From positions 39,242 through 103,241 of the forward strand of contig JBEKCB010000014.1 of assembly GCA_050015075.1 (NCBI GenBank): a stretch of DNA of 64,000 nucleotides. Direction: 5' to 3'. The notes beneath the pieces are model-generated. The model worked only from the letters and a program-made list of their open reading frames with translations, was not told the DNA's origin and ran no database searches. A program made the translations under genes and the position numbers. Numbering within the stretch: the first letter of the stretch is position 1; each line of letters starts with the position of its first letter. Below, piece by piece: positions 1 to 64,000 of this stretch. The stretch is from Candidatus Brocadiia bacterium (GTDB lineage Bacteria > Planctomycetota > Brocadiia > CAIUPP01).

Positions 1-393
1 AACGGGTCGGGTGAGGCTGCAAACGCAGCGCCTCCGCAGGCCAATATTTCGCAGGCTCCGGTGGCTTCTGCTCAGCAACCGTCGCAGGTCGGCGCATCGC
101 AGTATCCGTACCAGTACCAATATCCGTACCAATACGCCCAGCCGGCGCCTTCCTATGACTATAGCTATCCTTATTACGGCTATGGCTATAATTATGCGCC
201 GTACTATGGTTACGGCTACGGATCGCCCTATTACGGTATCGGCTTTGGGTGGTGGCCTTGGTATGGGTATTATGGCGGTTACGGCAGGTACTATGGCGGT
301 TTCCGCGGTGGCTACTACGGTGGCGGTTTCCACGGAGGCTTCAGTGGCGGTTTCCACGGAGGCGGCGGCCACGGGGGTGGCGGACACAGATAA
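1..393 (+). CDS. Tyr/Gly-rich low-complexity protein, 5' partial
   Basis: Frame is open from base 1; YGYGY/GGFHGG-rich tail; ends at TAA 391-393. Confidence 0.6.
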   Translation, partial: NGSGEAANAAPPQANISQAPVASAQQPSQVGASQYPYQYQYPYQYAQPAPSYDYSYPYYGYGYNYAPYYGYGYGSPYYGIGFGWWPWYGYYGGYGRYYGGFRGGYYGGGFHGGFSGGFHGGGGHGGGGHR

Positions 394-467
394 GTGCGGA
401 CTGCGCCAGGGGCGCGCAGAGCAGTGGGCGCACGGGCAAAGTGCGCTCTTGAAGCGTAACCGGCCGG

Positions 468-3347
468 CTACTTTCGCCCGACCGGCTCCAGGTTCTCGAT
501 TGCCGAAATCACCTTCGCCTTGAGCGCCTCCGCGTCGTAACCGGGCGGCGGCTGCGTCTGGTCCAGGCGGATTCCCGAGACGGCATTCTCCAGCAGCGCC
601 GTGGCGGCATCGGCGGCGGGTAAATTCCCGCCGGCGCGGCGCGCTTCCCCGATCCGGCTCCAGAGCGTCTGATAGAGATAGAAGTCCTCCGCGCCCTGGC
701 GGCAGCGCTCGAACTCGATGGTCGGATAGATCGCCTTGCGGCCGTAGCAGATCATGGCCGTGTCCGGCTCGCGGCCGTCGAGGTCGAAGAACTGGTAGCC
801 GTGCAGGATGTTCAAGTGCCACTGCCAGCGCGCGCGGACGCCCTTGCGGTACTCGCTCCATTGATACAAGCCGAACGAGTAGCGCGACGTGCCCTGGTTG
901 TAGATCTGCACTTCCTTTCCCAGACGCTGCGCTTCGGCCATCACCGTCTCGTCATGCTCGTTGAGGCTGCTGATATCGAGCGCCTCGAAGAACCGCTGGT
1001 GCCAGTGGAGCAGATCGCTCGGATCGTCCGGGCGCTGCCTGAATGAGACGCTGTAGCTGCCGCTGGTGCGGACGGTCGCGGGGAAGGCGGCGCTGACTTT
1101 GGCCATCATCCGCATGAAATCGAGCTCGCGTTCGGCCACGTCGCGGACTCGCGTCTCGTCGCACATCGCGTAGAGGATCGTGGGCCATTGCGCCGCGCGG
1201 GCATGCGCGTCCACGGCGCGCCAGGCGCGCATCAGCGCCTCGGGATACGCCAGGCCGCTCTCCTTCTCGACCTTGGCGCCGGCCGCGCCTTTTTCGTAGC
1301 CCTCGTGCAAGTCCAGGAACCGCGCGCCGCCGTAGCCGTTGAGCGGCTTGTCAAAGCCGTACTTGCGCAGGAGCGCAAAGAAGCGGTCCATCTCGCCGAA
1401 GTCAATCACCGGCTCGTCGCCGCTCCAGCCCTTGAGCCGCCAGTCGGGGCCGCCGGAGACCGCGTTCATGCCGTGGTCGCGCAGCATCGCGAGCGTCTCT
1501 TCCAGCACGTCCCACCTGCGCTCCTCGGGAATCAGCTCCGGCGGCGTGAGGCCGAAGAAGCCCATGAGAAAATCGGTCCGGCGGTCGAGCGTGACGGGGC
1601 GCACGTCGAGCCTCAACGGCGCCCGCAGCAGCGCGTTCCCTTGCGCGTCCTTGAGCACCAGCGCGCCGGAGTACACGCCGGCGGGCGCGTCTTCGGGGAC
1701 GCGGACGGTGGCGATCAGCTCGCGCGTGACGTCCTTCGGCAGCGCCACTGCATCCTGGATACGCAGCGTGTGCGGCTTCACGCGATACGCGATGTTTCCG
1801 AATCCGCGGCTGGTGTTATACCAGACGACCTGGACCTGAGCGGGCAGCGCCGCCGGGCCTGTCAGCGGCTCCAGTTCCAGCCGGCATTCGCCCAGGTCGC
1901 GAAGCGGGCGGAGCGCCAGGCAGAACGACTCGTGCTCGCCGCGCGCGGCAAGGCGCGTCAGCGCGATATCGCCCGGACTCTTCGGCGCCGGCGCGGGCTT
2001 GCCCGCCGAAACCTCGGCGAAGACGGGCGTGGAGTTCGGCGTTACCTCATCTTCGATCAGCACCGGCCACGCCACGAGGCCCAGCTTCGCCCAGTCCGGC
2101 GGGACATCGAAGGCGGCCGCGGGCCGGTCGAGGCAGACGGCCATGCTGCGGAATTCGCGGGCAAGCTCGTCGAGCTGCTCGCGCAGCCACTGCTCGGACT
2201 TCGCGTCGTCCGCGGCGTGGAGCGCCAGCGCTGAGACCTTGCTGCCCCAGACGCGGTCGGCCTCGAAGCGGAACGTGATCCCGTCCGCGGCGGCTTCCGC
2301 CTCGAAGAGCGCCGGCCGGGCGAGTTCCGCGGCCATGTACATGTCCCAGATGTCCGCGCCGACCGGCTCCACCTCCTCGAAACGGTAGAGCGCGTGCGCG
2401 GGGCCGTCGGGGCGTTTCTCGCTCCACGCCTCGCGGCCGTTGGCGAGGATTCGGCGCTCGCGGTGCTGCGCCTGCTCGCCGGACCAGTAGCCTGAGTTTT
2501 CGTAGATGACCATCACGCGGTAGCGGCCGGGCGGAACGTCCACGTGGAAATTATAGCCGCCCGCCTCGCAGAAATTGCGGATGAGCGCCGGGCCGAATGT
2601 CGTGTCGCGCGCCGCGCCGTCCCACGGCGTGCCGCCGGCCGGTCCCCAGCCGAAGCCGCGTTCCTTGGAGTAGCGCGTCTCGTTCGAGACCGGCGTCCAG
2701 CCGGGCATCACGCTCTGGTCGGGCGGGCCGAAATCGAAAGCCCAGATGCCGGCGGGCCGGCTGACCTTCACCAGGCGCAAGCTCTCGAGCACGATGCGCC
2801 CGGTTGCGCCCTTCGCCCCGAACCCGAAGTCCACCCGGACGATACTGTTGACGTCGATGTTCCGCTTGATATCGTTGTTGCGGCTGCCGGCCTCGCCGCG
2901 ATAGAGGCCGCCGACGGAGATCACCCAGCGCGTGCGGCCCGGCGCGAGCATCGTGGTCGCGTTGTGGCGGTTCCAGTACGTGCCGCCCCGGTCCGCCCAC
3001 GCCCGGTCGGCCACGAGGAAGGATCCCTCGACCGGCTCGGAGGCGGGATTGAATACGTCGAGGATCAGCGCGTCGTAGCCGGACCAATCGCCGCGTACGC
3101 GCCGCCAGCTCATGTACGCCGCTTGATACGGCCCGGCGGGATCGAACGCGATCTCCAACGCCTTCCGGCCGGGGATCGCAGGTTCCTGGACCAGCCGCGG
3201 CGTGCCGGCGTTGAAGTCCCACGCTTTCAGCGCCGCGTCGTCCTGGAAATCGCACAGCACTAACGATTCGTCCGCGCGCGCGAGCGCGGCCAGGAGCAGC
3301 GCTGCGGCTATCGCGAGCCCGTGGCCGATGTAACGATGGCTCTTCAT
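468..3347 (-). CDS. Secreted multidomain glycoside hydrolase-like protein (CBM-like domain, FDFG lectin-like domain, TIM-barrel)
   Basis: ATG 3347 (MKSHRYIG) followed by a signal peptide; WAFDFGP..GW..V..Y...GFGW motif; C-terminal DE-containing barrel resembling DUF4091/GH123-type proteins. Confidence 0.6.
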   Translation of the reverse strand: MKSHRYIGHGLAIAAALLLAALARADESLVLCDFQDDAALKAWDFNAGTPRLVQEPAIPGRKALEIAFDPAGPYQAAYMSWRRVRGDWSGYDALILDVFNPASEPVEGSFLVADRAWADRGGTYWNRHNATTMLAPGRTRWVISVGGLYRGEAGSRNNDIKRNIDVNSIVRVDFGFGAKGATGRIVLESLRLVKVSRPAGIWAFDFGPPDQSVMPGWTPVSNETRYSKERGFGWGPAGGTPWDGAARDTTFGPALIRNFCEAGGYNFHVDVPPGRYRVMVIYENSGYWSGEQAQHRERRILANGREAWSEKRPDGPAHALYRFEEVEPVGADIWDMYMAAELARPALFEAEAAADGITFRFEADRVWGSKVSALALHAADDAKSEQWLREQLDELAREFRSMAVCLDRPAAAFDVPPDWAKLGLVAWPVLIEDEVTPNSTPVFAEVSAGKPAPAPKSPGDIALTRLAARGEHESFCLALRPLRDLGECRLELEPLTGPAALPAQVQVVWYNTSRGFGNIAYRVKPHTLRIQDAVALPKDVTRELIATVRVPEDAPAGVYSGALVLKDAQGNALLRAPLRLDVRPVTLDRRTDFLMGFFGLTPPELIPEERRWDVLEETLAMLRDHGMNAVSGGPDWRLKGWSGDEPVIDFGEMDRFFALLRKYGFDKPLNGYGGARFLDLHEGYEKGAAGAKVEKESGLAYPEALMRAWRAVDAHARAAQWPTILYAMCDETRVRDVAERELDFMRMMAKVSAAFPATVRTSGSYSVSFRQRPDDPSDLLHWHQRFFEALDISSLNEHDETVMAEAQRLGKEVQIYNQGTSRYSFGLYQWSEYRKGVRARWQWHLNILHGYQFFDLDGREPDTAMICYGRKAIYPTIEFERCRQGAEDFYLYQTLWSRIGEARRAGGNLPAADAATALLENAVSGIRLDQTQPPPGYDAEALKAKVISAIENLEPVGRK

Positions 3348-3357
3348 GCACACCTGC

Positions 3358-4349
<992 letters not shown>

Positions 4350-4350
<1 letters not shown>

Positions 4351-5099
4351 CAGCGCACGGCTCCTCTCTGGCGCGCAGGTTTCGGCGCCGGGTAGCGGTA
4401 TTCGGCCATCGCCGGCGCGAAGAAATCGAAGTAGTTCACGCCCTTGTCCTGCTTCCACCGCCCGACCGCGTCGCGCCGGACGATGATCCTGGCCAGGTCA
4501 ATGCCCAGGAATTCCTCCAAGCGGGAAAGCATCCTCTTCTGGCGGAGGACGAAGTCCTCGAAACGCACCTCGATCCAGTTCGCGGGCCTCGGCGTGGCCT
4601 TGACGATGTCGTACTGGTACTTCCACGAGATGGCGCGCCGGAGCCTGAGATCGTCCGTCTTCGGATACCGGATGCCGAAGTCGGCCAGGTCATCGGTCAC
4701 GTGCCCGCCGATGATGCAGTCGCGCGGATCGCGGATCCAGAAGATGTACTTGATCTCCGGGAACATCCGCGCGATCCACGGATACGCCAGCACCGTCTCA
4801 GGGAGCTTCCACCCGCGCGCCGCGGACTTGTCGTCCAGGACCGGCTTCAGATACGAGCGGATCAGCGCCTGGAAGTTTTTGGGGATCGGCATCGTGTGCA
4901 ACGTGCTGAAATCCCATTCCAGCCCGCCTTTCCACACCACGTGCCGGGCCATGATGCGGCACGCTTGGTACATATCCTCTGGCGGCAGCATGTCGCCGGA
5001 GTCGTTGATCATGTCGCCCATGAAGACGCCGCTGGCGTAGAGCGTATGGGAAATCGCCCGGGTTCCCGAATGTCCGCGGCCGATGATCGTGATCAACAT
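4350..5099 (-). CDS. Sulfotransferase family protein
   Basis: IIGRGHSGTR 5'-PSB-like loop, WKLP, IRDPRD 3'-PB motif, VRFEDFV. Confidence 0.8.
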
Positions 5100-5109
5100 A
5101 ATCGGCTGT

Positions 5110-6531
5110 CTAAAGCTGTTTCGCGCCGCGCTGAGTCAGGAGTTCCCTCTGCTGGACTTGCTTGGCGGCGTTGGGCGATCCGATGTGCAGAGTGTTGTAG
5201 GCCTGCCGGGAGGTCTTGAACGTCCCGGCGCCCTTCTTGTGCCAGTCCGTGTGCCAGTTCAGGTTCGTGTAGATGGGGTTCGTGCGCCCGGTTTCCTTCT
5301 CGCGGCGGGCGATGTGCGCCTTCATTCGCTCTTCGAGCATCTTCACGACGGCCGGCTCGGACTTGGCCACGTTCCGGTTCTCCTGCGGATCGGTGATCAG
5401 GTTGTACAGTTCCACCTCGGGCTTGAAGTGGAAGTCCGGCTCGAGCGCGTGGATCAGCTTCCACTCCGGCGTGCGCCAGCCGTGCTTGCGCATCCAGGTG
5501 CACTCGGTGATGTAGAACTCCGGCTCCGGCGTGCGCTCGTGGCCCTCCATCAGCGGGACCAGGCTGCGGCCGTCGAACTTGATCCGCGTCTGGATGCCCA
5601 TGAGATCGAGGATCGTCGGCGTGACGTCCTTCATCTGGCAGCAGTCGCCGAACCGCCGGCCCGCCGGGACCTTGCCGGGCAGGACGAATGCCAGCGGGAT
5701 GTGCAGCGTGACGTCGTAGAGGCCGTGGTGGTCGAAAAAGCACTCGTGGTCGTACAGCGTCTCGCCGTGGTCGGCGTCTATCACCACCAGCGTGTCCTCT
5801 TCCAGCCCCAGCGTCTTCAAGCTGGTGAAAATTTGGGCGATGCACGCGTCCATGTACGCCAGCGCTCCGTCGTACTGCGCGATGACGTATTCCTTGTCCG
5901 TGCAGCCCGGCGGGAACCAACTGGCGTGGAAGTCGCAGAACGGCTTGAACTTCATGACCGGGTCGAGCGAGTGGTTCCGCTTGTCGAATTCGTCGCCTTG
6001 ATAGAACATCCGGTCGAACGGCTGCGGCGGCAGGTACGGCGCATGCGGGTCCATGTGGCGCAGGAAGAGGAAGAACGGCTTCTTGCCCGCGGCCAGGCGC
6101 TTCAGCTCCGGGAGCGCCGCCGCGTTCAAATTCTCCGCCTTGTGGCTGCGCCCCTGTTGCCACGAGCCCCAGCCTTCGAAGTCGAGATACTTCTGGAATC
6201 CGCGCGACGCCACGTTGCCGCTGAAGCCGACGCACGACGTCGCATAGCCTTCCTTGCCCAGGATTTCCGCCATCGTTTGCAGTTTCTTCAACAGCCCGCC
6301 CTGGTGCCGCAGCGCCACCACGTCCATGCCGAAGGTGTCCAGGCCGGTGAACATGGAGGTATAGCCCGGCGTCGTCGGGATGTGCGGGCTGAAGACGTTC
6401 TCGAAGACCGCGCCGCCCGACATGAACTTGTCCATGTGCGGCGTCGTCAGGCGGGGATAACCGTATGTGCTCATGTGGTCGGCGCGGATGCTGTCGATCC
6501 CGATCAGGAGCAGGTTCGTCTTGCGTGCCAT
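5110..6531 (-). CDS. Sulfatase-like / alkaline phosphatase superfamily hydrolase
   Basis: NLLLIGIDSIRADH, MDPHAPY, DADHGE, ELYNL..DPQE motifs; active-site segment PTTPGYTSMFTG. Confidence 0.85.
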   Translation of the reverse strand: MARKTNLLLIGIDSIRADHMSTYGYPRLTTPHMDKFMSGGAVFENVFSPHIPTTPGYTSMFTGLDTFGMDVVALRHQGGLLKKLQTMAEILGKEGYATSCVGFSGNVASRGFQKYLDFEGWGSWQQGRSHKAENLNAAALPELKRLAAGKKPFFLFLRHMDPHAPYLPPQPFDRMFYQGDEFDKRNHSLDPVMKFKPFCDFHASWFPPGCTDKEYVIAQYDGALAYMDACIAQIFTSLKTLGLEEDTLVVIDADHGETLYDHECFFDHHGLYDVTLHIPLAFVLPGKVPAGRRFGDCCQMKDVTPTILDLMGIQTRIKFDGRSLVPLMEGHERTPEPEFYITECTWMRKHGWRTPEWKLIHALEPDFHFKPEVELYNLITDPQENRNVAKSEPAVVKMLEERMKAHIARREKETGRTNPIYTNLNWHTDWHKKGAGTFKTSRQAYNTLHIGSPNAAKQVQQRELLTQRGAKQL

Positions 6532-6552
6532 GTGGGTCGCTCTCCTTGTCCT

Positions 6553-7602
6553 TTAATCCGGCGTTATCGTCACTCGCGTCCCCGAGGCCGCGGATTCGTA
6601 ACAGGCCAGCACCATGCGCAGCACGTCGCGCCCTTCCGCCGCCGTGGCGATCGGCGGGCGCCGGCCGGACAGGAACTCCGCCAGCGGGCCGGCCAGTCCG
6701 GCGATCCGTTCGCCCTGCCCGTTAATATCCGGGATATCGCTCACCGTCCATCCGGCGTCGTCGTCCAGCCGCCACTTCAATTGGATTCCGCCCGCCGGTC
6801 GCGGCGGCGCAACGCTCACCAGGTCGCCGTAATTGCCGATGATCGTCCCGTTCTGGCAGACCACCTCGAGCGTGTTCTCGCCCGCCACCGCCGCAAAGCT
6901 GCACGAAACTTCCGCAAAACGGCCGTCGGCGTACCGGAACACGGCGATGGCGTTGTCGTTGGGGATGCGCGGATTGAGGAGCGTTCCCATCTCCGCCATG
7001 ACCGTCCGAGGCATGCCCGTCAGCCAGTAGATGAAGTCCATCGCGTGCGCCGCGTCATCGGCGAAGATGTCGCGGTTGAACTCCGGCCGGACGTGCCAGG
7101 TGCGGTCGAAGTCCTTCCACCGTTGCGTGTTCAGGCAATGCCGCCGCCGCACCATGTAGACCTTGCCGAACCGGCCCTCGGCCAGCAGCCGCTTCACCTT
7201 CACGTTGTGCGGGTCCACGCGCATCTGCCAGGCCAGCGTAAAGGGGACCTTGCTCCGGCCCACCGCCGCAAGGATGCGGTCCGCTTCGGCCAGCGTCAGC
7301 GATAGCGGCTTCTGCAGCGCAATCGGCTTGCCCGCCGCCGCGGCCTTCTCCACCAGTTCCGCGTGCAGCGACGTCTCCGCGGCGATCACGACCGCATCCA
7401 CGTCCTTGCGGGAGAGCAACTCCTCGGCCGTCGCCGCGCGCGCAACCTGATGGCGCTCGCATTCCTTCGCCGCGCGCCCGGCGTCGTGGTCCCAGCCGGC
7501 GACGACCTGCGCTCCGAGCTGCGGCTGCTGGCGCCATCTCTCGCAGTACATGCCCACGTGGCCGTGGGCGAATCCCAGGATGCCGAGGCGAACCGTTCCC
7601 AT
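6553..7602 (-). CDS. Gfo/Idh/MocA family oxidoreductase
   Basis: LGILGFAHGH N-terminus, QKP motif, DDAAH. Confidence 0.85.
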   Translation of the reverse strand: MGTVRLGILGFAHGHVGMYCERWRQQPQLGAQVVAGWDHDAGRAAKECERHQVARAATAEELLSRKDVDAVVIAAETSLHAELVEKAAAAGKPIALQKPLSLTLAEADRILAAVGRSKVPFTLAWQMRVDPHNVKVKRLLAEGRFGKVYMVRRRHCLNTQRWKDFDRTWHVRPEFNRDIFADDAAHAMDFIYWLTGMPRTVMAEMGTLLNPRIPNDNAIAVFRYADGRFAEVSCSFAAVAGENTLEVVCQNGTIIGNYGDLVSVAPPRPAGGIQLKWRLDDDAGWTVSDIPDINGQGERIAGLAGPLAEFLSGRRPPIATAAEGRDVLRMVLACYESAASGTRVTITPD

Positions 7603-7608
7603 ATCCAG

Positions 7609-8427
7609 TTACCTCGCGCCCAGCGCCTTGAGGCAGGCGTTCATGTATCCGTAGCTCTCCGCGGCGATGATGTCCCGGCGCGGCAGCTCGTACTTGGCCG
7701 CACCGATGACCTCCAGGCACACCGGCCCGTCGTACCGGCCCGAGACCATCGCCTTGAAATACCCGCGCAGGTCAATGTCGCCGCGTCCGCAGGCCTGGTC
7801 GCACGGCTCGCCGGGGCCGGGCCCCATCCCCTTGCAGTCGCGGATGTGAATGTGCCGCATGCGCGCCAGCACCGCCGGCAGCGCCTGCGCCGGGTCCTCT
7901 TTCGCCCGGTAGATGTGGCTCGGGTCCATGTCAATCCCGAACGCGGGGGACTTGATCTTCTCCATCGCTCGCTTCGTCGTGGGCGTGTTGAAGATGGACT
8001 GGCCCACGTGCGCCTTGCAGCAGAGCGTCACGCCGTAGCGCGCGGCCTTCTCGGCCCTCTGGGCGAGCACGTCAATCTGGCGCGCGAGGTCCTCCTCGAC
8101 GCCGGACTTGCCGCCGGGCCCGACATTGATCACCGGCACGCCGATCCCCTGGCCCGCCTCGAACGCCTTCGTCAGCCGGTCCTCATCCAGCGAGGCCACC
8201 TCCATGCTCAGCAATGCCAGCTTGTGCTCCGCCGCCAGGCCCTGGATCGCCGCCTTCTGCGACCGCCAGTTGTCCAGCTCCAAGTGCTCGCACAGGCCCT
8301 TGATGGCCGAGAGCTCGATCCCGTCGTAGCCGGCCCACGCGATATGCTGAAACGCCGTCGCCAGGTCGTGCCCGCCGTACAATACCGAATTCACGCCAAG
8401 TTTGATCATCGCCGGTCCCTTCATCAA
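7609..8427 (-). CDS. Sugar phosphate isomerase/epimerase (AP-endonuclease-2 TIM barrel)
   Basis: GYDGIEL, DMDPSH, HIHIRD, GDID, CLEV motifs; start may be ATG 8409. Confidence 0.85.
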   Translation of the reverse strand: MMKGPAMIKLGVNSVLYGGHDLATAFQHIAWAGYDGIELSAIKGLCEHLELDNWRSQKAAIQGLAAEHKLALLSMEVASLDEDRLTKAFEAGQGIGVPVINVGPGGKSGVEEDLARQIDVLAQRAEKAARYGVTLCCKAHVGQSIFNTPTTKRAMEKIKSPAFGIDMDPSHIYRAKEDPAQALPAVLARMRHIHIRDCKGMGPGPGEPCDQACGRGDIDLRGYFKAMVSGRYDGPVCLEVIGAAKYELPRRDIIAAESYGYMNACLKALGAR

Positions 8428-9590
8428 ATCTTCTCAACCGTGGGGTCGCCGTGAATGGGCGGCAGCGGCTTGGGCCGCACGAGCGCGCCGCCGTTCTCGT
8501 AGGACTCGATCACCGCCCAAATGTACTCCAGCGTCGCCAGCGCGTCGCGGCCGGACGCCCGCAGGGCTTCGCGCGGCGTCTCGTTGGTCAGGTCCTCCAG
8601 GAACGCGTGGATCCGGCGCGGGAACGTCGCGCCGAAGTCCTTGATGCCCGTGTCCATGACTTCCGGCGTCGGGCCTTGTCCCAGGGGGAACGACTGGCCG
8701 GGTTTCGGCGCGGGCCAGTACGTCAGCTTCTCCACGCAGTTCTCGATGCAGAACGTGCCCTTGCTCCCGGCCACCTCGCAGCTCCACCAGCCGCCCAGGC
8801 CCCAGGTCGCATCGCCGCGCTGGCTCAGCAGGTAGCCCACCGTCCCGTTGGCGAAGGCGACGTGCACGCTGTTCACCGACACCAGCAGGTCGCCCTTGCT
8901 CTTGCGGAAGCCCGGCTTCGTGCTGAACGACTGCACGTGCGTGATGTCGCCGCAGAAGTGCCGCATCACGCTGAAGGGGTGCGTCAGGAACGCCTTCATG
9001 TGCGCGTACGGCTGGTTGAAGCGCGGCGTGTCCTTGAAAGAGTACGTCTCCTCGCCGCCGTGGAAACCCATCTTGAACAGCAGGTAGATCGTCTCGCCGA
9101 TCTTGCCCTCGCGCATGTACTTCTTCGCGCAGTCGGCCGTCTCGGTGAAATAGTGGTTCAAGTTGCAACCGAGGTAGAGCTTCTTCTCCGCGGCGTAGCG
9201 GACCATCTCGCGCGCCTCGCCGATGTCGTTCGACAGGGGCTTTTCGCAGAGCACGTGCTTGCCCGCGGCGAGCGCCTGCATCGCCGGCTCGAAATGCCAG
9301 CTCCCGTTCTCGTATCCGCCGGTCGTCACGTCTACGACGTCCAGGTCCTCGTTCGCCAGCAGGTCCTTCAGGCTGTAGTAGGCCTTCACTCCATTCGCCG
9401 CGGCCGCCGCGTCGGCCCGTTCCTTCACCACGTCGCACACCGCCACCAGCTTCGCGAGTGGGTCCTGCTTGTAGCTCGCCGCGTGCGTCTTGCCGATGCC
9501 GCTCATGCCGACCAGGCCTACGCGGATCGGGCCTTTCGCTTTCTTTTGATCCTTGCGAACCGGGGTTTTCGCTTTCCGCTGATCCTTCAC
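8424..9590 (-). CDS. Gfo/Idh/MocA family oxidoreductase
   Basis: VGLVGMSGIG, HVLCEKP; paralog of 3358-4350 (both have TGGYE.GS.HF.P.MQAL). Confidence 0.9.
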   Translation of the reverse strand: MKDQRKAKTPVRKDQKKAKGPIRVGLVGMSGIGKTHAASYKQDPLAKLVAVCDVVKERADAAAAANGVKAYYSLKDLLANEDLDVVDVTTGGYENGSWHFEPAMQALAAGKHVLCEKPLSNDIGEAREMVRYAAEKKLYLGCNLNHYFTETADCAKKYMREGKIGETIYLLFKMGFHGGEETYSFKDTPRFNQPYAHMKAFLTHPFSVMRHFCGDITHVQSFSTKPGFRKSKGDLLVSVNSVHVAFANGTVGYLLSQRGDATWGLGGWWSCEVAGSKGTFCIENCVEKLTYWPAPKPGQSFPLGQGPTPEVMDTGIKDFGATFPRRIHAFLEDLTNETPREALRASGRDALATLEYIWAVIESYENGGALVRPKPLPPIHGDPTVEKI

Positions 9591-9719
9591 GGGATTTCCC
9601 TCCTGGGTTGAAAAAATCGGCCGTCGAGCGCGTTACTATACTCCTGTGCGGTGCGGAACGTCAACAGCTCCGGCCCTGCAATCAGGCGGAGCGCATCGAG
9701 GATAATCCGCTCCCGTCGG

Positions 9720-11621
9720 TCAGCAAATTCCGCGCTCGGCCAGTTGCGCGCGGAGGTGATCCACGCAGACGTCAAAAGACCACTGGCTGGTGGGCAGATG
9801 GATATCGGGGGCGGCGGGCGCTTCGTAGGATGCGGAGAGGCCGGTGAAGTCGGCGATCTCGCCGGCGCGCGCCTTGCGATAGAGGCCCTTCGGGTCGCGC
9901 TCTTCGCAGACGGCGATCGGCGCGTCAACGAAGACCTCGATGAACCGCTCCGCGCCGATGATGCGCCGCGCGTCCTCGCGGTTGCGCTCGTACGGCGAGA
10001 TGAAGGAGGTGATGACGATGACGCCGGCGTCGTTGAACAGGCGCGCCACTTCCGCGACGCGCCGCAGGTTTTCGGCGCGGTCCTCCGGCGCGAAGCCGAG
10101 GTCGCGGTTCAGCCCATGGCGAACGTTGTCGCCGTCAATGACATAGCACAGGCGGCCGTCGTCGAAGAGGCGCTTTTCCAGGGCGTACGCCAGCGAGGAC
10201 TTGCCCGATCCGCTCAGGCCGGTCATCCACAGCGTCACCGCCTTCTGGCCGAGCAGGCGCGCGCGGTCGGCGGTGGCGACCTGCCCGTTGTGCGCGACGA
10301 TGTTCCGGCTGACGGGCGCACGTTCTTCCGCGCCGGCGGTCGCGCTCCGGTGCAGCGCGCGCTCGATGATCATCCCCGCTCCGACGGTCCCGTTGGTCTG
10401 CGGATCAATGAGAATGAACCCGCCGGTGCGGCGGTTGCGGGCGTATTCGTCGTACATCAGCGGCTGATGAGTCTCGATCTCGACGCGGCCGATTTCGTTC
10501 AGACCCAGATCCGGCGCCACCTGCCGGTGCAGGTCGTTCGGGTCTATGCGGTAATGGAGCGAGGCGACGTGCGCGGGCAGGACGCGAGTGGTGTGCTTGA
10601 GCTGGTACGCGCGGCCGACCTGCAGCGGGCGCGTGTCCATCCAGACCAGCATCGCCTCGATGCGTTGATCCATGCGCGGCCGGTTGGCCGGGTGGACGAG
10701 CATGTCGCCGCGGCTGATGTCGCGGTCGTGTTCCAGGCAGAAAGTGACGGACATCGGCGGGAAGGCGTAAGGCAGGTCGCCGTCGCGCGTGACGATGCGC
10801 GTGATGCGGCTGTGGAGGCCGGAGGGAAGGACGGCCACCTCGTCGCCGACGCGCGCGACGCCTCCGACGATCTGGCCGGCGTAGCCGCGGAAGTTCGCGT
10901 CGGGCCGCAGGACGTACTGCACCGGGAACCGAAAGTCTATCAGGTTCTGGTCGCCGGCGATGAGCACCGTCTCCAGGTGGTTGAGCAGCGTGGTGCCGTC
11001 GTACCACGGCATGTTCGCGCTGCGCTCGACCACGTTGTCGCCGGCCAGCGCGCTCAGCGGGATGAAGACGATGTCCTTCAGCGCCAGCTTGGGCGCGAAC
11101 GCGCGGAAGTCGTCGCAGATGCGGTCGAATACGGAGCGGTCGTAGCCGACCAGGTCCATCTTGTTCACGGCCGCCACCACGTGCTGCACGCCGAGCAGCG
11201 AGGCGATGAACGCGTGGCGCTTGGACTGCTGCAGGATGCCCTTCTGCGCGTCAATCAGGATGACCGCCAGTTGCGCGGTGCTCGCGCCGGTGACCATGTT
11301 TCGCGTGTACTGCTCGTGGCCGGGCACGTCGGCGATGATGAACCGCCGCCGCGCCGTGGCGAAGCACCGGTACGCCACGTCAATGGTGATCCCCTGCTCG
11401 CGCTCGGCTTTCAGGCCGTCGGTGAAGAAGGAGAAGTCAATCTCGGTCCCCTTCTTCTCGGAGGCCTTGCGCACGGAGGAGATGTGGTCCTGGTAGAGCG
11501 ACTCGCTCTCGTAGAGCAGGCGGCCGATCAACGTGCTCTTGCCGTCGTCCACGCTGCCCACCGTGGTGAACCGGAGCAGTTCGGTCTGTTCGTATTGCCG
11601 GAGCAGGCGATCGAGGTCCAT
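9720..11621 (-). CDS. cysNC: Bifunctional sulfate adenylyltransferase subunit 1 / APS kinase
   Basis: GSVDDGKSTLIGRL, EREQGITIDVAYR, NKMD GTPase motifs; C-terminal WMTGLSGSGKS APS kinase domain. Confidence 0.95.
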   Translation of the reverse strand: MDLDRLLRQYEQTELLRFTTVGSVDDGKSTLIGRLLYESESLYQDHISSVRKASEKKGTEIDFSFFTDGLKAEREQGITIDVAYRCFATARRRFIIADVPGHEQYTRNMVTGASTAQLAVILIDAQKGILQQSKRHAFIASLLGVQHVVAAVNKMDLVGYDRSVFDRICDDFRAFAPKLALKDIVFIPLSALAGDNVVERSANMPWYDGTTLLNHLETVLIAGDQNLIDFRFPVQYVLRPDANFRGYAGQIVGGVARVGDEVAVLPSGLHSRITRIVTRDGDLPYAFPPMSVTFCLEHDRDISRGDMLVHPANRPRMDQRIEAMLVWMDTRPLQVGRAYQLKHTTRVLPAHVASLHYRIDPNDLHRQVAPDLGLNEIGRVEIETHQPLMYDEYARNRRTGGFILIDPQTNGTVGAGMIIERALHRSATAGAEERAPVSRNIVAHNGQVATADRARLLGQKAVTLWMTGLSGSGKSSLAYALEKRLFDDGRLCYVIDGDNVRHGLNRDLGFAPEDRAENLRRVAEVARLFNDAGVIVITSFISPYERNREDARRIIGAERFIEVFVDAPIAVCEERDPKGLYRKARAGEIADFTGLSASYEAPAAPDIHLPTSQWSFDVCVDHLRAQLAERGIC

Positions 11622-11622
11622 G

Positions 11623-12537
11623 TCAGAAGTACCCCTCTCGCTTCTTCTGCTCCATGGAGGCGTCCATGTCGTGGTCAATGAGGCGGGTGATCCGCTCGGA
11701 GTGCCGGGCGGTCTGGAGTTCGTGGATGATCTCGGGCACGGTCTTTGCGGTGGAGGGCACCGCGCCGGTGCAGGGATAGCAGCCGAGGGTGCGGAAGCGG
11801 CACATCACCTTCTGCGGCTTTTCGCCGGGGTTCAGGCGCGTGGCCTCGCCGACGGGGATGAGCTGTTCCTCGCGCACGACCATCTCGCGCTCCGCCGCGA
11901 AGTACATCGGCACGACGGGGATCTGCTCGAGGTGGATGTAGAGCCAGACGTCGATCTCGGTCCAGTTCGAGATGGGGAAGACGCGGATGCTCTCGCCCTT
12001 GTTGATGCGCCCGTTGAACAGGTTCCACAGTTCGGGCCGCTGGTTCTTGGGGTCCCATTGGCCGTAGGCGTCGCGGAAAGAGTAGACGCGCTCCTTGGCG
12101 CGGGAGCGTTCCTCGTCGCGCCGCGCCCCACCGAAGGCGGCGTCGTGCCGGCCTTGCCGGAGCGCCTCGAGCAGCGCCTGCGTCTTCAACTGCGCGCAGC
12201 ACTTGATCGTGCCCCAGTCCCAGGGATTGGCGCCCTGCCGGACGGCCTGTTCGTATTTGAACACGTGCAGGTCCGCGCCGATCTCCCGGCAGAACCGGTC
12301 GCGGAACTCGTACATCTCCGGGAACTTCAGCCCGGTATCCACGTGGAGGAGCGGGAACGGAATGCGGCCGGGATAGAAGGCCTTCTGCGCCAGGCGGACC
12401 ATCACCGAGGAGTCCTTCCCCACGGAATAGAGCAGCACCGGGCGTTCGAACTCCGCCGCGACCTCGCGGAAGATGTGGATGCTCTCCGCCTCCAGCGTGC
12501 GCAGATAGCTCAGCGAATATTTCTCGTCGCGCGGCAC
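11623..12537 (-). CDS. cysD: Sulfate adenylyltransferase subunit 2
   Basis: [48 protein letters not shown]. Confidence 0.97.
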
Positions 12538-12671
12538 GGCATCATCTCCAGCGAAAATCGTTTCAGGTATGATATCATAACTCCAAACTGAATAGAAAGT
12601 AAGGCGCCATACTATATGATAGCGGCCGTCGGACCGTATAATAATCTCACGTCATCATAAAGGAGGAACGG

Positions 12672-13475
12672 ATGAAGCTGGCCTTGTCTGGACGGCTGTT
12701 CGAAACCCCGGCCGGTTACACGCTGGACCTGGACGCATTCCTGAAGTTCGCCCGATCCTGCGGGTATGACGGTGTGGAGATTCGATACCCGCAATTGCCG
12801 CTGGAAACTCCCTCGGCCAAACTGGACGAAACCGCCGCGCTGCTGAAGACGCTGGGGCTGGCATGGAGCTTCGGCGCCGTCGAGGGGATCGTGGGCGAGC
12901 CGGCCTTCGAACGCGCCGTGCGCATGCTGGACGTGCATCGGCGGTGCGGCTGCCGGTTCACGCGCTTCGCCGTTTCGCGGACCGATGACATCGCCTGGGC
13001 GCAACGGTTCGCCGACGAGGCGGCGCGCCGAGGGCTGCGCCTCATTACGCAGCTTCACAACGGCACGCTGACGGACAACGTGCCGCACACCCTCGAGACG
13101 CTGGAACGCATCGGCCGTCCGAACGTCGGCCTGGCCTATGAAGCCAACCACCTGCGCTTCGACGGGAATGAGCGATATGCCGAGGCCATCCGGCCGCTGC
13201 GCGACTGCATCTTCTCCGTTTCGATTCAGAACTTCAGGCCCGCCGCCGACGCGGACCCCGCGGCAATGCGCGTGCAGGTGAACGGACGAGACTATCTCCG
13301 CGCCCTGCCGGGCGATCCGGAGGGCCTTGACTTTCCGAAGATATTCCGCGTCCTGCGCGAAGTCGGCTTCGACGGCTTCGCCACGGTCATGGCCGACGTG
13401 GCGCCGGGCATGGACCCGCGCGAGGTGGCCCGGCGCTATCAGGACGCGTGTCGCCGTTTCATGCAGGCCGCGTAA
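12672..13475 (+). CDS. Sugar phosphate isomerase/epimerase family TIM-barrel protein
   Basis: GYDGVEIR, QLHNG, GLDFPKIF..L...GFDG; AGGAGG RBS upstream. Confidence 0.75.
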   Translation: MKLALSGRLFETPAGYTLDLDAFLKFARSCGYDGVEIRYPQLPLETPSAKLDETAALLKTLGLAWSFGAVEGIVGEPAFERAVRMLDVHRRCGCRFTRFAVSRTDDIAWAQRFADEAARRGLRLITQLHNGTLTDNVPHTLETLERIGRPNVGLAYEANHLRFDGNERYAEAIRPLRDCIFSVSIQNFRPAADADPAAMRVQVNGRDYLRALPGDPEGLDFPKIFRVLREVGFDGFATVMADVAPGMDPREVARRYQDACRRFMQAA

Positions 13476-13487
13476 CTGAAAAAGTGC

Positions 13488-13516
13488 TTGACGGCGGCGG
13501 CTCGACCGTATAACTT
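13488..13516 (+). promoter_or_regulatory. Putative sigma70 promoter upstream of the GH50-like gene
   Basis: TTGACG-17 nt-TAACTT. Confidence 0.4.
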
Positions 13517-13652
13517 CACGCTTGACAGCCGACTGCGCTTCGGAGCACATTAGCCGCGCCAACGGCTGCGCGGCTGGTGCATTAATGGAAAATGCGCGAC
13601 GGGCGCGCATTTTCTTAGGAGGACGGCCCAATGGAAAATTCCCGGTGAAACC

Positions 13653-15758
13653 ATGCGACCGATGAAATGGCGCTCCCTGTGCCCCAGCATGATCTATCTG
13701 CCTTGCCTGGCCATGGCGGCCACGGCTTCCGCCGGCGACACGGCGCCTTTCGACTTCGCCATCAATTTCGACCCGGCAAAAGTATCCACGACCGACGCGA
13801 CCGTGGCCCCGGCCGAACTCGGCGCGGCGCCGGCCCTGCGCGTGGCCACCGGCCACCGGCAGCCCTGGCCGGGCATCGCTCTGCCGGCGCCGGGCGGACA
13901 CTGGGACCTTTCGCCGTTCGGCCAAGTCGCGCTCGAAGTCAGGAACGCGGGCGCCGCCCCTGTCACGGTCCATTGCCGTGTGGATAACCCGGGCGCCGAC
14001 GGCACGAGCCATTGCGTCACCGGTTCGCTGACGCTCAGCCCCGGCCAGACCGGCACATTGAAGGTGCCGCTGCCGCGCGCGGCGGACGATACGCTCGGCG
14101 GAAAACTCTTCGGCATGAGAGGCTATCCGGTCGCGGCCGGCGGCAAGGGCACGATTGACCCGAAGAACATCACGCAACTGCTGATCTTCGTGGCCAAGCC
14201 GGAGGCAGACCACCTGTTCGAGGTCGCCGACATCCGCGCCACCGGCGCCTACACGCCGCCGACCGCGTGGGTGACGGACGCCGATCCGTTTTTCCCGTTC
14301 ATAGACACGTTCGGCCAGTACCTGCACAAGGACTGGCCCGGCAAGACGCACTCGCTCGCCGAACTCGCGGCCCGGCGCGCGCAGGAGGCGAAGGAACTCG
14401 CCGCGCAGCCCGGCCCGAAGGACTGGGACCGGTACGGCGGGTCGCTGACCGGCCCGCAACTCAAGGCCACCGGTTTCTTCCGCACCGAGAAGGTCGGCGG
14501 CAAGTGGTGGCTCGTGGACCCGGACGGCCGCCTGTTCTTCTCGCACGGCATTGACTGCGTGCGCCCGCTGGACGCCACGGCGATTGAGGAACGCGAGAAC
14601 TGGTTCGCGGACTTCCCCGGCAAGCAGCCGGAGTTCGCGCAGTTCCTCTCGCACGGCAGCGCGCTCATGGGCCATTATCAGGGGCGCTCGCCGCAGACTT
14701 TCTCTTTCGCCTGCGCGAACCTCCTGCGCAAATACGGCCCGGATTGGCGCGAGGTCAATTCCCGGATCGCTCACCAGCGGCTGCGGAGCTGGGGCCTCAA
14801 CACCATCGCCAACTGGTCGGACGAGCGCACGTTCCTGATGCGCCTCACGCCCTACACCGATTCCATCGGCAGCCGCGGGTCGAAGATGATTGAAGGCAGC
14901 GAGGGTTACTGGAGCAAGTTCCCGGACGTGTTCGACGCGAGCTTCGCCGCCGTGCTGCGGCGCGATATGGAAGGCAAGCGCGGCAAGAGCGCCGGCGACG
15001 CGTGGTGCATCGGCTATTTCTCGGACAATGAAATGTCGTGGGGCGACGATGTCTCGCTCGCGGTCGCCGCGCTGAAATCGCCGCCGGAGCAGGCGGCGAA
15101 GAAGGCCTTCATCGCCGACCTCCAGGCGAAATACGGAGACATCGCAAAGTTGAACCAGGCCTGGGACGCGGCGCACGCCTCCTGGGACGCGCTGCTCGAA
15201 AGCCGCGACGCCCCGGACCTGCGGAAAGCGAAGGAGGACCTCGCCGCCTTCTACTCGAAGGCCGCGGAGCAGTATTTCCGCACCGTGCGCGACACCGTCA
15301 AAGCGGTCGCGCCGAACCAGCTTTACCTGGGCTGCCGGTTCGCGTGGGTGAACGACCGCGCCGCCGCGGCCGCCGCGAAGCACTGCGACGTGGTCAGCTA
15401 CAACCTCTACCGCCGCAGCGTGGCCGATTTCCAGTTCAACGGCGGCGCCGACGTGCCGCTGATCATCGGCGAGTTCCACTTCGGCGCGCTCGACCGCGGG
15501 ATGTTCCACACCGGCCTCGTGCCGGTGACGGATCAGGCGGCGCGGGCGAAGGCCTACAAGGATTACGTCCTGGGCGCGGTCGCCCACCCGCAGTTCGTCG
15601 GCTGCCACTGGTTCCAGTACCAGGACGAGCCGGTCACCGGCCGCGTGTTCGACGAGGAGAACTACCAGATCGGGTTCGTGGACGAGTGCGACACGCCGTA
15701 TCGCGAAACCATCGAGGCCAGCCGCGCAGCAGGCGCGGCGCTTTATCTGACGCCGTGA
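13653..15758 (+). CDS. GH50 beta-agarase-like glycoside hydrolase
   Basis: Signal peptide; D.FGQY...DWPGK, WWLVDPDG..FFSHG, WGLNTIANWS, DNEMSWG, IIGEFHFGALDRG, HWFQY.DEP..GR..ENYQIG. Confidence 0.85.
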   Translation: MRPMKWRSLCPSMIYLPCLAMAATASAGDTAPFDFAINFDPAKVSTTDATVAPAELGAAPALRVATGHRQPWPGIALPAPGGHWDLSPFGQVALEVRNAGAAPVTVHCRVDNPGADGTSHCVTGSLTLSPGQTGTLKVPLPRAADDTLGGKLFGMRGYPVAAGGKGTIDPKNITQLLIFVAKPEADHLFEVADIRATGAYTPPTAWVTDADPFFPFIDTFGQYLHKDWPGKTHSLAELAARRAQEAKELAAQPGPKDWDRYGGSLTGPQLKATGFFRTEKVGGKWWLVDPDGRLFFSHGIDCVRPLDATAIEERENWFADFPGKQPEFAQFLSHGSALMGHYQGRSPQTFSFACANLLRKYGPDWREVNSRIAHQRLRSWGLNTIANWSDERTFLMRLTPYTDSIGSRGSKMIEGSEGYWSKFPDVFDASFAAVLRRDMEGKRGKSAGDAWCIGYFSDNEMSWGDDVSLAVAALKSPPEQAAKKAFIADLQAKYGDIAKLNQAWDAAHASWDALLESRDAPDLRKAKEDLAAFYSKAAEQYFRTVRDTVKAVAPNQLYLGCRFAWVNDRAAAAAAKHCDVVSYNLYRRSVADFQFNGGADVPLIIGEFHFGALDRGMFHTGLVPVTDQAARAKAYKDYVLGAVAHPQFVGCHWFQYQDEPVTGRVFDEENYQIGFVDECDTPYRETIEASRAAGAALYLTP

Positions 15759-15842
15759 GATTTGACAACCGGACGCGCAGTGGAATAGCATGGATTGTGC
15801 GGACATTCCGGTTTCTTCCCGCCCCGTTCCAGGCTGAAGCTC

Positions 15843-17102
15843 ATGCCGCAGAATAACGTCGCTCCGGCTTTCAACTCCGAACTTGCCGCGTCGCTGCGCG
15901 CGGAGATGGACCGCTGCGCCAAGTGCGGCCAGTGCCGCTCCATCTGCCCCGTGTTCATCGAGACCGGCGACGAGGCCGGCGTCGCGCGCGGCCGGATCAG
16001 CCTGGCCGAGGCGCTGCTCGACGGCCGCATCGGCTACACGCAGCGCTTGCAGGAGAGTTTCACGAAATGCCTGGACTGCCTGCGCTGCGACGCGGATTGC
16101 CCGAGCGGCGTCGCGCATGAACTGATCCTTCAGGCCGTGCGCCAGGGAATGGCCAGGGATATCGGCGCGCCGCGGCTGGCGCGCTTCGCGCTTCGGCACC
16201 TGCTGCCGCGGCCGCGGCTTTTCGAGGCGGCGCTCCGCCTCGGCGCAAAAATCCAGGGGCTTCTGCCCGCGACGCAACGCCCGCCGGTACGGCACCTGCC
16301 GCTCTTCCTGGCGCGCGGGGCGAGGCTCCCGCGGCTCGCGCCGAAAACCGCGCGGAGGCAGTTCCGGGAAATGCCCGCGCGGAAGGCGCCTTCGAAACCG
16401 TCCAAGGGGCGCGTCGCCATCTTCACCGGCTGCCTCATCAACGCGGCCTACCCGGAAGTCGCGGCCGACCTCGCCGCCGTGCTCGAGCGGATCGGATACG
16501 AGCCGGTCCTGCCGCAGGGCCAGACCTGCTGCAGCGCGCCGCTGCTGAATTTCGGCGAGGTCGCCGCCGCGCGCCGCGTGGCCGAAGTCAACCGCCGCGC
16601 GCTGGCCGAAAGCGGCGCGGAAATCGTCCTCACGCCCTGCGCCGCCTGCGGCCACACGTTGAAGTCCACATACCCGAGGCTGCTCTCGACGGATTGGACC
16701 GGCGGAAAGTTCCGCGTGCTGGACGCCGTGGAGTTCCTCGCCGGCGCGGAGCTCGGGCCGCTGACGCCGCTGGCGCAGAAGGTAGCGTATCACGATCCAT
16801 GCCAACTGCGGTGGGGACAACAGATCGCACAGCAGCCGCGCGACCTGCTGCGCCGATGCGCGAGCTACGTCGAGATGCCCGGCGCGGAGCGCTGCTGCGG
16901 AGGCGGCGGCGCGTTCAGCCTGTTCCATCCCGACATCGCCGCGAAAATTGCCGCGCGCAAAGTCCGCTCCATCCGCGAAAGCGGCGCCGAGGTCGTCGCG
17001 ACGGCCTGCCCCGGCTGCATGCTCCTGCTGGCGCAGCACCTGCCCGCGCCGCCCGTTCACGTAGTCCAGGTCCTGCGCCGCGCAATGGATGATCGTAAGT
17101 AA
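15843..17102 (+). CDS. (Fe-S)-binding protein, GlcF-like (two 4Fe-4S motifs, two CCG domains)
   Basis: CAKCGQCRSICP, CLDCLRCDADCP, YHDPC, CCGGGG, ACPGC. Confidence 0.85.
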   Translation: MPQNNVAPAFNSELAASLRAEMDRCAKCGQCRSICPVFIETGDEAGVARGRISLAEALLDGRIGYTQRLQESFTKCLDCLRCDADCPSGVAHELILQAVRQGMARDIGAPRLARFALRHLLPRPRLFEAALRLGAKIQGLLPATQRPPVRHLPLFLARGARLPRLAPKTARRQFREMPARKAPSKPSKGRVAIFTGCLINAAYPEVAADLAAVLERIGYEPVLPQGQTCCSAPLLNFGEVAAARRVAEVNRRALAESGAEIVLTPCAACGHTLKSTYPRLLSTDWTGGKFRVLDAVEFLAGAELGPLTPLAQKVAYHDPCQLRWGQQIAQQPRDLLRRCASYVEMPGAERCCGGGGAFSLFHPDIAAKIAARKVRSIRESGAEVVATACPGCMLLLAQHLPAPPVHVVQVLRRAMDDRK

Positions 17103-17268
17103 TTGGCATAATTATACTTAGGATTAGCTGACCGGCTTGCTGCATAAGATATGTCAGCACAAGGGCTTACTACACGCTGGGTTCGTTTTTTCAAATCGCC
17201 TTCTGAGCTTTATGTTCTTATCCACCGGCGCGTTGCGACTTCTCACGCGGCTTTACACCGCGAATCGA

Positions 17269-17297
17269 ACTATACCATATTTTTTCTGACTTGTCAA
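17269..17297 (-). promoter_or_regulatory. Near-consensus sigma70 promoter with no downstream gene
   Basis: Minus strand TTGACA-17 nt-TATAGT with an extended TG. Confidence 0.6.
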
Positions 17298-17329
17298 GCG
17301 GCCGCCCTCTTTTTCCGGCGCGGGAATTC

Positions 17330-17358
17330 TTGACGCGCCCGCAGCGGGGCCGTACGAT
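17330..17358 (+). promoter_or_regulatory. sigma70 promoter for rluD, likely leaderless
   Basis: TTGACG-17 nt-TACGAT; ATG 7 nt downstream, no SD sequence. Confidence 0.55.
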
Positions 17359-17364
17359 TGCGGC

Positions 17365-18375
17365 ATGAGCGAGCCATCCGAGTTGATCGTCGAGGAGCTG
17401 ACGGCAGGACCGGAGCACGAGCGGCTCCGGCTCGACAAGTTCCTCAGCCTGGCGTTTCAGGATTACTCGCGCTCGTTCCTCCAGCGCGCCATCCGCGAGG
17501 GCCGCGTCACGGTGGGCGGGCGGACGGTCAAGCCGAGTTGCCTGGTGAAGGCTGGCGACGCGATCCGAGTCGCCATTCCCGTCCTCGTCGAAGACCACCT
17601 CGAACCGGAGCCCATCCCACTGGCGATCCTCTACGAGGACGAGCATTTCCTGGCGGTGAACAAGCCGCCGGACCTCGTCGTCCATCCGTCGCGCGGGCAC
17701 GCGCGCGGGACGCTGGCCAACGCCCTGCTCTACCATTGCCGGGAGCATGTGTCGAACCTGAACGGCCCGCTGCGGCCGGGGATCGTGCACCGGCTCGACC
17801 GCGACACCTCCGGCGTGATCCTCTGCGCGAAGACCAACGCCGCTCACGCCGCGCTCGCGGCGCAGTTCAAGGACCGGCTCGTGCGGAAGGAGTACGTGGC
17901 GGTGGTACGGGGCGCGATGGAGCACGACAGCGGCGAGATTTCCTTCCCCATCGGCCGCGACCCGCGCCTGCGCGAGAGGATGCGCGTGCGCCTCGACGCA
18001 GGCGCGACCGGCGCGCGGCCGGCGGTCTCGCGGTTCTTCGTCGAGGAGCGGTTCGAGCGCTTCACGCTGGTGCGCGTCGAGCCGCTGACCGGGCGCACGC
18101 ACCAGATCCGCGTCCACCTGAGCGCCGTCCGCCATCCGGTGGTCGCCGACGCGCTCTACGGCGGCGGCGAAGCGCTGTACCCTTCGGAGATTCTGCGAAA
18201 GGGAAGGCCCGCAGAGGGAACCACCGAAACGCCGCTGATCGCGCGGCAGGCGCTCCACGCGCGCTCGATCCGCTTCAGCCACCCGGCCACCGGCGCGGCG
18301 ATGACCTTGACGGCCGAGCCGCCGGAGGACATCCTGGCGCTGATCGCCGCGCTCAAATCCGCGCGCTCCGGTTGA
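17365..18375 (+). CDS. rluD: RluA/RluD family 23S rRNA pseudouridine synthase
   Basis: S4 domain RLDKFL, VNKPPDLVVHP, GIVHRLDRDTSG, TGRTHQIRVH, RQALHA. Confidence 0.92.
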   Translation: MSEPSELIVEELTAGPEHERLRLDKFLSLAFQDYSRSFLQRAIREGRVTVGGRTVKPSCLVKAGDAIRVAIPVLVEDHLEPEPIPLAILYEDEHFLAVNKPPDLVVHPSRGHARGTLANALLYHCREHVSNLNGPLRPGIVHRLDRDTSGVILCAKTNAAHAALAAQFKDRLVRKEYVAVVRGAMEHDSGEISFPIGRDPRLRERMRVRLDAGATGARPAVSRFFVEERFERFTLVRVEPLTGRTHQIRVHLSAVRHPVVADALYGGGEALYPSEILRKGRPAEGTTETPLIARQALHARSIRFSHPATGAAMTLTAEPPEDILALIAALKSARSG

Positions 18376-18406
18376 TCAAGCATCGCCGCGATCCACTGTC
18401 CGACGC

Positions 18407-20254
18407 TCATTTAACGTCGCCGCTCACCTCGCCACGCCGCAGCAGGAGCATGCCGAACTGCCGCGTTCGCTGCAGCGGTATCTTTCCAATCTGTCCAACC
18501 GGCCGGTAGTGGCTCATAATCCATCGGTAAAGCTCCTCGCCGTAGTCCTTGCCGAAGAATTGCTTGCCGTACTCCGTCGTGTCGCGGTGGACGAGCAAAA
18601 TGAAATCGGGCGGATGGCGCTTGTAGGACTCCGTCATCTGTTCATCGCCGAAGGCTTCCAGCTCCACGCCCAGGTAGGTCGTGTAAGGCGCAGGGTTGGG
18701 TCGGCGCGCGAGGTAGTTCATGAGGACGCCTTCGGGCAGCACGGCCAGCGTCTGCGAGCGCCCCGCATTCTCCTCAATCATCTTCAGGGCGAGGCTGACG
18801 GGTTCCCCTTCGTTCGGCAGAGTACGGAACGCATCGGCGCCCGCGCCGACCTCGTTTGTGCAGTGCGAAAGGACATCGCGGGTGAAGCTGACGTGCCAAC
18901 AGGCGGCGGTCGCAATCAGCGTCAGGGCCAGCGGGCGAAACCCGCTTCCGAAGCCGCCCATGCGGTCCAACGCCCGGGGCGCCCAGTCCAGCAGGGCCAC
19001 GACCATGACGAGGCCTGCGGGCAATGCGAGCACGAAACCGTACTGATTTATTCGGCTGTCGAGAAGTATCCTGGACAGCAGCGCCAGGGCAAAGACTGCG
19101 GTCATTGCGGCCAGGGCCGCCTGCGCGCCGCGGTCAGGAGAGCGGCGGCTTCTGATAAACCCCACGAGGGCGGCCGCCGCAAGGATGACCATGAACAGCG
19201 GCCAGGGGCGCGCGGTCCAGTACCAGAAGACCTGGTTGTATTTCCACAGCATCAAGATTGCCGCAGCAACGAACAGAACCGCGGCGAGTACCCAGCGGTA
19301 CCGGCCGGCTCGCCGGCAGGCCAGCATCAGCATCGCGCCGGGGATGAGCATCTCCGCGTACCCGGCTGCCGATCGCAGCATGATGACCAGGTTGCCGGCT
19401 GCATCGTTCGTGCCCATGACCAGCCTGTAGAACGGCAGGCTGGTGATCCGGGAGTTGAAGACGTACCACCAGGATCCGAGCATTCCGCGAAGGGCTTCGT
19501 GCGGCGGCATGGCCAGGCAGAGGAGCGCCCACGCGGCGAGCGCCGGCAGCGCCGCGCACCCGGCGATAGTTCCCGCCGTCCGCGCCAGCCGCCCCGCGGT
19601 GAACCCATGCGCCCAGGCAGCGAGGAGAAGTCCTGTCGCCACAGCCAGAGCCGCGCCCGCAAACATCTCGGTCTTGGTCAGGAACGCCAGGCCGAGAGCC
19701 AGCCCCGCCGCCGACGCCCACGCCGGCGACGGCCGCCGGTGATAACGCGCCATGAAGTAGATCGCCGCCACGCCCAGGATCAGGCCGTGCGTCGCCGAAT
19801 GCGTATAGGGGCAGACGAAGTTATAATCGGCTATGCGCTCATACCGGCCGAAGGCGAACACCAGCAATGCGACCAGGCATCCGACCGTCGCTCCAAGCCG
19901 GCTGCCCATGCGCCTCAAAATGCTGTAAAGCAGCGCCAGCAGAACGCCCAGCAGCGCCAGGTTGGTCAGCACCAGCGCCAGCAGACTCACGCCGAACAGG
20001 CGGAACATCAGGGCGTTGAAATAGGGCGACAGCGGACCGAAGATCGAGGCGAGGTCGCGGTACAGCACCTTGCCGGCGGCGATCTGCCAGGGGAAGTACA
20101 ACTCCCGCCCGAAGTCTATCAGCGGGTCCGGCCACGTGCCCCAAGTCCACCAGGTCATCACGGCCATGGTCGCCGCGATCAGCGCCGGGCCGGCCCAAAC
20201 CGAGATTTTCTGCAGTCGCACCGCGCCGATCTTCGGGGCTTCGAATTTCATCAT
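18407..20254 (-). CDS. Polytopic membrane protein, GT-C/ArnT-like glycosyltransferase
   Basis: Many TM segments; DFGRELY, LYRD...FGPL, LAFLTK motifs. Confidence 0.6.
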   Translation of the reverse strand: MMKFEAPKIGAVRLQKISVWAGPALIAATMAVMTWWTWGTWPDPLIDFGRELYFPWQIAAGKVLYRDLASIFGPLSPYFNALMFRLFGVSLLALVLTNLALLGVLLALLYSILRRMGSRLGATVGCLVALLVFAFGRYERIADYNFVCPYTHSATHGLILGVAAIYFMARYHRRPSPAWASAAGLALGLAFLTKTEMFAGAALAVATGLLLAAWAHGFTAGRLARTAGTIAGCAALPALAAWALLCLAMPPHEALRGMLGSWWYVFNSRITSLPFYRLVMGTNDAAGNLVIMLRSAAGYAEMLIPGAMLMLACRRAGRYRWVLAAVLFVAAAILMLWKYNQVFWYWTARPWPLFMVILAAAALVGFIRSRRSPDRGAQAALAAMTAVFALALLSRILLDSRINQYGFVLALPAGLVMVVALLDWAPRALDRMGGFGSGFRPLALTLIATAACWHVSFTRDVLSHCTNEVGAGADAFRTLPNEGEPVSLALKMIEENAGRSQTLAVLPEGVLMNYLARRPNPAPYTTYLGVELEAFGDEQMTESYKRHPPDFILLVHRDTTEYGKQFFGKDYGEELYRWIMSHYRPVGQIGKIPLQRTRQFGMLLLRRGEVSGDVK

Positions 20255-20317
20255 TTTCAGCCCGCGCCGGCCCTCGCCAGCGCCTCCGGTGCAGGAGAAC
20301 CCGGCCGGCGCGGCCGG

Positions 20318-21376
20318 TTACCGGATGCGCACCGGCTTGCCGGTCTCGGCCGAGGCGATGCAGGCATCCTGGTACGCGCGGGCGCGGACGCCGTCCTCGA
20401 ACGTCGGCGCCTCAGGCGTGCCGGAGCGGATGGAGCGGATGAAACGCGTGAACACCGTGGTCTCCGGCACCTTCGCCGGCAGCTCGTTCCAGAGCAGGTT
20501 GCGCGCGTGGAATTTCTCCAGGCAGACCTGAAGCTTGTTGCCGCCGGAGTCGGTGTCCAGCACCAGGCCGCCGCGGTCGCCGAAGACGCGCAGGCGCAGG
20601 CAGTTCGCGTGGCCGGTGGCCCAGCGCGTGGCGTGGATGACGCCCAGGGCGCCGGAGGTGAACTCGGCGGTGGTGAAGAAGCTGTCGTCCGCGTCGAGCT
20701 TATAGCCTTTCCACGTGTCCCGCGGCACGCCCTTGGGGAAGCTCTTCATCGAGCAGTGCAGCGACGCGATGTCGCCGACGACGTACGTGGTGAAGTCCAG
20801 GATGTGGCAGCCGATGTCCGCGAGCGTGCCGCCGCTGTGGCTGCGGCTCATCCGCCAGAGCCACGCGGACGAGTTATGCCAGTCGCCCCAGATGTCGTTG
20901 GCGAGCCAGCATTGCAGGTAGCTGGCCTCGACGTGCCGGACCTTGCCCAGTTCCCCGTCCACCACCAGTTGCCGGGCGCGCTCGAGCGCCGGAAGGGAAC
21001 GGTACGAGAAGTTGATCATGTGGATTTTCCCCGAGGCGCGCGCGGCGCGGAGCATGCGCGCGGCTTCGGCGGACGAGGTCGCAATCGGCTTCTCGCACAG
21101 GACGTGCAGCCCTTTCCGGAACGCGGCCAGGGAGACCTCGCAGTGCGCGGCGTCGCTGGTGACCACCGAGACGGCGTCGAGCGATTCCTTCGCGAGCAGT
21201 TCGCGGTAGTCCGAGTACACCGCCGGGACCGCGTGCTTGGCCGCGAACGCCTCCGCGGTCTTCGGGACCACGTCGCAGCAGGCGACGATGTGCACGTCCG
21301 ATTCCTTCTTGAAAGACATCGCATGGTGGTTGGCCATTCCGCCGGTGCCGATGATCGCCACGCGGATCGCGTCCAT
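20318..21376 (-). CDS. Gfo/Idh/MocA family oxidoreductase
   Basis: VAIIGTGGMA, HVLCEKP, WLWR...SGG.LADIGCH. Confidence 0.9.
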   Translation of the reverse strand: MDAIRVAIIGTGGMANHHAMSFKKESDVHIVACCDVVPKTAEAFAAKHAVPAVYSDYRELLAKESLDAVSVVTSDAAHCEVSLAAFRKGLHVLCEKPIATSSAEAARMLRAARASGKIHMINFSYRSLPALERARQLVVDGELGKVRHVEASYLQCWLANDIWGDWHNSSAWLWRMSRSHSGGTLADIGCHILDFTTYVVGDIASLHCSMKSFPKGVPRDTWKGYKLDADDSFFTTAEFTSGALGVIHATRWATGHANCLRLRVFGDRGGLVLDTDSGGNKLQVCLEKFHARNLLWNELPAKVPETTVFTRFIRSIRSGTPEAPTFEDGVRARAYQDACIASAETGKPVRIR

Positions 21377-21455
21377 ACTCTCTATCTCCCTTCAGTCGTT
21401 TTGATGAACTGCCCAGCCTATCGTCCCGTAAGCAACACGCATAATTCGAGCCCCT

Positions 21456-21541
21456 GTCATGCTGAGCGCAGCGAAGCATCTCACGCCCTGAACGGTTGCC
21501 GGCGCGGTGCGTACGAGATTCCTCGCTCCGCTCGGAATGAC
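21456..21541. repeat. REP-like inverted palindromic pair
   Basis: GTCATGCTGAGCGCAGCGAAGCATCTC ... GAGATTCCTCGCTCCGCTCGGAATGAC, inverted arms, intergenic. Confidence 0.7.
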
Positions 21542-21591
21542 CAGAGCGTACGCAACTTATTCTCGAGCGCCTTGCCGGCGGATGCACGCCC

Positions 21592-22326
21592 TCAGAATTT
21601 CTCCAGCGGCGTCACGGCCTGGCCGAACCGGGTCGGCGGGCAATCGCCCGGCGCGGCCCATCGGCAGGCGTTGGCGATCACGCGCTGCACTTCCGGCTGA
21701 GAATAGATCGGGAACGTCTCGTGGCCGGGGCGGAAATAGAAGATCCGCCCGATGCCGCGGTTGAAGCAGCAGCCGCTGCGGAAGACGTCGCCGCCCTGGA
21801 ACCAGCTCACGAACACGAGCGCGTCGGGCGCGGGGATGTCGAACCGCTCGCCGTACATCTCCGTGTGCGGGATCTCGAAATGCGGCGGCAGGCCGGCGGC
21901 GATCGGATGGTTCGGCTCGACGACCCAGATGCGCTCCTTCTCGCCCATCTCGCGCCAGCGCAGGTCGCAGGTCGTGCCCATCAGCTTCCTGAAAATCTTG
22001 CTGAAGTGCCCGGAGTGCAGCACGATGAGCCCCATGCCGCCGAGGACGACGCGCTGGTGGACGCGCTCGACGACCTCGTCCCTTACCTCGCCGTGCGCCG
22101 CGTGGCCCCACCAGATCAGCACGTCGGTCGTCTCCAGCGCGTCCTTCGTCAGCCCGTGCTCCGGCTCATCGAGCGTCGCCGTGCGCGCCTCGAAGTCCGG
22201 CGAGGCGGACAGCGCCTTCGCGATGACGGCGTGCATGCCGTGCGGATAGACCTCGCGCGCCGGGTGCTTTGCCTCGCGCTCGTGGCGGAACTCGTTCCAG
22301 ACCGTGACGCGGATTTTGCGATTCAT
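21592..22326 (-). CDS. thuA: ThuA domain (trehalose utilization) protein
   Basis: [43 protein letters not shown]. Confidence 0.9.
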
Positions 22327-22460
22327 GGCGATTCTCCTTGTCTAAAACGAGGCGATATTACGCACTTTGCACTGCGCCTGTCAACCGAACTTGCGCGCAG
22401 GCCGCGCCTCCGATAGAATCTGTGGGTTGCGCGGCGCGGCGGTTCCCGGAGGCAAGGGCC

Positions 22461-22946
22461 ATGAAGATCGGCGTGATGTCGGATTCGCACGACAATCTGC
22501 CCGCGATCCGCCGCGCGCTGGCGCGTTTCGAGGCCGAGGGCGCGGAGGCCGTCATCCACGCCGGAGACTTCGTCGCGCCGTTCTCCATCAAGGAACTGCT
22601 GAAATTCAAGGGCGCGCTTTACGGCTGCTTCGGGAACAATGACGGCGAGAAGGCCGGCATCCGCGCGCTCTGGCCGGCGGTGGCCGAGCCGCCCTGCGAA
22701 CTGCAACTCGGCGGACGGCGCATCCTGCTGACGCACGACGAGGCGGCGCTGCAGAAAGCGCCGGAACTGCTCCGGCGCGCCGAGGTCGTGATCTTCGGCC
22801 ATTCGCACCACGTCGTCCCCGGCGAGCGCCGCGGCGGCAGCCCGGTGCGCCTGAACCCGGGCGAATGCGGCGGCTGGCTGACCGGCAAGAGCACCGTGGC
22901 GATCCTCGATACCGAGACGCTCGGCGTCCGCATTTTGGAGATTTGA
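22461..22946 (+). CDS. YfcE/MJ0936 family metallophosphoesterase
   Basis: SDSH, HAGD, GNND, THD, FGHSH, LNPG motifs. Confidence 0.9.
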   Translation: MKIGVMSDSHDNLPAIRRALARFEAEGAEAVIHAGDFVAPFSIKELLKFKGALYGCFGNNDGEKAGIRALWPAVAEPPCELQLGGRRILLTHDEAALQKAPELLRRAEVVIFGHSHHVVPGERRGGSPVRLNPGECGGWLTGKSTVAILDTETLGVRILEI

Positions 22947-22957
22947 CGGGGCGGTGG

Positions 22958-23066
22958 TTGGGTGATTAGAAAATTGGGAGATTAGGTGATGGGGAAAATG
23001 GGACTTGGCGCGTGGCGCGTTTCCGTCCACCAATTTCCCAATCTCCCAATTTCCCAATCTCCCAAC
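22958..23066. repeat. Inverted pair of degenerate 8-nt tandem repeats
   Basis: (GA[A/G]ATT[A/G]G)n facing (CAAT[T/C]TCC)x4. Confidence 0.65.
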
Positions 23067-23080
23067 ATTGAGGAAAAACC

Positions 23081-23524
23081 GTGAAGCCGCAACGCGTTCT
23101 GCTCTCAGGTCTGGCCATCGCGGCGCTGCTCACCGGCTGCGTCGAGCGCACGCTGCTCCTGCGCTCCGATCCGCCCGGCGCAACGGTGGTCGTCAACGGC
23201 AACGAAGTCGGCGTCGCCCCGGCGAAGATTCACTTCGAGACCTACGGCACGTTCGAGGTCGTCATGAGCGCCCCGCGCCATCGCCGGCTGCGCGCGCTGG
23301 TGCCGGTGAAGCCGCCCTGGTTCGAACAGATTCCGTTCGACCTCTTCTACGAAACACTCTGGCCCGGCACGGTCCTTGACGAGCATCCCGTGACGCTCAA
23401 GCTCGAGCCGCTCCCGGAAGCCGAAGCCGCCGGCGCCGGTCTCGACGAGCGCGAGCTGCAGCTCCAGCAGCGCGTGCTCGAAGGCGCCCCGGCCACGCCG
23501 CAGCCTCCGCCGGAAGGAAAGTGA
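23081..23524 (+). CDS. PEGA domain lipoprotein
   Basis: Lipobox LTGC; SDPPGATVVVNG..VG PEGA motif. Confidence 0.85.
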   Translation: MKPQRVLLSGLAIAALLTGCVERTLLLRSDPPGATVVVNGNEVGVAPAKIHFETYGTFEVVMSAPRHRRLRALVPVKPPWFEQIPFDLFYETLWPGTVLDEHPVTLKLEPLPEAEAAGAGLDERELQLQQRVLEGAPATPQPPPEGK

Positions 23525-24159
23525 CCTTGCCGCCGTCATCCGACCGCGAACTGCTCCGCTCCATCTACCGCCATCTCGACCTGGAAGGCCTGCTGGAAGA
23601 TCATCCCGGCCTGACGCAGGAGGACGTCGTGGATCTTTTCCGGCGGTTGAGCGCGCCGACGGAGCCGGGCGGAAAAACTCCTCCGGCGCGGCGCGGCGCC
23701 GGCCCTTCCGCCTGCGATGAAAAGGGCAGCCGTCCGCCGAAGCCGGGGCGGCTGATCCTCTGTACCGACGGCGGCTCACGCGGCAATCCGGGACCCGCCG
23801 GCTTCGGGGCCGTCCTCCTCGACGACGCCGGCCACGTCGTGCGCGAACTCTCGGAATTCATCGGCCGGGCCACGTGTAACGAGGCGGAGTACCGCGCGCT
23901 CATCGCGGCGCTGCAGGCGGCGCGCGAACTCGGCGCGCGCGACTTGCTCATCCGCGCCGACAGCCAACTGCTCGTGCGCCAGCTCGGCGGCCAGTACAAG
24001 GTCAAGAGCCGCAGCCTGATGCCGCTGGCGCTTCGCGCGCGGCGGCTGCTCGAGGAGTTCGCCTCCTGGAAGGCGGAGCACGTCCCGCGCGAAATGAACT
24101 CCCGCGCCGACGCCCTCGCCAACGCAGCGATGGACCGCGGCGCCCCGCCCGCCGGTTGA
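23521..24159 (+). CDS. rnhA: Ribonuclease HI
   Basis: TDGGSRGNPGPAG, NEAEY, DSQLLVRQ, HVPREMN.RADALAN. Confidence 0.9.
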   Translation: MTLPPSSDRELLRSIYRHLDLEGLLEDHPGLTQEDVVDLFRRLSAPTEPGGKTPPARRGAGPSACDEKGSRPPKPGRLILCTDGGSRGNPGPAGFGAVLLDDAGHVVRELSEFIGRATCNEAEYRALIAALQAARELGARDLLIRADSQLLVRQLGGQYKVKSRSLMPLALRARRLLEEFASWKAEHVPREMNSRADALANAAMDRGAPPAG

Positions 24160-24230
24160 AACCTGAGCCGAGTTTGCTCTATTATAGAAGGACTTATCCT
24201 CACGTATTCTCTTGGAGATGGGCCAAAGCG

Positions 24231-25256
24231 ATGAAGAAGTATTCTGTGGTGGTCGTGGGCATCGGGCTGGTCGGAACGCGCATTCTGCAGGTCCTGCGCG
24301 AGCGGCATTTCCCGGTCTCCAGCGTCAAAGTGCTCGCCCGCACGGCGCGGACGGAGACGGTGGACGGCGTGGATTACCCGGTGGTGCCCGCGTCGGCGGA
24401 GGCGTTCGACGGGGCGGACATCGCGCTGTTCGCCGGCACCGAGGGCGCCAAGGGCGCCTCGCAGCTTTACGGCTGGGAAGCGGTCAAGCGCGGCTGCGTG
24501 GTGATTGACAACGGCGACGATTTCCGCATGGATCCCCGCGTGCCGCTGGTGATCCCGGAAGTCAACCCCGAGGCATTGCGCCAGAGCCAGGGACTGATCA
24601 GCAACCCGAACTGCAGCACCATCCAGATGGTGGTGGCGCTGGCGCCGCTCCACCGCGCGGTGCGCATCCGGCGCGTGGTGGTGACCACGTTCCAGTCCGT
24701 CTCGGGCACCGGCAGCGCCGCCATCGCGGAACTCGAGCGCCAGGTGCGCGACGTGCCCGCCGGGAAGCCCGCGCGGCCCGAGCAGTACCCCCACCCGATC
24801 TTCGGAAACGTGATCCCGCAGGTGAGCACGCTGAGGGACATCTATCCGGGCTATTACGGAGAGGAAATCAAGATGATCCGCGAGACGCGGAAAATCCTCT
24901 CCGAGCCGGACCTGGCCGTGACGGCCACCTGCTCGCGGGTGCCGGTGGCGCTGGCGCATTCGGAGGCGATCAACGTCGAGTTCGAGGGGAAACTTTCGGC
25001 CGACCGCGCGCGGGAAATCCTCGCCGCGTCGCCCGGCGTGATCGTCGTGGACGATCCGGCGAAGAGCCGCTACCCGATGCCGCTCGACGCGGCCGGACGC
25101 GACGAAGTCTTCGTCGGCCGCATCCGCGAGGACCCGTCGCGCGCGAACACGCTCGACCTCTGGTGCGTCTCGGACAACATCCGCAAAGGCGCTGCGACGA
25201 ACGCCATCCAGATCGCCGAGAAGATGATCGAAATGAAGTTGCTGAAGGGGAAGTGA
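24231..25256 (+). CDS. asd: Aspartate-semialdehyde dehydrogenase
   Basis: VPLVIPEVN, NPNCSTIQ, QSVSGTG, RVPV, DNIRKGAATNAIQIAE. Confidence 0.95.
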   Translation: MKKYSVVVVGIGLVGTRILQVLRERHFPVSSVKVLARTARTETVDGVDYPVVPASAEAFDGADIALFAGTEGAKGASQLYGWEAVKRGCVVIDNGDDFRMDPRVPLVIPEVNPEALRQSQGLISNPNCSTIQMVVALAPLHRAVRIRRVVVTTFQSVSGTGSAAIAELERQVRDVPAGKPARPEQYPHPIFGNVIPQVSTLRDIYPGYYGEEIKMIRETRKILSEPDLAVTATCSRVPVALAHSEAINVEFEGKLSADRAREILAASPGVIVVDDPAKSRYPMPLDAAGRDEVFVGRIREDPSRANTLDLWCVSDNIRKGAATNAIQIAEKMIEMKLLKGK

Positions 25257-25259
25257 CGG

Positions 25260-25322
25260 CAAGGATGAAGGATGAAGGCGGAAGACCGTCTTCATCCTTC
25301 ATCTTTCATCCTTCATCCTTCC
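25260..25322. repeat. Inverted 7-nt tandem repeats between converging genes
   Basis: (AAGGATG)n facing (TTCATCC)n; can form a hairpin. Confidence 0.7.
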
Positions 25323-25872
25323 TCAGAATGATCTCCGCCGCGCCGGCGAGGTCGGGCGTCTCGAAATCGGCCCGAGGATCGGACTCGGTCCACTCCGCGT
25401 TTCCTACTCGAATGGTCCGGCATCCTGCAGCCCGGCCGGCGCCGATGTCGGCGGGGCGGTCGCCGACCATCCATGATTGCTCCAGGTCCACGCCGTGCTC
25501 GCGCGCCGCGCGCAGCAGCAGGCCCGGCTGGGGCTTGCGGCAATCGCACGCGATCGAGTACTCCGCCAGCGATCCCTCGGCATAGTGCGGGCAGTAATAG
25601 ATGCCGGCGAGCCGCACTCGATTCCGTTCGCACCGCCGCAGGAAATGCTCGTGGAAGGCGCGCAGGCTCTCCTCGCTGAACCGCCCGCGCGCCACGCCGG
25701 ACTGGTTGGTGACAACGATGAGCAGATAGCCCGCTTCCTGAAGCCGCCGCAGCGCCTTGAACACGCCCGGAAGCGGCCGCAGTTCGGCCAAGTCGGTGGA
25801 GAACTCCATGTCCACGATGACGGTATTGTCGCGGTCGAGGAACACCGCTTTCTTCGCGTGCCTATTTGGCAA
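25306..25872 (-). CDS. gmhB: D-glycero-D-manno-heptose 1,7-bisphosphate phosphatase
   Basis: FLDRDNT, VTNQSG, YCPH, CDCRKP, MVGD. Confidence 0.92.
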   Translation of the reverse strand: MPNRHAKKAVFLDRDNTVIVDMEFSTDLAELRPLPGVFKALRRLQEAGYLLIVVTNQSGVARGRFSEESLRAFHEHFLRRCERNRVRLAGIYYCPHYAEGSLAEYSIACDCRKPQPGLLLRAAREHGVDLEQSWMVGDRPADIGAGRAAGCRTIRVGNAEWTESDPRADFETPDLAGAAEIILRKDEG

Positions 25873-26434
25873 AATACCGCTTCTCCACGAGATCGCAGAG
25901 CACGTGCCCGCAGGTGATGTGGAGTTCCTGGATGCGCGCCGATTGGTCGTCGGGGGCGACCAGGCAGAGGTCGGCGGCCTTCAGGAGCTTGCCGCCGCCG
26001 CGGCCGGAGAACCCGATCGTCACCGCGCCGCGCTTCTTCGCCGCGGCGACGGCGAGCAGGACGTTCGGCGAGTTGCCGCTGGTGCTCAGCGCAAGGAGCA
26101 CGTCGCCCTTGCGGACGTGCGCGTTCACCTGGCGCTCGAAAACGCTGTCGAACGAGTAGTCGTTGGCCAGGCAGGTCAGGATCGAGGTGTCGGTCGTCAG
26201 CGCCACGCACGGCAGCGGCGCGCGCTCCATCATGAAGCGCCCGACGAGTTCCCCGGCGATGTGCTGGCTGTCCGCGGCGGAACCTCCGTTGCCGCAGATA
26301 TAGACGCGCTTCCCCTTGCGCAGCGCTTTCAGCACCGCCGCGGCCATTTTCTCGACAATCTTCTCGCCGCCGGAGGCGAGGAACGCCTGCTTGACCTCGA
26401 TGCTGCGCCGAATCTGCCGTTCGACGTCGCCCAT
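25862..26434 (-). CDS. gmhA: Phosphoheptose isomerase
   Basis: CGNGGSAADSQH, STSGNS, IQELH. Confidence 0.95.
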   Translation of the reverse strand: MGDVERQIRRSIEVKQAFLASGGEKIVEKMAAAVLKALRKGKRVYICGNGGSAADSQHIAGELVGRFMMERAPLPCVALTTDTSILTCLANDYSFDSVFERQVNAHVRKGDVLLALSTSGNSPNVLLAVAAAKKRGAVTIGFSGRGGGKLLKAADLCLVAPDDQSARIQELHITCGHVLCDLVEKRYFAK

Positions 26435-26453
26435 GTGTGGACTCCTTTCCCAA

Positions 26454-26530
26454 TCGTCCTCGTCCTCGTCGTCGTCCTCGAACGAGTTTTAACGACCGAG
26501 GACGAGGACGACGACGAGGACGAGTACGAT
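26454..26530. repeat. Inverted 6-nt tandem repeats
   Basis: (TCGTCC)n facing (CGAGGA)n between hldE and gmhA. Confidence 0.7.
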
Positions 26531-26538
26531 GGCAAAAC

Positions 26539-28035
26539 CTATGGCGTCTTTCCGTACCGCTCCACGATCTTCTTGACGATGTCCGTGGTGCTGAGGCCCT
26601 CGATGTACGGCGCGATGACGACTTTGCCGCCGTAGGACTTGACGACTTCCCAGCCGACGACCTGGTCCTCGCGGTAGTCGCCGCCCTTGACGATAACGTC
26701 CGGGCGGATGGCCTTGATCGCCTCGAGCGGCGTGTCCTCCTCGAAGATCACCAGGCCGTCCACGACGTCGAGCGCCGCCAGGAGCCGCGCGCGCTCCGCC
26801 TCGCCAGTGATCGGCCGGTTCGGGCCCTTGAGCCGCCGGACGGAGTCGTCGCTGTTGAGCCCGACGATGAGAAAATCCCCCTGCTGGCGCGAGAACCTGA
26901 GATATTCGTAGTGGCCCATGTGCAAGATGTCGAAGCAGCCGTTCGTCCAGACGACCTTGCCGTTGCGGCGATGCACTTCGCGCGCGGCGTCGGCGGCGGC
27001 CTCGACGGTGTGGATCTTGAACTGCGGCCCGCCGCCGAGGAGTTCGTTGCATATTTCGTCGCGCGAGACGGGCACGGCACCGATCTTGGTGACCTCGACG
27101 CCGGCGGCGACGTTGGCCAGCATCGCCGCGTCGCGCACGTCGGCGCCGCAGCCGAGCAGCCAGGCCATGACGCTCACGATGACGTCGCCGGCGCCGGAGA
27201 TGTCCACCACGTCGCCCTTCGGCCGCGACGGAATTCTCAGGCCCTCGATGCCCGGGCCGGCGAGGTAGAGTCCGTCGCGGTCGAGCGAGATCAGCACGTA
27301 ACGCAGGTCGGCCATCTTGAGGAGGGCGTCGGCCGCGCGGCGCAGGCTCTCGTCGTCGCGGATGGCGATGCCGGTCGCCGCCTGCGCCTCGTTGCGGTTC
27401 GGCTTCAGGAGCGTGCTGCCGCGATAGACCGAATACGGGCGCGCCAGCTTCGGATCGGTGACGACCGGGATGCCCGCCTTGGCGGCCCACTCGGTGGTGC
27501 ACTTCAGGAGGCGGTCGGTCAGCAGCCCCTTGTCGTAGTCGGTCAGCACGACGCATTGCTGCAGCGGCAGGACCACCTGGATGAAGGCCAGGAGCTTTTC
27601 CTCGGTCTCCTGCGTGATGGGCAGTCGGCACTCGCGGTCCACCCGCAGCATCTGCTGGACTCCGCGGTGTGCGCTCTGCACGTAGCCGATGAACCGCGTC
27701 TTCACCGTGGTCGGCCGGTCGGACACCGTCAGGACGCCGTCGCATCGCGCGTTCAGCTTCTTGAATTCCCGCACGATCAGTTCGCCGTCTTTGTCCTCCG
27801 CGCCGATGACGCCGCACACGGTGACCTGCGCGCCGAGACGCGCCAGGTCCGAGACCACGTTCCCCGCGCCGCCGGGACGGCTTTCCTCGGTCATGACTTC
27901 CAGGATGGGAATCGGCCCTTCGCCGGAAATGCGCCGCGTCTCGCCCCAGACGTAGCGGTCGAGCATCAGGTCGCCGACGACCAGCACGTGCGGAGTCCCG
28001 GCCGTCTCAACCAGCCGAACGAGGTGATCCGACAT
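26539..28035 (-). CDS. hldE: Bifunctional heptose-7-phosphate kinase / heptose-1-phosphate adenylyltransferase
   Basis: VGDLMLD, GGAGNV, DISGAGD (PfkB); TNGCFDILHMGH, GLNSD.S. Confidence 0.93.
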   Translation of the reverse strand: MSDHLVRLVETAGTPHVLVVGDLMLDRYVWGETRRISGEGPIPILEVMTEESRPGGAGNVVSDLARLGAQVTVCGVIGAEDKDGELIVREFKKLNARCDGVLTVSDRPTTVKTRFIGYVQSAHRGVQQMLRVDRECRLPITQETEEKLLAFIQVVLPLQQCVVLTDYDKGLLTDRLLKCTTEWAAKAGIPVVTDPKLARPYSVYRGSTLLKPNRNEAQAATGIAIRDDESLRRAADALLKMADLRYVLISLDRDGLYLAGPGIEGLRIPSRPKGDVVDISGAGDVIVSVMAWLLGCGADVRDAAMLANVAAGVEVTKIGAVPVSRDEICNELLGGGPQFKIHTVEAAADAAREVHRRNGKVVWTNGCFDILHMGHYEYLRFSRQQGDFLIVGLNSDDSVRRLKGPNRPITGEAERARLLAALDVVDGLVIFEEDTPLEAIKAIRPDVIVKGGDYREDQVVGWEVVKSYGGKVVIAPYIEGLSTTDIVKKIVERYGKTP

Positions 28036-28966
28036 CCGCTTTCCCTTTCTCCAAGACCTCCGCCGGCGGCCTGCGCCAGCGGCGGTGCATCCAGAGCCAT
28101 TGATCCGGGAACTGCCGGACGTAGCTCTCGAGCCGGCGGTTGACCTCGATCGTGGCGTTCCGCACGGCGGCCGGGCGGTCGCCCGCAGGCCGGACGAACA
28201 GCGGCTCGTCGCAGAGGACCTCGAAGCGATACAGCCCGGGCAGCCGCCGCGCATAGCCGGTGACGATCGGCGCGCCGGTCCTCATCGCCAGGAGCGCCGG
28301 CGCCGGCGTCGTCGAGGCCGGCCGCCCGAAGAACGGCACCCAGAGGCCCTCGTCCTTCGCGTGCTGGTCCACCAGAAGGGCAATATATCCTCCGCGCCGG
28401 AGGACGCGCAAGAGCGCCGGTGCGGCGCCGTACTTCGGAATGAGCGTTTGGCCGTGCGCGGCCCGGTACCGCCACATGGACCGGTCAATGTACGGGTTCT
28501 TCATCGGCCGGTAAACGCTGGTCCACGAGACGCCGTAGTGGCGCGCCAGCAGCCCGAATATTTCCCACGGCCCCAGGTGCGCGGTGACGAAAATCGCGCC
28601 CTTGCCCGCGGCCATCACGTCGCGCAAATGGTTTTCGCCCAGGAGGACGATGTGGTCGTCGAACGTGGAAGGCCCGAGCAGCCGGTCGCCGAGCGCCACC
28701 TCCACAGTGGCCCGGCCGAAGTGCTCGTAGACGCGCGTCGCCCGCGCCTCCGCCTCGGCGGGCGACATGTCCGGGAATGCCTGGAGGAGGTTGTCCACGC
28801 CGGTGCGGAAACTCCGCCGCGACCAGAAGATCATCCGGCGGCCGCACCACTCGCCGAACTTCATGGCCGCCGGCAGCGGCAGGCTCTGCGCGACGGCCAT
28901 AAAGATTTTGCCGCCCAGATATTCGGCGAAGTACCTCGGACGCTGCCACCAGGTTATTTTTTTCAA
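28007..28966 (-). CDS. lpxL: Lipid A acyltransferase (LpxL/HtrB family)
   Basis: TAHLGPWE, LVDQ, VPFFG, PDQWLWMHRRW; TTG start overlaps the lpxK stop. Confidence 0.85.
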   Translation of the reverse strand: MKKITWWQRPRYFAEYLGGKIFMAVAQSLPLPAAMKFGEWCGRRMIFWSRRSFRTGVDNLLQAFPDMSPAEAEARATRVYEHFGRATVEVALGDRLLGPSTFDDHIVLLGENHLRDVMAAGKGAIFVTAHLGPWEIFGLLARHYGVSWTSVYRPMKNPYIDRSMWRYRAAHGQTLIPKYGAAPALLRVLRRGGYIALLVDQHAKDEGLWVPFFGRPASTTPAPALLAMRTGAPIVTGYARRLPGLYRFEVLCDEPLFVRPAGDRPAAVRNATIEVNRRLESYVRQFPDQWLWMHRRWRRPPAEVLEKGKADVGSPRSAG

Positions 28967-30024
28967 GACCAAACCGCCTTCAGCATGCTCTCGAGCTGCG
29001 CCTGGCCGGCGGTCAGCTCGATCTCCACTTTCAGGGCGCGCAGCGGCGCCATGCCCGGCCACGCGCCGAACTTGACCGCGTCCTTCTCCGTCGTCAGGGC
29101 GCAGTCGGCTCGCTCGCTCACGCATTCCTCCGCCAGCGCGGCCACGTCGCGCGCCCAGTAGGCGAAGTGGTCCGGAAAAAAATGCGCCCCGGCGATCTCC
29201 GCACCGAGTTTCGAGACCGTGTGCAGGAACCCGTCCGGGTTGCCGAGGCCGCAGAAGACATAGACCCTGCGGCCGGAGAGCCATTCGACCGGCTCGGCCT
29301 CGGCGCCGGTCGCGAGCGTCAGCGCCACGGGGCGATGCGCCGCCTCGATGATCGGCTTGCCCGGTGCGAGCGCCCGGACCTGTTGGCGGACCTTCTCCAG
29401 CGCCGTGCGGCCGAGCGCGTCGGCGCGCGTCAGCACGATCGCGTCGGCGTCCCGCAGGCAATCGAGCGGCTCGCGCAGGGCGCCGGCGGGCAGCACGCGC
29501 CCGCCGCCGAACGGGTCCAGCGCGTCCAGCAGCACCAGGTTCAAATCGCGATGGACCCGCAGGTGCTGAAACCCGTCGTCGAGCAGCAGGCAGTCCGCGC
29601 CCGCCGCGATCGCCTTCCGGCCGGCCGCGACGCGGTCCGGGTCGGCGTAGTGCGGCGCCTGCGGCAGTTCCCGGTCGAGCAGCAGCGCTTCGTCGTTCTT
29701 CCTCTCCGCCGCGCCGCCTTCGCGCCCGCGATATCCGCGGCTGAGGATCGCCGGCTTGCGGCCGTTGCGCAGGCACCAGCGCGCGATCCATTGGACCATC
29801 GGCGTCTTGCCGGTGCCGCCGACGGTGACGTTCCCGACGCTGATCACCGGCGCGTCGAGTTTCCGGACTCGAAAAGTCCCTTCGCGATATGCTTCTCTTC
29901 GAAGCCGCATCGCGAAACCGTAGATGAGCGCGGCCGGCGCCAACAGCGCCAGCAGCGCCGCCGGAGGGCCGCCGCTCCGCCGGACCGCGCGCGCCCAGAA
30001 CTCCCTTGAATCGGTCAACCGCAT
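28963..30024 (-). CDS. lpxK: Tetraacyldisaccharide 4'-kinase
   Basis: [41 protein letters not shown]. Confidence 0.95.
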
Positions 30025-30131
30025 GGCGCCCTTGTGGCCGGGTGGTAGATGACGCGAGCCCAAGCCAGTGGAAAATATCCGGTCGCGCGCGACCTGTCAA
30101 GGCAGTCCGTCGCCGCCGCGCGACAGATGCT

Positions 30132-30160
30132 TTGACAGTCATCCGGTGCGGACGTAGAAT
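30132..30160 (+). promoter_or_regulatory. sigma70 promoter; a divergent partner TTGACA-17-TATTTT for lpxK lies at about 30072-30100
   Basis: TTGACA-17 nt-TAGAAT. Confidence 0.55.
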
Positions 30161-30171
30161 CCGTGCCTGCC

Positions 30172-32361
30172 ATGAGCGATAAGGCCGCCTCGATTCCCAT
30201 CCGTTTCCCGCGCCAGGAACGGCGCTCCGCCTGGACCGCGGCGGCGTGCCTGGCGCTGGTCCTCGCCGGGCTCGCCGCTTACAGCGACAGTTTCCGCGGC
30301 CCGTTCATCTTCGACGACGCCACCTTCCTGGATGAGCCGAGCGCGAAGACGCTCTGGCCGATCCGGCCTGTGCTGGCCGCACAGCGGCCGGTGGTGCAGT
30401 TCACCCTGGCGCTCTGCTATTCCATCGGCGGGCCGGGCGAATTGGGCTACCATATTTTTAATGTGGCCGTTCATCTCCTCGCCGCGCTCACGCTCTTCGG
30501 GATCGTCCGCAGGACGCTGACGCTTCCGGCGCTGAACGGCCGGTTCGACGCGAAGGCCGCCGCGGCGATTGCGTTCTGCGCCGCGCTCCTCTGGCTGCTC
30601 CACCCGCTTCAGACGCAGGCGGTGACGTACATCGTCCAGCGGTCGGAGTCGCTGATTGGGTTGTTCTATCTCCTGACGCTGTATTGTTTTATCCGTACTG
30701 GGTCCTCGACACGACCCGGCGGATGGCACGCCGCGGCGGTCGCTTGCTGCCTGCTGGGAATGGCCAGCAAGGAAGTGATGGTTTCCGCGCCACTGATCGT
30801 GCTTCTCTACGACCGAATTTTCTTCACCGGGTCCTTCGGCGAAACGCTGCGTCGGCGATGGGGACTTTACCTCGGGCTGGCCGCGACATGGCTGGTTCTC
30901 GGACGCTCAGTCGGCGAGGCGTTCGGCGCGCACGCGGTCTCGGCCGGCTTCAACCTTCCACAGGCCACGCCGCTGGAATATGCCCGAAGCGAACTCGGCG
31001 TCATCCTTCACTATCTGAGACTGGCGTTCCTGCCGGTGGGCCTATGCCTGGACTACGACTGGGCGATCGCAAAGGGAATCCGGGATATCGCTCCCGGCGC
31101 CGTCGTCATCGGCGGGCTCCTCGCGGCCACGGCCTGGGCGCTCGCGAGGCGGCCGATGTGGGGATTCGCCGGCGCGTGGTTCTTTCTGGTCCTGGCGCCC
31201 ACGTCGAGCATCATGCCGATCCGCGACCTGGCGTTCGAGCACCGGATGTACCTGCCGCTGGCGGCGCTGATTGTGCCGGCAACCGTCGCGGCGTATCTGC
31301 TCATCGAGCGGCTGGCGCGCCGCGCACATGAACCGGAAGCAGCGCTCGGGCGCGCGGGCAGCGCGATCGCGATCGCCCTGGTCGTCGCGATCGCCGGGAC
31401 GTTCGGCGCACTGACGTTCCTCCGCAATCGGGATTACCGCAGCGCGATCACGATCTGGAAGGACACGACCGATAAACGCAAGGACAACGCGCGCGCCTGG
31501 ACGAGCCTCGGCGATGCATACCTGAGCGCCGGGGACTGCGACGAGGCCGTCCGCTGCCTGACCCGGGCCATCAAGCTGCAGCCGGGATGGTCGTGGCACT
31601 ACAGCAGCCGCGCCACGGCTTACCTGCGCCTGCGCCGGGGCGATGAAGCGATGCGCGATTGCGACACTGCGATTGCGATGGAACCGGCGTTCGCCAGGGC
31701 CTGGTTTATTCGCGGGAGTATTTATTTCCAGACCCGCCGCTTCGCCGAGGCGATACGCAACTTCAACCAGGCCATCGAGTTGGATCCGAACAGCTTCGAC
31801 GCCGTTTACAATCGGGGCAAGGCGCACGCCAGCCTTAATGAGCTTCGCGAGGCGGTCCGCGATTTCGACCGCGCGATCGAGCTGCGGCCGCGGTCGGCCG
31901 TTTCCTATTTCAACCGCGGGTCCGCTTATGCGCTCCTGAGACGCCCCGACCGGGCGGTCGGCGACTTCACGAGCGCTGTCGAATTGAAGCCGGACTTCGC
32001 CGAGGCTTACAATGGGCGAGGCCAGGCGCTGACGGACGCCGGCCGCCCGCTGCAAGCGCTCGCTGATCTTGACAAGGCGATTGAGCTGAACCCGCGCTTC
32101 TCCGAGGCCTACAACAACCGCGGCAGAATTTACGGCGAGGCAAACCGCGTGGCCGACGCGATCCGCGATTTCAACAAGGCCGTCGAGTTGAAGCCCTCCG
32201 ACGCCGAGCCGTACTTCAACCGGGCCGTGATGTACGCCCGGCTCAACCAATTCGACAAGGCGCTGGCGGACGTGAAGGAGTTTCAGCGCCTCGGCGGCAA
32301 GCCGGACCCGGATCCGGAATTCATCCGGGCGCTGAACCAGGCCGCAGTGCACGCGAAGTAG
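30172..32361 (+). CDS. Membrane protein with C-terminal TPR repeats (TMTC-like GT-C)
   Basis: F.FDD, HPLQTQAV.YIVQR.E, SKE, EHRMYLP, then about 8 TPRs. Confidence 0.85.
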   Translation: MSDKAASIPIRFPRQERRSAWTAAACLALVLAGLAAYSDSFRGPFIFDDATFLDEPSAKTLWPIRPVLAAQRPVVQFTLALCYSIGGPGELGYHIFNVAVHLLAALTLFGIVRRTLTLPALNGRFDAKAAAAIAFCAALLWLLHPLQTQAVTYIVQRSESLIGLFYLLTLYCFIRTGSSTRPGGWHAAAVACCLLGMASKEVMVSAPLIVLLYDRIFFTGSFGETLRRRWGLYLGLAATWLVLGRSVGEAFGAHAVSAGFNLPQATPLEYARSELGVILHYLRLAFLPVGLCLDYDWAIAKGIRDIAPGAVVIGGLLAATAWALARRPMWGFAGAWFFLVLAPTSSIMPIRDLAFEHRMYLPLAALIVPATVAAYLLIERLARRAHEPEAALGRAGSAIAIALVVAIAGTFGALTFLRNRDYRSAITIWKDTTDKRKDNARAWTSLGDAYLSAGDCDEAVRCLTRAIKLQPGWSWHYSSRATAYLRLRRGDEAMRDCDTAIAMEPAFARAWFIRGSIYFQTRRFAEAIRNFNQAIELDPNSFDAVYNRGKAHASLNELREAVRDFDRAIELRPRSAVSYFNRGSAYALLRRPDRAVGDFTSAVELKPDFAEAYNGRGQALTDAGRPLQALADLDKAIELNPRFSEAYNNRGRIYGEANRVADAIRDFNKAVELKPSDAEPYFNRAVMYARLNQFDKALADVKEFQRLGGKPDPDPEFIRALNQAAVHAK

Positions 32362-32422
32362 CGAGGGACCCGATATCGCAACTGAGAGCCTTCTCGAGCG
32401 GCGACAATTTCCCTGGGCGGCG

Positions 32423-34438
32423 GTGATCGCCTGCGCGGTGCTGGTCCTCGCGGGACTGGCCGCTTACAGCGACAGCTTCCACGGACCATTCACCTTCGAC
32501 GATACGGTGACCGTGGATAAGCCGACCGCGAAGCACCTGCGGCCGATCCGGCCGATCCTGGCCGGACCGAGGCCGGTGGTCGAAGTGACGCTCGCGCTCA
32601 ACTATACGCTCGGCGGCCCCGGCGTGAAGGGCTACCACGTCTTTAACCTGGCCGTCCATCTGCTAGCGGGTCTCGCACTCTTCGCCGTCATGCGCCGGAC
32701 GCTGACGATGCCGCGCCTCGCCGGGCGGTTCAGCGAAGGGAACGCGACTGCGCTCGCATTTTGCACCGCGTTGCTTTGGACGCTCCATCCGCTGCAAACC
32801 GAGTCCGTGACGTACGTTATCCAGCGCGCGGAGTCGTTGATGGGACTGTTCTATCTCCTTGCGCTATATTGTCTTATCAGATCGGCATCCTCGTCGCGAC
32901 CGATCGGGTGGGCAATAGCCGCAGTGGCGTCCTGCGCACTGGGAATGGGTTGCAAAGCGGTCATGGTCTCCGCGCCGCTGATCCTGCTGCTCTATGACCG
33001 CATCTTCATCACCGGATCGTTCCGCGAGACGCTGCGGCGACGATGGGGACTTTACCTTGCCCTGGTACCGACGTTGCCGGTTCTCTGGCGCTCGATCGCC
33101 GAGGCGTTCGGCGCGCACGCGGTCTCGGCCGGGTTCAACCTCGCGAGTGTCACGCCGCGTCAGTACGCGCAGAGCCAGCCGGGAGTGATTCTCCATTACC
33201 TCGCGCTGGCATTCTGGCCGACCGGCCTCTGCCTGGATTACGACTGGCCGGTGGCGGAGAAGCTGGCGGACATCCTGCCCGACGCGATCGTGATCGGCGC
33301 CCTCCTCGCGCTCACCGTCCTGGCGCTCGCGCGGCGGCCGACGTGGGGATTCATGGGCGCGTGGTTCTTCCTGATCCTCGCCCCGAGCTCGAGCTTCATG
33401 CCGATCAAGGACCTGGCGTTCGAGCACCGGATGTATCTGCCGCTGGCCGCCGTCGCGGCGGCGTCGGTCGTCGCAATCTTCCTGGCCGGCGAATGGCTGG
33501 CGCGCCGCCTCGGCGAGACCGGAGCGGAGCGCGCGCTCTCGGCCGGGTTGCTGACGCTCGTGCCGGCGATCTCCGCCGCCGCGGTGCTCGCGGTCCTGAC
33601 CTGGCAGCGCAACGCGCAGTACCAGTCCGACATCTCGCTCTGGCAGGACACGGTCAACAAGCGAAGCGAGAACCCGCGCGCGTGGAACAATCTCGCCAAT
33701 GCGCTGATCAATGCGGACAAATACGACGAGGTGCGCCGCTGCTGCGACGAGGCGATCCGGCTGCGGTCGAATTTCCCCGAGCCTTACAACAACCGCGGGC
33801 TGTGGTACGCCAAGGAAGGGCAGTTCAAGGAAGCGGTGGACGACTACAACATGGCCATCGAGCTGCGCGGGAACTTTCCCATGGCCTACAATAACCGCGC
33901 CGCCGCCAGCATCCACCTGGAGCAGTACGACAAGGCCATTCAGGACTGCCTCCGCGCCGTCGAGCTGGACCCGGAATTCGCGATGGCCTATTACAACCTC
34001 GGGGAGGCGTACGCCAAGAGCGGCAATGACGCCGGGGCTGCCGCCGCCTACAGCAAAGCGATCGGGCTGAAATGGAACTACGCCGAGACTTACTGCAAGC
34101 TGGCCCGAGCGTTGCAACGCATCGGCCGGATTGACGAGGCGCTCCGCAACTACGACACGGCCATTGCGATGAGCCCGAAGGACTCGGACATTTACTTTGA
34201 GCGAGCGAACCTGCGCGTCGCCGCCGGCCGCGTGGCGGACGCCATCAAGGACTTCGACGCGGTGATCCGGCTGAAGCCGGATGACGCCGAGGCTTACCAG
34301 AGTCGGGCCGAGGCGCACTATGACGCGAAGGAGTACGATGCGGCCTGGGCCGACGCGCAGGCGTGCGAGAGACTCGGCGGGCGGCTGGACTCGGATTTCA
34401 TCGACGCGCTCAGCCGCGATTCAGGGCGGTTCCGATAG
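32423..34438 (+). CDS. Tandem paralog of the TMTC-like membrane-TPR protein
   Basis: Same motifs as 30172-32361; GTG start, but homology extends further upstream. Confidence 0.8.
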   Translation: MIACAVLVLAGLAAYSDSFHGPFTFDDTVTVDKPTAKHLRPIRPILAGPRPVVEVTLALNYTLGGPGVKGYHVFNLAVHLLAGLALFAVMRRTLTMPRLAGRFSEGNATALAFCTALLWTLHPLQTESVTYVIQRAESLMGLFYLLALYCLIRSASSSRPIGWAIAAVASCALGMGCKAVMVSAPLILLLYDRIFITGSFRETLRRRWGLYLALVPTLPVLWRSIAEAFGAHAVSAGFNLASVTPRQYAQSQPGVILHYLALAFWPTGLCLDYDWPVAEKLADILPDAIVIGALLALTVLALARRPTWGFMGAWFFLILAPSSSFMPIKDLAFEHRMYLPLAAVAAASVVAIFLAGEWLARRLGETGAERALSAGLLTLVPAISAAAVLAVLTWQRNAQYQSDISLWQDTVNKRSENPRAWNNLANALINADKYDEVRRCCDEAIRLRSNFPEPYNNRGLWYAKEGQFKEAVDDYNMAIELRGNFPMAYNNRAAASIHLEQYDKAIQDCLRAVELDPEFAMAYYNLGEAYAKSGNDAGAAAAYSKAIGLKWNYAETYCKLARALQRIGRIDEALRNYDTAIAMSPKDSDIYFERANLRVAAGRVADAIKDFDAVIRLKPDDAEAYQSRAEAHYDAKEYDAAWADAQACERLGGRLDSDFIDALSRDSGRFR

Positions 34439-34474
34439 AGGAGCCGCGCGACAAGCGCCGGCGCATGCTGCGGA

Positions 34475-34503
34475 TTGACGTCCTGCGCAAACGGTGCTAT
34501 ATT
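34475..34503 (+). promoter_or_regulatory. tRNA promoter
   Basis: TTGACG-17 nt-TATATT just upstream of the tRNA. Confidence 0.65.
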
Positions 34504-34513
34504 GTAATGCGTC

Positions 34514-34589
34514 GGGGGATTAGCTCAGTTGGGAGAGCGCTAGAATGGCATTCTAGAGGCCAGGGGTTCAACTCCCCTATCCTCCACCA
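34514..34589 (+). tRNA. tRNA-Ala (GGC)
   Basis: 76-nt cloverleaf; acceptor GGGGGAT/ATCCTCC with G3:U70, anticodon arm CTAGA-ATGGCAT-TCTAG, T-loop TTCAACT, encoded CCA. Confidence 0.97.
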
Positions 34590-36091
34590 ATCGACGTTCT
34601 GGCAAACTCGGAAGGGCCGGGTTTGCCAGAACTGTTTTCGGGCGTTCCAAAATACAACAGTACCTCCACGCTGTCCGCGTTCACGGTCACCTTCCGCAGC
34701 GCTGACCGCAGCAGCCGGCGCCGGCGCGGATGATCGCTTGACCCCAGGACCTTCTGTATCTCCGCGCCCAGCTCCTCGGCGTTTCGCTCCACGCCGGCTC
34801 GCGCTTCGGCGGCGCGCATCTCCTGGCTGATGACGGCGAGCCGGCGCTCGGCGTCCTCGCGCGTCGCGCGCTTCTTCGCCATCTCGGCCCGCAGGTCGGC
34901 GGCGTCGCCCGGGCCCCACTCTCCGTCAGCGGCCAGGGCCATGAGATTGTTCATGCGCTGCTGCGCGTTCGAGGCGGAGGCCTCGGCACTCCGCTTGTCG
35001 GCCGCCAGGCGTTTGAGGTCGGCAGCGGCCGTCTTCTTCTGAGCGGCCATGGCCGCGTGGAGAGATGACGGATCCGCGAGTCTCTCGGCAACCTTCTCGG
35101 CCATGAAGCGGTCAAGCTCCTGGGCATTGAAGGGCTTGCTCTTGCAGGTCCCGCCGCGGCGGTTGCCGGTGCAACCGTAATAGAAGTACCGCTTGCCCAT
35201 TTTGCCGCGTGCGGTCCACGTCGTCAGGTGCTTGCCGCAGATCCCGCAGAAGATCAGACCGTCGAGGAGGTACTCGTAATGCTCCTTGTGCGTTCGGCGC
35301 TGGCCGCCGGCGAGCGCGGCGTTCCGCTCGAGGATCGGCTGGACTCGGTCGTAGAGGCGCTGATCCACGATCGGCATGTGACTGCCGGCGAGTACTTCTC
35401 CGGCCCACTGCTGCTTACCGAGATAGATGGGGTTGCGGAGAATGCGGATCACAGTCGTGTGGCTGAGCGGGCGGCCTGACTCGCGCAGGTGCCGCACCAG
35501 GTCCGTGGCGCTCTTTCCGGAAGCGTAGAGACGGAAGAGATCGCTGACGATTGCGCGCGTGTCCGGGTTCGGCTCGAGGCCGCCGCCCTGCTTCTGCCGA
35601 TAGCCGAAGGGAATGCGACCGCCGCAGTATCGGCCCTTCCTGGCGGCGGACTGCATTGTCTCGCTCACACGCTCGGCGATCATCTCGCGCTCGAACTGGC
35701 CGAAGGAGGCGAGGAGGTTGCGGAGCAGCCTGCCGGCGGGAGTCGTGGTGTCAATTTCCTGAGTGACGGCGACGACGTCCACGCCGTGCGCTTCGGCTTC
35801 CTGGACGAGCTGGCAGAAGTCGGCGACGGAACGGCTGAGGCGGTCTATTTTCAGGGCGACCAGGACGTCGAACTTCCCGGCGCGGAGGTCGGCGAGCATG
35901 CGCTGGTAGGCGGGGCGCTGCGTGTTCTTGCCGCTCAGTCCCTCGTCACGATAGACGTCCACGACCTGCGCAGCGCGCGCTTTCGCCCATAATTGGCAGC
36001 GCTCTTCCTGTAAGTCGAGCGAGACGCCTTCTTCGGCCTGGCGCGTGGTGCTGACACGAAGATAGAGCGCGGCGCGGAGCGAGCGCCCCAT
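34577..36091 (-). CDS. Large serine recombinase (integrase)
   Basis: YLRVST catalytic Ser motif, DEGLSG, DRLSRS, recombinase domain NPIYLG, Zn ribbon CGICG...YYGC, coiled coil. Confidence 0.93.
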   Translation of the reverse strand: MGRSLRAALYLRVSTTRQAEEGVSLDLQEERCQLWAKARAAQVVDVYRDEGLSGKNTQRPAYQRMLADLRAGKFDVLVALKIDRLSRSVADFCQLVQEAEAHGVDVVAVTQEIDTTTPAGRLLRNLLASFGQFEREMIAERVSETMQSAARKGRYCGGRIPFGYRQKQGGGLEPNPDTRAIVSDLFRLYASGKSATDLVRHLRESGRPLSHTTVIRILRNPIYLGKQQWAGEVLAGSHMPIVDQRLYDRVQPILERNAALAGGQRRTHKEHYEYLLDGLIFCGICGKHLTTWTARGKMGKRYFYYGCTGNRRGGTCKSKPFNAQELDRFMAEKVAERLADPSSLHAAMAAQKKTAAADLKRLAADKRSAEASASNAQQRMNNLMALAADGEWGPGDAADLRAEMAKKRATREDAERRLAVISQEMRAAEARAGVERNAEELGAEIQKVLGSSDHPRRRRLLRSALRKVTVNADSVEVLLYFGTPENSSGKPGPSEFARTSIGGG

Positions 36092-36753
36092 TAGTAACCG
36101 CCTCTGGCGGGAACGCCCGTTTGCCCCGCTTGTATGAGGCCTAATTCGTTGGAACGCCATTCCCGGTAGACCCAAGCAGCGCGCCCGGCGTTTCCGTTTT
36201 TCACTGCCTCCTCCAGAACCATCGCGTAGGTGATGTTTGTCTTTGCTATGGAAGAATCAGGCGTTCTGCCCTTCAGCCATTCATTGAAGCCTGGCTTGGC
36301 GGCGATCTCCCGCCAGTCCGGGACCAGCTCGGTCAATCGCGCCTCGAAGGCCGCCCGCTGACGCGCGATCTCTGCTTCGCGGGCCAAGCGTTCCTTTTCT
36401 GCCTTCTGATCCGCGAGCGCTTTGTCTTCACGGGCCTTCTTCTCCTCCGGCGTGATCCACTCATCGCCCACTTTGATAAGTCCCTTTTGCGCCTGCGCGG
36501 TCTCAAAGGCAGTCTGCTCAGCGCGCGTCCGTAAACCCAAAGCCTTCCGCGTTTCATCCGAGAGGGAAGCCAATGGAATCCAGGCGCCTCCATCTGCACA
36601 ATTCACGAGCGCCTTATCGCCCTTGACCTTCAGGACCGTGACGTTTTTGAAGGCCTGCCCGTCCGTCGTCGTGACAATATCTACCGGATCCCGCGCGAGC
36701 ACGGCAACGGAGAGCGAGAACAGAAGAGCCATCGCAAGAGCGAGACGCCCCAT
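36091..36753 (-). CDS. Secreted hypothetical protein in the lysogenic operon
   Basis: Signal peptide MGRLALAMALLFSLSVAVLA; GGAGG RBS; lies between cI and int. Confidence 0.7.
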   Translation of the reverse strand: MGRLALAMALLFSLSVAVLARDPVDIVTTTDGQAFKNVTVLKVKGDKALVNCADGGAWIPLASLSDETRKALGLRTRAEQTAFETAQAQKGLIKVGDEWITPEEKKAREDKALADQKAEKERLAREAEIARQRAAFEARLTELVPDWREIAAKPGFNEWLKGRTPDSSIAKTNITYAMVLEEAVKNGNAGRAAWVYREWRSNELGLIQAGQTGVPARGGY

Positions 36754-36765
36754 GATATGCCTCCT

Positions 36766-37335
36766 TCAAAATTTCACGCCCCAGACGCGCGTCATTCGCT
36801 GAACCTCGTCCGCCGGCACTACGTCGGCATTGTGCGACGGGTTCACCGGCTGAAGTATAACCTGTCTGCCCTTGCGATGCACGCGCTTGAATGTGCGGGT
36901 TCCGTCCGTGAGTTCCACGATGGCCAAGTCGCCGTCGCGGACGGTATCCCCCTTTTCGACCAACACGATCTGGCCGTCCCGTGCGATCGGTTCCATGGAG
37001 TCGCCGCGCACACGGAAGCCGACGAGATTGTCAGGCTTCTTCTCGTGGTATGGCGCTTCGCCATCGGCAACGATCCAATGCTGGCCGCCGCCGGCGTTGA
37101 AGACCGGGAATCTGCCCGGATCGTGAACCTGCTCTTCTTCTCCGTGCCACGATGCGAGAGAATCTCCAGATAGCTTTGCGAGTCTTTCCAGTACGGCGCG
37201 GCCTGGCTTCGCGCTCCCGTGGAGGTACTGCGAGAGCGTCTGAATCTTCCATCCCATAGCCTCAGCGAGGCGCTTTTTGCCGCCGAAGTGAACTGCGAGC
37301 GCCGATAGCTTTTCCCGAAACGCCCCGTAATTCAA
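36766..37335 (-). CDS. CI/LexA-like repressor (XRE HTH plus S24 peptidase)
   Basis: HTH (KKRLAEAMGWKIQTLSQYLHG), Ala-Gly site in NAGG, VRGDSMEP Ser, TFKR Lys. Confidence 0.9.
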   Translation of the reverse strand: MNYGAFREKLSALAVHFGGKKRLAEAMGWKIQTLSQYLHGSAKPGRAVLERLAKLSGDSLASWHGEEEQVHDPGRFPVFNAGGGQHWIVADGEAPYHEKKPDNLVGFRVRGDSMEPIARDGQIVLVEKGDTVRDGDLAIVELTDGTRTFKRVHRKGRQVILQPVNPSHNADVVPADEVQRMTRVWGVKF

Positions 37336-37375
37336 GGGGTTTTCTCCATGGTTACAAATTCATGTAATTTTTCTC

Positions 37376-37404
37376 TTGACAGAGTTACGTGACTATGATA
37401 CCTT
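37376..37404 (+). promoter_or_regulatory. Early lytic promoter with flanking operator-like inverted repeats
   Basis: TTGACA-17 nt-TACCTT with extended TG; TTACA-N6-TGTAA (37352-37367); near-palindrome AGTTACGTGACT (37383-37394). Confidence 0.65.
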
Positions 37405-37552
37405 TCCACGCAGTCACGGAGAATTGAGGTCGAGACAATGCTTCAGAATTCCGAGCGCGCGCAGCGGGTTGCAAGACCCTCCAGAGCATCACGCTCTACG
37501 GCCTCGGTGTCCGTGACTGTTCACCCGCAGTCCGCTGCCGCGCTCCTTACGA

Positions 37553-37633
37553 GCGCCCGAACTTCCGCCGACGCCGCCGCGGCACGCGCCTGCCTGCGGC
37601 CTGCCAAGGCGGGAGTTCGGGCGCGCTCTTTTT
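37553..37633 (+). terminator. Long hairpin plus T-tract (terminator/attenuator-like) in the early leader
   Basis: 17-bp stem GCGCCCGAACTTCCGCC/GGCGGGAGTTCGGGCGC with an inner hairpin, followed by TTTTT. Confidence 0.55.
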
Positions 37634-37748
37634 CGGGATGTCGTCCTCGTCTGTCCGTGACCGATGATGGGCATTGTAGCACCGCGAATCGCGCAGTCAA
37701 GGCCCAATGTAATTATCGGCCAGGGCGCCGGCGGGTTGAGGTCCGGCC

Positions 37749-37943
37749 ATGAAGCGAGACCGGCGGCTGGAGAAGGTCGAGATCGGATTCGTGCCGTGGA
37801 CGCGGCTGGCGTGGGAAGAGCACGTGGACGCGCTGCTCAGTCCGCTGCCGGCAGTGCTCGGAGAAATTCAGGAGGAGCAGTCGCATGAACGAAGCAGTGA
37901 CGGCGAAAGCGGAGACGGACGAGGCACAGCCGGAACGGTCTGA
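37749..37943 (+). CDS. Small hypothetical phage protein
   Basis: ATG with GAGG RBS; overlaps the next gene. Confidence 0.45.
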   Translation: MKRDRRLEKVEIGFVPWTRLAWEEHVDALLSPLPAVLGEIQEEQSHERSSDGESGDGRGTAGTV

Positions 37944-38409
37944 GGATTGCAGGGCCTTCGTTGGTCAGCTCAGCGCGAAGCTGAAGGAGGCGGCGGGAAC
38001 GCTGCCCACCTTAGAGGACCGGATTGACAACCTGGTGGCCGAGGGAATTCATCTCAAGCTCGAGAACGAGAAGCTCCGAGAGCTGCGGCAGATTGACCAG
38101 GAGAGCATCGCGGGGCTGACACAGGAGGCCATCACGGCGGAGGACGAGCGGCGGATTCTGCGGGCGAACCTGATCCGGGCGAACGAGCGGTGCGCGATGA
38201 TCGGGGCGATGGTGGAATCCGCCAAAAGGTGCGCTCCCACGGCCGTCCCGCATCAATGGCTCGATGACCTCTTAACGATCCTTGACGTGCAGGAGTTGCC
38301 GAAGATCGTCTGCCCGAAGTGCCACGGCCCGAAGCTGCACGGTCGCGGCGTGGGATGCGAGTGGTGTGGGGCCTCGATGGATGCGACAGAGGGATGGGCC
38401 AGCGCATGA
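37885..38409 (+). CDS. Hypothetical coiled-coil protein with C-terminal Zn ribbon
   Basis: AGGAGGAG RBS; CPKC...CEWC. Confidence 0.65.
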   Translation: MNEAVTAKAETDEAQPERSEDCRAFVGQLSAKLKEAAGTLPTLEDRIDNLVAEGIHLKLENEKLRELRQIDQESIAGLTQEAITAEDERRILRANLIRANERCAMIGAMVESAKRCAPTAVPHQWLDDLLTILDVQELPKIVCPKCHGPKLHGRGVGCEWCGASMDATEGWASA

Positions 38410-38609
38410 GCGTGAATGAACATCCTCGACGGATCAGCATCTCGCTGAGTTCGGAGCAGGTGGTGAAACTGCTCAACGCGCTGCGCGAGGACAAGCCGTT
38501 TGAGTGCTTCGGAGTCAATTACGTCATCGAGATACAGCGCGAGAAGTCGAATTGGATTCAGAGCGACCTGGACGAGATCGGGGTTAGGAAAGGTAAGGCA
38601 CATGGCTGA
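38406..38609 (+). CDS. Small hypothetical phage protein
   Basis: ATGA overlap coupling with the upstream gene. Confidence 0.5.
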   Translation: MSVNEHPRRISISLSSEQVVKLLNALREDKPFECFGVNYVIEIQREKSNWIQSDLDEIGVRKGKAHG

Positions 38610-39765
38610 GTCCGAGCAGACCGTTGTGTGTCCGGGGTGCGGGAAGTCCATTCCGCTGACTAAGGCGCTGACCTCGAACATCGAGGCCACGCTGCGCCGG
38701 CAGTTTGAGGCGCAGGCCTCCGACCGCGAGCGCGCGTTGAAACGCGATTACGCGGAGCAGCTCCAGGAGGCCCAGCAAGAGGCTCGCGCGAAAGCAAGAG
38801 AAGGCATCAACGAGGAGATGGCCACGCTGCGCGATCAGCTCATGCAGAGAGACGAGCAGATCGCGGAGACGCGCCGCAAGGAGATGGACCTCATCCAGCG
38901 CGAGCGGTCCCTGACGGACCGTTTGGCCGAGGTTGACCTGGAGATCGCTCGCCGCCTGGACACCGAGCGGTCCTCGATCCGGGAAGAAGTCGCGCGGAAG
39001 ATGGAAGACGAGCGCCAACTGAAGGACCTCGAAAAGGACAAGCAGCTTTCCGACCTGAAGATGCAGGTGGACGTCCTGAAGCGGAAGCTCGAGCAGGGTT
39101 CGCAGCAGACCCAGGGCGAAGCGGTCGAGCTTCAGCTCGAGGAGCTGCTCGCCGGCGCGTTCCCGTTTGACCAGATCGAGCCGGTCGGGAAGGGCATCAA
39201 GGGCGCCGATGTGCTCCAGCGTGTCAACACGCAGCAGGGGCAGTACTGCGGCATGATCGCGTGGGAGTTCAAGAACACGCGGAACTGGACGGATGGGTGG
39301 ATCGCCAAGCTCAAGGACGACCAGCGCGCGGCAAAGGCCGAGATCGGGGTTCTCGCCACGGCCGTCCTGCCGAAGGGCATCACGCACATCGGCCAGGTCG
39401 AGGGCGTTTGGGTGACGGACTTCGCGTCGCTGATCGGACTGGCCAGCGCGCTCCGGACGGGACTTGTCCAGGTGGCGCTTGGCCGGCTCGCCGCGGTGGG
39501 GAAGAACGACAAGATGGACATGCTCTACAACTACCTGACCGGGACGGAGTTCAAGCAGCGGGTCGAGGCGATGATCGAGTCCTTCATCCTCATGCGTGAC
39601 GACCTCGAGCAGGAGAAGCGCGCGGCCGAGCGGGTATGGGCCAAACGCGAGAAGCAGATCCAGCGCGTGGTCGGCGGGGTGGCCGGAATGTACGGCGACA
39701 TGCAGGGGATCGTCGGAGTCAGTCTGCCGAGGATCGAACGGCTCGAACTGCCGGCGCCTCAGTGA
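38602..39765 (+). CDS. DUF2130 family coiled-coil protein with nuclease-like C-terminal domain
   Basis: CPGC N-terminus, coiled coil, GSQQTQGE..EL.LE..L...FP.D, EFKNT..W..GWI.KLK.DQR. Confidence 0.8.
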   Translation: MAESEQTVVCPGCGKSIPLTKALTSNIEATLRRQFEAQASDRERALKRDYAEQLQEAQQEARAKAREGINEEMATLRDQLMQRDEQIAETRRKEMDLIQRERSLTDRLAEVDLEIARRLDTERSSIREEVARKMEDERQLKDLEKDKQLSDLKMQVDVLKRKLEQGSQQTQGEAVELQLEELLAGAFPFDQIEPVGKGIKGADVLQRVNTQQGQYCGMIAWEFKNTRNWTDGWIAKLKDDQRAAKAEIGVLATAVLPKGITHIGQVEGVWVTDFASLIGLASALRTGLVQVALGRLAAVGKNDKMDMLYNYLTGTEFKQRVEAMIESFILMRDDLEQEKRAAERVWAKREKQIQRVVGGVAGMYGDMQGIVGVSLPRIERLELPAPQ

Positions 39766-39779
39766 AAGGAAAGCGAGAG

Positions 39780-40745
39780 ATGAAAGTTCACAAACGCAAG
39801 CCGAAGGCGACCGCGCCCAAGGCTGTTGTGCTTCCGACGAAGCCCGGAATGTACGACGGGATTCCCTTCACCGATTACTGCCTGCGCCTCAAGGGCGCGA
39901 ACTCCACGATGCTGCGGCAGTTCCTCCACGAGACGCCCTCGCGCGTTTACTATCTCATGACGCACCCGGAGAAGGCGGAGGACTCCGTGGCGCTTCGCCT
40001 GGGACACGCCACGCATGCGGCGGTCCTGGAGCCAGAGCGGTTCGAGGAGGAATACGCGAGGATTCCGAAGTTCGACCTGCGGACGAACGAGGGTAAAGCC
40101 GGCGCTTTGAAGTGGGCCGAGGACCATCCGACCCAGGCGCGGCTGCTTCCGGACAAATACGACGAGACGCTGGCTATGCGCGACGCCCTCCTGGCCCACC
40201 CTCTTGCCTCAAAGCTCCTCGGCGCGCCTGGCCGCACCGAAGTCACCGTCCTCTTCAGCATCCCGGTCTGGAAGAACCGGGAGACGGGTGAGATCGCCTG
40301 CCAGCCGGAATCGCCGGGCAAAGGATTCGTCCGCGCCGGCGAGGTCGCGTGCAAGGCCCGGATCGACAAGCTGATCTCGTGGGAGAACTGGTCAACGGTC
40401 CTGGACCTCAAGACGGACCGCGATGCCTCGTTGGCCGGCTTCGGGAAGGCCTGCGAGAAATTCTCCTACCACGCCCAAGCCGCGATGTACCTGGACGCGC
40501 TGGACATTCTCGCGCCGCGCAAGCGCCGGTTCATTCACGTCGTGGTGGACAAGCGACCGCCGCACGACGTGGCGGTGCGCGAGCTGGACGAGCCGGAGCT
40601 GCGCGAGGGCCGGGCGGCGTATCGCTTTGCGCTCGCGACCTACATCCAGTGCAAGAAGTCCGGCGTGTGGCCGGCCTATTTCGACGGCATCGAGCCGCAG
40701 GAAATGCGCCGGAGCGCTTTCCGGTTCACCGATCCGACTCAGTAA
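39780..40745 (+). CDS. RecE/exonuclease VIII-like PD-(D/E)XK nuclease (DUF3799-like)
   Basis: G.A.HAAVLEP..F, CKARID, DLKT, YH.QAAMY. Confidence 0.85.
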   Translation: MKVHKRKPKATAPKAVVLPTKPGMYDGIPFTDYCLRLKGANSTMLRQFLHETPSRVYYLMTHPEKAEDSVALRLGHATHAAVLEPERFEEEYARIPKFDLRTNEGKAGALKWAEDHPTQARLLPDKYDETLAMRDALLAHPLASKLLGAPGRTEVTVLFSIPVWKNRETGEIACQPESPGKGFVRAGEVACKARIDKLISWENWSTVLDLKTDRDASLAGFGKACEKFSYHAQAAMYLDALDILAPRKRRFIHVVVDKRPPHDVAVRELDEPELREGRAAYRFALATYIQCKKSGVWPAYFDGIEPQEMRRSAFRFTDPTQ

Positions 40746-40755
40746 GGAGCCGACG

Positions 40756-42213
40756 ATGGGCCTTGAACGATTCTTCACCGCGAAGCTGACGCCGCTCGGC
40801 AAGATCAAGATCGGCGGCAAGGGCGAGGAAAAGGTCAGCGCCAAGGGCAAGACCTACCGGCAGCCGCTGAAGTACGACTACTTCGTCGTCACGACGATGC
40901 AGAAAGACGCGGCCGGCAATTTCAAGCCGGACGTGAAGCTGATGAAGGAACTGACCGAGGAGTACGGCGACGAGGACGGCAAGCTGCGGCAGATCCCGAT
41001 CCGGCTGCTCTCGAATGATCCGGAGGTCGTCATGCAGACGGCCTTCGTCGCGTACCAGGGCAAGGTCTGCATCGCGCGGAGCGATCGGCAGACGGTGACC
41101 TGGTTCAATGACCTGAAGACCGGCGCGCGCCTGGCCGAGCCGAAGGTCGAGCCGTGGGATGAGAAGCTGCGCGAGTTGAAGTCCCAGGAGGGCGGCGCAT
41201 TCTTCAAGGAGCACAGCGTCTTCAATTGCGTGATCTCGGCGCACGAGGCGAAATGGGGCGGCGTCTATGAGTTCCGCACGACGGGCGAGATCAGCGGGCA
41301 GCAGCTCTACAGCGGGATGCTGGAGACGCTGCGACTGACCTATGGCGTGCTGATCGGGATGCCGCTCTGGATGGTGGTCGAGCCGAAACAGGTGACGCCG
41401 CAGGGCCGCGCGACGACGGTCTACGCGGTGAAGCTCGAGCTGCGCGCGCCCTCGATGGAGGACATCGAACGGATGGCGCTGACGCGGATGCAGTACGCGC
41501 TGGCGCACAAGGACCAGATCCAGATCATCGAGACGAAGTACAAGGCGCTCATGGCGCCTCCAGGAACGGAATCGGCGAAGGACGCCGCCGATATCAATCT
41601 GGAATTCTCGCCGGAGACGGCGGACGCGAAGGTCGAGAAGCCGCCGGAAGGCGAGGACGAATTGCTGAAGCCGGCCGCTCCGCTGGCGCCGATGGATCGC
41701 CCTAAAGAGCGAGAAGCCGCCGGGGGAAGCTCCAAAGAAGGAGCGCGCACTACCCCGGCGGCCCCGGGAGACGATCTGCTCGAGGGCTCGAAGCCGCCGA
41801 AGGGCCCCAAACCGCCGCCGGCGATGATCGGAAAAGATCAGATCGAGGAACTCAAGGCGCTGGTCCCTCAGATCATGACAAAGGCCGACTGGCTGAAAGA
41901 GCTTGCGAAGCGCAAGGTCGAGCGCGTCAGTCAACTGACGGCCGCGGACGCGCTGACGATGATCCTCGACTATCGGAAGCAGCGCGACGAGAAGAACAGG
42001 CGCGGGCCGAAGGAAGAGAAGTTCAGCCGCGATGCCGCGATCGGCGCGGTCAAAGAGGCCCTGGCGGACGATACGATCAGCACCCTCCGATTTGCCCGGG
42101 CCTGCGCTTCGCTGGAGATCAAGTACGACGACAAGCACGCGGACGCCTGGCAGGAAGTTGGGGACGGCAAGTTGAAGGAACTCGTTCACGAGCTGCTGCT
42201 GGATCAGCGGTAG
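40756..42213 (+). CDS. Gp3-like protein (phiC31/phiBT1 recombination directionality factor family), probable annealing/recombination partner
   Basis: N-terminal GKIKIG.KG...K.YRQP.K.DYF.V and GGVYEFRTTG resemble the Gp3-like family; follows the exonuclease; long Pro/Lys-rich tail. Confidence 0.6.
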   Translation: MGLERFFTAKLTPLGKIKIGGKGEEKVSAKGKTYRQPLKYDYFVVTTMQKDAAGNFKPDVKLMKELTEEYGDEDGKLRQIPIRLLSNDPEVVMQTAFVAYQGKVCIARSDRQTVTWFNDLKTGARLAEPKVEPWDEKLRELKSQEGGAFFKEHSVFNCVISAHEAKWGGVYEFRTTGEISGQQLYSGMLETLRLTYGVLIGMPLWMVVEPKQVTPQGRATTVYAVKLELRAPSMEDIERMALTRMQYALAHKDQIQIIETKYKALMAPPGTESAKDAADINLEFSPETADAKVEKPPEGEDELLKPAAPLAPMDRPKEREAAGGSSKEGARTTPAAPGDDLLEGSKPPKGPKPPPAMIGKDQIEELKALVPQIMTKADWLKELAKRKVERVSQLTAADALTMILDYRKQRDEKNRRGPKEEKFSRDAAIGAVKEALADDTISTLRFARACASLEIKYDDKHADAWQEVGDGKLKELVHELLLDQR

Positions 42214-42241
42214 ACCATTTTCCTGACGTCACGAAAAAGGT
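42214..42241. promoter_or_regulatory. 28-bp imperfect palindrome (operator-like)
   Basis: ACCATTTTCCTGAC|GTCACGAAAAAGGT, 12 of 14 positions symmetric. Confidence 0.45.
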
Positions 42242-42258
42242 TCTTGGGAGGAAGGCGC

Positions 42259-42612
42259 ATGGTGGAAATCAAGCCGGATCTGGACATGTGGGCTTACGTC
42301 GAGATGTTCGGGCACATTTCTTTTGCGGGGCATGTGACATCAAAACCTGTCGGGTCGTTTGCTTTTCTCCAGGTGGACGTCGCGGATGGCAACGGCGGCC
42401 TGGCATTCACGCGATTCGTCGGGCCATCGGCGATCTACGCCATGACGCCGACCGACGAAAAGACCTGTCAGCGGATCATGGCGGATCGCTCCATGAATCC
42501 GCTGCCATACATCCCGGCGCTGCCGGCACCTCAGCGGGAAAATTTCGTCGGCCGGGCCGAGAGGGCGGATCGGAGCGACTTCGATCCAGAGGAAGTCGAA
42601 ACTGCGCCGTAA
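42259..42612 (+). CDS. Conserved hypothetical phage protein
   Basis: WAYVEMFGH..FAG.V motif; GGAGG RBS. Confidence 0.7.
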   Translation: MVEIKPDLDMWAYVEMFGHISFAGHVTSKPVGSFAFLQVDVADGNGGLAFTRFVGPSAIYAMTPTDEKTCQRIMADRSMNPLPYIPALPAPQRENFVGRAERADRSDFDPEEVETAP

Positions 42613-42693
42613 GCTGTTCCGCGCGGCATTGGACAGCGGGATTCCTCCCGCGTGCCGCTGCGGACGGTATAAGCGGCGAAAAAGGAGGGTGTC

Positions 42694-43113
42694 GTGCACT
42701 ATAGAAATGGGCGCGAAGTGAGAAACGGCGACACGGTTGTCAGTCTTGGCTATGACGGCGGGAAAATCGTGGCAGTCGGAATCCTTCACAACGCGACGAC
42801 TGGCAATGACTACTGCAATGGCAGCATCGCGCCGATCAGCACCGGCGTCGTGGTCGCGTGCATGTGCGATTGCCTGCACATGGACGATGTGGCCGAGATG
42901 CTGAAGGAAAAAGGTCTCGACAAGCGACCGAGCGGAAAAGAGAATTCGCGTGACGACAACCTACGACTTCGCGGACGAGCGTGCCGGTCTGGAATACCTC
43001 CACAATGTCCGGTCGCGCGGCTTGGCAATTCCCCTCGAGGAGCTTCTGCGGGCCGGGGCGTGGGAGTTCTCGTCGTCAAGCGACCAGGGCGACAAGGCGA
43101 CGACGCGGTATGA
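42694..43113 (+). CDS. Hypothetical phage protein (MHYRNGRE... type); C-terminal extension doubtful
   Basis: AGGAGG RBS with GTG start; Cys-rich core. Confidence 0.6.
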   Translation: MHYRNGREVRNGDTVVSLGYDGGKIVAVGILHNATTGNDYCNGSIAPISTGVVVACMCDCLHMDDVAEMLKEKGLDKRPSGKENSRDDNLRLRGRACRSGIPPQCPVARLGNSPRGASAGRGVGVLVVKRPGRQGDDAV

Positions 43114-43129
43114 GATCGTGAAGAAGTAA
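42950..43129 (+). CDS. 59-aa hypothetical protein, absent from the ORF track
   Basis: GTG..TAA, MTTTYDFADERAGLEYLHNVRSRG...; overlaps the tail of 42694-43113. Confidence 0.4.
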   Translation: MTTTYDFADERAGLEYLHNVRSRGLAIPLEELLRAGAWEFSSSSDQGDKATTRYEIVKK

Positions 43130-43175
43130 ACGCTCCGGCGCGTGCCGGACGGGTTTCTTTGGAAAGGAGGCGTGT

Positions 43176-43664
43176 ATGGCGAAGGCGAAGAAGCCGGCGA
43201 AGAAAGCGCCGGGCGGTCCGCCGAAGCTGGCGGCCGAGATCAAGGTGGAGGCCCGCGATTTCACGCATGCGGCCGCGAGCCTCGGATGCAAGTGCGCCCT
43301 GCTCAAGGGCTGCACGAAGGCAATCCTCAAGCGCATCGAGAAGGTGAAGGAGGTTCTCGATGCGAACATCGCCAAGGGCGGACTGGAGTCTCCGCGCGCC
43401 GGCATGCTGTTCGGGACCCTGGAGCAGTCGCGCCAGGAATCCCAGAAGGCGGAACTCGAGCGGATTGACACGGCGGTCAGCCTCGCTAACTTCGTGCTCG
43501 AGAGCGTCGGCGCGGCGGACCTGAAGGCGTTCCGCGCGGGCTGCCGCAAGGTCTCCGAGGGCGTTGTGAAGAAGGCGGATGGCCGCGAGCCGGCGAAGGC
43601 GGCTGAGCCGGATGGCAAGAGCCAGGCGGCCGGCGACAGCCAGAGAGCGCAGGCGGCAGGATAG
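43176..43664 (+). CDS. Basic hypothetical phage protein
   Basis: AAGGAGG RBS; Lys/Ala-rich N-terminus. Confidence 0.7.
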   Translation: MAKAKKPAKKAPGGPPKLAAEIKVEARDFTHAAASLGCKCALLKGCTKAILKRIEKVKEVLDANIAKGGLESPRAGMLFGTLEQSRQESQKAELERIDTAVSLANFVLESVGAADLKAFRAGCRKVSEGVVKKADGREPAKAAEPDGKSQAAGDSQRAQAAG

Positions 43665-44536
43665 TGAGCATGGGCCTGAAAGGATTCGACGGAGTGAATG
43701 AGGTCGGATGCTGCGCGCCGGGGACGGCCGCTCGGCCCCGTCAACAATGCGGCCACAAGACTAAGTGCTGCCGAATATCGGCAAGCGGCCTAAACGGTCG
43801 CCCTGAACCCGGCGAGGAAGCCCGCGTAGCCGGCAGTAGGGACCAGACGCAGGCGACGGCCCGGAGAGACGGGCTGGCTTGCCGGTTGAAAGCTGCTCCG
43901 AAGGAATTCCGGCTGGCCGGGCGTCGTGGCCAGCCACGCGCAAAAGGGCTGAAATCCCCTGGAGCGAAACCGGCTGGTGGAGGCAAGGCTTGCCCGACGA
44001 GCCTCAATCATCGGGACACGCGCGTAGACGCACCGGCTGAAGCACGACCGGACGGGAGTTCGATTCTCCCCAGGTCCACTCATCTTAGCATCCTGGCCTT
44101 TGACCTGGCCTCTGTCTGCGGATGGGCCTCTCTCAAGGAAGGCCGTCTCAGTTCGGGCGCCTGGGAGAATCCGGCGCGGTACGTGGACTCTCCCGGGCGC
44201 TTCTTTACCTGTTTCAGGACGTGGCTCGCGGACATGAAGCAGTGGCACGAACCGCAGCTCGTGGCCTACGAGTTCACCCCGCGCGGCGCGAGCACGAATG
44301 CGATGCTGATCCATTTCGGGCTTGTGACCAGGCTGGAGGAGTGGGCGTACCGAATGGAGGCGCGCACGGCGTTCATCTATCCGAGCCAACTGAAGAAGCT
44401 GGTGACCGGACGCGGCGACGCGGAGAAGGAAGAGGTGCGCGATGTCATGCGGAAGCGATGGAAGATTCCGAAGCTGACGAGCCTGGACGAGAGTGACGCG
44501 GTTGCGGTCTTGACCTGGGCGCTGAGGAAAGCATGA
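43664..44536 (+). CDS. RuvC-like Holliday junction resolvase with a 140-codon in-frame insertion containing the tmRNA
   Basis: ILAFDL (D), AYE (E), LKK.VTG.G.A.K, DESDA motifs from about 44090; GTG start overlaps the upstream TAG; no canonical start codon after the tmRNA. Confidence 0.75.
   Translation: MSMGLKGFDGVNEVGCCAPGTAARPRQQCGHKTKCCRISASGLNGRPEPGEEARVAGSRDQTQATARRDGLACRLKAAPKEFRLAGRRGQPRAKGLKSPGAKPAGGGKACPTSLNHRDTRVDAPAEARPDGSSILPRSTHLSILAFDLASVCGWASLKEGRLSSGAWENPARYVDSPGRFFTCFRTWLADMKQWHEPQLVAYEFTPRGASTNAMLIHFGLVTRLEEWAYRMEARTAFIYPSQLKKLVTGRGDAEKEEVRDVMRKRWKIPKLTSLDESDAVAVLTWALRKA
43672..44078 (+). ncRNA. ssrA: Prophage-encoded tmRNA, tag (A)AAEYRQAA
   Basis: 5' GGGCCTG..GGATTCGAC pairs with 3' CAGGTCC-A (G3:U); T arm GGGAG-TTCGATT-CTCCC; pseudoknot PK1 CGGGG/CCCCG plus GGCCGC/GCGGCC; resume context TAAGT-GCT at 43767; stop TAA 43791-43793; CCA not encoded. 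Confidence 0.93.
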
Positions 44537-45432
44537 ACTCGAACGGCCGAAGGCTGCCGTGCGCGTTTCCGTACATCGGCGGGAAGTGGAGGCTGGCGCC
44601 AAGGATCATCGCCCTGATGCCGCCGCATGAAGTCTACGTGGAAGTGTTCGGCGGGTCCGGCGCGGTGCTTTTCGCCAAGGAGCGCTCGAAGGTCGAGGTC
44701 CTCAACGACTGCGATGGCGAGATCGTGAACTTCTTCCGCGTCCTGCAGGATCCGGGCAAGACTGACCGGTTGATGCAGCGGCTCTTTGTGACGCCCTATT
44801 CCCGGAAGGTCTATGCGGAGATGTGCGAGCGGCCGCTGCCGAAGGACGATGTGCTGCGCGCCTGGGTGTTGTGGGCGCGTGCGCGGATGTGCTTTGGCGG
44901 ATACCGGCCGGCGGAGAACGGGTTTCGTTTCGCGGGCAACACGCGCGGTCGCTGGCGCCGATCGCTCGGCTCGCGGCACCAGGGCGGCGGCGATGCGGCG
45001 ACGCTCCACAACAAGATTGACGAGCTGGACCGGTTCACAGAACGCCTGCGCGGCGTCTACATCGAGGACAAGGATTTCCCCTACATCCTCGACTGGTGGG
45101 ATTCGCCCAGGACGGTCTTCTACCTCGATCCGCCGTACTTCGGGACCGAAGGGTACTACGACGGCGGGATGTTTCCGGAGTGGCGGCATTACGAACTGGC
45201 GGATCACCTGGCGCGCATCAAGGGCAAGGCCGTCGTCAGCTACTACCCGCACCCGAAGCTGGCGGAGCTGTACCCGGAAGACCGCTGGCATCGCGCGACC
45301 TTCCGCGTGCGGAAGAACCAGCAGAAGACGGTTCCCGGCACGGAGGCGAAGTACGAGACGGAGATGCTGCTGATGAACTACGAACCGACGGACGGGGCCC
45401 GGGCCCCGGTTGAGAAAGGCGCAGGCACATGA
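44533..45432 (+). CDS. DNA adenine methyltransferase (Dam/D12 class)
   Basis: YIGGK, YVEVFGGSGAV, LND, YLDPPY. Confidence 0.93.
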   Translation: MNSNGRRLPCAFPYIGGKWRLAPRIIALMPPHEVYVEVFGGSGAVLFAKERSKVEVLNDCDGEIVNFFRVLQDPGKTDRLMQRLFVTPYSRKVYAEMCERPLPKDDVLRAWVLWARARMCFGGYRPAENGFRFAGNTRGRWRRSLGSRHQGGGDAATLHNKIDELDRFTERLRGVYIEDKDFPYILDWWDSPRTVFYLDPPYFGTEGYYDGGMFPEWRHYELADHLARIKGKAVVSYYPHPKLAELYPEDRWHRATFRVRKNQQKTVPGTEAKYETEMLLMNYEPTDGARAPVEKGAGT

Positions 45433-46805
45433 AACGGATCGAAGTCGCAGACCTGTTTTGCGGGGCCGGCGGGATGAGCGGCGGCGTGATCGAGGCCTGC
45501 CGGCAGTTGGGCTTTCCGCTCGGGTTGCTGGCGATCAATCACTGGGCCGTAGCGATCAGCACGCACACGCTGAACCATCCGCTCGCGCGCCAGCTCTGCT
45601 GGCCCGTCGAGGCGGTCAGCCCCAAGCGCAGTATTCCCGGCGGCCGGCTCGACCTGCTCTGCGCCTCGCCGGAGTGCACGCATCACAGCATCGCGCGCGG
45701 CGGGATGCCCGTCAGCGACCAGCGGCGCGCGGGCGCGTGGGAAGTCTGCCGGTGGGCGACCGAGTTGCGGATTGACGACATCCTGGTGGAGAACGTGCGC
45801 GAGTTCGAGACCTGGGGCCCGGTCGGCGCGAACCGCCGGCCGATCGCCGCGCGCAAGGGCGAGACGTTCCGGGCATGGGTGAAGGCGCTGGAGTCGCTGA
45901 ACTACCGCGTGGAGTGGCGCGTGCTGAACTGCGCGGACTTCGGCGACCCGACGTCCCGGAAGCGGCTGTTCATCCGCGCCAGGCGCGGGAACGGGCACAT
46001 CGAGTGGCCGGCGGCGACGCACGGCGCGGGCCTGCAGCCGTGGCACACGGCGCGCGAGATCATTGACTGGACGATCAAGGGGCGCAGCATCTTCAACCGT
46101 GAGCGGCCGCTGAAGGCGCGGACCATCGAGCGGATCGCCGCAGGCCTGCGGAAGTTCGGCGGCGCGGCTGCCGAGCCGTTCCTGGTCATGCTGTACGGGA
46201 CGAACGAGACGCGAAGCGTGGATCGTCCTGCGCCGACGGTGACGGCGAACGGGCAGCACATCGGGCTTTGCGAGCCGTTCTTGATGAACATAACGCACGC
46301 GAACGATCATGCTTCGCGGACCCATTCCGTTGACGGCCCGCTTCCGACGGTTACCTGCGCGCATCGTGGCGAGTTCGGTCTGATCGAGCCGTTCCTCGTT
46401 CACGCTGATTACTCCGGTCCTGCGCCGTTCATCCTGCCGCACCTGGGATGGACGGGAAAGAACGTCGCGCAGAGCGTGGATAAACCGATGCCGACCGTGA
46501 TCGCTTCGCATGGGGTCGGGCATCTTGTTCAGCCGTTCCTGGTCAAGTACTTCGGGACCGGGAAGACCGCGCCGATCGGCGAGCCGCTGCACACCGTGAC
46601 GACGAAGGACCGCTTCGGGCTGGTCGAGCCGGTGTACCTGGACATCCTCTTCCGGATGCTCGAGCCGCATGAGCTGGCGGCGGCGATGGGATTCCCGAAG
46701 GATTACCAGTTCCTCGGGACGAAGAGCGACGTGGTGAAGCAGATCGGGAACGCGGTGCCGCATCACACGGCCGAGGCGCTGGCGGAAGCGGCGCTCGCGG
46801 CGTAG
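45429..46805 (+). CDS. DNA cytosine-5 methyltransferase
   Basis: DLFCGAGG, ASPEC, ENV, R.RLF, QIGNAV. Confidence 0.93.
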   Translation: MKRIEVADLFCGAGGMSGGVIEACRQLGFPLGLLAINHWAVAISTHTLNHPLARQLCWPVEAVSPKRSIPGGRLDLLCASPECTHHSIARGGMPVSDQRRAGAWEVCRWATELRIDDILVENVREFETWGPVGANRRPIAARKGETFRAWVKALESLNYRVEWRVLNCADFGDPTSRKRLFIRARRGNGHIEWPAATHGAGLQPWHTAREIIDWTIKGRSIFNRERPLKARTIERIAAGLRKFGGAAAEPFLVMLYGTNETRSVDRPAPTVTANGQHIGLCEPFLMNITHANDHASRTHSVDGPLPTVTCAHRGEFGLIEPFLVHADYSGPAPFILPHLGWTGKNVAQSVDKPMPTVIASHGVGHLVQPFLVKYFGTGKTAPIGEPLHTVTTKDRFGLVEPVYLDILFRMLEPHELAAAMGFPKDYQFLGTKSDVVKQIGNAVPHHTAEALAEAALAA

Positions 46806-46817
46806 GAGATTGGCGAA

Positions 46818-48545
46818 ATGCTGCACGTCGGAAAAACCGCTGACGGGCGCGCGTTCACGCTTCCCTTGGACATCGTTACGCAGACCGTGGCGATCCTCGC
46901 CCGCCGCGGCGCGGGGAAGTCGTACACGGCCTCGGTCGTGGCCGAGGAGCTGCTGGCCGCGAAGCAGCAGGTGGTCGTCCTTGACCCGACCGGCGGATGG
47001 TACGGACTGCGGTCCTCGGCGGATGGCGCGAGCGACGGATTCCCGGTGCTGGTGATCGGCGGAGATCATGGCGATATCCCGCTCGAGGAGGCGGCGGGCG
47101 AAATGCTCGCCGCGGCCATCGTGGAGAACCGCTTCTCGGCCGTGGTGGACGTATCGCTCTTCCGAAAGGGACAGATGCGCCGGTTCGTGACGCCGTTCCT
47201 GGAGTCGCTCTACCGCCTGAACCGCGAGCCGGTCCACCTGTTCATTGACGAGGCGGACGACGTTTGCCCGCAGCGGCCTTTCGGCGACGAGGCGCAGATG
47301 GTGGGCGCCGTGGAGGATGTCGTCAAGCGCGGGCGGAAGAAGGGCATCGGCTGCACGCTGATCACGCAGCGGCCGGCGGACCTGGCGAAGCAGGTACTCA
47401 CCCAGGTCGAGATGCTCGTGGCGATGCGGCTCTCGCACCCGCTCGACATGAAAGCGGTCATGGAGTGGATCAACGTCCACGCGGATCCCGACGAGGCGCA
47501 GGGGATGATGGAAAGCCTGCCCGGGCTGCCGACCGGCACGGCGTGGTTCTGGTCGCCGCTGATGGATCTGTTTTCGCGCGTCCAGGTGCGACAGCGCAAG
47601 ACGTTCGACAGCGGGGCGACGCCGAAGCCGGGGCAGGCGGTCCGCGAGCCGAAGCGGATCACGAAGGTTGATGTTGCAGCCTTGGGCGAGAAGATCAAGG
47701 GTATGGCGGAGAAGGCGAAGGCAAACGATCCGAACGTCCTGAAGCGGCGCGTTGCGGAACTGGAGAGGCAGCTCAAGACGCTGCCAGCAGCGGCGCCAGC
47801 GAAAGTCGAGCGGGTTGAAGTGCCGGTCTGGACGACGAAGGACCGTGCCATGCTACAGGATTGCAAGAACGCGATTCAAGAAGCGACGCCCCTGCTCATC
47901 GCGCTAGAACGCGCAATAACCCTCGCGGACTGCAAAGTGGCTATGCGCGGCGTTGCGATCTTTCCGCGTGCGAAATCGCACCCGCCGGCGGCGCCGCCTG
48001 CTGCCCGGGTCGCCGATCTCCGGCCATCCCGAACACCGGCGCAGCCTCATTTCAGCGGCCCCGCCGGCGACTGCGGCAAGCTCGGGCGCGCGCAGCGCAT
48101 GATCCTGAGCGTCCTCGCGCAGCACGGCGCGAAGCGGAAGGTCCAAGTGGCCGTCATGGCCGGCTATTCGGTCGGCGGCGGCGCATTCTGCAATGCCATC
48201 GGGTCGCTGGTCTCCGGCGGACTCGTCGTCCGCAACGGCGAGATGCTCGAAGCGACGGCCGAGGGCGTCGCGGCATTGGGATCCGCGCCGGCACCGCTTC
48301 CGACCGGACACGACCTGATCGCGTACTGGATGGCGCAGCTCGGGAAGGCGGAGCGGGAAGTGCTCCAGGTCCTCACCTGCCGCTATCCGCAGCAGCTTAC
48401 GAAGCAGGACATCGCCGAGGCGACGGAGTCGCACTACGCGCCGGACGGCGGCGCTTTCGGGAATGCGCTCGGCCGGCTTCGGACGCTGGAACTGATCGTC
48501 GGGCGCGGGATGATCTCGGCGAGTCCGCATTTGATGGAGGGATGA
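46818..48545 (+). CDS. HerA/DUF87-like P-loop ATPase with C-terminal winged-helix-like region
   Basis: ARRGAGKS, LDPTG, FIDEAD, RGRKKGIG..LITQRP. Confidence 0.85.
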   Translation: MLHVGKTADGRAFTLPLDIVTQTVAILARRGAGKSYTASVVAEELLAAKQQVVVLDPTGGWYGLRSSADGASDGFPVLVIGGDHGDIPLEEAAGEMLAAAIVENRFSAVVDVSLFRKGQMRRFVTPFLESLYRLNREPVHLFIDEADDVCPQRPFGDEAQMVGAVEDVVKRGRKKGIGCTLITQRPADLAKQVLTQVEMLVAMRLSHPLDMKAVMEWINVHADPDEAQGMMESLPGLPTGTAWFWSPLMDLFSRVQVRQRKTFDSGATPKPGQAVREPKRITKVDVAALGEKIKGMAEKAKANDPNVLKRRVAELERQLKTLPAAAPAKVERVEVPVWTTKDRAMLQDCKNAIQEATPLLIALERAITLADCKVAMRGVAIFPRAKSHPPAAPPAARVADLRPSRTPAQPHFSGPAGDCGKLGRAQRMILSVLAQHGAKRKVQVAVMAGYSVGGGAFCNAIGSLVSGGLVVRNGEMLEATAEGVAALGSAPAPLPTGHDLIAYWMAQLGKAEREVLQVLTCRYPQQLTKQDIAEATESHYAPDGGAFGNALGRLRTLELIVGRGMISASPHLMEG

Positions 48546-48546
48546 C

Positions 48547-48987
48547 ATGGACGCGATCACGTTGTGGCAGCCGTGGGCATCGCTGGTGATCATGCGCCTC
48601 AAGCCCATCGAGTCTCGCACACACGCCCGCTTTGCCAGCCTGAAAGGATGCCGGTTCGCAATCCATGCCGGAAAGCAGTTCGATTTCGACGCAGCGGAGA
48701 TGATTTGCGAGGTGACACATGGCAATCTTCCGGCCGCCCTCGGCGCGACCTTTGCCGATGGACTGCGGCGACTGCGGAGTGAGCTCGCTTGGCCGAAGAG
48801 CGTTGTCCTCGGGACGGCATTTTGCTTGAACCATCGGCCACTCGGCGCGGCGGATTCGGCTAAGGCGCTATGCGACTGTGTGAGGACGGCGCGCTGGGGC
48901 CTGATCCTTCGCGATGACATCGAGCGGTTCGATCCGCCGATCCCGTGTTCGGGGCATCAGGGAATTTGGGAATGGGAGAGGCCATGA
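48547..48987 (+). CDS. ASCH domain protein
   Basis: AITLWQPWASL...K.IESR, AIHAGK, PIPCSGHQGIW. Confidence 0.85.
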   Translation: MDAITLWQPWASLVIMRLKPIESRTHARFASLKGCRFAIHAGKQFDFDAAEMICEVTHGNLPAALGATFADGLRRLRSELAWPKSVVLGTAFCLNHRPLGAADSAKALCDCVRTARWGLILRDDIERFDPPIPCSGHQGIWEWERP

Positions 48988-49292
48988 CCGCGAAGCCGTG
49001 GCGGATGAAGCGTTTTTCCTCGCGCGAGATTCTCCAGGGGATCGAGTATGCCAAGTCCGGCGGTCAGGCCCTGCACGTCTGGAAGGGCTGCTGGCCGAAT
49101 CCGAAACCTCGCTGCTTCAAGGACGGCGAGCCGTGGGGACATCTGCTTGATCAGGATGCCGGCCGTTTGCTTCTCACGGCCCTTCATCTCGGCGTCAAGA
49201 TGGTCAAGATATCCAATCCCGGAAAGCAGACGCAGCACGTTGACCTCTGCGGCAGGCCGCTGGAACGGGCGATGAAGGAGTGCAAACCATGA
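48984..49292 (+). CDS. Hypothetical protein (DUF4031-like)
   Basis: GHL, QHVDL....ERA; ATGA coupling. Confidence 0.55.
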   Translation: MTAKPWRMKRFSSREILQGIEYAKSGGQALHVWKGCWPNPKPRCFKDGEPWGHLLDQDAGRLLLTALHLGVKMVKISNPGKQTQHVDLCGRPLERAMKECKP

Positions 49293-49648
49293 CCGAACCG
49301 AACATTGATCCTCGCGCTGCGGTACTGGAATACCTGACGCGCTGGAAGCATCTCGGCCCGCACACTAAAGGCGACATCGCCCAGGTGACCGGCCTCTCGA
49401 CGCGCGAGGTCGAGGAGGCGATCCACGAGCTGCGCCACTCCGGCGAGCCGATTGTCGCGGGCGATAAAGGCTACCTCTGGACTGAAGACCCGCTAAAGCT
49501 CGATGAGTGTTTGGCCGCTCTGAAGCATCGCGCGGGGGAGATTCACGGGACGATTTCCGATCTTGAGGCGACCCGCGACCGGCTGCTGCGGAGTCGGGCG
49601 ATTGAGCCGGGCGGACAGGCGCGGCTTTTTGCGGAGGCGAAGGCGTGA
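49289..49648 (+). CDS. HTH DNA-binding protein
   Basis: DIAQVTGLSTREVEEAIHELR..G.PI...KGY. Confidence 0.7.
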   Translation: MTEPNIDPRAAVLEYLTRWKHLGPHTKGDIAQVTGLSTREVEEAIHELRHSGEPIVAGDKGYLWTEDPLKLDECLAALKHRAGEIHGTISDLEATRDRLLRSRAIEPGGQARLFAEAKA

Positions 49649-50493
49649 GGATCGCCCGCGTTTTTCCGCGATGGACGACAGCCACGCCGACCGACGATCT
49701 GGCCTTCGTCGGGTATCCCGACCTCTACACGCCGGACGTGGACCGCGTTTACATCAGCGTCGCGTTCACCTGGGATATGGAGGAGGCGGAAAAGCTGGCG
49801 TCGGCTTGGGAGAAGCGCGCGCCGGTAACGCTCGGCGGTCCGGCGCTCGGCCGGCGGTCCGAGGGATTTACGCCGGGGCAGTTCATCAAGCGCGGGTACA
49901 CGATCACTTCGCGCGGCTGCCCCAACCGCTGCTGGTTCTGCGAGGCGTGGAAGCGCGAAGGGCCGGTCCGCGAACTGCCGATCATGGACGGATTCAACGT
50001 GCTGGACGACAACCTGCTCGCGTGCTCCCGGCGGCACATCGAGGACGTCTTTGCGATGCTCGGCCGGCAGAAGCAACGCGCACGGCTGACCGGCGGGTTG
50101 GAGGCGCGACGGCTCGAGGACTGGCACGTCGAGCTGCTTGCGCGGCGGATGCCGGATGTCGCGTTCCTGGCCTATGACACTGCGGACGACTGGGAGCCCC
50201 TTGTCGAGGCCGCTCGGAAGTTGAGGGCTGCCGGTTTGATTTCGGGCAAGCACCGCATTCGTGCCTACGTGCTCTGCGGTTGGCCGAAGAACGAGCGTTG
50301 CGGGAGATCGGCGGACACGATTCGCGCGGCGGACGAGCGCTGCCGGCGTGTCGCGCGGCTGGGGATCATGCCGGCGGCGATGCTATACGACAACGGCGTC
50401 CATGTGGATAAGAGTGACTGGCACGACTGGCGGTTCGCCTGGTCGGACCCGGCGGCGTGCGGGAAGCGCATGAAAGAGGAGGGGAAGGCATGA
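49645..50493 (+). CDS. Radical SAM protein
   Basis: TSRGCPNRCWFC (CxxxCxxC), SVAFTW, LGGP, DDNLL. Confidence 0.85.
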   Translation: MRIARVFPRWTTATPTDDLAFVGYPDLYTPDVDRVYISVAFTWDMEEAEKLASAWEKRAPVTLGGPALGRRSEGFTPGQFIKRGYTITSRGCPNRCWFCEAWKREGPVRELPIMDGFNVLDDNLLACSRRHIEDVFAMLGRQKQRARLTGGLEARRLEDWHVELLARRMPDVAFLAYDTADDWEPLVEAARKLRAAGLISGKHRIRAYVLCGWPKNERCGRSADTIRAADERCRRVARLGIMPAAMLYDNGVHVDKSDWHDWRFAWSDPAACGKRMKEEGKA

Positions 50494-51254
50494 GCGGCAA
50501 GACAAAGATCGAATGGACTGAGGCGGCTTGGAATCCCATCACCGGCTGCTCTCCGGTCAGCGAGGGCTGCGAACATTGCTACGCGCAGCGGATGGCGCAG
50601 CGCCTCGCCGGCAGGTACGGCTACCCGAAAGCATATCCCTTCGCAGTGACGGTCCACGACGACCGCATGGTAGAACCACTAAGTTGGAAAAAGCCTCGCC
50701 GGATATTCGTGTGCTCAATGGCCGACCTGATGCACGACAACGTCCCGGACATGGCCATACGCGACGTAATCGGTACGATCAAGGCGGCACCGCAGCACAC
50801 GTTCCAGATCCTCACCAAGCGCCCGCGACGGCTGGAGGAGTGGGTGTGGCCGTCAAACGTCTGGCTCGGTGTGACCGCGGAGAATCAGCAGAGGGCTGAC
50901 GAGCGCATACCGATACTGCTCACGCATCAGCATGCGTCGGTCCTCTTTGTTTCTATCGAGCCGATGCTCGGGCCGATCACGCTGAAGCGCTACATCGGCG
51001 ATCCGATGCCGCGGCCTTGGCCGGTCCTCGTTCACGCAGATGGTGGGACGCCTCCGCGCGGTCTGGACTGGGTAATCTGCGGCGCAGAGACCGGCCCCGG
51101 CGCGCGCCCGATGCACAACGTATGGGCGGACGATCTCTACAGGCAATGCAAAAAGGCCAGCGTCCCCTTTTTCTTCAAGAAGCAAACAGAGGGGCTTGGC
51201 GTTCTGGAGAAGGTGCTGGCGTGCCGAGAGATTCCTGGCGTGGAGTCGCAGTGA
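50490..51254 (+). CDS. Phage Gp37/Gp68 (DUF5131) family protein
   Basis: TKIEWT..WNPITGC..VSEGC.HCYA, FVCSMADL, QILTKRP, SIEP, FFFK. Confidence 0.9.
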   Translation: MSGKTKIEWTEAAWNPITGCSPVSEGCEHCYAQRMAQRLAGRYGYPKAYPFAVTVHDDRMVEPLSWKKPRRIFVCSMADLMHDNVPDMAIRDVIGTIKAAPQHTFQILTKRPRRLEEWVWPSNVWLGVTAENQQRADERIPILLTHQHASVLFVSIEPMLGPITLKRYIGDPMPRPWPVLVHADGGTPPRGLDWVICGAETGPGARPMHNVWADDLYRQCKKASVPFFFKKQTEGLGVLEKVLACREIPGVESQ

Positions 51255-51348
51255 TCGAGCGAAAAAGGAGTTGATCTTTCGCGCAAGGGATGGCTCAGTG
51301 TGGGCGCGGACGGCTGGATTCGACGGGACCGGCGCAGAAGGATGAACG

Positions 51349-52158
51349 ATGAGCGCGAAGGCGGAGAATGGCGGAAAGCAGTTCGTGGTCGACTTCTGGT
51401 TCAAGGAGTGGATGGTCGACGGCGCGCTGCGGGGAGCCGGACCTGTGGTCCGCGATCGCTGGCATGATGCGCTCTGCCAGATGTGGCTGCACGACACGGA
51501 CCGGAGGCGGGACACGATGGAGGGTTGGGCGAACGTCTGGGGCTGTCCGGTCGCCGAGGCGCGGGAGACCGTTCGCGTGATTGCGTTGAGGGACATTGGC
51601 TCTGTCACGCTTTGTCACGGTTACGTCACGCTGCGATGTCGGCGGCTGACGAGGAAGCTCAAAGAGCGCGCCCAGGCTAGAGATCGTCAACGTGCGCACC
51701 GTGAGGAGCGCGCGGTGTCACGCCCGTGTCACACGGGCACTGTGATATCACCTATCACCACATCACCAGTTAACGTTAAATCACCTTCTGTTAAACGGAC
51801 GTCTTTAAGGGCGCGGGAGGAAACGAAAGGTGAGATGAAAACTCCTCGTGAGCCGGTGAAGGGTGAAACGACAGGAACGAACTGGAAACGGGTGTGGAGT
51901 ATTGTGGTCGACTGGTTTGTCGAACGGAAGGGAAAGGCGGCCGCTGAATGGACGAATGCGCTGGCGTCCAAGAGAGGGACGCTGGAGGCGTTCAATCCGT
52001 TGATCGTCGTCGGTCATGTCATGGACGTCTACCACGCGAAGTCCAGGCCGCGGGATGGACGGCAGGCGGCGGTGTGGGTGATGAGGCGATGTCAGAAGCA
52101 CTACACGCCGGCGCACTATGACGACGCGAAGCGAGCGCTGGAAGGGATTGCATCATGA
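51349..52158 (+). CDS. Putative replication initiator / replisome organizer
   Basis: N-terminal F..W..D..LR helical domain, RDRQRAHR linker, internal iteron-like repeats and AT-rich tract. Confidence 0.5.
   Translation: MSAKAENGGKQFVVDFWFKEWMVDGALRGAGPVVRDRWHDALCQMWLHDTDRRRDTMEGWANVWGCPVAEARETVRVIALRDIGSVTLCHGYVTLRCRRLTRKLKERAQARDRQRAHREERAVSRPCHTGTVISPITTSPVNVKSPSVKRTSLRAREETKGEMKTPREPVKGETTGTNWKRVWSIVVDWFVERKGKAAAEWTNALASKRGTLEAFNPLIVVGHVMDVYHAKSRPRDGRQAAVWVMRRCQKHYTPAHYDDAKRALEGIAS
51603..51795. repeat. Iteron-like repeats (putative phage origin)
   Basis: GTCAC repeats at 51604, 51614, 51625, 51717, 51728; ATCACC x4 at 51747, 51754, 51762, 51780; AT-rich GTTAACGTTAAA. Confidence 0.55.
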
Positions 52159-52769
52159 GGCGACGCTGCAAAAAGCGACAATCTGTAGGTACTCCTGGGC
52201 GAGACTTCGGGCTTGAAGGTGTGCGTGGGCGGCGGCAAGATTCACAGACTTTGTTTGCCACAAAACGGTCGCTGAACGTACAGAAAATCGCGGCGCTCCT
52301 GGTGAATGGAAAAACGTCGTCAGCGATCATGTCGTGGGCCGTCAGTGACCGCGGCCTCGGTCTGTCGGAAGCGCAGGCCGGTCGTCTCATGCGTCAGGCG
52401 AAGAAACAGATTTCGCGCGACTCAAAATGGAGCCAGGAGGAAGAGCTCGGTCTGGCAGTCAGTCGTCTCCGCATGCTCTACGCGAAGGCGTTGTCAGCCG
52501 GTGACACCGCTGGCGCTTTTTCGATTCAGCGAGAGCTGAATTCACTGACGGGTCTTCGCGGGCGCGATGGCGATGGCAGCGACGGAAAACCGCCGCCCCA
52601 CGACGATGGCGCAAGCCGAGAGTTGGCCGCGGCTCGAGCGCATCTTGCCGCCCTGAACCTCGGAGGCCCGGACGTTCCGGTGAGTGAGTTGGCGCGGTTG
52701 GCCGTCCAACGGATCGTGGAGTTGATGACCAGTGCGAATGAAGAAGGCAAGAAGTCCGGCAAACTATGA
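52155..52769 (+). CDS. Putative small terminase subunit; true start probably about 52270-52310
   Basis: Directly upstream of the large terminase; helical HTH-like content. Confidence 0.5.
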   Translation: MRRRCKKRQSVGTPGRDFGLEGVRGRRQDSQTLFATKRSLNVQKIAALLVNGKTSSAIMSWAVSDRGLGLSEAQAGRLMRQAKKQISRDSKWSQEEELGLAVSRLRMLYAKALSAGDTAGAFSIQRELNSLTGLRGRDGDGSDGKPPPHDDGASRELAAARAHLAALNLGGPDVPVSELARLAVQRIVELMTSANEEGKKSGKL

Positions 52770-54924
52770 GCGTCACAGGGCGGACGCCCGGGCGCGCATG
52801 GCCGCCAAGTCGGAGGCGGGCCGCGATATCGGCGAGATGCCGGCGGTCGTAAATCCGATGCGCAAAGCGCGCTGCGGCGCTTTGCTCCAGGCGTTCATCG
52901 AGAGCTACCTCCTGAAGATGTTCACGGTCCGCGGAGACCACTGGCCCTGGTCGGCAACACACCTGGAGGTCATGCGTCGCATCGAGGCCGTCGTGCGCTA
53001 CGGCGATATGTTCGGCGTGGCCATGCCGCGCGGCGGCGGCAAGACCTCTCTCATCAAGGCGGGAACGTTGTGGGCGAGCCTCTTCGGCTTCAGGCGATGG
53101 GTCTGCGTTCTCGCCGCCACGGCGCCGAAGTCGGGGGCGATCATTCAGGATTTGCAGACCATCGTGGAAACCAATCCACTGCTCGCGGCGGATTTCCCGG
53201 AGGTCTGTTATCCCGTTCGCAAGCTGGAACGCATCGCTGGCCGGCAGCGCGGGCAGACATTCAGGCGGGAGCCGACGCGCATGGCCTGGAGCGTGAATGA
53301 AATCGTCCTCCCGAACATTCCCGGAAGCCGGTGCGCCGGCAGCATGGTCACGGCGACCGGCCTCGAGGGTTCCGGCATCCGCGGCCAGGTGCGCGTGCTG
53401 GCCGATGGCACGCAGCTCCGGCCCGACCTGGTGTTCATAGACGATCCGCAGACGGACGAGAGCGCGCATTCGGCGTTTCAGACCGACGATCGGCTGAAGT
53501 TGCTGGGCGGCGCGGTCCTCGAAATGGGGCCGCCTGGCGTCCCGCTCGCCGCTCTGATGGCCGTGACGGTGATCGAGAACGGCGATGTCGGCGATACGGT
53601 CCTGAAGGACCCGCGATGGAACGGAATCCGTTCGCCGATGCTCGTCAAGTTTCCCGTCCACATGAGCGCGACGCCCGCCGACATTCCTCACGCGGACCAC
53701 TGGGACCGCTATGCCGACCTGCTGCGAAGCGGGCGAACTGATGACGCGACGGAGTTCTATGCGGCGCATCGGTGCCTTCCGGAGTGCGAGGGGATCCTCG
53801 ACCGGCCGCGCCCTTGCCTGCCCTGCCCGATTCGCGCCGACTGCATGGACGCGGACGCCATGGTCTCCTGGCAGCAGCGGAAATATCCCGCCGACCTTTC
53901 GCCGGTTCAGCACGCCATGGACCGGCACATTCGCAACCCGATCCTCTTCGCCGCCGAGATGCAGCAACAGCCGATCTCGGCACAAATGGCCGGCGCAAGG
54001 ATCACGCCGGCGCAGGTGATCCAGCGGGTCAGCGGCCTTCCGATGTGCCACGTGCCTGCGGATGCGACGGTCATCACCGCCGGAGTCGACGTCCACGACG
54101 AGCTTCTCTACTGGGTCGTGTGCGCCTGGGAAGACGACTTCACCGGCCAGGTCATTCAGTACGGCACGCTCCCCGAGCAGCCGGTGCGCTGGTTCCTGCA
54201 GGCCAGTCCGCCACGCCCGCTCTCGCGCGAGTTCCCCGGCCAGGACAAGGACGGCGTGATTCAGTCCGGCCTCGAGCGCCTGTGCGGCGTCATGCTCAAG
54301 CATGAGTTCGAGAAACACGCCGGCGGATCCGTGGCTTCGATGTCCATCGAGCAGATGCTCGTGGACAGCGGCTACAAACCGACGCTCGTCTACAACGTGC
54401 GCCGGAAGCTCGCCAGCCCGATCATGCAGGCCTCGAAGGGCATGGCCCTGCGCGCAACGAACAAGCCGATCGCCTCCTTCCAGCGTAAGCGCGGATGGAA
54501 GTTCGGCGACGACTGGTACGTCCCCAGCGTCCGCGGCACGCGCGAGTACCCGCACGTGTGCATTGACACCAACGCCTGGAAGAGCTTCGTCCATCGCGCA
54601 TTGTCCGTCGCTCCGGGCACGCGCGGCGCCTTGACGCTCTACGGGACGCCGGTGACTGCCGGCGACCATGAAGCGTTCGCGGAACAGGTCGCCGCCTCCG
54701 AGTACTTCACCGAGGTCTTCGCTCACGGCCGGGTCGTCAACGAGTACAAGCAGATGCCGCATCGGCCCGACAACCACTGGTGGGACTGCCTGGTCCTGTG
54801 CGCGGTCGGCGCCTCGATGCGCGGCTGCAAGCCGCCGGTCCAGGCGAAAGCGGCTCAGCGGTCATCCGGCGGTCCGGCGAAGCGCCAGGTGAAGAGCCTT
54901 GCAGAAATGGCAGGAGCAACATGA
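52732..54924 (+). CDS. Large terminase subunit (GpA-like)
   Basis: AMPRGGGKT Walker A, FIDDPQT Walker B, GVDVH, VDSGY, NHWWDC nuclease motifs. Confidence 0.9.
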   Translation: MRMKKARSPANYERHRADARARMAAKSEAGRDIGEMPAVVNPMRKARCGALLQAFIESYLLKMFTVRGDHWPWSATHLEVMRRIEAVVRYGDMFGVAMPRGGGKTSLIKAGTLWASLFGFRRWVCVLAATAPKSGAIIQDLQTIVETNPLLAADFPEVCYPVRKLERIAGRQRGQTFRREPTRMAWSVNEIVLPNIPGSRCAGSMVTATGLEGSGIRGQVRVLADGTQLRPDLVFIDDPQTDESAHSAFQTDDRLKLLGGAVLEMGPPGVPLAALMAVTVIENGDVGDTVLKDPRWNGIRSPMLVKFPVHMSATPADIPHADHWDRYADLLRSGRTDDATEFYAAHRCLPECEGILDRPRPCLPCPIRADCMDADAMVSWQQRKYPADLSPVQHAMDRHIRNPILFAAEMQQQPISAQMAGARITPAQVIQRVSGLPMCHVPADATVITAGVDVHDELLYWVVCAWEDDFTGQVIQYGTLPEQPVRWFLQASPPRPLSREFPGQDKDGVIQSGLERLCGVMLKHEFEKHAGGSVASMSIEQMLVDSGYKPTLVYNVRRKLASPIMQASKGMALRATNKPIASFQRKRGWKFGDDWYVPSVRGTREYPHVCIDTNAWKSFVHRALSVAPGTRGALTLYGTPVTAGDHEAFAEQVAASEYFTEVFAHGRVVNEYKQMPHRPDNHWWDCLVLCAVGASMRGCKPPVQAKAAQRSSGGPAKRQVKSLAEMAGAT

Positions 54925-55130
54925 GCAAGACCGCCAAGGAGCCGGCCAGGCGCGTCCGCCTCTCGCTCGAGGAAATGGCGCGCGGAGACGGTCCTCCGGT
55001 GGGCGTCCGCTGCCCGAAGTGCTGGTGCATGCGCTCGCACGTGGACGCGACGCGCGACGGGCCGGGACAGAGTGGGCGATGGCGGGTGTGCGACAACTGC
55101 GGAACCGGCTGGAGAACGGACGAGAAATAG
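54921..55130 (+). CDS. Small Zn-ribbon protein (Ogr/NrdR-like)
   Basis: CPKC...R.RVCDNCG..W.T.E; AGGAG RBS. Confidence 0.7.
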   Translation: MSKTAKEPARRVRLSLEEMARGDGPPVGVRCPKCWCMRSHVDATRDGPGQSGRWRVCDNCGTGWRTDEK

Positions 55131-55144
55131 ATCCCCGGGCAACT

Positions 55145-55342
55145 GTGAACGGACACCAGAGAGCGAAGAAGCGACGCGAGGAACGCCAGGCCGTCCGTGA
55201 GGCGGAACGGGCCACGTGGCGATGTCGCTGTGGGGCGGCCAGGCCAAAACATGTCTCGACATACGGTCGAATCGAGTACGTAATCTGTAAATTTTGCGCC
55301 CGTCATTCCAAGATAATCTATTCATTTCGCCTCGACGAGTGA
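55145..55342 (+). CDS. Second small Zn-ribbon protein
   Basis: CRCG...T.G.I.Y..CKFC. Confidence 0.55.
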   Translation: MNGHQRAKKRREERQAVREAERATWRCRCGAARPKHVSTYGRIEYVICKFCARHSKIIYSFRLDE

Positions 55343-55352
55343 AGAACCTTCC

Positions 55353-55381
55353 TTGCATCTGATCATGTCCTGAACGATAAT
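55353..55381 (+). promoter_or_regulatory. Putative late promoter
   Basis: TTGCAT-17 nt-GATAAT upstream of the head genes. Confidence 0.4.
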
Positions 55382-55438
55382 CCCTGCATCGAAGCAGAAG
55401 CCTGCTCCTGGCAAAGGGCGCGCGCATGGGAAGGTGAA

Positions 55439-55678
55439 ATGGGCGACCTCGTCAAAGCTCTGAAGCACGCCGCGGAGAAACCCGAGAGCGTCACCGCGGG
55501 CGACGTGACGGTGCGGCGCCGGCCGCTGACCGAGCAGATCGAAGCGACGAAGTTCCTCATGGCCACCCGCGCGCGATCCCGCGGCGGTATGGCCGGCGTT
55601 TCCATCACCAAGCTGAAACCGCACGGCGCCATTCTTCCCGCCGGTCCCGACTTGCGTCCTTGGGAATGGGGCGGATGA
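55439..55678 (+). CDS. gpW-like head-to-tail joining protein
   Basis: Small ORF between terminase and portal; P.SVT.G.V.V..RPL.EQIEA. Confidence 0.6.
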   Translation: MGDLVKALKHAAEKPESVTAGDVTVRRRPLTEQIEATKFLMATRARSRGGMAGVSITKLKPHGAILPAGPDLRPWEWGG

Positions 55679-57471
55679 TGTTCGGATTCTCGACTCTTCG
55701 TCGCTGGTGGAACGGCCGCAAGGCGGCGCGAGTGCGTCGCCGCGCGGCGAAGACCCTCGCCGAGATGCTCGACCGGCGGCTCAATCAGCGGCGTGCCGAA
55801 TGGGACCGCGAGGACGCCGAGCTGCGCTCGGTAATGGCCATGGGGGTCGGCGCCGCCAACTGGGGCGAGATGATGCGGCAGCTCGGAGTCCGCACGAAAC
55901 CCGCCCTGGACGAAATGGCCGGCGCTCCAGCTCCGCGAATTTCCGCCCGCTTCGATTCCGCGATCACGACCGACGACGACCGCGCGCACTGGGCGATGGC
56001 CGATGGCCTGGCCGCCGACGCCGCCGCCAACCCCATGATCCGCTACACACTCCGCAACCGGGGCCGGTACGAAGATGCGAATAACTGCTACTGCAAGGGC
56101 GTCGGCGAAACCATCGCCAATGATTTTGTCGGGACCGGGCCGCGCCTGCACATAGACGACGAACGGCTGACCGAGGACGAACGCGAGGACATCGAGGCCA
56201 AGTTCGCCGCGTGGGCGCAGGCCATTGACCTTCCGGGCAAACTTCGCACCATGCGAAAGGCACGCCGGACTGACGGGGAAACCTTCGCCTGCAAGATCAC
56301 AAACCCAAAACTGAAACATCCGGTGAAGCTCGACCTTCGCGTGATCGAGGCCGACCAGGTCCGCTTCGTGGACATCTCGCTACTTCTCTCGCCGTCCGTG
56401 GACGGGATCCGGTTCGATGACTACGGCAACCCGGTTTCCTACCACATCCTGCGCATCCATCCCGGCTACTGGTCCTACGCGACCGGCTACGTCGGCATGC
56501 CGTGGGAATACGACGTATGGGACGCCAGCCTCGTCATCCATTGGTTCCGGCAGGACCGGCCCGGGCAGCATCGCGGGCTTCCCGAATTCCTGCCGGCGCT
56601 GCCGCTCTACGCCACGCTGCGGCGCTACACCCAGGCCACCCTCGATGCCGCTGAAACAGCGGCAGACTATGCGGTGCTTTTGGAAACGCAGGCCGGCGCG
56701 ATGTTCGTGGACGAGGACGGGAATACGAGCGAGGGCGTCACCGAGGCCAAGGCGTTTTCCGCCGTGCAGATGCATCGGCGGATGATGGCCGCGCTGCCGG
56801 CCGGGTATAGCGCCAAGCAAATGCGGCCCGAACAGCCGACGCAGGAGTACAGCGGATTCAAGCGGGAAGTTGCCTCTGAGATCGGGCGATGCGAGGGCGT
56901 TCCCCGCAACGTCGTGCTCGCGGATTCGTCTGACTCCAGTTTCGCCAGTGGGCAGCTCGATCATAAAATCTACTTCCGCCCGCGGGAGATCGAGCGCGCG
57001 GAAGCCAACGGGCTGATCCTCGACAACCTATTCGGGGATTTTATCGCCGAGGGCGTGCGGCTCCGCGAGGGCCACGGCGACTACGGCAAGCCCTATCTGC
57101 CGCAGATCCTTCGCACGCTCGGGACCAGCGTTGAACATTCCTGGTACTGGGACAGCAACGAGATGGGAGATCCGTTCAAGCTTTCGGCCGCGAAATCTAC
57201 CGCCATGAAAGATGGCCTGACGACGATCCCGGCCGAGTACGAGGCCAAGGGCCGGAACTGGAACCGCGCGTTCGTCGCGCAGGCCCGCGCGCTCGGCTGC
57301 ACGGTCGAAGAACTCAAGACGATGGTCCGCAACAGCATCTTCGCCACGCGCGGCACGGATCCGGTAGACGCCGGCGCGGACGAAGGCGGCGAGGCCGGCA
57401 AAACGCCCGCGCGCAAACCGGCAGTCGCCGTCAAGCGTCCGGCGCAAGGCGCATTGCAGAGGGCGAATTAG
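55675..57471 (+). CDS. Phage portal protein, lambda family
   Basis: LRNR.RYE..NN, VGTGP, DGE, IEAD, DGI.FD..GNP..YH, RPGQ.RG.P. Confidence 0.92.
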   Translation: MMFGFSTLRRWWNGRKAARVRRRAAKTLAEMLDRRLNQRRAEWDREDAELRSVMAMGVGAANWGEMMRQLGVRTKPALDEMAGAPAPRISARFDSAITTDDDRAHWAMADGLAADAAANPMIRYTLRNRGRYEDANNCYCKGVGETIANDFVGTGPRLHIDDERLTEDEREDIEAKFAAWAQAIDLPGKLRTMRKARRTDGETFACKITNPKLKHPVKLDLRVIEADQVRFVDISLLLSPSVDGIRFDDYGNPVSYHILRIHPGYWSYATGYVGMPWEYDVWDASLVIHWFRQDRPGQHRGLPEFLPALPLYATLRRYTQATLDAAETAADYAVLLETQAGAMFVDEDGNTSEGVTEAKAFSAVQMHRRMMAALPAGYSAKQMRPEQPTQEYSGFKREVASEIGRCEGVPRNVVLADSSDSSFASGQLDHKIYFRPREIERAEANGLILDNLFGDFIAEGVRLREGHGDYGKPYLPQILRTLGTSVEHSWYWDSNEMGDPFKLSAAKSTAMKDGLTTIPAEYEAKGRNWNRAFVAQARALGCTVEELKTMVRNSIFATRGTDPVDAGADEGGEAGKTPARKPAVAVKRPAQGALQRAN

Positions 57472-57549
57472 TGAGGTAGACCTGAAAGACAATTTGCGCG
57501 TGTCCCGTGGATGCGGCCGCTGAAGCGGGACGCCAAAAAGCGGACTGAC

Positions 57550-57593
57550 AAAGGCTGAACCTGTGCACAGCGGGTTCGGCCTTTTTCTTTTTC
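57550..57593 (+). terminator. Intrinsic terminator between portal and capsid genes
   Basis: AAAGGCTGAACC...GGTTCGGCCTTT stem followed by TTCTTTTT. Confidence 0.65.
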
Positions 57594-57627
57594 CGGCGCG
57601 CAACTCAGGTCATTCCGGGAGACGGTA

Positions 57628-60243
57628 ATGAAGAAGAAGCCTTCCGAGGAAGCGCTGGCCGCCGCGTTCATGTGCACGCTCGCGTCGCGGAAGAGGGAAA
57701 GGACCCGCGAGCTTCCGGGATCCGGAACGATGCGCCGCGCGGATCGGGAACGCGCGCAGGCGCAGCGCCAGTTCGCATGGCTCCTCGGCCGCGGAACCCA
57801 GGCTCCGCAATCCGCGCCGCCGATCAGCGCCGCCTCTGGGGAAGGCGAGCAACCGATCTCGGCGACCTTCGACGCCGCATTCTCGATCACCGCGCAGGCC
57901 GCCGATGCGCCGCCGGCGACCGATCCGAATCCCTCCGCGAAGCTCGACACGCCCGACGCGGCCGCCGGCGACAAGACCGCCGTCCCGCCCGGCGCGAACA
58001 AGAACTCCACCGACGTGATGAAGCCGGACAAGGACGGGGCCCCGCCGAAACCGCGCTTCACGATGACAGCCTACAACGGCGGACCCATGAAGCTGAACGG
58101 CTACCAGTTTCCCGTCGTCGTGGACGGTGCCGGACTCAAGGCGGCCGGCGCGCGGCTGCCGGTCTACATCGGCCACAACAAGCCGTGGGACGACGTGGAC
58201 ACGCAGATGGAGCAGCTCTTCGGACAGACCGACGATTTCTCGGTGAACGCCGAGACGGGCGAAATCGCCTGCTGCGGGCTGGTCACCGGCGAGTCGGCTC
58301 TTTGCCAGCAGGCGAAGACGCACGCGAGGAACGGCTTCAAGTTCCAGGCCTCCATCAACGCGCAGCCTACGCTCCTCGAGTTCGTTCAGCCGGGACAAAA
58401 AGCAAAAGTCAATGGCCGGACGGTGTCGGGTCCGGTCGTCGTCGCGCGTGCGGCGACGTGTGATCACATCGCCCTCGTGCCGCTCGGCGCGGACACCCGC
58501 ACGACGGCCAAAATTGCGGCTGAAGCCGCGAAAGGACAAGCCATGGAATTCAGCGCCTGGCTCACCGCGACGTATTCGCTGGACGCCGGCAAGCTCACGC
58601 CCGAACAGAAGACGAAGTTCGAGGCCGAGTTCGGCCGGATCGCCGCCGCGCATGCGGGATCGGCTCCCGCCAAGCCGGCCGAAGAGCCGAAGCCGGCCGC
58701 TCCGGACTTCACCGTGCTCCGCGGCGAGACGGCCAAGGAAGAGTTGCGGATCGCCGCCGTTCGCGCCGCGGCCAAGGATCGCCCGGAGATCGCCGCACAG
58801 GCCATCACCGAGGGTTGGGACGAGGCGAGGACGAAGGATGCCGTCGAGGTCGCCACGCTGAGGGCCTCGCGCGCAGCGTCGCAGACCGAAGGCGCTCCGG
58901 CGGTCATTTCCGGCGACATGCCGAACGACGGCCTCCAGCTCCAGGCGGTTCCGCCGAGCCGCGGCGGCCGGCACATCGCGGCAACGGGTCGCATCAGCAA
59001 CGACCTTGCGGCCGTCATCGAGGCGTGCGGGCTGATCTCCGCTGGCTACCCCGCCGAGCGCCTGGCCAAGAACCCGGCCTACGGCCAGCGCGCGGTGGAA
59101 ATGGCCGACCGGACCATGGCGCGGTTCGGCTCCGGACTCGGCCCGATGGGACTCATGCGGCTCGTGGCGAGCTTCGCCGGCATCAGCCTGCCGCACAACA
59201 ACGATGAGGCGTACAAGGCCATCGTCGCGGAGTTCAGCACCCTGAGCCTGCCGACGATCCTCAGCAACCTGATGAACAAGTTCTTATTGGACTCGTACAA
59301 CGCCGTGGACCCGGACGCGATTGATGTTCCCGGCATGGCCACGACTGCCTGGCAGAAGTTCACCAAACGCGGGCCGGTGCAGGACTTCAAGCCGCATTAC
59401 CGCGTTCGTCTGACCGGCTCTCTGGAGTTCACGGACCTCGGCCCGGCCGGCGAGATTCAGGCCGGAAAGATCAGCGAGCAGTCCTATCAGATCCAGGCGA
59501 GCACGAAGGCCATCATGTTCGCCATCACGCGCAAGGACATCGTGAACGACGACCTCTCGGCCATGTCCACGCTGCCGACGCTCTTCGGCCGCGGCGCCGG
59601 CGTCCGCGTCGCGAAGTTCATCTACGGCCTGCTCATTGCCGCGCTCCAGAGCGACCGCGCGACGGCCTTCTTCACGTCCAGCGCCATCACCACGGCGGGC
59701 AACCTGATGCAGCCGAACCTGCTGACCAGCGCGGCGCTGTCCCTGACGACGCTGGAAGCCGCCGAGGCCGCGATGCTGGCGCAGACCGATCCTTACGGCC
59801 TGCCCTCCGGCGTCCAGCCGGAAATCCTGCTGGTCCCGCCCGGCCTCATCAACCTGGCCCGCCAGCTCTGGCAGTCCACGGACCTGATCCCGAGCCTCTC
59901 CACGGGCGGCAACGCCAGGGGCGTTCCGGTCAAGAACACGCTGGCCGGTCGCTTCCGCCCGGTGTGCTCGCAATGGCTCTCGAGCCTGACCGCCGCGCAG
60001 ATCAACGAGGTGATCAAGGGGCTGAGCACGGCCAATGCCGGCAGCAACACCACCTGGTATCTCTGCGCCGGACCGCAGCAGCCTGCCTATCCGATCGAGT
60101 GCGGGTTCCTCAACGGGCAGGAGATGCCCATTGTCGAGCGCGACGAGATGCAGTTCGACCGGTTGGGAATTGCGTTCAGGGGTTTCATTGACTTCGGCGC
60201 GAACCTCGCCGAGCCGCGTTCCATCGTGAAGAACACGGCATAA
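57628..60243 (+). CDS. Prohead protease / major capsid protein fusion (Mu gpT-like capsid domain)
   Basis: AYNGG, PV..GH, FQASI, IALVPLGAD protease; LSNLMNK.LL..Y, VQDFK, ITR.DIVNDDL, P.ILLVPP, FLNGQE.P, DFG capsid motifs. Confidence 0.88.
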   Translation: MKKKPSEEALAAAFMCTLASRKRERTRELPGSGTMRRADRERAQAQRQFAWLLGRGTQAPQSAPPISAASGEGEQPISATFDAAFSITAQAADAPPATDPNPSAKLDTPDAAAGDKTAVPPGANKNSTDVMKPDKDGAPPKPRFTMTAYNGGPMKLNGYQFPVVVDGAGLKAAGARLPVYIGHNKPWDDVDTQMEQLFGQTDDFSVNAETGEIACCGLVTGESALCQQAKTHARNGFKFQASINAQPTLLEFVQPGQKAKVNGRTVSGPVVVARAATCDHIALVPLGADTRTTAKIAAEAAKGQAMEFSAWLTATYSLDAGKLTPEQKTKFEAEFGRIAAAHAGSAPAKPAEEPKPAAPDFTVLRGETAKEELRIAAVRAAAKDRPEIAAQAITEGWDEARTKDAVEVATLRASRAASQTEGAPAVISGDMPNDGLQLQAVPPSRGGRHIAATGRISNDLAAVIEACGLISAGYPAERLAKNPAYGQRAVEMADRTMARFGSGLGPMGLMRLVASFAGISLPHNNDEAYKAIVAEFSTLSLPTILSNLMNKFLLDSYNAVDPDAIDVPGMATTAWQKFTKRGPVQDFKPHYRVRLTGSLEFTDLGPAGEIQAGKISEQSYQIQASTKAIMFAITRKDIVNDDLSAMSTLPTLFGRGAGVRVAKFIYGLLIAALQSDRATAFFTSSAITTAGNLMQPNLLTSAALSLTTLEAAEAAMLAQTDPYGLPSGVQPEILLVPPGLINLARQLWQSTDLIPSLSTGGNARGVPVKNTLAGRFRPVCSQWLSSLTAAQINEVIKGLSTANAGSNTTWYLCAGPQQPAYPIECGFLNGQEMPIVERDEMQFDRLGIAFRGFIDFGANLAEPRSIVKNTA

Positions 60244-60255
60244 ACTTTTCTGCCA

Positions 60256-60287
60256 CCGGATCCCGCTGCTCTTGCAGCGGGATCCGG
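60256..60287. other. Perfect 14-bp hairpin after the capsid gene; a second hairpin lies at 60353-60372
   Basis: CCGGATCCCGCTGC-TCTT-GCAGCGGGATCCGG with no U tract. Confidence 0.6.
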
Positions 60288-60407
60288 CGCGCACGTTCGC
60301 ATGGAGGTTGAGTTCACGACTGAGTTTGTGCCGCGCCGGTGGGGCGAACGATTTCCCGCCTTGTGGCGGGAACAGCACCCAGGCGGCTGGATTGAAAGGA
60401 GCAGGAC

Positions 60408-61457
60408 ATGGACTACGGACCGACTGCCGCAGTTGCGGCGCCGCAACCGTTATGGGCTCGGTACATTCACGGCGGACACACCGTTGATTTCATTCCCGAT
60501 GCCGGCACGAACTACTGCGGCAACGGCGTCGGAAACGGCGTCCCGTTCGGCGGCGTCGTCATCCTGGGCGGCTTGGCCGCGATTGCGACCGTGCCGCTTC
60601 CCGCCGGCGTCCGTGGCTCGCTGGTCATCGAGGGCAGCTTCGATTTCGTGAAGGCCGCGAGCGATGGCGGCATGGCCGCCGGATCGCTGGCGTACTGGGA
60701 CAACACGAATTTCGTCGCCACCGGCACCGCGAGCGGCAACACCTATCTCGGCAAGGTCGAAACCGCCGCATTGACGTCGGATACGAGCGTGCGCGTGCAG
60801 GTGGAGGCCATCGCCAACGCCTCCGGCAGCGTGGGATTCGGCGTGCTGCCGGTCTCGGCCGTCAACGCCGCCGGAACCAATTACGGCACGGGCGGCGGCC
60901 TCGCCGCCGGGGTCAACGTCGTCAGCCAAGCGGACGGCACAAAGGTCGTCTCGTTGCCCGCCACGCCGACCGCCGGAACTCTGGTCGTCATCAAGAACAC
61001 GACCGCTTATCCGCTGCCGGTCTACCCGGATGGTGCCGCCACGATTGACGCGGTCGCTTCGCACGGTGCGTTTATCGTTCCGCCGCTCAGCACAGCCATC
61101 CTTATTGCCGAAAGCGCCACGCAGTGGGACAGCGTTTGTTCCGGCCTGATGGCTGTTTCGGCTGTCGCGGCGGCGGGCAGCACTGTCGCCGACGCTGGCA
61201 AGCTGTACGCTGGCTTCAACGTCGTCAGCGCCGCGGACGGCACGAAGGGCGTGGTTCTGCCGACAGCGCCGCAGCCGGGCACCATGGTCATCGTCAAGAG
61301 CACCGTGAGCAATGCGCTGCCGATCTACCCCGATGCGGCGGCCTCGATCAACGCCATCGGCTCCCACGGCGCGTTCAGCACCGCCACGGTCGCCCCGGTC
61401 ATCCTGATCGCCACGAGCGCGACGCAGTGGTACACCGTTCCGCTGGTGGCCTCGTAA
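60408..61457 (+). CDS. DUF2190-like capsid cement/decoration protein with a duplicated C-terminal domain
   Basis: G.V.FG.VV..G..GSL.IEG.FDF.K, YWD motif; two repeats 101 codons apart. Confidence 0.7.
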   Translation: MDYGPTAAVAAPQPLWARYIHGGHTVDFIPDAGTNYCGNGVGNGVPFGGVVILGGLAAIATVPLPAGVRGSLVIEGSFDFVKAASDGGMAAGSLAYWDNTNFVATGTASGNTYLGKVETAALTSDTSVRVQVEAIANASGSVGFGVLPVSAVNAAGTNYGTGGGLAAGVNVVSQADGTKVVSLPATPTAGTLVVIKNTTAYPLPVYPDGAATIDAVASHGAFIVPPLSTAILIAESATQWDSVCSGLMAVSAVAAAGSTVADAGKLYAGFNVVSAADGTKGVVLPTAPQPGTMVIVKSTVSNALPIYPDAAASINAIGSHGAFSTATVAPVILIATSATQWYTVPLVAS

Positions 61458-61527
61458 GCCAGCGCAGCTTTTCCCCGGCCGGGCGGTCCGCCATAAACGG
61501 ATCGCCCGGCTTGGTAAGGAAGTCGGC

Positions 61528-61893
61528 ATGTCGCTCGAGGAGATTCTCAGGGAAGCCGCCGAGGAAATCGCCGATCCCGAATCCGGACTCGGCGAGCCAG
61601 GCGGATTCCTGCTGCCGGACGGCACGAAGCGATCATTCAATCTCGCCCTCGTTCGGCATGACGAGATGCGCTCCGAAGAGCCCGGACAGCTTCAGCCGCT
61701 CTTCGTCGCGCATTTCCCCGAGGGCTGCGAGACGACGGCGACCTTTGCGGAATTCGACGGCGGCACGTGGAAGCTGATTTTCGCCGACGTCCCAGGCGGC
61801 ACGCTGCTCGCCCATGACATCGGGCACTGGAACAAGTCTCGGCCCGGCATGTTCATCCTGGAGATCTTCGGTGCTGGATATGCTCTCCCTTGA
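61528..61893 (+). CDS. Putative head-tail connector protein
   Basis: Synteny in the lambda-like morphogenesis cluster; AAGGA RBS. Confidence 0.5.
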   Translation: MSLEEILREAAEEIADPESGLGEPGGFLLPDGTKRSFNLALVRHDEMRSEEPGQLQPLFVAHFPEGCETTATFAEFDGGTWKLIFADVPGGTLLAHDIGHWNKSRPGMFILEIFGAGYALP

Positions 61894-62452
61894 CTGTGCG
61901 ATTGCCCTCAGCACAAGCGAGCAGGTCGAGAACCTGCTTGCCGGCGTGGACGGCGCCGCGGCCAAGGTGCTGGAGAAGGCGCTCAACGCCGGCATGGCGA
62001 CCGCCCGCGATCTCATGGCTCGCCGCGCGAGCGAAAGGACGGGAATCGGCGCCAAGGTAATCAAGGAGCGGGTCTGGGGCAAACGCGCGACGGTCGCGGA
62101 GCCATGGTCCCGCGCGCGCGCCGGAAAAATCGGCTGGCCATTGGGCCGCTTTCCGTATACGCAGGAAGCAGGCGGCGTGCGCGTGGACCTGCCCGGAGGC
62201 TCGTACCTGTTTCCGCACACCTTCGTCGCCACAATGCCAGGCAGCCAGGAAAGCGTCTTCCGCCGCGACCCGGCTCACATGGGATCGAAAATGAAGGGCA
62301 TCGTCCGAGCGCGGACAGATGCCGTGACGGACGTCATCGAGCGGATCTCCGCAGAGCCGGAGATCGAGGAAGCCGGCCGCGCTGCTGCGATGGAGACGCT
62401 CGACGTGGAGACGAAGAAGGTCCTGGCCTCTCTGACCGGAGGCGCGACATGA
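61880..62452 (+). CDS. Minor tail protein Z-like (tail completion)
   Basis: KALN, F.HTFVATMP...SVF.R typical of lambda gpZ-like proteins. Confidence 0.65.
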   Translation: MLSLDCAIALSTSEQVENLLAGVDGAAAKVLEKALNAGMATARDLMARRASERTGIGAKVIKERVWGKRATVAEPWSRARAGKIGWPLGRFPYTQEAGGVRVDLPGGSYLFPHTFVATMPGSQESVFRRDPAHMGSKMKGIVRARTDAVTDVIERISAEPEIEEAGRAAAMETLDVETKKVLASLTGGAT

Positions 62453-63213
62453 GCGCGCCGACCACGCCGACTCTGTCCGTCGCCGCGAACGATGACGGCG
62501 TTTCCGTCACCGCGACGATCGGCAGCGACGCCGGCGTGACGAACCAACTCTATTACCAGCTCGATGGCGCGGCGGGATGGACTGCCGGCGGCACGTGCAC
62601 GGGGCCCGGGCCGCTCGTGCAAAGCGGCCTTACGACCGGGCTGCGCTACTGGTTCATCGTCGTCAGCGTCAGCGCGATCGACGGCTCGAACTCGCTTCCC
62701 TCGAGCCTGGGCTTCGCCATCGTCCGGGCCGCGAACACGGCGGTCCTCGAGCAGGTCGTGCAGTCCGTCATCGCGCGGATCAGCCCGCTCATCACCGCCG
62801 GGACGCTCTCGCTCCTGACGCGGCAGCTCCGTTACGGTGCGCAGCAGACGCGACAGGATAAGCAGGCGGACGTGATGCTGATGGACGGCGTGACTTACGA
62901 TCCGCTGAACGCCGACTCGAAGTCCTGGCCGACCGAGGGCTTCATCGCCTGGCATCGCCGGATCGCAATCTATTTCTGGCGGCGCGTCTCCGAGTCAGCG
63001 CCAACGCCCATTGACATGAGCCTGAGCGATGGTGTGGCGCAGATCATCGGCGAGATGACCGATCTGACCCGGCCGTTCACGAACCCGGTGTTCTACGTGG
63101 ATGTGGAAGAGGATATTCCGATCACGTCGCCGGACAAGTCCTGCGACGGCCGCATGCTGGTTTTCGACATCAAGTTCGAGCATCGCCAGGGCGATGCCTA
63201 TTCGCAGACCTGA
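62449..63213 (+). CDS. Tail terminator-like protein with N-terminal FN3-like domain
   Basis: APTTPTLSV..GLTTG.RY.F.VVS FN3-like; C-terminal ..F.IKF.H..GD.Y; lies before the tail tube gene. Confidence 0.5.
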   Translation: MSAPTTPTLSVAANDDGVSVTATIGSDAGVTNQLYYQLDGAAGWTAGGTCTGPGPLVQSGLTTGLRYWFIVVSVSAIDGSNSLPSSLGFAIVRAANTAVLEQVVQSVIARISPLITAGTLSLLTRQLRYGAQQTRQDKQADVMLMDGVTYDPLNADSKSWPTEGFIAWHRRIAIYFWRRVSESAPTPIDMSLSDGVAQIIGEMTDLTRPFTNPVFYVDVEEDIPITSPDKSCDGRMLVFDIKFEHRQGDAYSQT

Positions 63214-63236
63214 CACTTTTTTCTGGAGGGCTTGTC

Positions 63237-64000
63237 ATGGCGCTGTATCGGAAACTTCGGTTGCTCGCCGCCAAGGCGGAGGGCACGCCCGGAACGCCGG
63301 AGACGTTGCTGGCAACGGACGCGGTGGACCGCGTCTCGAACCTGGAGTTCGAATTCCTCACCGTGAAGACGAGCTACGAACGGCCCGGCAGCATGGGCAA
63401 GCTGGCGGGCATCTTCGGCGTGCGGACGGCGCGGATCCGCTTCCGGATGCCGCTGAGCGCCGAGACGACCACGCCGCGCGTCGCCGCGCTCTACCTGGCC
63501 GCCTGCGGCCTGGGCAACAGCAGCGGCGGCACGTTCGCGCGCGTCCAGAACGGCCAGCCGAACATCCCGAGCACCACGCTCGAGACGCTGACGCAGAAGT
63601 TCATGCTCGATGGCACCGCGCGGACCTTGTACGGCTGCATGGGCAACGCGATCCTCCGCCACGTTGCCGGCGAACCGGTGTGGATTGACTTCGACTTCAA
63701 GGGCAAGTACACCGGCGCCGCCGTCCAGAACACCGTGGCCTCGATCGCGTACAGCACCGCGTATACGATCAACGTGGCCCTCGGCACGGGCTTCCTCGCC
63801 GGCATGCAGGTGTTCGCGAGCGACGGCGTGAACGCGATCAGCGGCACCATTGATTCCGTCGCCGAGAATGCCCTGCTCCTGAAGACGACCGGCGTGATGG
63901 TCACCGGAACGCCGGCCTCGATGACCGCCGGCACGGTCATCAGCGGCGGATCGGCCATCGCCGCCGAGTCCATCCTCACGCCGAGCTTCAACCTGCCGAC
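63237..64000 (+). CDS. Tail tube protein, 3' partial
   Basis: ATG 63237 with GGAGG RBS; LLAAKAEGT.G..E motif, L.ACGL, L.GC.GN, FDFKG.Y; open to the window end. Confidence 0.65.
   Translation, partial: MALYRKLRLLAAKAEGTPGTPETLLATDAVDRVSNLEFEFLTVKTSYERPGSMGKLAGIFGVRTARIRFRMPLSAETTTPRVAALYLAACGLGNSSGGTFARVQNGQPNIPSTTLETLTQKFMLDGTARTLYGCMGNAILRHVAGEPVWIDFDFKGKYTGAAVQNTVASIAYSTAYTINVALGTGFLAGMQVFASDGVNAISGTIDSVAENALLLKTTGVMVTGTPASMTAGTVISGGSAIAAESILTPSFNLP

What the first reader, a model, noticed from the sequence alone, without database searches (positions are those of the whole stretch)
43664..44536. tmRNA embedded in frame inside a phage RuvC-like resolvase gene, flanked by an AGCAT direct repeat
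Seen: the ORF starts at GTG 43664, overlapping the upstream TAG, and runs without a stop through the whole 407-nt tmRNA into an intact RuvC-like domain. AGCAT occurs at 43667-43671 and 44087-44091, exactly 420 bp (140 codons) apart. Deleting the segment between the copies gives GTG AGC ATC CTG GCC TTT GAC CTG = MSILAFDL, a typical RuvC N-terminus. No canonical start codon or SD lies between the tmRNA 3' end and the first catalytic Asp. Established: tmRNA matures by RNase P 5' cleavage plus 3' trimming. Inference: one RNA is either mRNA for an N-extended resolvase or a tmRNA precursor, and maturation would cut the resolvase coding region off from its start, so the two products would be mutually exclusive. 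Alternatively the tmRNA is a recent insertion with a target-site duplication, or is removed at the RNA or DNA level. I know of no described system like this.
Basis: partly seen in the sequence, partly recalled or inferred. Interest (0 to 1): 0.92.

Follow-up and report, generated by a model that had tools for sequence, protein, structure and literature searches.

The report
tmRNA gene inserted inside phage resolvase gene
A prophage in a peat bacterium carries a complete tmRNA gene inserted just after the start of its RuvC-like resolvase gene, in frame and without stops, so the enzyme can apparently only be made by translating through the RNA gene.

Summary
Rfam finds a full-length tmRNA at 43672-44081 (66.8 bits, cut-off 47). 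It lies 9 kb inside a temperate prophage. The ORF from GTG 43664 to 44536 runs through it into a RuvC domain with the RuvC fold.

Relatives support an insertion. RuvC-like proteins start about 6 codons before the catalytic Asp: 68 of 146 homologs start exactly there, and 11 of 12 genomic relatives start within 3-10 codons. The window has CTT at that position, and the nearest canonical start is 72 codons upstream. GTG 43664 overlaps the upstream stop, as in relatives. Removing 420 nt puts it exactly 6 codons before the Asp.

The insert is a multiple of three and stop-free. Only 2-4% of shuffles are, and none of 64 other tmRNAs has an open frame. It shows no coding signature.

Best reading, confidence 0.5: RuvC is made as a 290-aa read-through protein from unprocessed transcripts, and processed transcripts give tmRNA. 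A freshly killed RuvC is the main rival. Only one phage lineage shows this, and no expression data settle it.

The parts
43176..43664 (+). Upstream phage gene (162 aa, no family). Its TAG stop at 43662-43664 overlaps GTG 43664.
   Evidence: ORF list. GC3 is 0.87, a coding signature. No Pfam or PHROG hit.
43658..43661 (+). AGGA, Shine-Dalgarno-like. It lies 2 nt before GTG 43664 and 8 nt before ATG 43670.
   Evidence: Read from the sequence. Function is inferred.
43664..43666 (+). GTG, inferred original start codon of the RuvC gene, coupled to the upstream stop (TAGTG).
   Evidence: After removal of 420 nt it lies 6 codons before the catalytic Asp, the modal distance in relatives. Relatives L018, L019 and L021 also overlap the upstream stop.
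43667..43671 (+). Left copy of AGCAT (ancestral RuvC codon 2 plus 2 nt).
43670..43672 (+). ATG formed at the junction (AT of AGCAT plus G1 of the tmRNA), in frame with RuvC. An alternative start for the read-through protein.
   Evidence: Function is inferred.
43672..44081 (+). tmRNA gene. Acceptor strands 43672-43678 and 44071-44077 with a G3:U pair, discriminator A at 44078, and no encoded CCA. PK1 is intact and the T-arm is GGGAGTTCGATTCTCCC.
   Evidence: Rfam 66.8 bits, full model. ARAGORN. The MFE fold keeps the acceptor stem and T-arm. Contigs from RNA libraries lie at 43694-43853 (X21) and 43691-43902 (X23).
43767..43793 (+). Tag reading frame GCU...UAA, coding AAEYRQAA*. It lies in frame +1 relative to RuvC.
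   Evidence: ARAGORN, read against the sequence.
44079..44086 (+). 8-nt trailer (CTCATCTT) between the discriminator and the right AGCAT. Its last three bases, CTT (44084-44086), occupy the position of the family's start codon.
44087..44091 (+). Right copy of AGCAT (RuvC codon 2 plus 2 nt).
44084..44536 (+). RuvC-like resolvase domain (150 aa) with D7, E63, D135 and D138. The coding signature begins here.
   Evidence: Pfam PF02075. PHROG 159. Profile against PDB RuvC 1hjr, E 1.6e-11. AF2 pLDDT 93-98. Foldseek top hits are RuvC, TM 0.80-0.84. GC3 0.81.
43664..44536 (+). Whole open frame (290 aa): 140 codons read from the insert plus the RuvC domain.
   Evidence: The extension has flat GC (0.69/0.64/0.64) and no predicted structure (pLDDT 35-56).

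Best explanation
A complete, divergent tmRNA gene with an 8-nt trailer (415 nt, plus a 5-nt AGCAT duplication or microhomology, making 420 nt) was inserted between codons 2 and 3 of a temperate phage's RuvC-like Holliday-junction resolvase gene. The resolvase kept its original start, GTG 43664, translationally coupled to the upstream gene, but that start now lies 420 nt upstream of the domain.

The insert is a multiple of three and has no stop in that frame. Ribosomes starting at GTG 43664 or at the junction-made ATG 43670 can therefore read through the tmRNA sequence of an unprocessed transcript. The product would be a 288-290-aa resolvase with an unstructured 140-aa leader. Transcripts that fold and are cut by RNase P at 43671/43672 and trimmed at the 3' end give tmRNA, leaving a RuvC fragment with no start codon. 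On this reading the two products compete for each transcript.

Shown: the tmRNA, the open frame, the missing start, the family's N-terminus and the rarity of such an open frame. Inferred: the insertion event, the read-through translation and the competition.
For: Insertion:
- The two closest homologs (64-66% identical) begin MNVLAFDL, where the window reads L(CTT)-S-I-L-A-F-D-L.
- Of 146 family members whose alignment reaches the N-terminus, 68 start exactly at that position and 125 start within 10 residues.
- In 12 genomic relatives the nearest canonical start lies 3-10 codons before the catalytic Asp in 11, and exactly 6 codons before it in 6. In the window the distances are 72, 136, 144 and 146 codons, and 146 minus 140 is 6.
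- GTG 43664 overlaps the upstream stop, as in L018, L019 and L021.
- AGCAT follows the GTG and recurs at RuvC codon 2. The word's density is 8e-4 per position.
- None of 19 relatives' RuvC loci holds a tmRNA or tRNA.

Read-through:
- The insert has 0 stops in the RuvC frame against 7 and 5 in the others. It is open in 2.1% and 4.1% of shuffles.
- None of 8 other tmRNAs and none of 56 viral-contig tmRNAs has any open frame.
- The length is 3n.
- The RuvC domain looks intact: catalytic residues are conserved, GC3 is 0.81, the AF2 model is confident and RuvC structures are the top fold hits.
- No terminator-like site follows the tmRNA.

tmRNA likely active:
- Full-length Rfam match above the cut-off.
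- G3:U pair, T-arm, PK1 and a tag frame with a stop.
- The host has one SmpB.
- Contigs from RNA libraries of two studies lie inside the tmRNA (a weak hint only).
Against: - Only one phage lineage shows the arrangement. All copies found are at least 99.95% identical, so conservation of the open frame could not be tested.
- The 140 codons show no coding signature (GC3 0.64 against 0.80-0.88 in 7 genes). The extension itself is therefore not under selection as protein.
- The 290-aa form is not among called proteins. The databases hold a 100-aa call, and a near-length search with the 290-aa query found nothing.
- Natural N-terminal extensions in the family look like miscalled starts, so tolerance of a 140-aa leader is unproven.
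- The host has its own RuvC (165.6 bits), so a dead phage copy might be tolerated.
- The tmRNA scores lowest of the 11 standard viral tmRNAs compared (66.8 against 77-139 bits). It encodes no CCA, and its tag ends QAA.
- One low-depth variant in run X12 changes the invariant Gly25 of RuvC. It may be an error.
Confidence: 0.5

Rival explanations
1. The same insertion occurred, but it cut RuvC off from translation. The resolvase is a recently dead gene that has not yet decayed, and the open in-frame insert is luck.
For: Only a single lineage is known and no diverged copies exist. The host has a canonical RuvC that might substitute. The extension has no coding signature. X12 carries a G25S variant at an invariant residue. 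Gene callers did not call the long ORF.
Against: An insert that is both 3n and stop-free is expected in roughly 1% of cases: one third times 2-4%. None of 64 other tmRNAs has any open frame. The RuvC domain has no lesion and keeps its GC3 and catalytic residues.
Confidence: 0.27
2. RuvC starts on its own at a non-canonical or internal codon. Candidates are ATC 44090, CTG 44093 and ATT 44063 next to the domain, or TTG 43886 and GTG 43694 inside the tmRNA. This might happen on the 3' fragment left by tmRNA processing.
For: These codons exist in frame. One relative, L032, also lacks a canonical start within 26 codons of the Asp, so odd starts may occur in this family.
Against: No purine-rich Shine-Dalgarno-like sequence precedes 44090 or 44093; the sequence there is TCCACTCATCTTAGC. 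As I recall, leaderless translation needs a 5' AUG, and none is there. A start at ATC or CTG would not explain why the whole upstream 420 nt is stop-free.
Confidence: 0.12
3. There was no insertion. The tmRNA is an ordinary intergenic gene between the upstream gene and RuvC, RuvC lost its ATG by point mutation, and AGCAT and the GTG are chance.
For: A 5-nt repeat alone is weak. Similarity between the two flanks beyond AGCAT is not significant (1574 of 5000 shuffles score as well).
Against: This needs three coincidences: a start codon fused to the upstream stop, followed by the same 5 nt as RuvC codon 2 (about 8e-4 per position for AGCAT alone), at a distance that restores exactly the modal 6 codons. 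No intergenic space is left on either side of the tmRNA. Going from ATG to CTT needs two changes.
Confidence: 0.05
4. The tmRNA segment is removed to restore MSILAFDL, either from the RNA (splicing-like) or from the DNA (excision between the AGCAT copies).
For: Exact removal of 420 nt between the repeats would restore a typical RuvC gene.
Against: At E up to 1, Rfam finds only the tmRNA in 42000-46000 and no intron family. RNase P and 3' trimming ends would not join in frame (read from the sequence). No recombinase is encoded next to it.
Confidence: 0.04

Closest known systems
Phage- and prophage-encoded tmRNA genes
   Same: A tmRNA gene is carried by a phage alongside the host's own ssrA and smpB. 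I found 56 tmRNAs by ARAGORN in 74 IMG/VR loci, for example L034, where a tRNA-Asp follows 1 nt later. PMC11915505 (passages read) mentions a mycobacteriophage DS6A tmRNA form.
   Different: In the others the gene stands free, and none of the 56 has an open frame. No RuvC-like gene lies in those 74 loci. Here the gene sits inside a coding sequence, in frame. Its sequence has no close relative beyond the roughly 31-66 nt at the 3' end.
tRNA-mRNA co-transcripts processed by RNase P (E. coli tRNA-tufB operon, T4 tRNA cluster; recalled, not from a call)
   Same: A structured RNA and an mRNA share one transcript, and nuclease processing separates them.
   Different: There the mRNA keeps its own ribosome-binding site and start codon downstream of the tRNA. 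Here processing would remove the only canonical start.
Moron or mosaic insertions in phage genomes by illegitimate recombination at microhomology (recalled concept)
   Same: A small self-contained gene is inserted at a gene boundary of a phage operon, with a few bases of identity at the joint.
   Different: The joint lies 8 nt inside the downstream gene rather than between genes, so the recipient gene now depends on the insert being translatable.
Self-splicing introns and inteins in phage DNA-metabolism genes
   Same: An insertion in a coding sequence that leaves the gene usable. One RuvC-family homolog (P0127, 288 aa) does carry an internal insert with a LAGLIDADG-like motif (the motif name is recalled).
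   Different: There is no intron family match and no intein. The insert is a tmRNA with no known way of removing itself.
[quoted passage not shown]
   Same: Both involve a tmRNA and a prophage. [quoted passage not shown]
   Different: This tmRNA is not the host ssrA, which is at G000:C6 (167 bits, tag AETHYSLAA). It is not at a prophage end: the integrase and tRNA-Ala lie 9 kb away. No integrase is adjacent.

Membership tests
tmRNA (Rfam RF00023) | Full-length covariance-model match above the gathering score | tested here: met
   66.8 bits against 47, model positions 1-374 of 374. This is the lowest of the 11 standard viral tmRNAs compared (77-139 bits). The host tmRNA scores 167.
tmRNA (Rfam RF00023) | tRNA-Ala-like domain: 7-bp acceptor stem with a G3:U pair, T-arm and discriminator A | tested here: met
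   GGGCCUG pairs with CAGGUCC with G3:U. The T-arm is GGGAG-UUCGAUU-CUCCC and A 44078 is the discriminator. The identity rule is recalled.
tmRNA (Rfam RF00023) | Tag reading frame with a resume codon and a stop, downstream of pseudoknot 1 | tested here: met
   GCU 43767 to UAA 43793, coding AAEYRQAA*. The PK1 stems CGGGG/CCCCG and GGCCGC/GCGGCC are seen in the Rfam alignment.
tmRNA (Rfam RF00023) | Accumulates as a processed stable RNA and is charged and used with SmpB | not testable with these tools
   Only contigs from two RNA libraries lie inside the gene and the host has an smpB. No RNA ends and no charging data.
RuvC Holliday-junction resolvase (Pfam PF02075) | Profile match above the curated cut-off | tested here: met
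   25.3 bits against 22.2 for the 150-aa part. PHROG 159, E 1.9e-14. The family profile matches PDB RuvC 1hjr at E 1.6e-11.
RuvC Holliday-junction resolvase (Pfam PF02075) | RNase H-like fold with the acidic catalytic residues | tested here: met
   AF2 pLDDT is 93-98 over residues 141-290. The Foldseek top hits are RuvC 1hjr and 7xhj at TM 0.80-0.84. D7 and D138 are invariant and E63 nearly so in 32 sequences; D135 is invariant in the 3 closest.
RuvC Holliday-junction resolvase (Pfam PF02075) | Own start codon a few codons before the first catalytic Asp | tested here: not met
   The nearest canonical start is 72 codons upstream. In 11 of 12 relatives it is 3-10 codons upstream.
Transposable element with target-site duplication | Flanking direct repeat plus a transposase or terminal repeats, and more than one copy | tested here: inconclusive
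   The 5-nt repeat is present. The insert encodes no transposase. The only inverted ends are the acceptor stem itself. The own genome holds no second copy of this tmRNA. The prophage proteins I scanned include no reverse transcriptase.
Group I/II intron or other self-removing insert | Intron RNA family match, or a spliced or empty form in reads | tested here: not met
   No other Rfam match at E up to 1 in 42000-46000.

The most novel reading that the evidence does not exclude
The same 410 nucleotides serve both as a working tmRNA gene and as translated coding sequence. The phage makes its resolvase only by ribosomes reading through the tmRNA precursor, closely coupled to the upstream gene. Each transcript is therefore committed either to tmRNA (folding and RNase P cleavage) or to resolvase (translation). 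Selection has kept the RNA gene free of stops in that frame.
Probability: 0.35. Interest if true: 0.8.

Novelty: new variant of a known kind. Interest (0 to 1): 0.6.

Why it matters
Structured-RNA genes and protein-coding genes are normally kept apart. This is a natural case where a tmRNA landed inside an enzyme gene and where the enzyme's only canonical start now lies upstream of the RNA gene.

If the read-through protein is real, two things would follow. A folded, processed RNA gene could double as an open reading frame. RNA processing and translation could also compete for one transcript, acting as a simple switch between ribosome-rescue RNA and a recombination enzyme.

If the resolvase is simply dead, the case is still useful. 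It is a dated snapshot of how phage genomes acquire small genes by imprecise insertion, and a warning for annotation: pipelines called a truncated 100-aa 'RuvC' here. It also adds a very divergent prophage tmRNA with an unusual tag (AAEYRQAA) from an uncultivated peat bacterium.

Tried and rejected
Search for relatives with or without the insert
- RuvC peptide or profile scans of viral contigs, metagenome contigs and genome contigs returned only the same phage or nothing.
- The upstream protein returned only the same UViG. The D12 methylase gave one distant contig, L047, with no RuvC and no tmRNA.
- blastn of 43100-44600 against the phage collection gave no match.
- A family-level genome search covered 4 genomes and found only one weak hit.
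- A near-length search with the 290-aa ORF found nothing.
- So no empty allele and no diverged filled allele was found. Codon-level conservation could not be tested.

Origin of the tmRNA
- blastn against 401 genomes of the phylum matched only the 3' end, 29-82 nt long.
- The 56 viral tmRNAs match over 31-36 nt only.
- No donor was identified.

Flanks
- Similarity between the flanks beyond AGCAT is not significant (1574 of 5000 shuffles). I dropped the idea that the tmRNA 5' end and the RuvC 5' end are homologous.

Reads
- No joint was seen in the 4 runs laid (X11, X12, X21, X23).
- The RNA-library contigs cover only parts of the tmRNA and 44462-44661. Uncovered parts say nothing, contigs cannot show RNA ends, and RNA libraries can contain DNA.
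- Of the 24 runs listed, only these 4 were laid. The shares of the other 20 are not evidence.

Variant continuation
- The variant continuation after 44079 in X12 was not found in viral contigs, in the own genome with up to 3 mismatches or in genome contigs.

Promoters and terminators
- The scan found one promoter-like site at 42917-42945, none next to the tmRNA, and no terminator after it. These consensus scans may not fit this organism.

Literature
- Four searches and passages of PMC11915505 turned up no description of a tmRNA inside a coding sequence. The other papers were seen only as listings and abstract starts. Supplements were not opened.

Structure
- The low confidence of the 140-aa extension is partly expected, because the alignment has no depth there.

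- The look-up of encoding contigs is marked closed and I did not call it. The DNA around homologs P0001 and P0002 therefore could not be read.
Full report
WHAT IS THERE

The window is G000:C14:39242-103241 of a 4.6-Mb, 66-contig genome. Bases from about 34.5 kb to beyond 61 kb are a temperate prophage. Its genes, in order, are:
- tRNA-Ala at 34514-34589, next to a large serine integrase at 34577-36175 on the minus strand (PHROG 95, E 1e-121);
- a CI-like repressor with HTH and peptidase S24 domains at 36766-37335 on the minus strand;
- a DUF2130 protein;
- a RecE-like exonuclease at 39636-40742;
- a Gp3-like recombination directionality factor within 40423-42210;
- the region in question;
- a D12 adenine methylase (44533-45432) and a C5 cytosine methylase (45429-46802);
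- a HerA-like ATPase, a radical-SAM-like protein and a DUF5131 protein;
- large terminase (52732-54921), portal (55660-57468), a protease-capsid fusion (57628-60240) and a head decoration protein.

So the finding lies in the early recombination module, 9 kb inside the prophage and not at an attachment site.

Rfam places a full-length tmRNA at 43672-44081 (66.8 bits, gathering score 47, E 4.6e-25). The sequence shows:
- a 7-bp acceptor stem with a G3:U pair;
- a canonical T-arm;
- both stems of pseudoknot 1;
- a tag frame from GCU 43767 to UAA 43793 coding AAEYRQAA.

CCA is not encoded; CTC follows the discriminator. The host has its own ssrA elsewhere (G000:C6, 167 bits, tag AETHYSLAA) and one smpB. 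This is therefore a second, phage-borne tmRNA.

The tmRNA is very divergent. It has no match in the phage collection. Only its 3' end matches in 13 of 400 other genomes of the phylum and in the viral tmRNAs. It scores lowest of the 11 standard viral tmRNAs compared, the other ten reaching 77-139 bits.

THE RESOLVASE HAS NO START OF ITS OWN

The frame from GTG 43664 to 44536 is open for 290 aa. Only the last 150 aa are RuvC:
- Pfam 25.3 bits against a cut-off of 22.2, and PHROG 159;
- a 32-sequence family profile hits E. coli RuvC 1hjr at E 1.6e-11, with residues 3-143 aligned to 3-146;
- the AlphaFold2 model has pLDDT 93-98 over residues 141-290 and 35-56 with no secondary structure over 1-140;
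- the best fold matches are RuvC structures at TM 0.80-0.84;
- D7 and D138 are invariant and E63 nearly so.

Relatives fix where the protein should begin.
- The two closest homologs (64-66% identical) begin MNVLAFDL, aligned with the window's L-S-I-L-A-F-D-L.
- An exhaustive HMMER search gave 1146 hits at E up to 0.001. Together with the three proteins, the best 150 made 152 stored proteins, which I realigned. In 146 the alignment reaches the query's first five residues. Of these, 68 start at exactly the window's position 44084 and 125 start within 10 residues.
- The 15 with longer N-termini mostly carry an internal Met or Val just before the motif, so they look like miscalled starts.
- A profile search of 401 genomes of the phylum gave hits in 18, G000 included. 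Twelve of these loci have a match that reaches the N-terminus. I left out seven loci (L020, L022, L023, L025, L026, L027, L030) because their matches begin at query residue 12 or later.
- In those 12, the nearest canonical in-frame start lies 3-10 codons before the catalytic Asp in 11, exactly 6 codons before it in 6, and 27 codons before it in one (L032).

In the window the family's start position holds CTT. The canonical in-frame starts lie 72, 136, 144 and 146 codons before the Asp.

WHY THIS IS AN INSERTION

- GTG 43664 overlaps the TAG of the upstream gene, which is clearly coding (GC3 0.87). The RuvC genes of relatives L018, L019 and L021 overlap their upstream stops in the same way.
- The GTG is followed by AGCAT, the same five bases that form RuvC codon 2 and the start of codon 3 at 44087. 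AGCAT occurs 52 times in 64 kb.
- Taking out 420 nt puts the GTG 6 codons before the Asp, which is the modal distance, and gives M-S-I-L-A-F-D-L. That is a typical family N-terminus; MSILALDP occurs in P0021.
- No space is left between the upstream stop, the tmRNA and the RuvC domain.
- None of the 19 relatives' RuvC loci, each with 1.5-kb flanks, holds a tmRNA or tRNA.

The inserted piece begins at tmRNA position +1 and ends 8 nt after the discriminator. I cannot tell whether AGCAT is a target-site duplication or the microhomology of an illegitimate joint. The insert encodes no transposase. The prophage proteins I scanned include no reverse transcriptase. Similarity between the flanks beyond AGCAT is not significant.

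IS THE OPEN FRAME MEANINGFUL?

- The 420 nt have 0 stops in the RuvC frame and 7 and 5 in the other two frames.
- The frame is open in 2.1% of 20,000 mononucleotide shuffles and in 207 of 5000 dinucleotide shuffles. With the 1-in-3 chance of a length divisible by three, that is about 1%.
- As an empirical control, none of 8 other tmRNAs has any open frame. These are the host tmRNA, one from a large viral contig, and six from the phylum with GC 0.63-0.69. The minimum is 2 stops per frame.
- None of 56 tmRNAs that ARAGORN found in 74 viral loci has an open frame either. Most of those are AT-richer.
- The 140 codons have no coding signature. GC at codon positions 1/2/3 is 0.69/0.64/0.64, against GC3 of 0.80-0.88 and GC2 of 0.45-0.49 in seven neighbouring genes, the RuvC domain included.

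So the stretch is an RNA gene that happens to be readable, or has been kept readable. It is not an evolved protein segment. The case was flagged because the frame is open, which inflates the surprise. The missing RuvC start, however, is an independent observation.

HOW IT MOST LIKELY WORKS

No terminator-like site follows the tmRNA, and none lies between the hairpin at 43134-43149 and RuvC. The upstream gene, the tmRNA and RuvC are therefore probably one transcript (inferred).

Ribosomes finishing the upstream gene can restart at GTG 43664. They could also start at ATG 43670, which the junction itself created and which has AGGA 8 nt upstream. They would then read through to give a 288-290-aa resolvase.

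A transcript that is not being translated can fold. The acceptor stem pairs 43672-43678 with 44071-44077. It can then be cut by RNase P, which leaves the upstream gene with its stop codon and RuvC with no start. I hold it likely but unshown, at confidence 0.5 for read-through, within about 0.85 for the insertion itself.

The rivals, with my confidence:
- a freshly inactivated RuvC, tolerated because the host has its own RuvC: 0.27;
- a non-canonical or internal start: 0.12;
- chance adjacency with no insertion: 0.05;
- removal of the insert at the RNA or DNA level: 0.04.

EVIDENCE FROM SEQUENCING RUNS

The stretch is held by many peat metagenome runs. I laid only four.
- X11, which is not flagged as a possible source, has a 685-nt contig across both junctions (43534-44218) with no difference.
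- Two metatranscriptome libraries from different studies each have a contig inside the tmRNA (X21 at 43694-43853, X23 at 43691-43902, no differences). X21 also has one across the RuvC-methylase boundary (44462-44661).
- These are contigs from RNA libraries and do not prove transcription or show RNA ends. I count them only as a weak hint that the tmRNA accumulates.
- X12 holds a 100-nt, depth-2 contig that matches 44050-44079 and then continues differently. The continuation has a purine-rich GAGGAG, then AGCATCCT (the same eight bases as window 44087-44094), then ATG AGC.
- It could be a sister allele in which the gene behind the tmRNA has its own ribosome-binding site and ATG. It could also be an unrelated tmRNA locus that shares the 3' 30-mer; contig L034 shares exactly that 30-mer.
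- I could not recover more of it.

COMPARISON WITH WHAT IS KNOWN, AND VERDICT

Three things here are known kinds: phage-borne tmRNAs, tRNA-mRNA co-transcripts, and small-gene insertions in phage mosaics. A tmRNA lying in frame inside a coding sequence, with the host gene's only canonical start upstream of it, is something I did not find described. That rests on literature searches and passages of PMC11915505; supplements were not seen. I also found no second example in the 74 viral tmRNA loci or the 19 RuvC loci examined.

I rate it a new variant of a known kind. It is real as a sequence feature and well explained as an insertion. Its functional reading is attractive but untested and rests on a single phage lineage. 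Interest 0.6.

Noticed in passing
window 44050-44079 and beyond (run X12, record 11): A 100-nt, depth-2 DNA contig shares the last 30 nt of the tmRNA and then diverges. The new sequence has a GAGGAG Shine-Dalgarno-like motif, the 8-mer AGCATCCT (also at window 44087-44094) and ATG AGC. It may be a sister allele with an independent start for the downstream gene, or an unrelated tmRNA locus.
   Followed up: partly
L034:5272-5748 (-), IMG/VR contig of 164.5 kb: A large viral contig carries a standard tmRNA (tag DADFEQAAA, 108.8 bits) followed 1 nt later by a tRNA-Asp. Its last 30 nt are identical to the window's tmRNA, and the rest is unrelated.
   Followed up: partly
window 43670-43672: The left junction creates an ATG (AT of AGCAT plus G1 of the tmRNA) in frame with RuvC, with AGGA 8 nt upstream. 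That spacing is better than for GTG 43664, which has only 2 nt.
   Followed up: no
protein P0127 (288 aa, RuvC-family homolog): This RuvC-like protein is split by an internal insert of about 130 aa carrying a LAGLIDADG-like motif (motif name recalled). It may be an intein or homing-endonuclease insertion in the same gene family.
   Followed up: no
L032 (G294:C586) and L017 (G249:C98): Two related RuvC-like genes of other genomes in the phylum have long open frames upstream and no convincing canonical start near the motif. In L032 the nearest is a GTG 27 codons before the Asp. In L017 there is only a TTG inside the motif. Neither locus holds a tmRNA or tRNA.
   Followed up: partly
window 43517-44079: ARAGORN sets the tmRNA 5' end 155 nt too far upstream, inside the upstream gene. 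Rfam's 43672 fits the conserved 5' sequence.
   Followed up: yes
window 44234-44536: Public protein collections hold only a truncated 100-aa 'RuvC' starting at ATG 44234 (P0003). It lacks the first catalytic Asp, which is an annotation artefact of the missing start.
   Followed up: yes
window 34514-36175 and 40423-42210: The large serine integrase ORF overlaps the 3' end of tRNA-Ala by 13 nt. A Gp3-like recombination directionality factor domain lies in a 596-aa ORF whose 5' part overlaps the exonuclease gene, so its true start is probably further downstream.
   Followed up: no
window 44156 (run X12): A G>A variant in a depth-3.8 contig would change the invariant Gly25 of RuvC to Ser. It may be a sequencing error or a sign of relaxed constraint.
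   Followed up: no

Follow-up and report, generated by a model that had tools for sequence, protein, structure and literature searches.

A one-piece tmRNA gene in a prophage of a Brocadiia bacterium with apparent affinity to another bacterial family

Introduction

Catalogues of phage tmRNAs reach back two decades, and the phages that carry one-piece forms are mostly large and lytic, a generalization that was also made in an earlier note on the DNA analyzed here. We know of no experimentally shown role or benefit of any phage tmRNA. Published cases come from both phages and prophages (PMC9004378, PMC9934374, PMC4131195); lists are given in PMC4131195, and one survey reports tmRNA genes in 402 out of 18,146 phage genomes (PMC9004378). 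One-piece tmRNAs are found in the mycobacteriophages Bxz1, Cali, Catera and others, in Bacillus phage G and in Gordonia phages. The generalization does not extend to all cases, since Mycobacterium abscessus prophiT49-2 (cluster MabI) is described as a serine-integrase prophage encoding a tmRNA, within a genome of 80 kb that also has 24 tRNAs (PMC9934374).

Two further systems differ more strongly in their organization. The tmRNA of the marine phage Melnitz is a two-piece, circularly permuted molecule encoded behind a glutamine riboswitch in a phage of 141.5 kb, for which the authors report having found no integrase (PMC9004378). Its phylogeny points away from the phage's own host, and the proposed role is either the upkeep of the hijacked translation machinery or the tagging of proteins (PMC9004378). 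The second system is a phage tmRNA reduced to the tRNA-like domain (TLD), for which inhibition of the host tmRNA is reported, with titration of SmpB as a possible mechanism (PMC4131195). As for general features, tags as short as two residues are known, the commonest tag length is 10 (PMC11915505), and the CCA end is not always encoded in tmRNA genes (PMC11915505, Figure 1 legend).

Here we describe a tmRNA gene in a prophage of a Candidatus Brocadiia bacterium. It is a well-preserved new example of the known class of phage tmRNAs and not a new kind of system; what is new is the non-host origin of the phage copy. A literature search on prophage-encoded or second tmRNAs, whose reach ended before the supplementary tables of PMC9004378 and the 97,179-sequence database of PMC11915505, returned nothing on this case.

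Results

Prophage setting

The window, i.e., the whole stretch of 64,000 nucleotides that was analyzed (contig JBEKCB010000014.1, positions 39,242 to 103,241 of the forward strand), contains a temperate tailed phage that has integrated into the chromosome of its host, a peat bacterium. The tmRNA gene is carried in its rightward early operon (Table 1). In a comparison with G001, a prophage-free genome from the same genus, homology ends at the 3' end of the host tRNA-Ala, and the DNA that follows this tRNA in G001 matches contig C4 of genome G000, where the neighboring genes are not clearly of phage origin. The tmRNA gene is located 9 kb inside this left junction and has phage genes of the same strand on both sides, which places it within the phage genome and not at its edge, in agreement with the description of the gene as prophage-encoded in the earlier note. 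The assembled part of the prophage is about 29 kb long, and the contig does not reach the remainder: the right end was not found in the window, which stops at the contig end, nor was an att-like repeat. ARAGORN identified no tRNA genes of the prophage's own in the assembled part, in contrast to the many tRNAs of prophiT49-2.

Table 1. Features of the tmRNA gene and of the surrounding prophage (positions within the window).
Feature	Position	Strand	Observation
Host tRNA-Ala(GGC), prophage left junction	34514..34589	+	ARAGORN
Large serine recombinase (integrase)	34577..36175	-	PF00239, PF07508, PF13408
Gp3-like recombination directionality factor domain protein	40423..42213	+	PF18897
Upstream ORF, 162 aa	43176..43664	+	Stop codon 7 nt ahead of the tmRNA
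One-piece tmRNA gene	43672..44078	+	407 nt to discriminator A; CUC next, no encoded CCA
Acceptor stem, 5' strand	43672..43678	+	7/7 pairs with 44071-44077; holds G3 of G3:U
D-loop-like GGAUUCGAC motif and helix 2 5' strands (P2a, P2c, P2d)	43679..43718	+	Rfam alignment, high posterior probability
Pseudoknot PK1	43719..43754	+	Aligned to model PK1; upstream of resume codon
Tag reading frame	43767..43793	+	Resume codon GCU 43767, AAEYRQAA, stop UAA 43791-43793
Helix 5 hairpin, stop codon in loop	43785..43801	+	6/6 pairs
PK2-PK4 region	43802..44019	+	Longer than usual, alignable only in part
Helix 2 3' strands including conserved GUAGA	44020..44050	+	Rfam alignment and pair count
T arm; acceptor stem 3' strand; discriminator A	44054..44070; 44071..44077; 44078	+	5/5 and 7/7 pairs
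RuvC-like resolvase gene	44090..44536	+	phrog_159, PF02075; starts about 5-12 nt past the tmRNA
Head module: large terminase, portal, protease-capsid fusion, decoration, neck protein	52732..62452	+	PHROG matches

The upstream ORF has no Pfam or PHROG match. We considered it as a hidden SmpB and rejected this candidate on admittedly weak evidence: there is no family match, nothing usable in the Atlas and no sign of an SmpB-like fold, the single-sequence model being all-helical with low confidence (pLDDT 49). Aligned with P0001 and P0003 and scanned for start codons, the RuvC-like gene on the other side shows no canonical one at the homologous position. Two homologs of its product (65-67% identical) were found on contigs of 1.4 and 0.5 kb, which are too short for context. 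A scan for promoters and terminators near the tmRNA gene gave nothing above the shuffled expectation. Together with the short distances to the upstream stop codon and the RuvC-like gene, this suggests that the tmRNA would be transcribed together with its neighbors.

Structure of the tmRNA gene

The covariance model RF00023 matches positions 43672-44081 (+) over the whole model (model positions 1-374; 66.8 bits, E-value 7.4e-24) and thus above the gathering score of 47 bits. ARAGORN likewise calls a tmRNA, with the tag AAEYRQAA* in the reading frame 43767-43793. Its 5' end at 43517 was rejected, as there is no adjoining G3:U pair or D-loop motif, and both the Rfam alignment and an alignment with 20 chromosomal tmRNAs place the 5' end at 43672. 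The claim of the earlier note that the gene is complete is therefore borne out, and so are the structural details it listed (G3:U, GGAUUCGAC, T arm, PK1, helix 2, resume codon GCU, eight tag codons and no CCA), all of which are present in the sequence.

Across P1, P2, PK1, helix 5 and the T arm, 50 of the 53 canonical pairs are intact. The acceptor stem (GGGCCUG/CAGGUCC) has the G3:U pair and the discriminator A at 44078 that specify alanine identity. The GGAUUCGAC motif at 43682-43690 and the GUUCGAUUC-type T loop, which together form the SmpB-binding elbow, occupy alignment columns that are invariant or nearly so across 21 sequences. Helix 2 is long, with 21/24 canonical pairs (P2a 7/10, P2c 9/9, P2d 5/5), including a segment in which 43711/43714-43718 pairs with 44020-44024/44027. 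PK1 consists of two crossing stems with 11/11 pairs, namely stem a (43719-43723 with 43736-43740, 5/5) and stem b (43726-43731 with 43749-43754, 6/6). The resume codon is the alanine codon GCU, preceded by U at -5 and A at -4, and the stop codon lies in the loop of helix 5; both codons align with those of the 20 chromosomal tmRNAs. Residue -3 of the tag is Q and not L or M. In the PK2-PK4 region, whose pseudoknots are putative, alignment with the class is seen for the PK2 hairpin and the GCAGGC partner downstream of it (alignment columns 200-252), while the remainder has a low posterior probability and includes a 58-nt insert in the Rfam alignment. We conclude that the prophage bears a genuine one-piece tmRNA gene that is structurally intact in P1, P2, PK1, helix 5 and the T arm.

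Three other assignments were rejected. An ssrA fragment left by integration (att duplication) does not fit a full-length gene with its 5' half and tag frame, and is also disfavored by the position of the integrase, 7.5 kb away at the tRNA-Ala. A TLD-only mini-tmRNA of the DS6A type does not fit the presence of the tag frame, PK1 and helix 5, and a two-piece (permuted) tmRNA does not fit the standard order over model positions 1-374.

The tight packing between same-strand genes (7 nt and about 5-12 nt away) and the lack of an own promoter or terminator in the scan also agree with a different role, in which the tRNA-like domain would mark the place where RNase P and the enzymes of tRNA 3' processing cut between the messages of the upstream ORF and the RuvC-like gene, with tagging being secondary. 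The tRNA-like domain would suffice for this purpose, yet PK1, the resume context, the eight-codon frame ending in AA and the stop codon in a hairpin loop have all been kept, and we consider such a role very unlikely.

Missing CCA and host partners

The missing CCA, which the earlier note listed, is not unusual: CCA is absent from 12 out of 46 tRNA calls in the host and from three out of four of the nearest chromosomal tmRNAs. The host tRNA calls imply that CCA addition must work in the host, which has one gene of the PolyA_pol/CCA-enzyme family as well as clpX. As stated in the earlier note, no smpB is present in the window; contig C5 has the genome's single match. The phage tmRNA would thus have to use the host's single SmpB.

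Origin of the phage copy

The host's own ssrA is located on contig C6 (167 bits) and encodes the tag AETHYSLAA. Like the phage copy, it is a one-piece tmRNA; the two copies agree in all 11 nt surrounding the resume codon, a context that within the class sample is common only to the host genus and family, and each has a short tag with a final AA. The two genes differ in that only 199 of 359 positions are identical (alignment A2), the acceptor stems are unlike at three pairs, and the host gene encodes CCA. In the tree, the phage tmRNA is sister to the tmRNAs of family f82 with a support of 96/98, and the AU test rejects a grouping with the host family (p 0.0145). These results answer two checks proposed earlier, a comparison of the tag with that of the host, from which it differs, and the question of whether the gene is a displaced host ssrA. 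Judging from the tree and the alignment, the ssrA of the present host is not the source of the phage copy, whose nearest sampled relatives belong to another family of the same phylum and which was apparently taken from another bacterial lineage.

The four genomes with chromosomal ssrA genes of f82 (G435, G449, G486 and G252) belong to the phylum of the host but to a different class. Their acceptor stem is identical to that of the phage tmRNA except for pair 6, the T arm and P2d are identical, an encoded CCA is also missing in three out of four, and the last 66-71 nt are 77-85% identical. However, the identity over the kept columns is at most 57% and the phage tmRNA is on a long branch; the f82 tags have nine codons and end in LAA or VAA, and the PK2-PK4 region is longer in the phage. 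Mis-binning was rejected as the source of the affinity to f82, given that the host flank is 88-95% identical to G001 of the same genus.

Searches for closer relatives retrieved only the element itself. Blastn against 50,697 phage records gave matches confined to the T arm and acceptor end with at most 19% coverage, and none of 10 records reached at least 80% coverage. The similarity to the one-piece tmRNAs of the tailed phages named above, which likewise comprise a full tmRNA with a tag frame, is restricted in the same way. A DNA search of 61 relatives returned matches of chance size only. When loci were sought by means of the upstream ORF and the RuvC-like gene, this element alone came back, on IMG/VR and metagenome contigs with 99.95-100% identity. 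A degenerate pattern built from the resume context and tag codons matched nothing but this element among viral contigs and had no match in genome contigs. Consequently, there is no sister copy in any collection searched and no covariation among close relatives on which to draw.

Among 132 genomes of the class sample, only that of the host and G022 have two RF00023 matches above the cut-off. The second tmRNA of G022 adjoins a ParB-like gene among ORFs without families; it also lacks an encoded CCA and has R near the end of its tag (ANDNAIRAAA), but its sequence is unrelated and on a very long branch.

The acceptor stem and other parts of the sequence are unlike the host tmRNA, so that a sequence-specific nuclease could miss the phage copy. 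In principle, the gene could be a spare part against defense, an idea of the earlier note, replacing or acting as a decoy for host tmRNA or tRNA cut by a defense nuclease. Nothing specific points to this explanation, and the differences in the acceptor stem and T arm are largely common to the f82 lineage, indicating ancestry and not escape; we regard it as exceedingly unlikely.

Conservation of pairing

In the alignment with 20 chromosomal tmRNAs, 81.3% of cells are paired under the named structure, compared to 40.6-50.2% when the partners are slid, and none of 500 shuffles reached the observed pairing or covariation. Pairing has been kept even though the phage sequence sits on a long branch (0.8 changes per column versus a median of 0.12; best identity 57%). 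A scripted comparison with f82 found four changes on both sides of a pair that still allow pairing (P2a 20-378, P2c 34-364, P2c 38-361 and PK1a 50-67). The P1 columns of the f82 rows are offset by one column in this comparison and were read by eye from the aligned rows, which gave a fifth such change at P1 pair 6. All eight two-sided differences from class-invariant pairs had been considered as compensation on the phage branch; this was rejected in part, since P1 pairs 4 and 5 and a T-arm pair are common to f82 and reflect ancestry. On the other hand, the score is far below those of full-length chromosomal tmRNAs of the host class (66.8 versus 123-194 bits), and the minimum-free-energy z-score is only -1.97. 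The gene is identical in a second assembly (IMG/VR contig), with three differences over 10.6 kb that are all outside the gene.

Four metatranscriptome runs, which belong to three studies, yielded contigs that match the gene without a mismatch within 43691-44035, although DNA can occur in RNA libraries and such contigs cannot prove transcription, RNA ends or level. There were no RNA-library contigs on 43100-43660 or 44120-44460, a missing cover that says nothing on silence of the flanks or on RNA ends. A 33-nt piece in X24 with three differences was rejected as that of another organism.

These data bear on the possibility that the gene is a passenger, i.e., an ssrA gained from a former host by illegitimate recombination that brings no benefit and is either functional or slowly decaying. 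Its foreign affinity, long branch and low model score would fit such a history, as would the start of the RuvC-like gene, which looks clipped as after a crude insertion, and the fact that the gene occurs in no related phage of the collections searched. The pairs that remain intact on this long branch, with both-side changes that keep pairing, the intact resume context, tag frame and stop codon, the identity in the second assembly and the presence in RNA libraries argue against it, and we find a mere passenger unlikely.

Tag sequence

Chromosomal tmRNAs of the host class have nine-codon tags in 34 out of 42 cases, as does the host. The emphasis of the earlier note on a short tag was thus overstated, the phage tag being one codon below these. 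The ends of the tags differ more clearly, as all 42 class tags end in LAA or MAA while the phage tag has the polar residues R-Q ahead of AA. Terminal AA is the main ClpX determinant in E. coli, and it should still direct tagged proteins to ClpXP. With Q in place of the L or M of all 42 class tags, efficient proteolysis is nevertheless not assured.

These differences raise the possibility that an active phage tmRNA alters the fate of rescued proteins or competes for the single SmpB. Degradation of proteins ending in ...RQAA might be slower than that of proteins ending in the host's ...SLAA, or rely on different proteases, which would shift the load on ClpXP or spare the tagged proteins. In line with this, the QAA end preceded by R has no counterpart among the ends of the class tags, an R near the tag end recurs in the one further case of a second tmRNA in the class (G022, ...IRAAA), the host has one smpB only, and there is the precedent of the inhibitory TLD-only tmRNA (PMC4131195). 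Against it, the terminal AA is kept and R at -4 also occurs in one chromosomal tag of the class (AEPVQYRMAA). An altered fate of tagged proteins as the main effect seems improbable to us.

Discussion

We propose, at slightly better than an even chance, that the gene encodes an active ribosome-rescue tmRNA that is co-transcribed in the early operon of the prophage, uses host partners and is foreign to the host ssrA. The tmRNA would be excised from the common transcript by host tRNA-processing enzymes, receive its CCA from the host nucleotidyltransferase and be charged with alanine by the host AlaRS through G3:U and the discriminator A. Bound by the host's only SmpB, it would enter ribosomes stalled on broken mRNAs, add (A)AAEYRQAA to the nascent proteins and free the ribosomes. 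The gain for the phage would be an extra capacity for ribosome rescue during its development. The data establish the gene with its preserved helices, its location in a prophage, an affinity foreign to the host and matches in RNA libraries, whereas its processing, charging, use of SmpB, tagging activity and benefit to the phage are inferred. A rescue role agrees with suggestions made for other phage tmRNAs (PMC9004378, PMC7162821, PMC12656738).

A more far-reaching version, which we judge distinctly improbable, would have the acquired tmRNA expressed in the lysogen, where a weak or differently routed ...RQAA degron and the shared single SmpB would reprogram the fate of proteins from stalled ribosomes and the load on ClpXP. 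This load often controls phage repressors and replication proteins. If the degron is indeed weak or differently routed, the phage would hold a switch over the protein quality control of its host and not a mere spare part.

For the proposed rescue role, the prophage offers a clean test case, in which a small temperate phage has a single extra translation-related gene and the required host partners (one smpB, clpX and one gene of the CCA-enzyme family) are all identifiable. Moreover, the tag differs from that of the host at positions relevant for proteolysis, so that phage- and host-tagged peptides should be separable by mass spectrometry, and some hints point to production of the RNA in nature. 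The affinity to another bacterial family would make this the second example after Melnitz of a phage tmRNA that records a former host.

Genomic Context of the tmRNA Gene

The window covers the final 64 kb of a contig 103 kb long. Left of 34.6 kb it carries ordinary bacterial genes, among them those for a lipid A acyltransferase and for TPR/glycosyltransferase proteins; this host flank shows 88–95% identity to G001, a genome from the same genus. The homology breaks off precisely where tRNA-Ala(GGC) ends on its 3' side, at position 34589. The large serine recombinase is followed by a DUF2130 protein, a PD-(D/E)XK nuclease and a Gp3-like directionality-factor protein, and then by two ORFs without families, the tmRNA, a RuvC-like resolvase, Dam-type and C5 DNA methyltransferases and a HerA-like ATPase. 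Large terminase, portal, protease-capsid fusion, decoration and neck genes run from there to the contig end. This places the tmRNA gene within an integrated tailed phage, 9 kb from the left junction. The phage appears to have a complete head module; its right end, off the contig, was sought and not found. The early region of the prophage is dense in DNA-modification/repair-type genes. In the host flank, an element of about 80 nt (26450–26535) has dozens of 74–100% identical copies on both strands across G001 contigs and looks like a dispersed short repeat.

The stop codon of the upstream ORF and the start of the tmRNA gene are separated by 7 nt, and the RuvC-like reading frame follows a few nt beyond the gene's 3' end, all on the same strand. 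No promoter- or terminator-like sites above shuffled expectation were found near the tmRNA gene. The RuvC-like gene has no canonical start where its homologs begin (MNVLAFDL; aligned codons CTT-AGC-ATC in 44060–44240) and no in-frame ATG, GTG or TTG between 43886 and 44183, the only candidates being ATT (44063), ATC (44090) and CTG (44093). In the 100-aa form kept by gene callers, the aspartate of the N-terminal AFDL is missing. The RuvC-like gene may have lost its start through capture of the tmRNA.

Features of the prophage, its tmRNA and the second tmRNA of genome G022 (same class as the host); window positions unless a locus is named
Feature	Position	Strand	Details	Basis or remark
Large serine recombinase	34577–36175	-		at tRNA-Ala junction
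Acceptor stem		+	G3:U; discriminator A at 44078	sequence
Motif GGAUUCGAC		+	phage tmRNA	sequence
PK1 (pseudoknot)	43719–43754	+		sequence
Resume codon GCU	43767	+		U at -5, A at -4 precede
Tag frame		+	eight codons, last residues AA	sequence
Stop UAA		+	loop of 6-bp hairpin	sequence
T arm	44054–44070	+		sequence
CUC in place of CCA		+	3' end of phage tmRNA	sequence
Early region	44533–51254		Dam-type N6-adenine methyltransferase, C5-cytosine methyltransferase, HerA-like ATPase, weak AlkZ-like match, radical-SAM-like protein, DUF5131 protein
G022 second tmRNA	L043 (G022:C1) 10001–10330		tag ANDNAIRAAA, no encoded CCA, acceptor stem unlike class	110 bits

Detection and Structure

The Rfam tmRNA model (RF00023; gathering score 47) matched full-length at 43672–44081 on the forward strand with 66.8 bits (E 7.4e-24), and ARAGORN independently called a tmRNA with the tag AAEYRQAA* (frame 43767–43793). 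All tmRNA features described in the earlier note were located in the sequence. The 5' end falls at 43672 in both the Rfam alignment and an alignment with 20 chromosomal tmRNAs. ARAGORN placed it at 43517, giving a call of 563 nt, because it was misled by a stretch within the upstream ORF (43517–43540) that resembles the 5' end of this tmRNA (a similar heptamer, then GAAGG). The ARAGORN placement forms a perfect stem but has A3:U, not G3:U, and no adjacent D-loop motif. The stretch itself may have arisen by chance or be left over from the insertion event.

Written out as 53 pairs, the canonical tmRNA helices are standard at 50 positions in the phage tmRNA: acceptor stem (P1) 7/7, helix 2 parts P2a 7/10, P2c 9/9 and P2d 5/5, PK1 11/11, helix 5 6/6 and T arm 5/5. 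On the 21-sequence alignment, 81.3% of cells pair under the canonical structure, against 40.6–50.2% with partners slid by one to three columns; in 500 shuffles, neither the pairing nor the covariation seen here was ever equalled. Minimum-free-energy folding recovers both the acceptor stem and the T arm (z-score -1.97), and no shuffle out of 100 gave as good a fold. The PK2–PK4 region (43802–44019) is the weak part, being longer than usual and of low posterior probability in the Rfam alignment; the parts of it that align with class tmRNAs are limited to the PK2 hairpin and the partner downstream of that hairpin.

Origin

Two tmRNA matches over the cut-off occur in only 2 of 132 class genomes, those of the host and G022, and second tmRNA genes are rare in this sample. 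The G022 copy has a ParB-like gene beside it and ORFs of no known family around it, and is possibly on another mobile element. The phage tmRNA is not a displaced host ssrA, a possibility raised in the earlier note: the two share 199 of 359 positions (alignment A2). A phylum-wide DNA search (401 genomes) returned 77–85% identity to the last 66–82 nt in six genomes of f82 and f110, two families of the same phylum other than the host's, and all six matches are chromosomal tmRNAs of those genomes (138–174 bits). Four f82 tmRNAs closely resemble the phage copy in the tRNA-like domain: their acceptor stem is the same except at pair 6, the T arm and P2d are identical, and three of the four likewise encode no CCA. 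Two f82 tmRNAs have U, not C, after the discriminator A, and all f82 acceptor stems differ from GGGGGCG, which is invariant in 20 host-class tmRNAs (alignment A3).

In a maximum-likelihood tree of 27 tmRNAs, for which the phylum was represented by a sample and the f82 and f110 rows were entered because they matched the phage copy, the phage tmRNA is sister to f82 with support 96/98. Grouping it with the host family was rejected (lnL 19.6 lower, AU p 0.0145), subject to skewed base composition and a long phage branch (0.8 changes per column against a median of 0.12). Mis-binning as the source of the f82 affinity is ruled out by the host flank, which matches G001 up to the tRNA-Ala. Pointing the opposite way, the phage copy and the host ssrA have the same 11 nt around the resume codon, a context that occurs within the class sample in no tmRNAs but those of the host's genus and family; adaptation or chance may account for it.

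Signs of Maintenance and Presence in RNA Libraries

In eight places the phage tmRNA differs on both sides of a pair that is invariant or nearly so in the 20 class tmRNAs, and pairing is kept at every one. Among them, P1 pairs 4 and 5 and the T-arm pair are common to the phage copy and f82 and therefore reflect ancestry. Relative to f82 itself, both sides differ with pairing kept at P2a 20-378, P2c 34-364, P2c 38-361 and PK1a 50-67 and, read by eye, at P1 pair 6, while PK1 stem b is shifted in register and still forms a 6-bp helix. The phage tmRNA may be a neutral passenger gene, but this kept pairing speaks against passenger decay: at a best identity of 57% to any sampled tmRNA, the retention of 50 of 53 pairs argues that the fold is under selection. 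Another assembly of the same element (IMG/VR) has an identical copy of the gene; its three differences over 10.6 kb lie at 42851–42862, outside the tmRNA gene.

A 1.5-kb stretch around the tmRNA is present in at least 20 DNA runs among the matches listed (peat or soil metagenomes) and partly in four metatranscriptome runs from three studies. Five zero-difference contigs of 157–212 nt from RNA runs lie inside the tmRNA (43691–44035), and one further contig lies at 44462–44600. The tmRNA sequence is present in RNA libraries of independent studies, as a stable RNA would give, which does not in itself prove transcription, ends or level.

Host Factors, Tag, and Proposed Function

The host's own ssrA, on contig C6, scores 167 bits and encodes CCA and the tag of its genus, AETHYSLAA. 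The host genome has clpX, a single gene from the family of nucleotidyltransferases to which CCA-adding enzymes belong, and exactly one SmpB match, on contig C5, with none in the window, as the earlier note says. Of 46 host tRNA calls, 12 lack a terminal CCA, so the host must have working CCA addition, and the missing CCA of the phage tmRNA is therefore no obstacle. One such tRNA-Met (C18:24645–24718) has a six-base trailer like that of the phage tmRNA (TCATTA, against TCATCT), probably by chance.

Among 42 chromosomal tmRNAs of the host's class, 34 have 9-codon tags and all end in LAA or MAA. The phage tag, earlier described as short, is indeed one codon below this local norm but not strikingly short; 10 residues are the most frequent length reported in PMC11915505, which also records tags of only two. 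Its unusual part is the polar R-Q ahead of the terminal AA. The second tmRNA of G022, the only other one in the class sample, has the tag end ...IRAAA.

Canonical trans-translation on host factors is the best-supported reading: the phage tmRNA would use these factors to supplement ribosome rescue during phage development, a role suggested for other phage tmRNAs (PMC9004378, PMC7162821, PMC12656738). The gene may instead change the tag or compete for SmpB, or may be a counter-defence spare part. It may also act as a tRNA-like processing signal, but the intact mRNA-like domain argues against a mere signal of this kind.

Comparison With Known Phage tmRNAs

tmRNA genes are reported in 402 of 18,146 phage genomes, and the phage tmRNA phylogeny is described as host-discordant for Melnitz (PMC9004378). 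Huge phages are reported to carry a tmRNA together with SmpB (PMC7162821), and an M. abscessus prophage with a serine integrase carries a tmRNA (PMC9934374). As phage and prophage tmRNAs are already in print, the present gene adds to a known class; specific to it are a phage that is small and temperate, a tmRNA of foreign lineage, a tag with a polar end and hints that it is expressed in nature.
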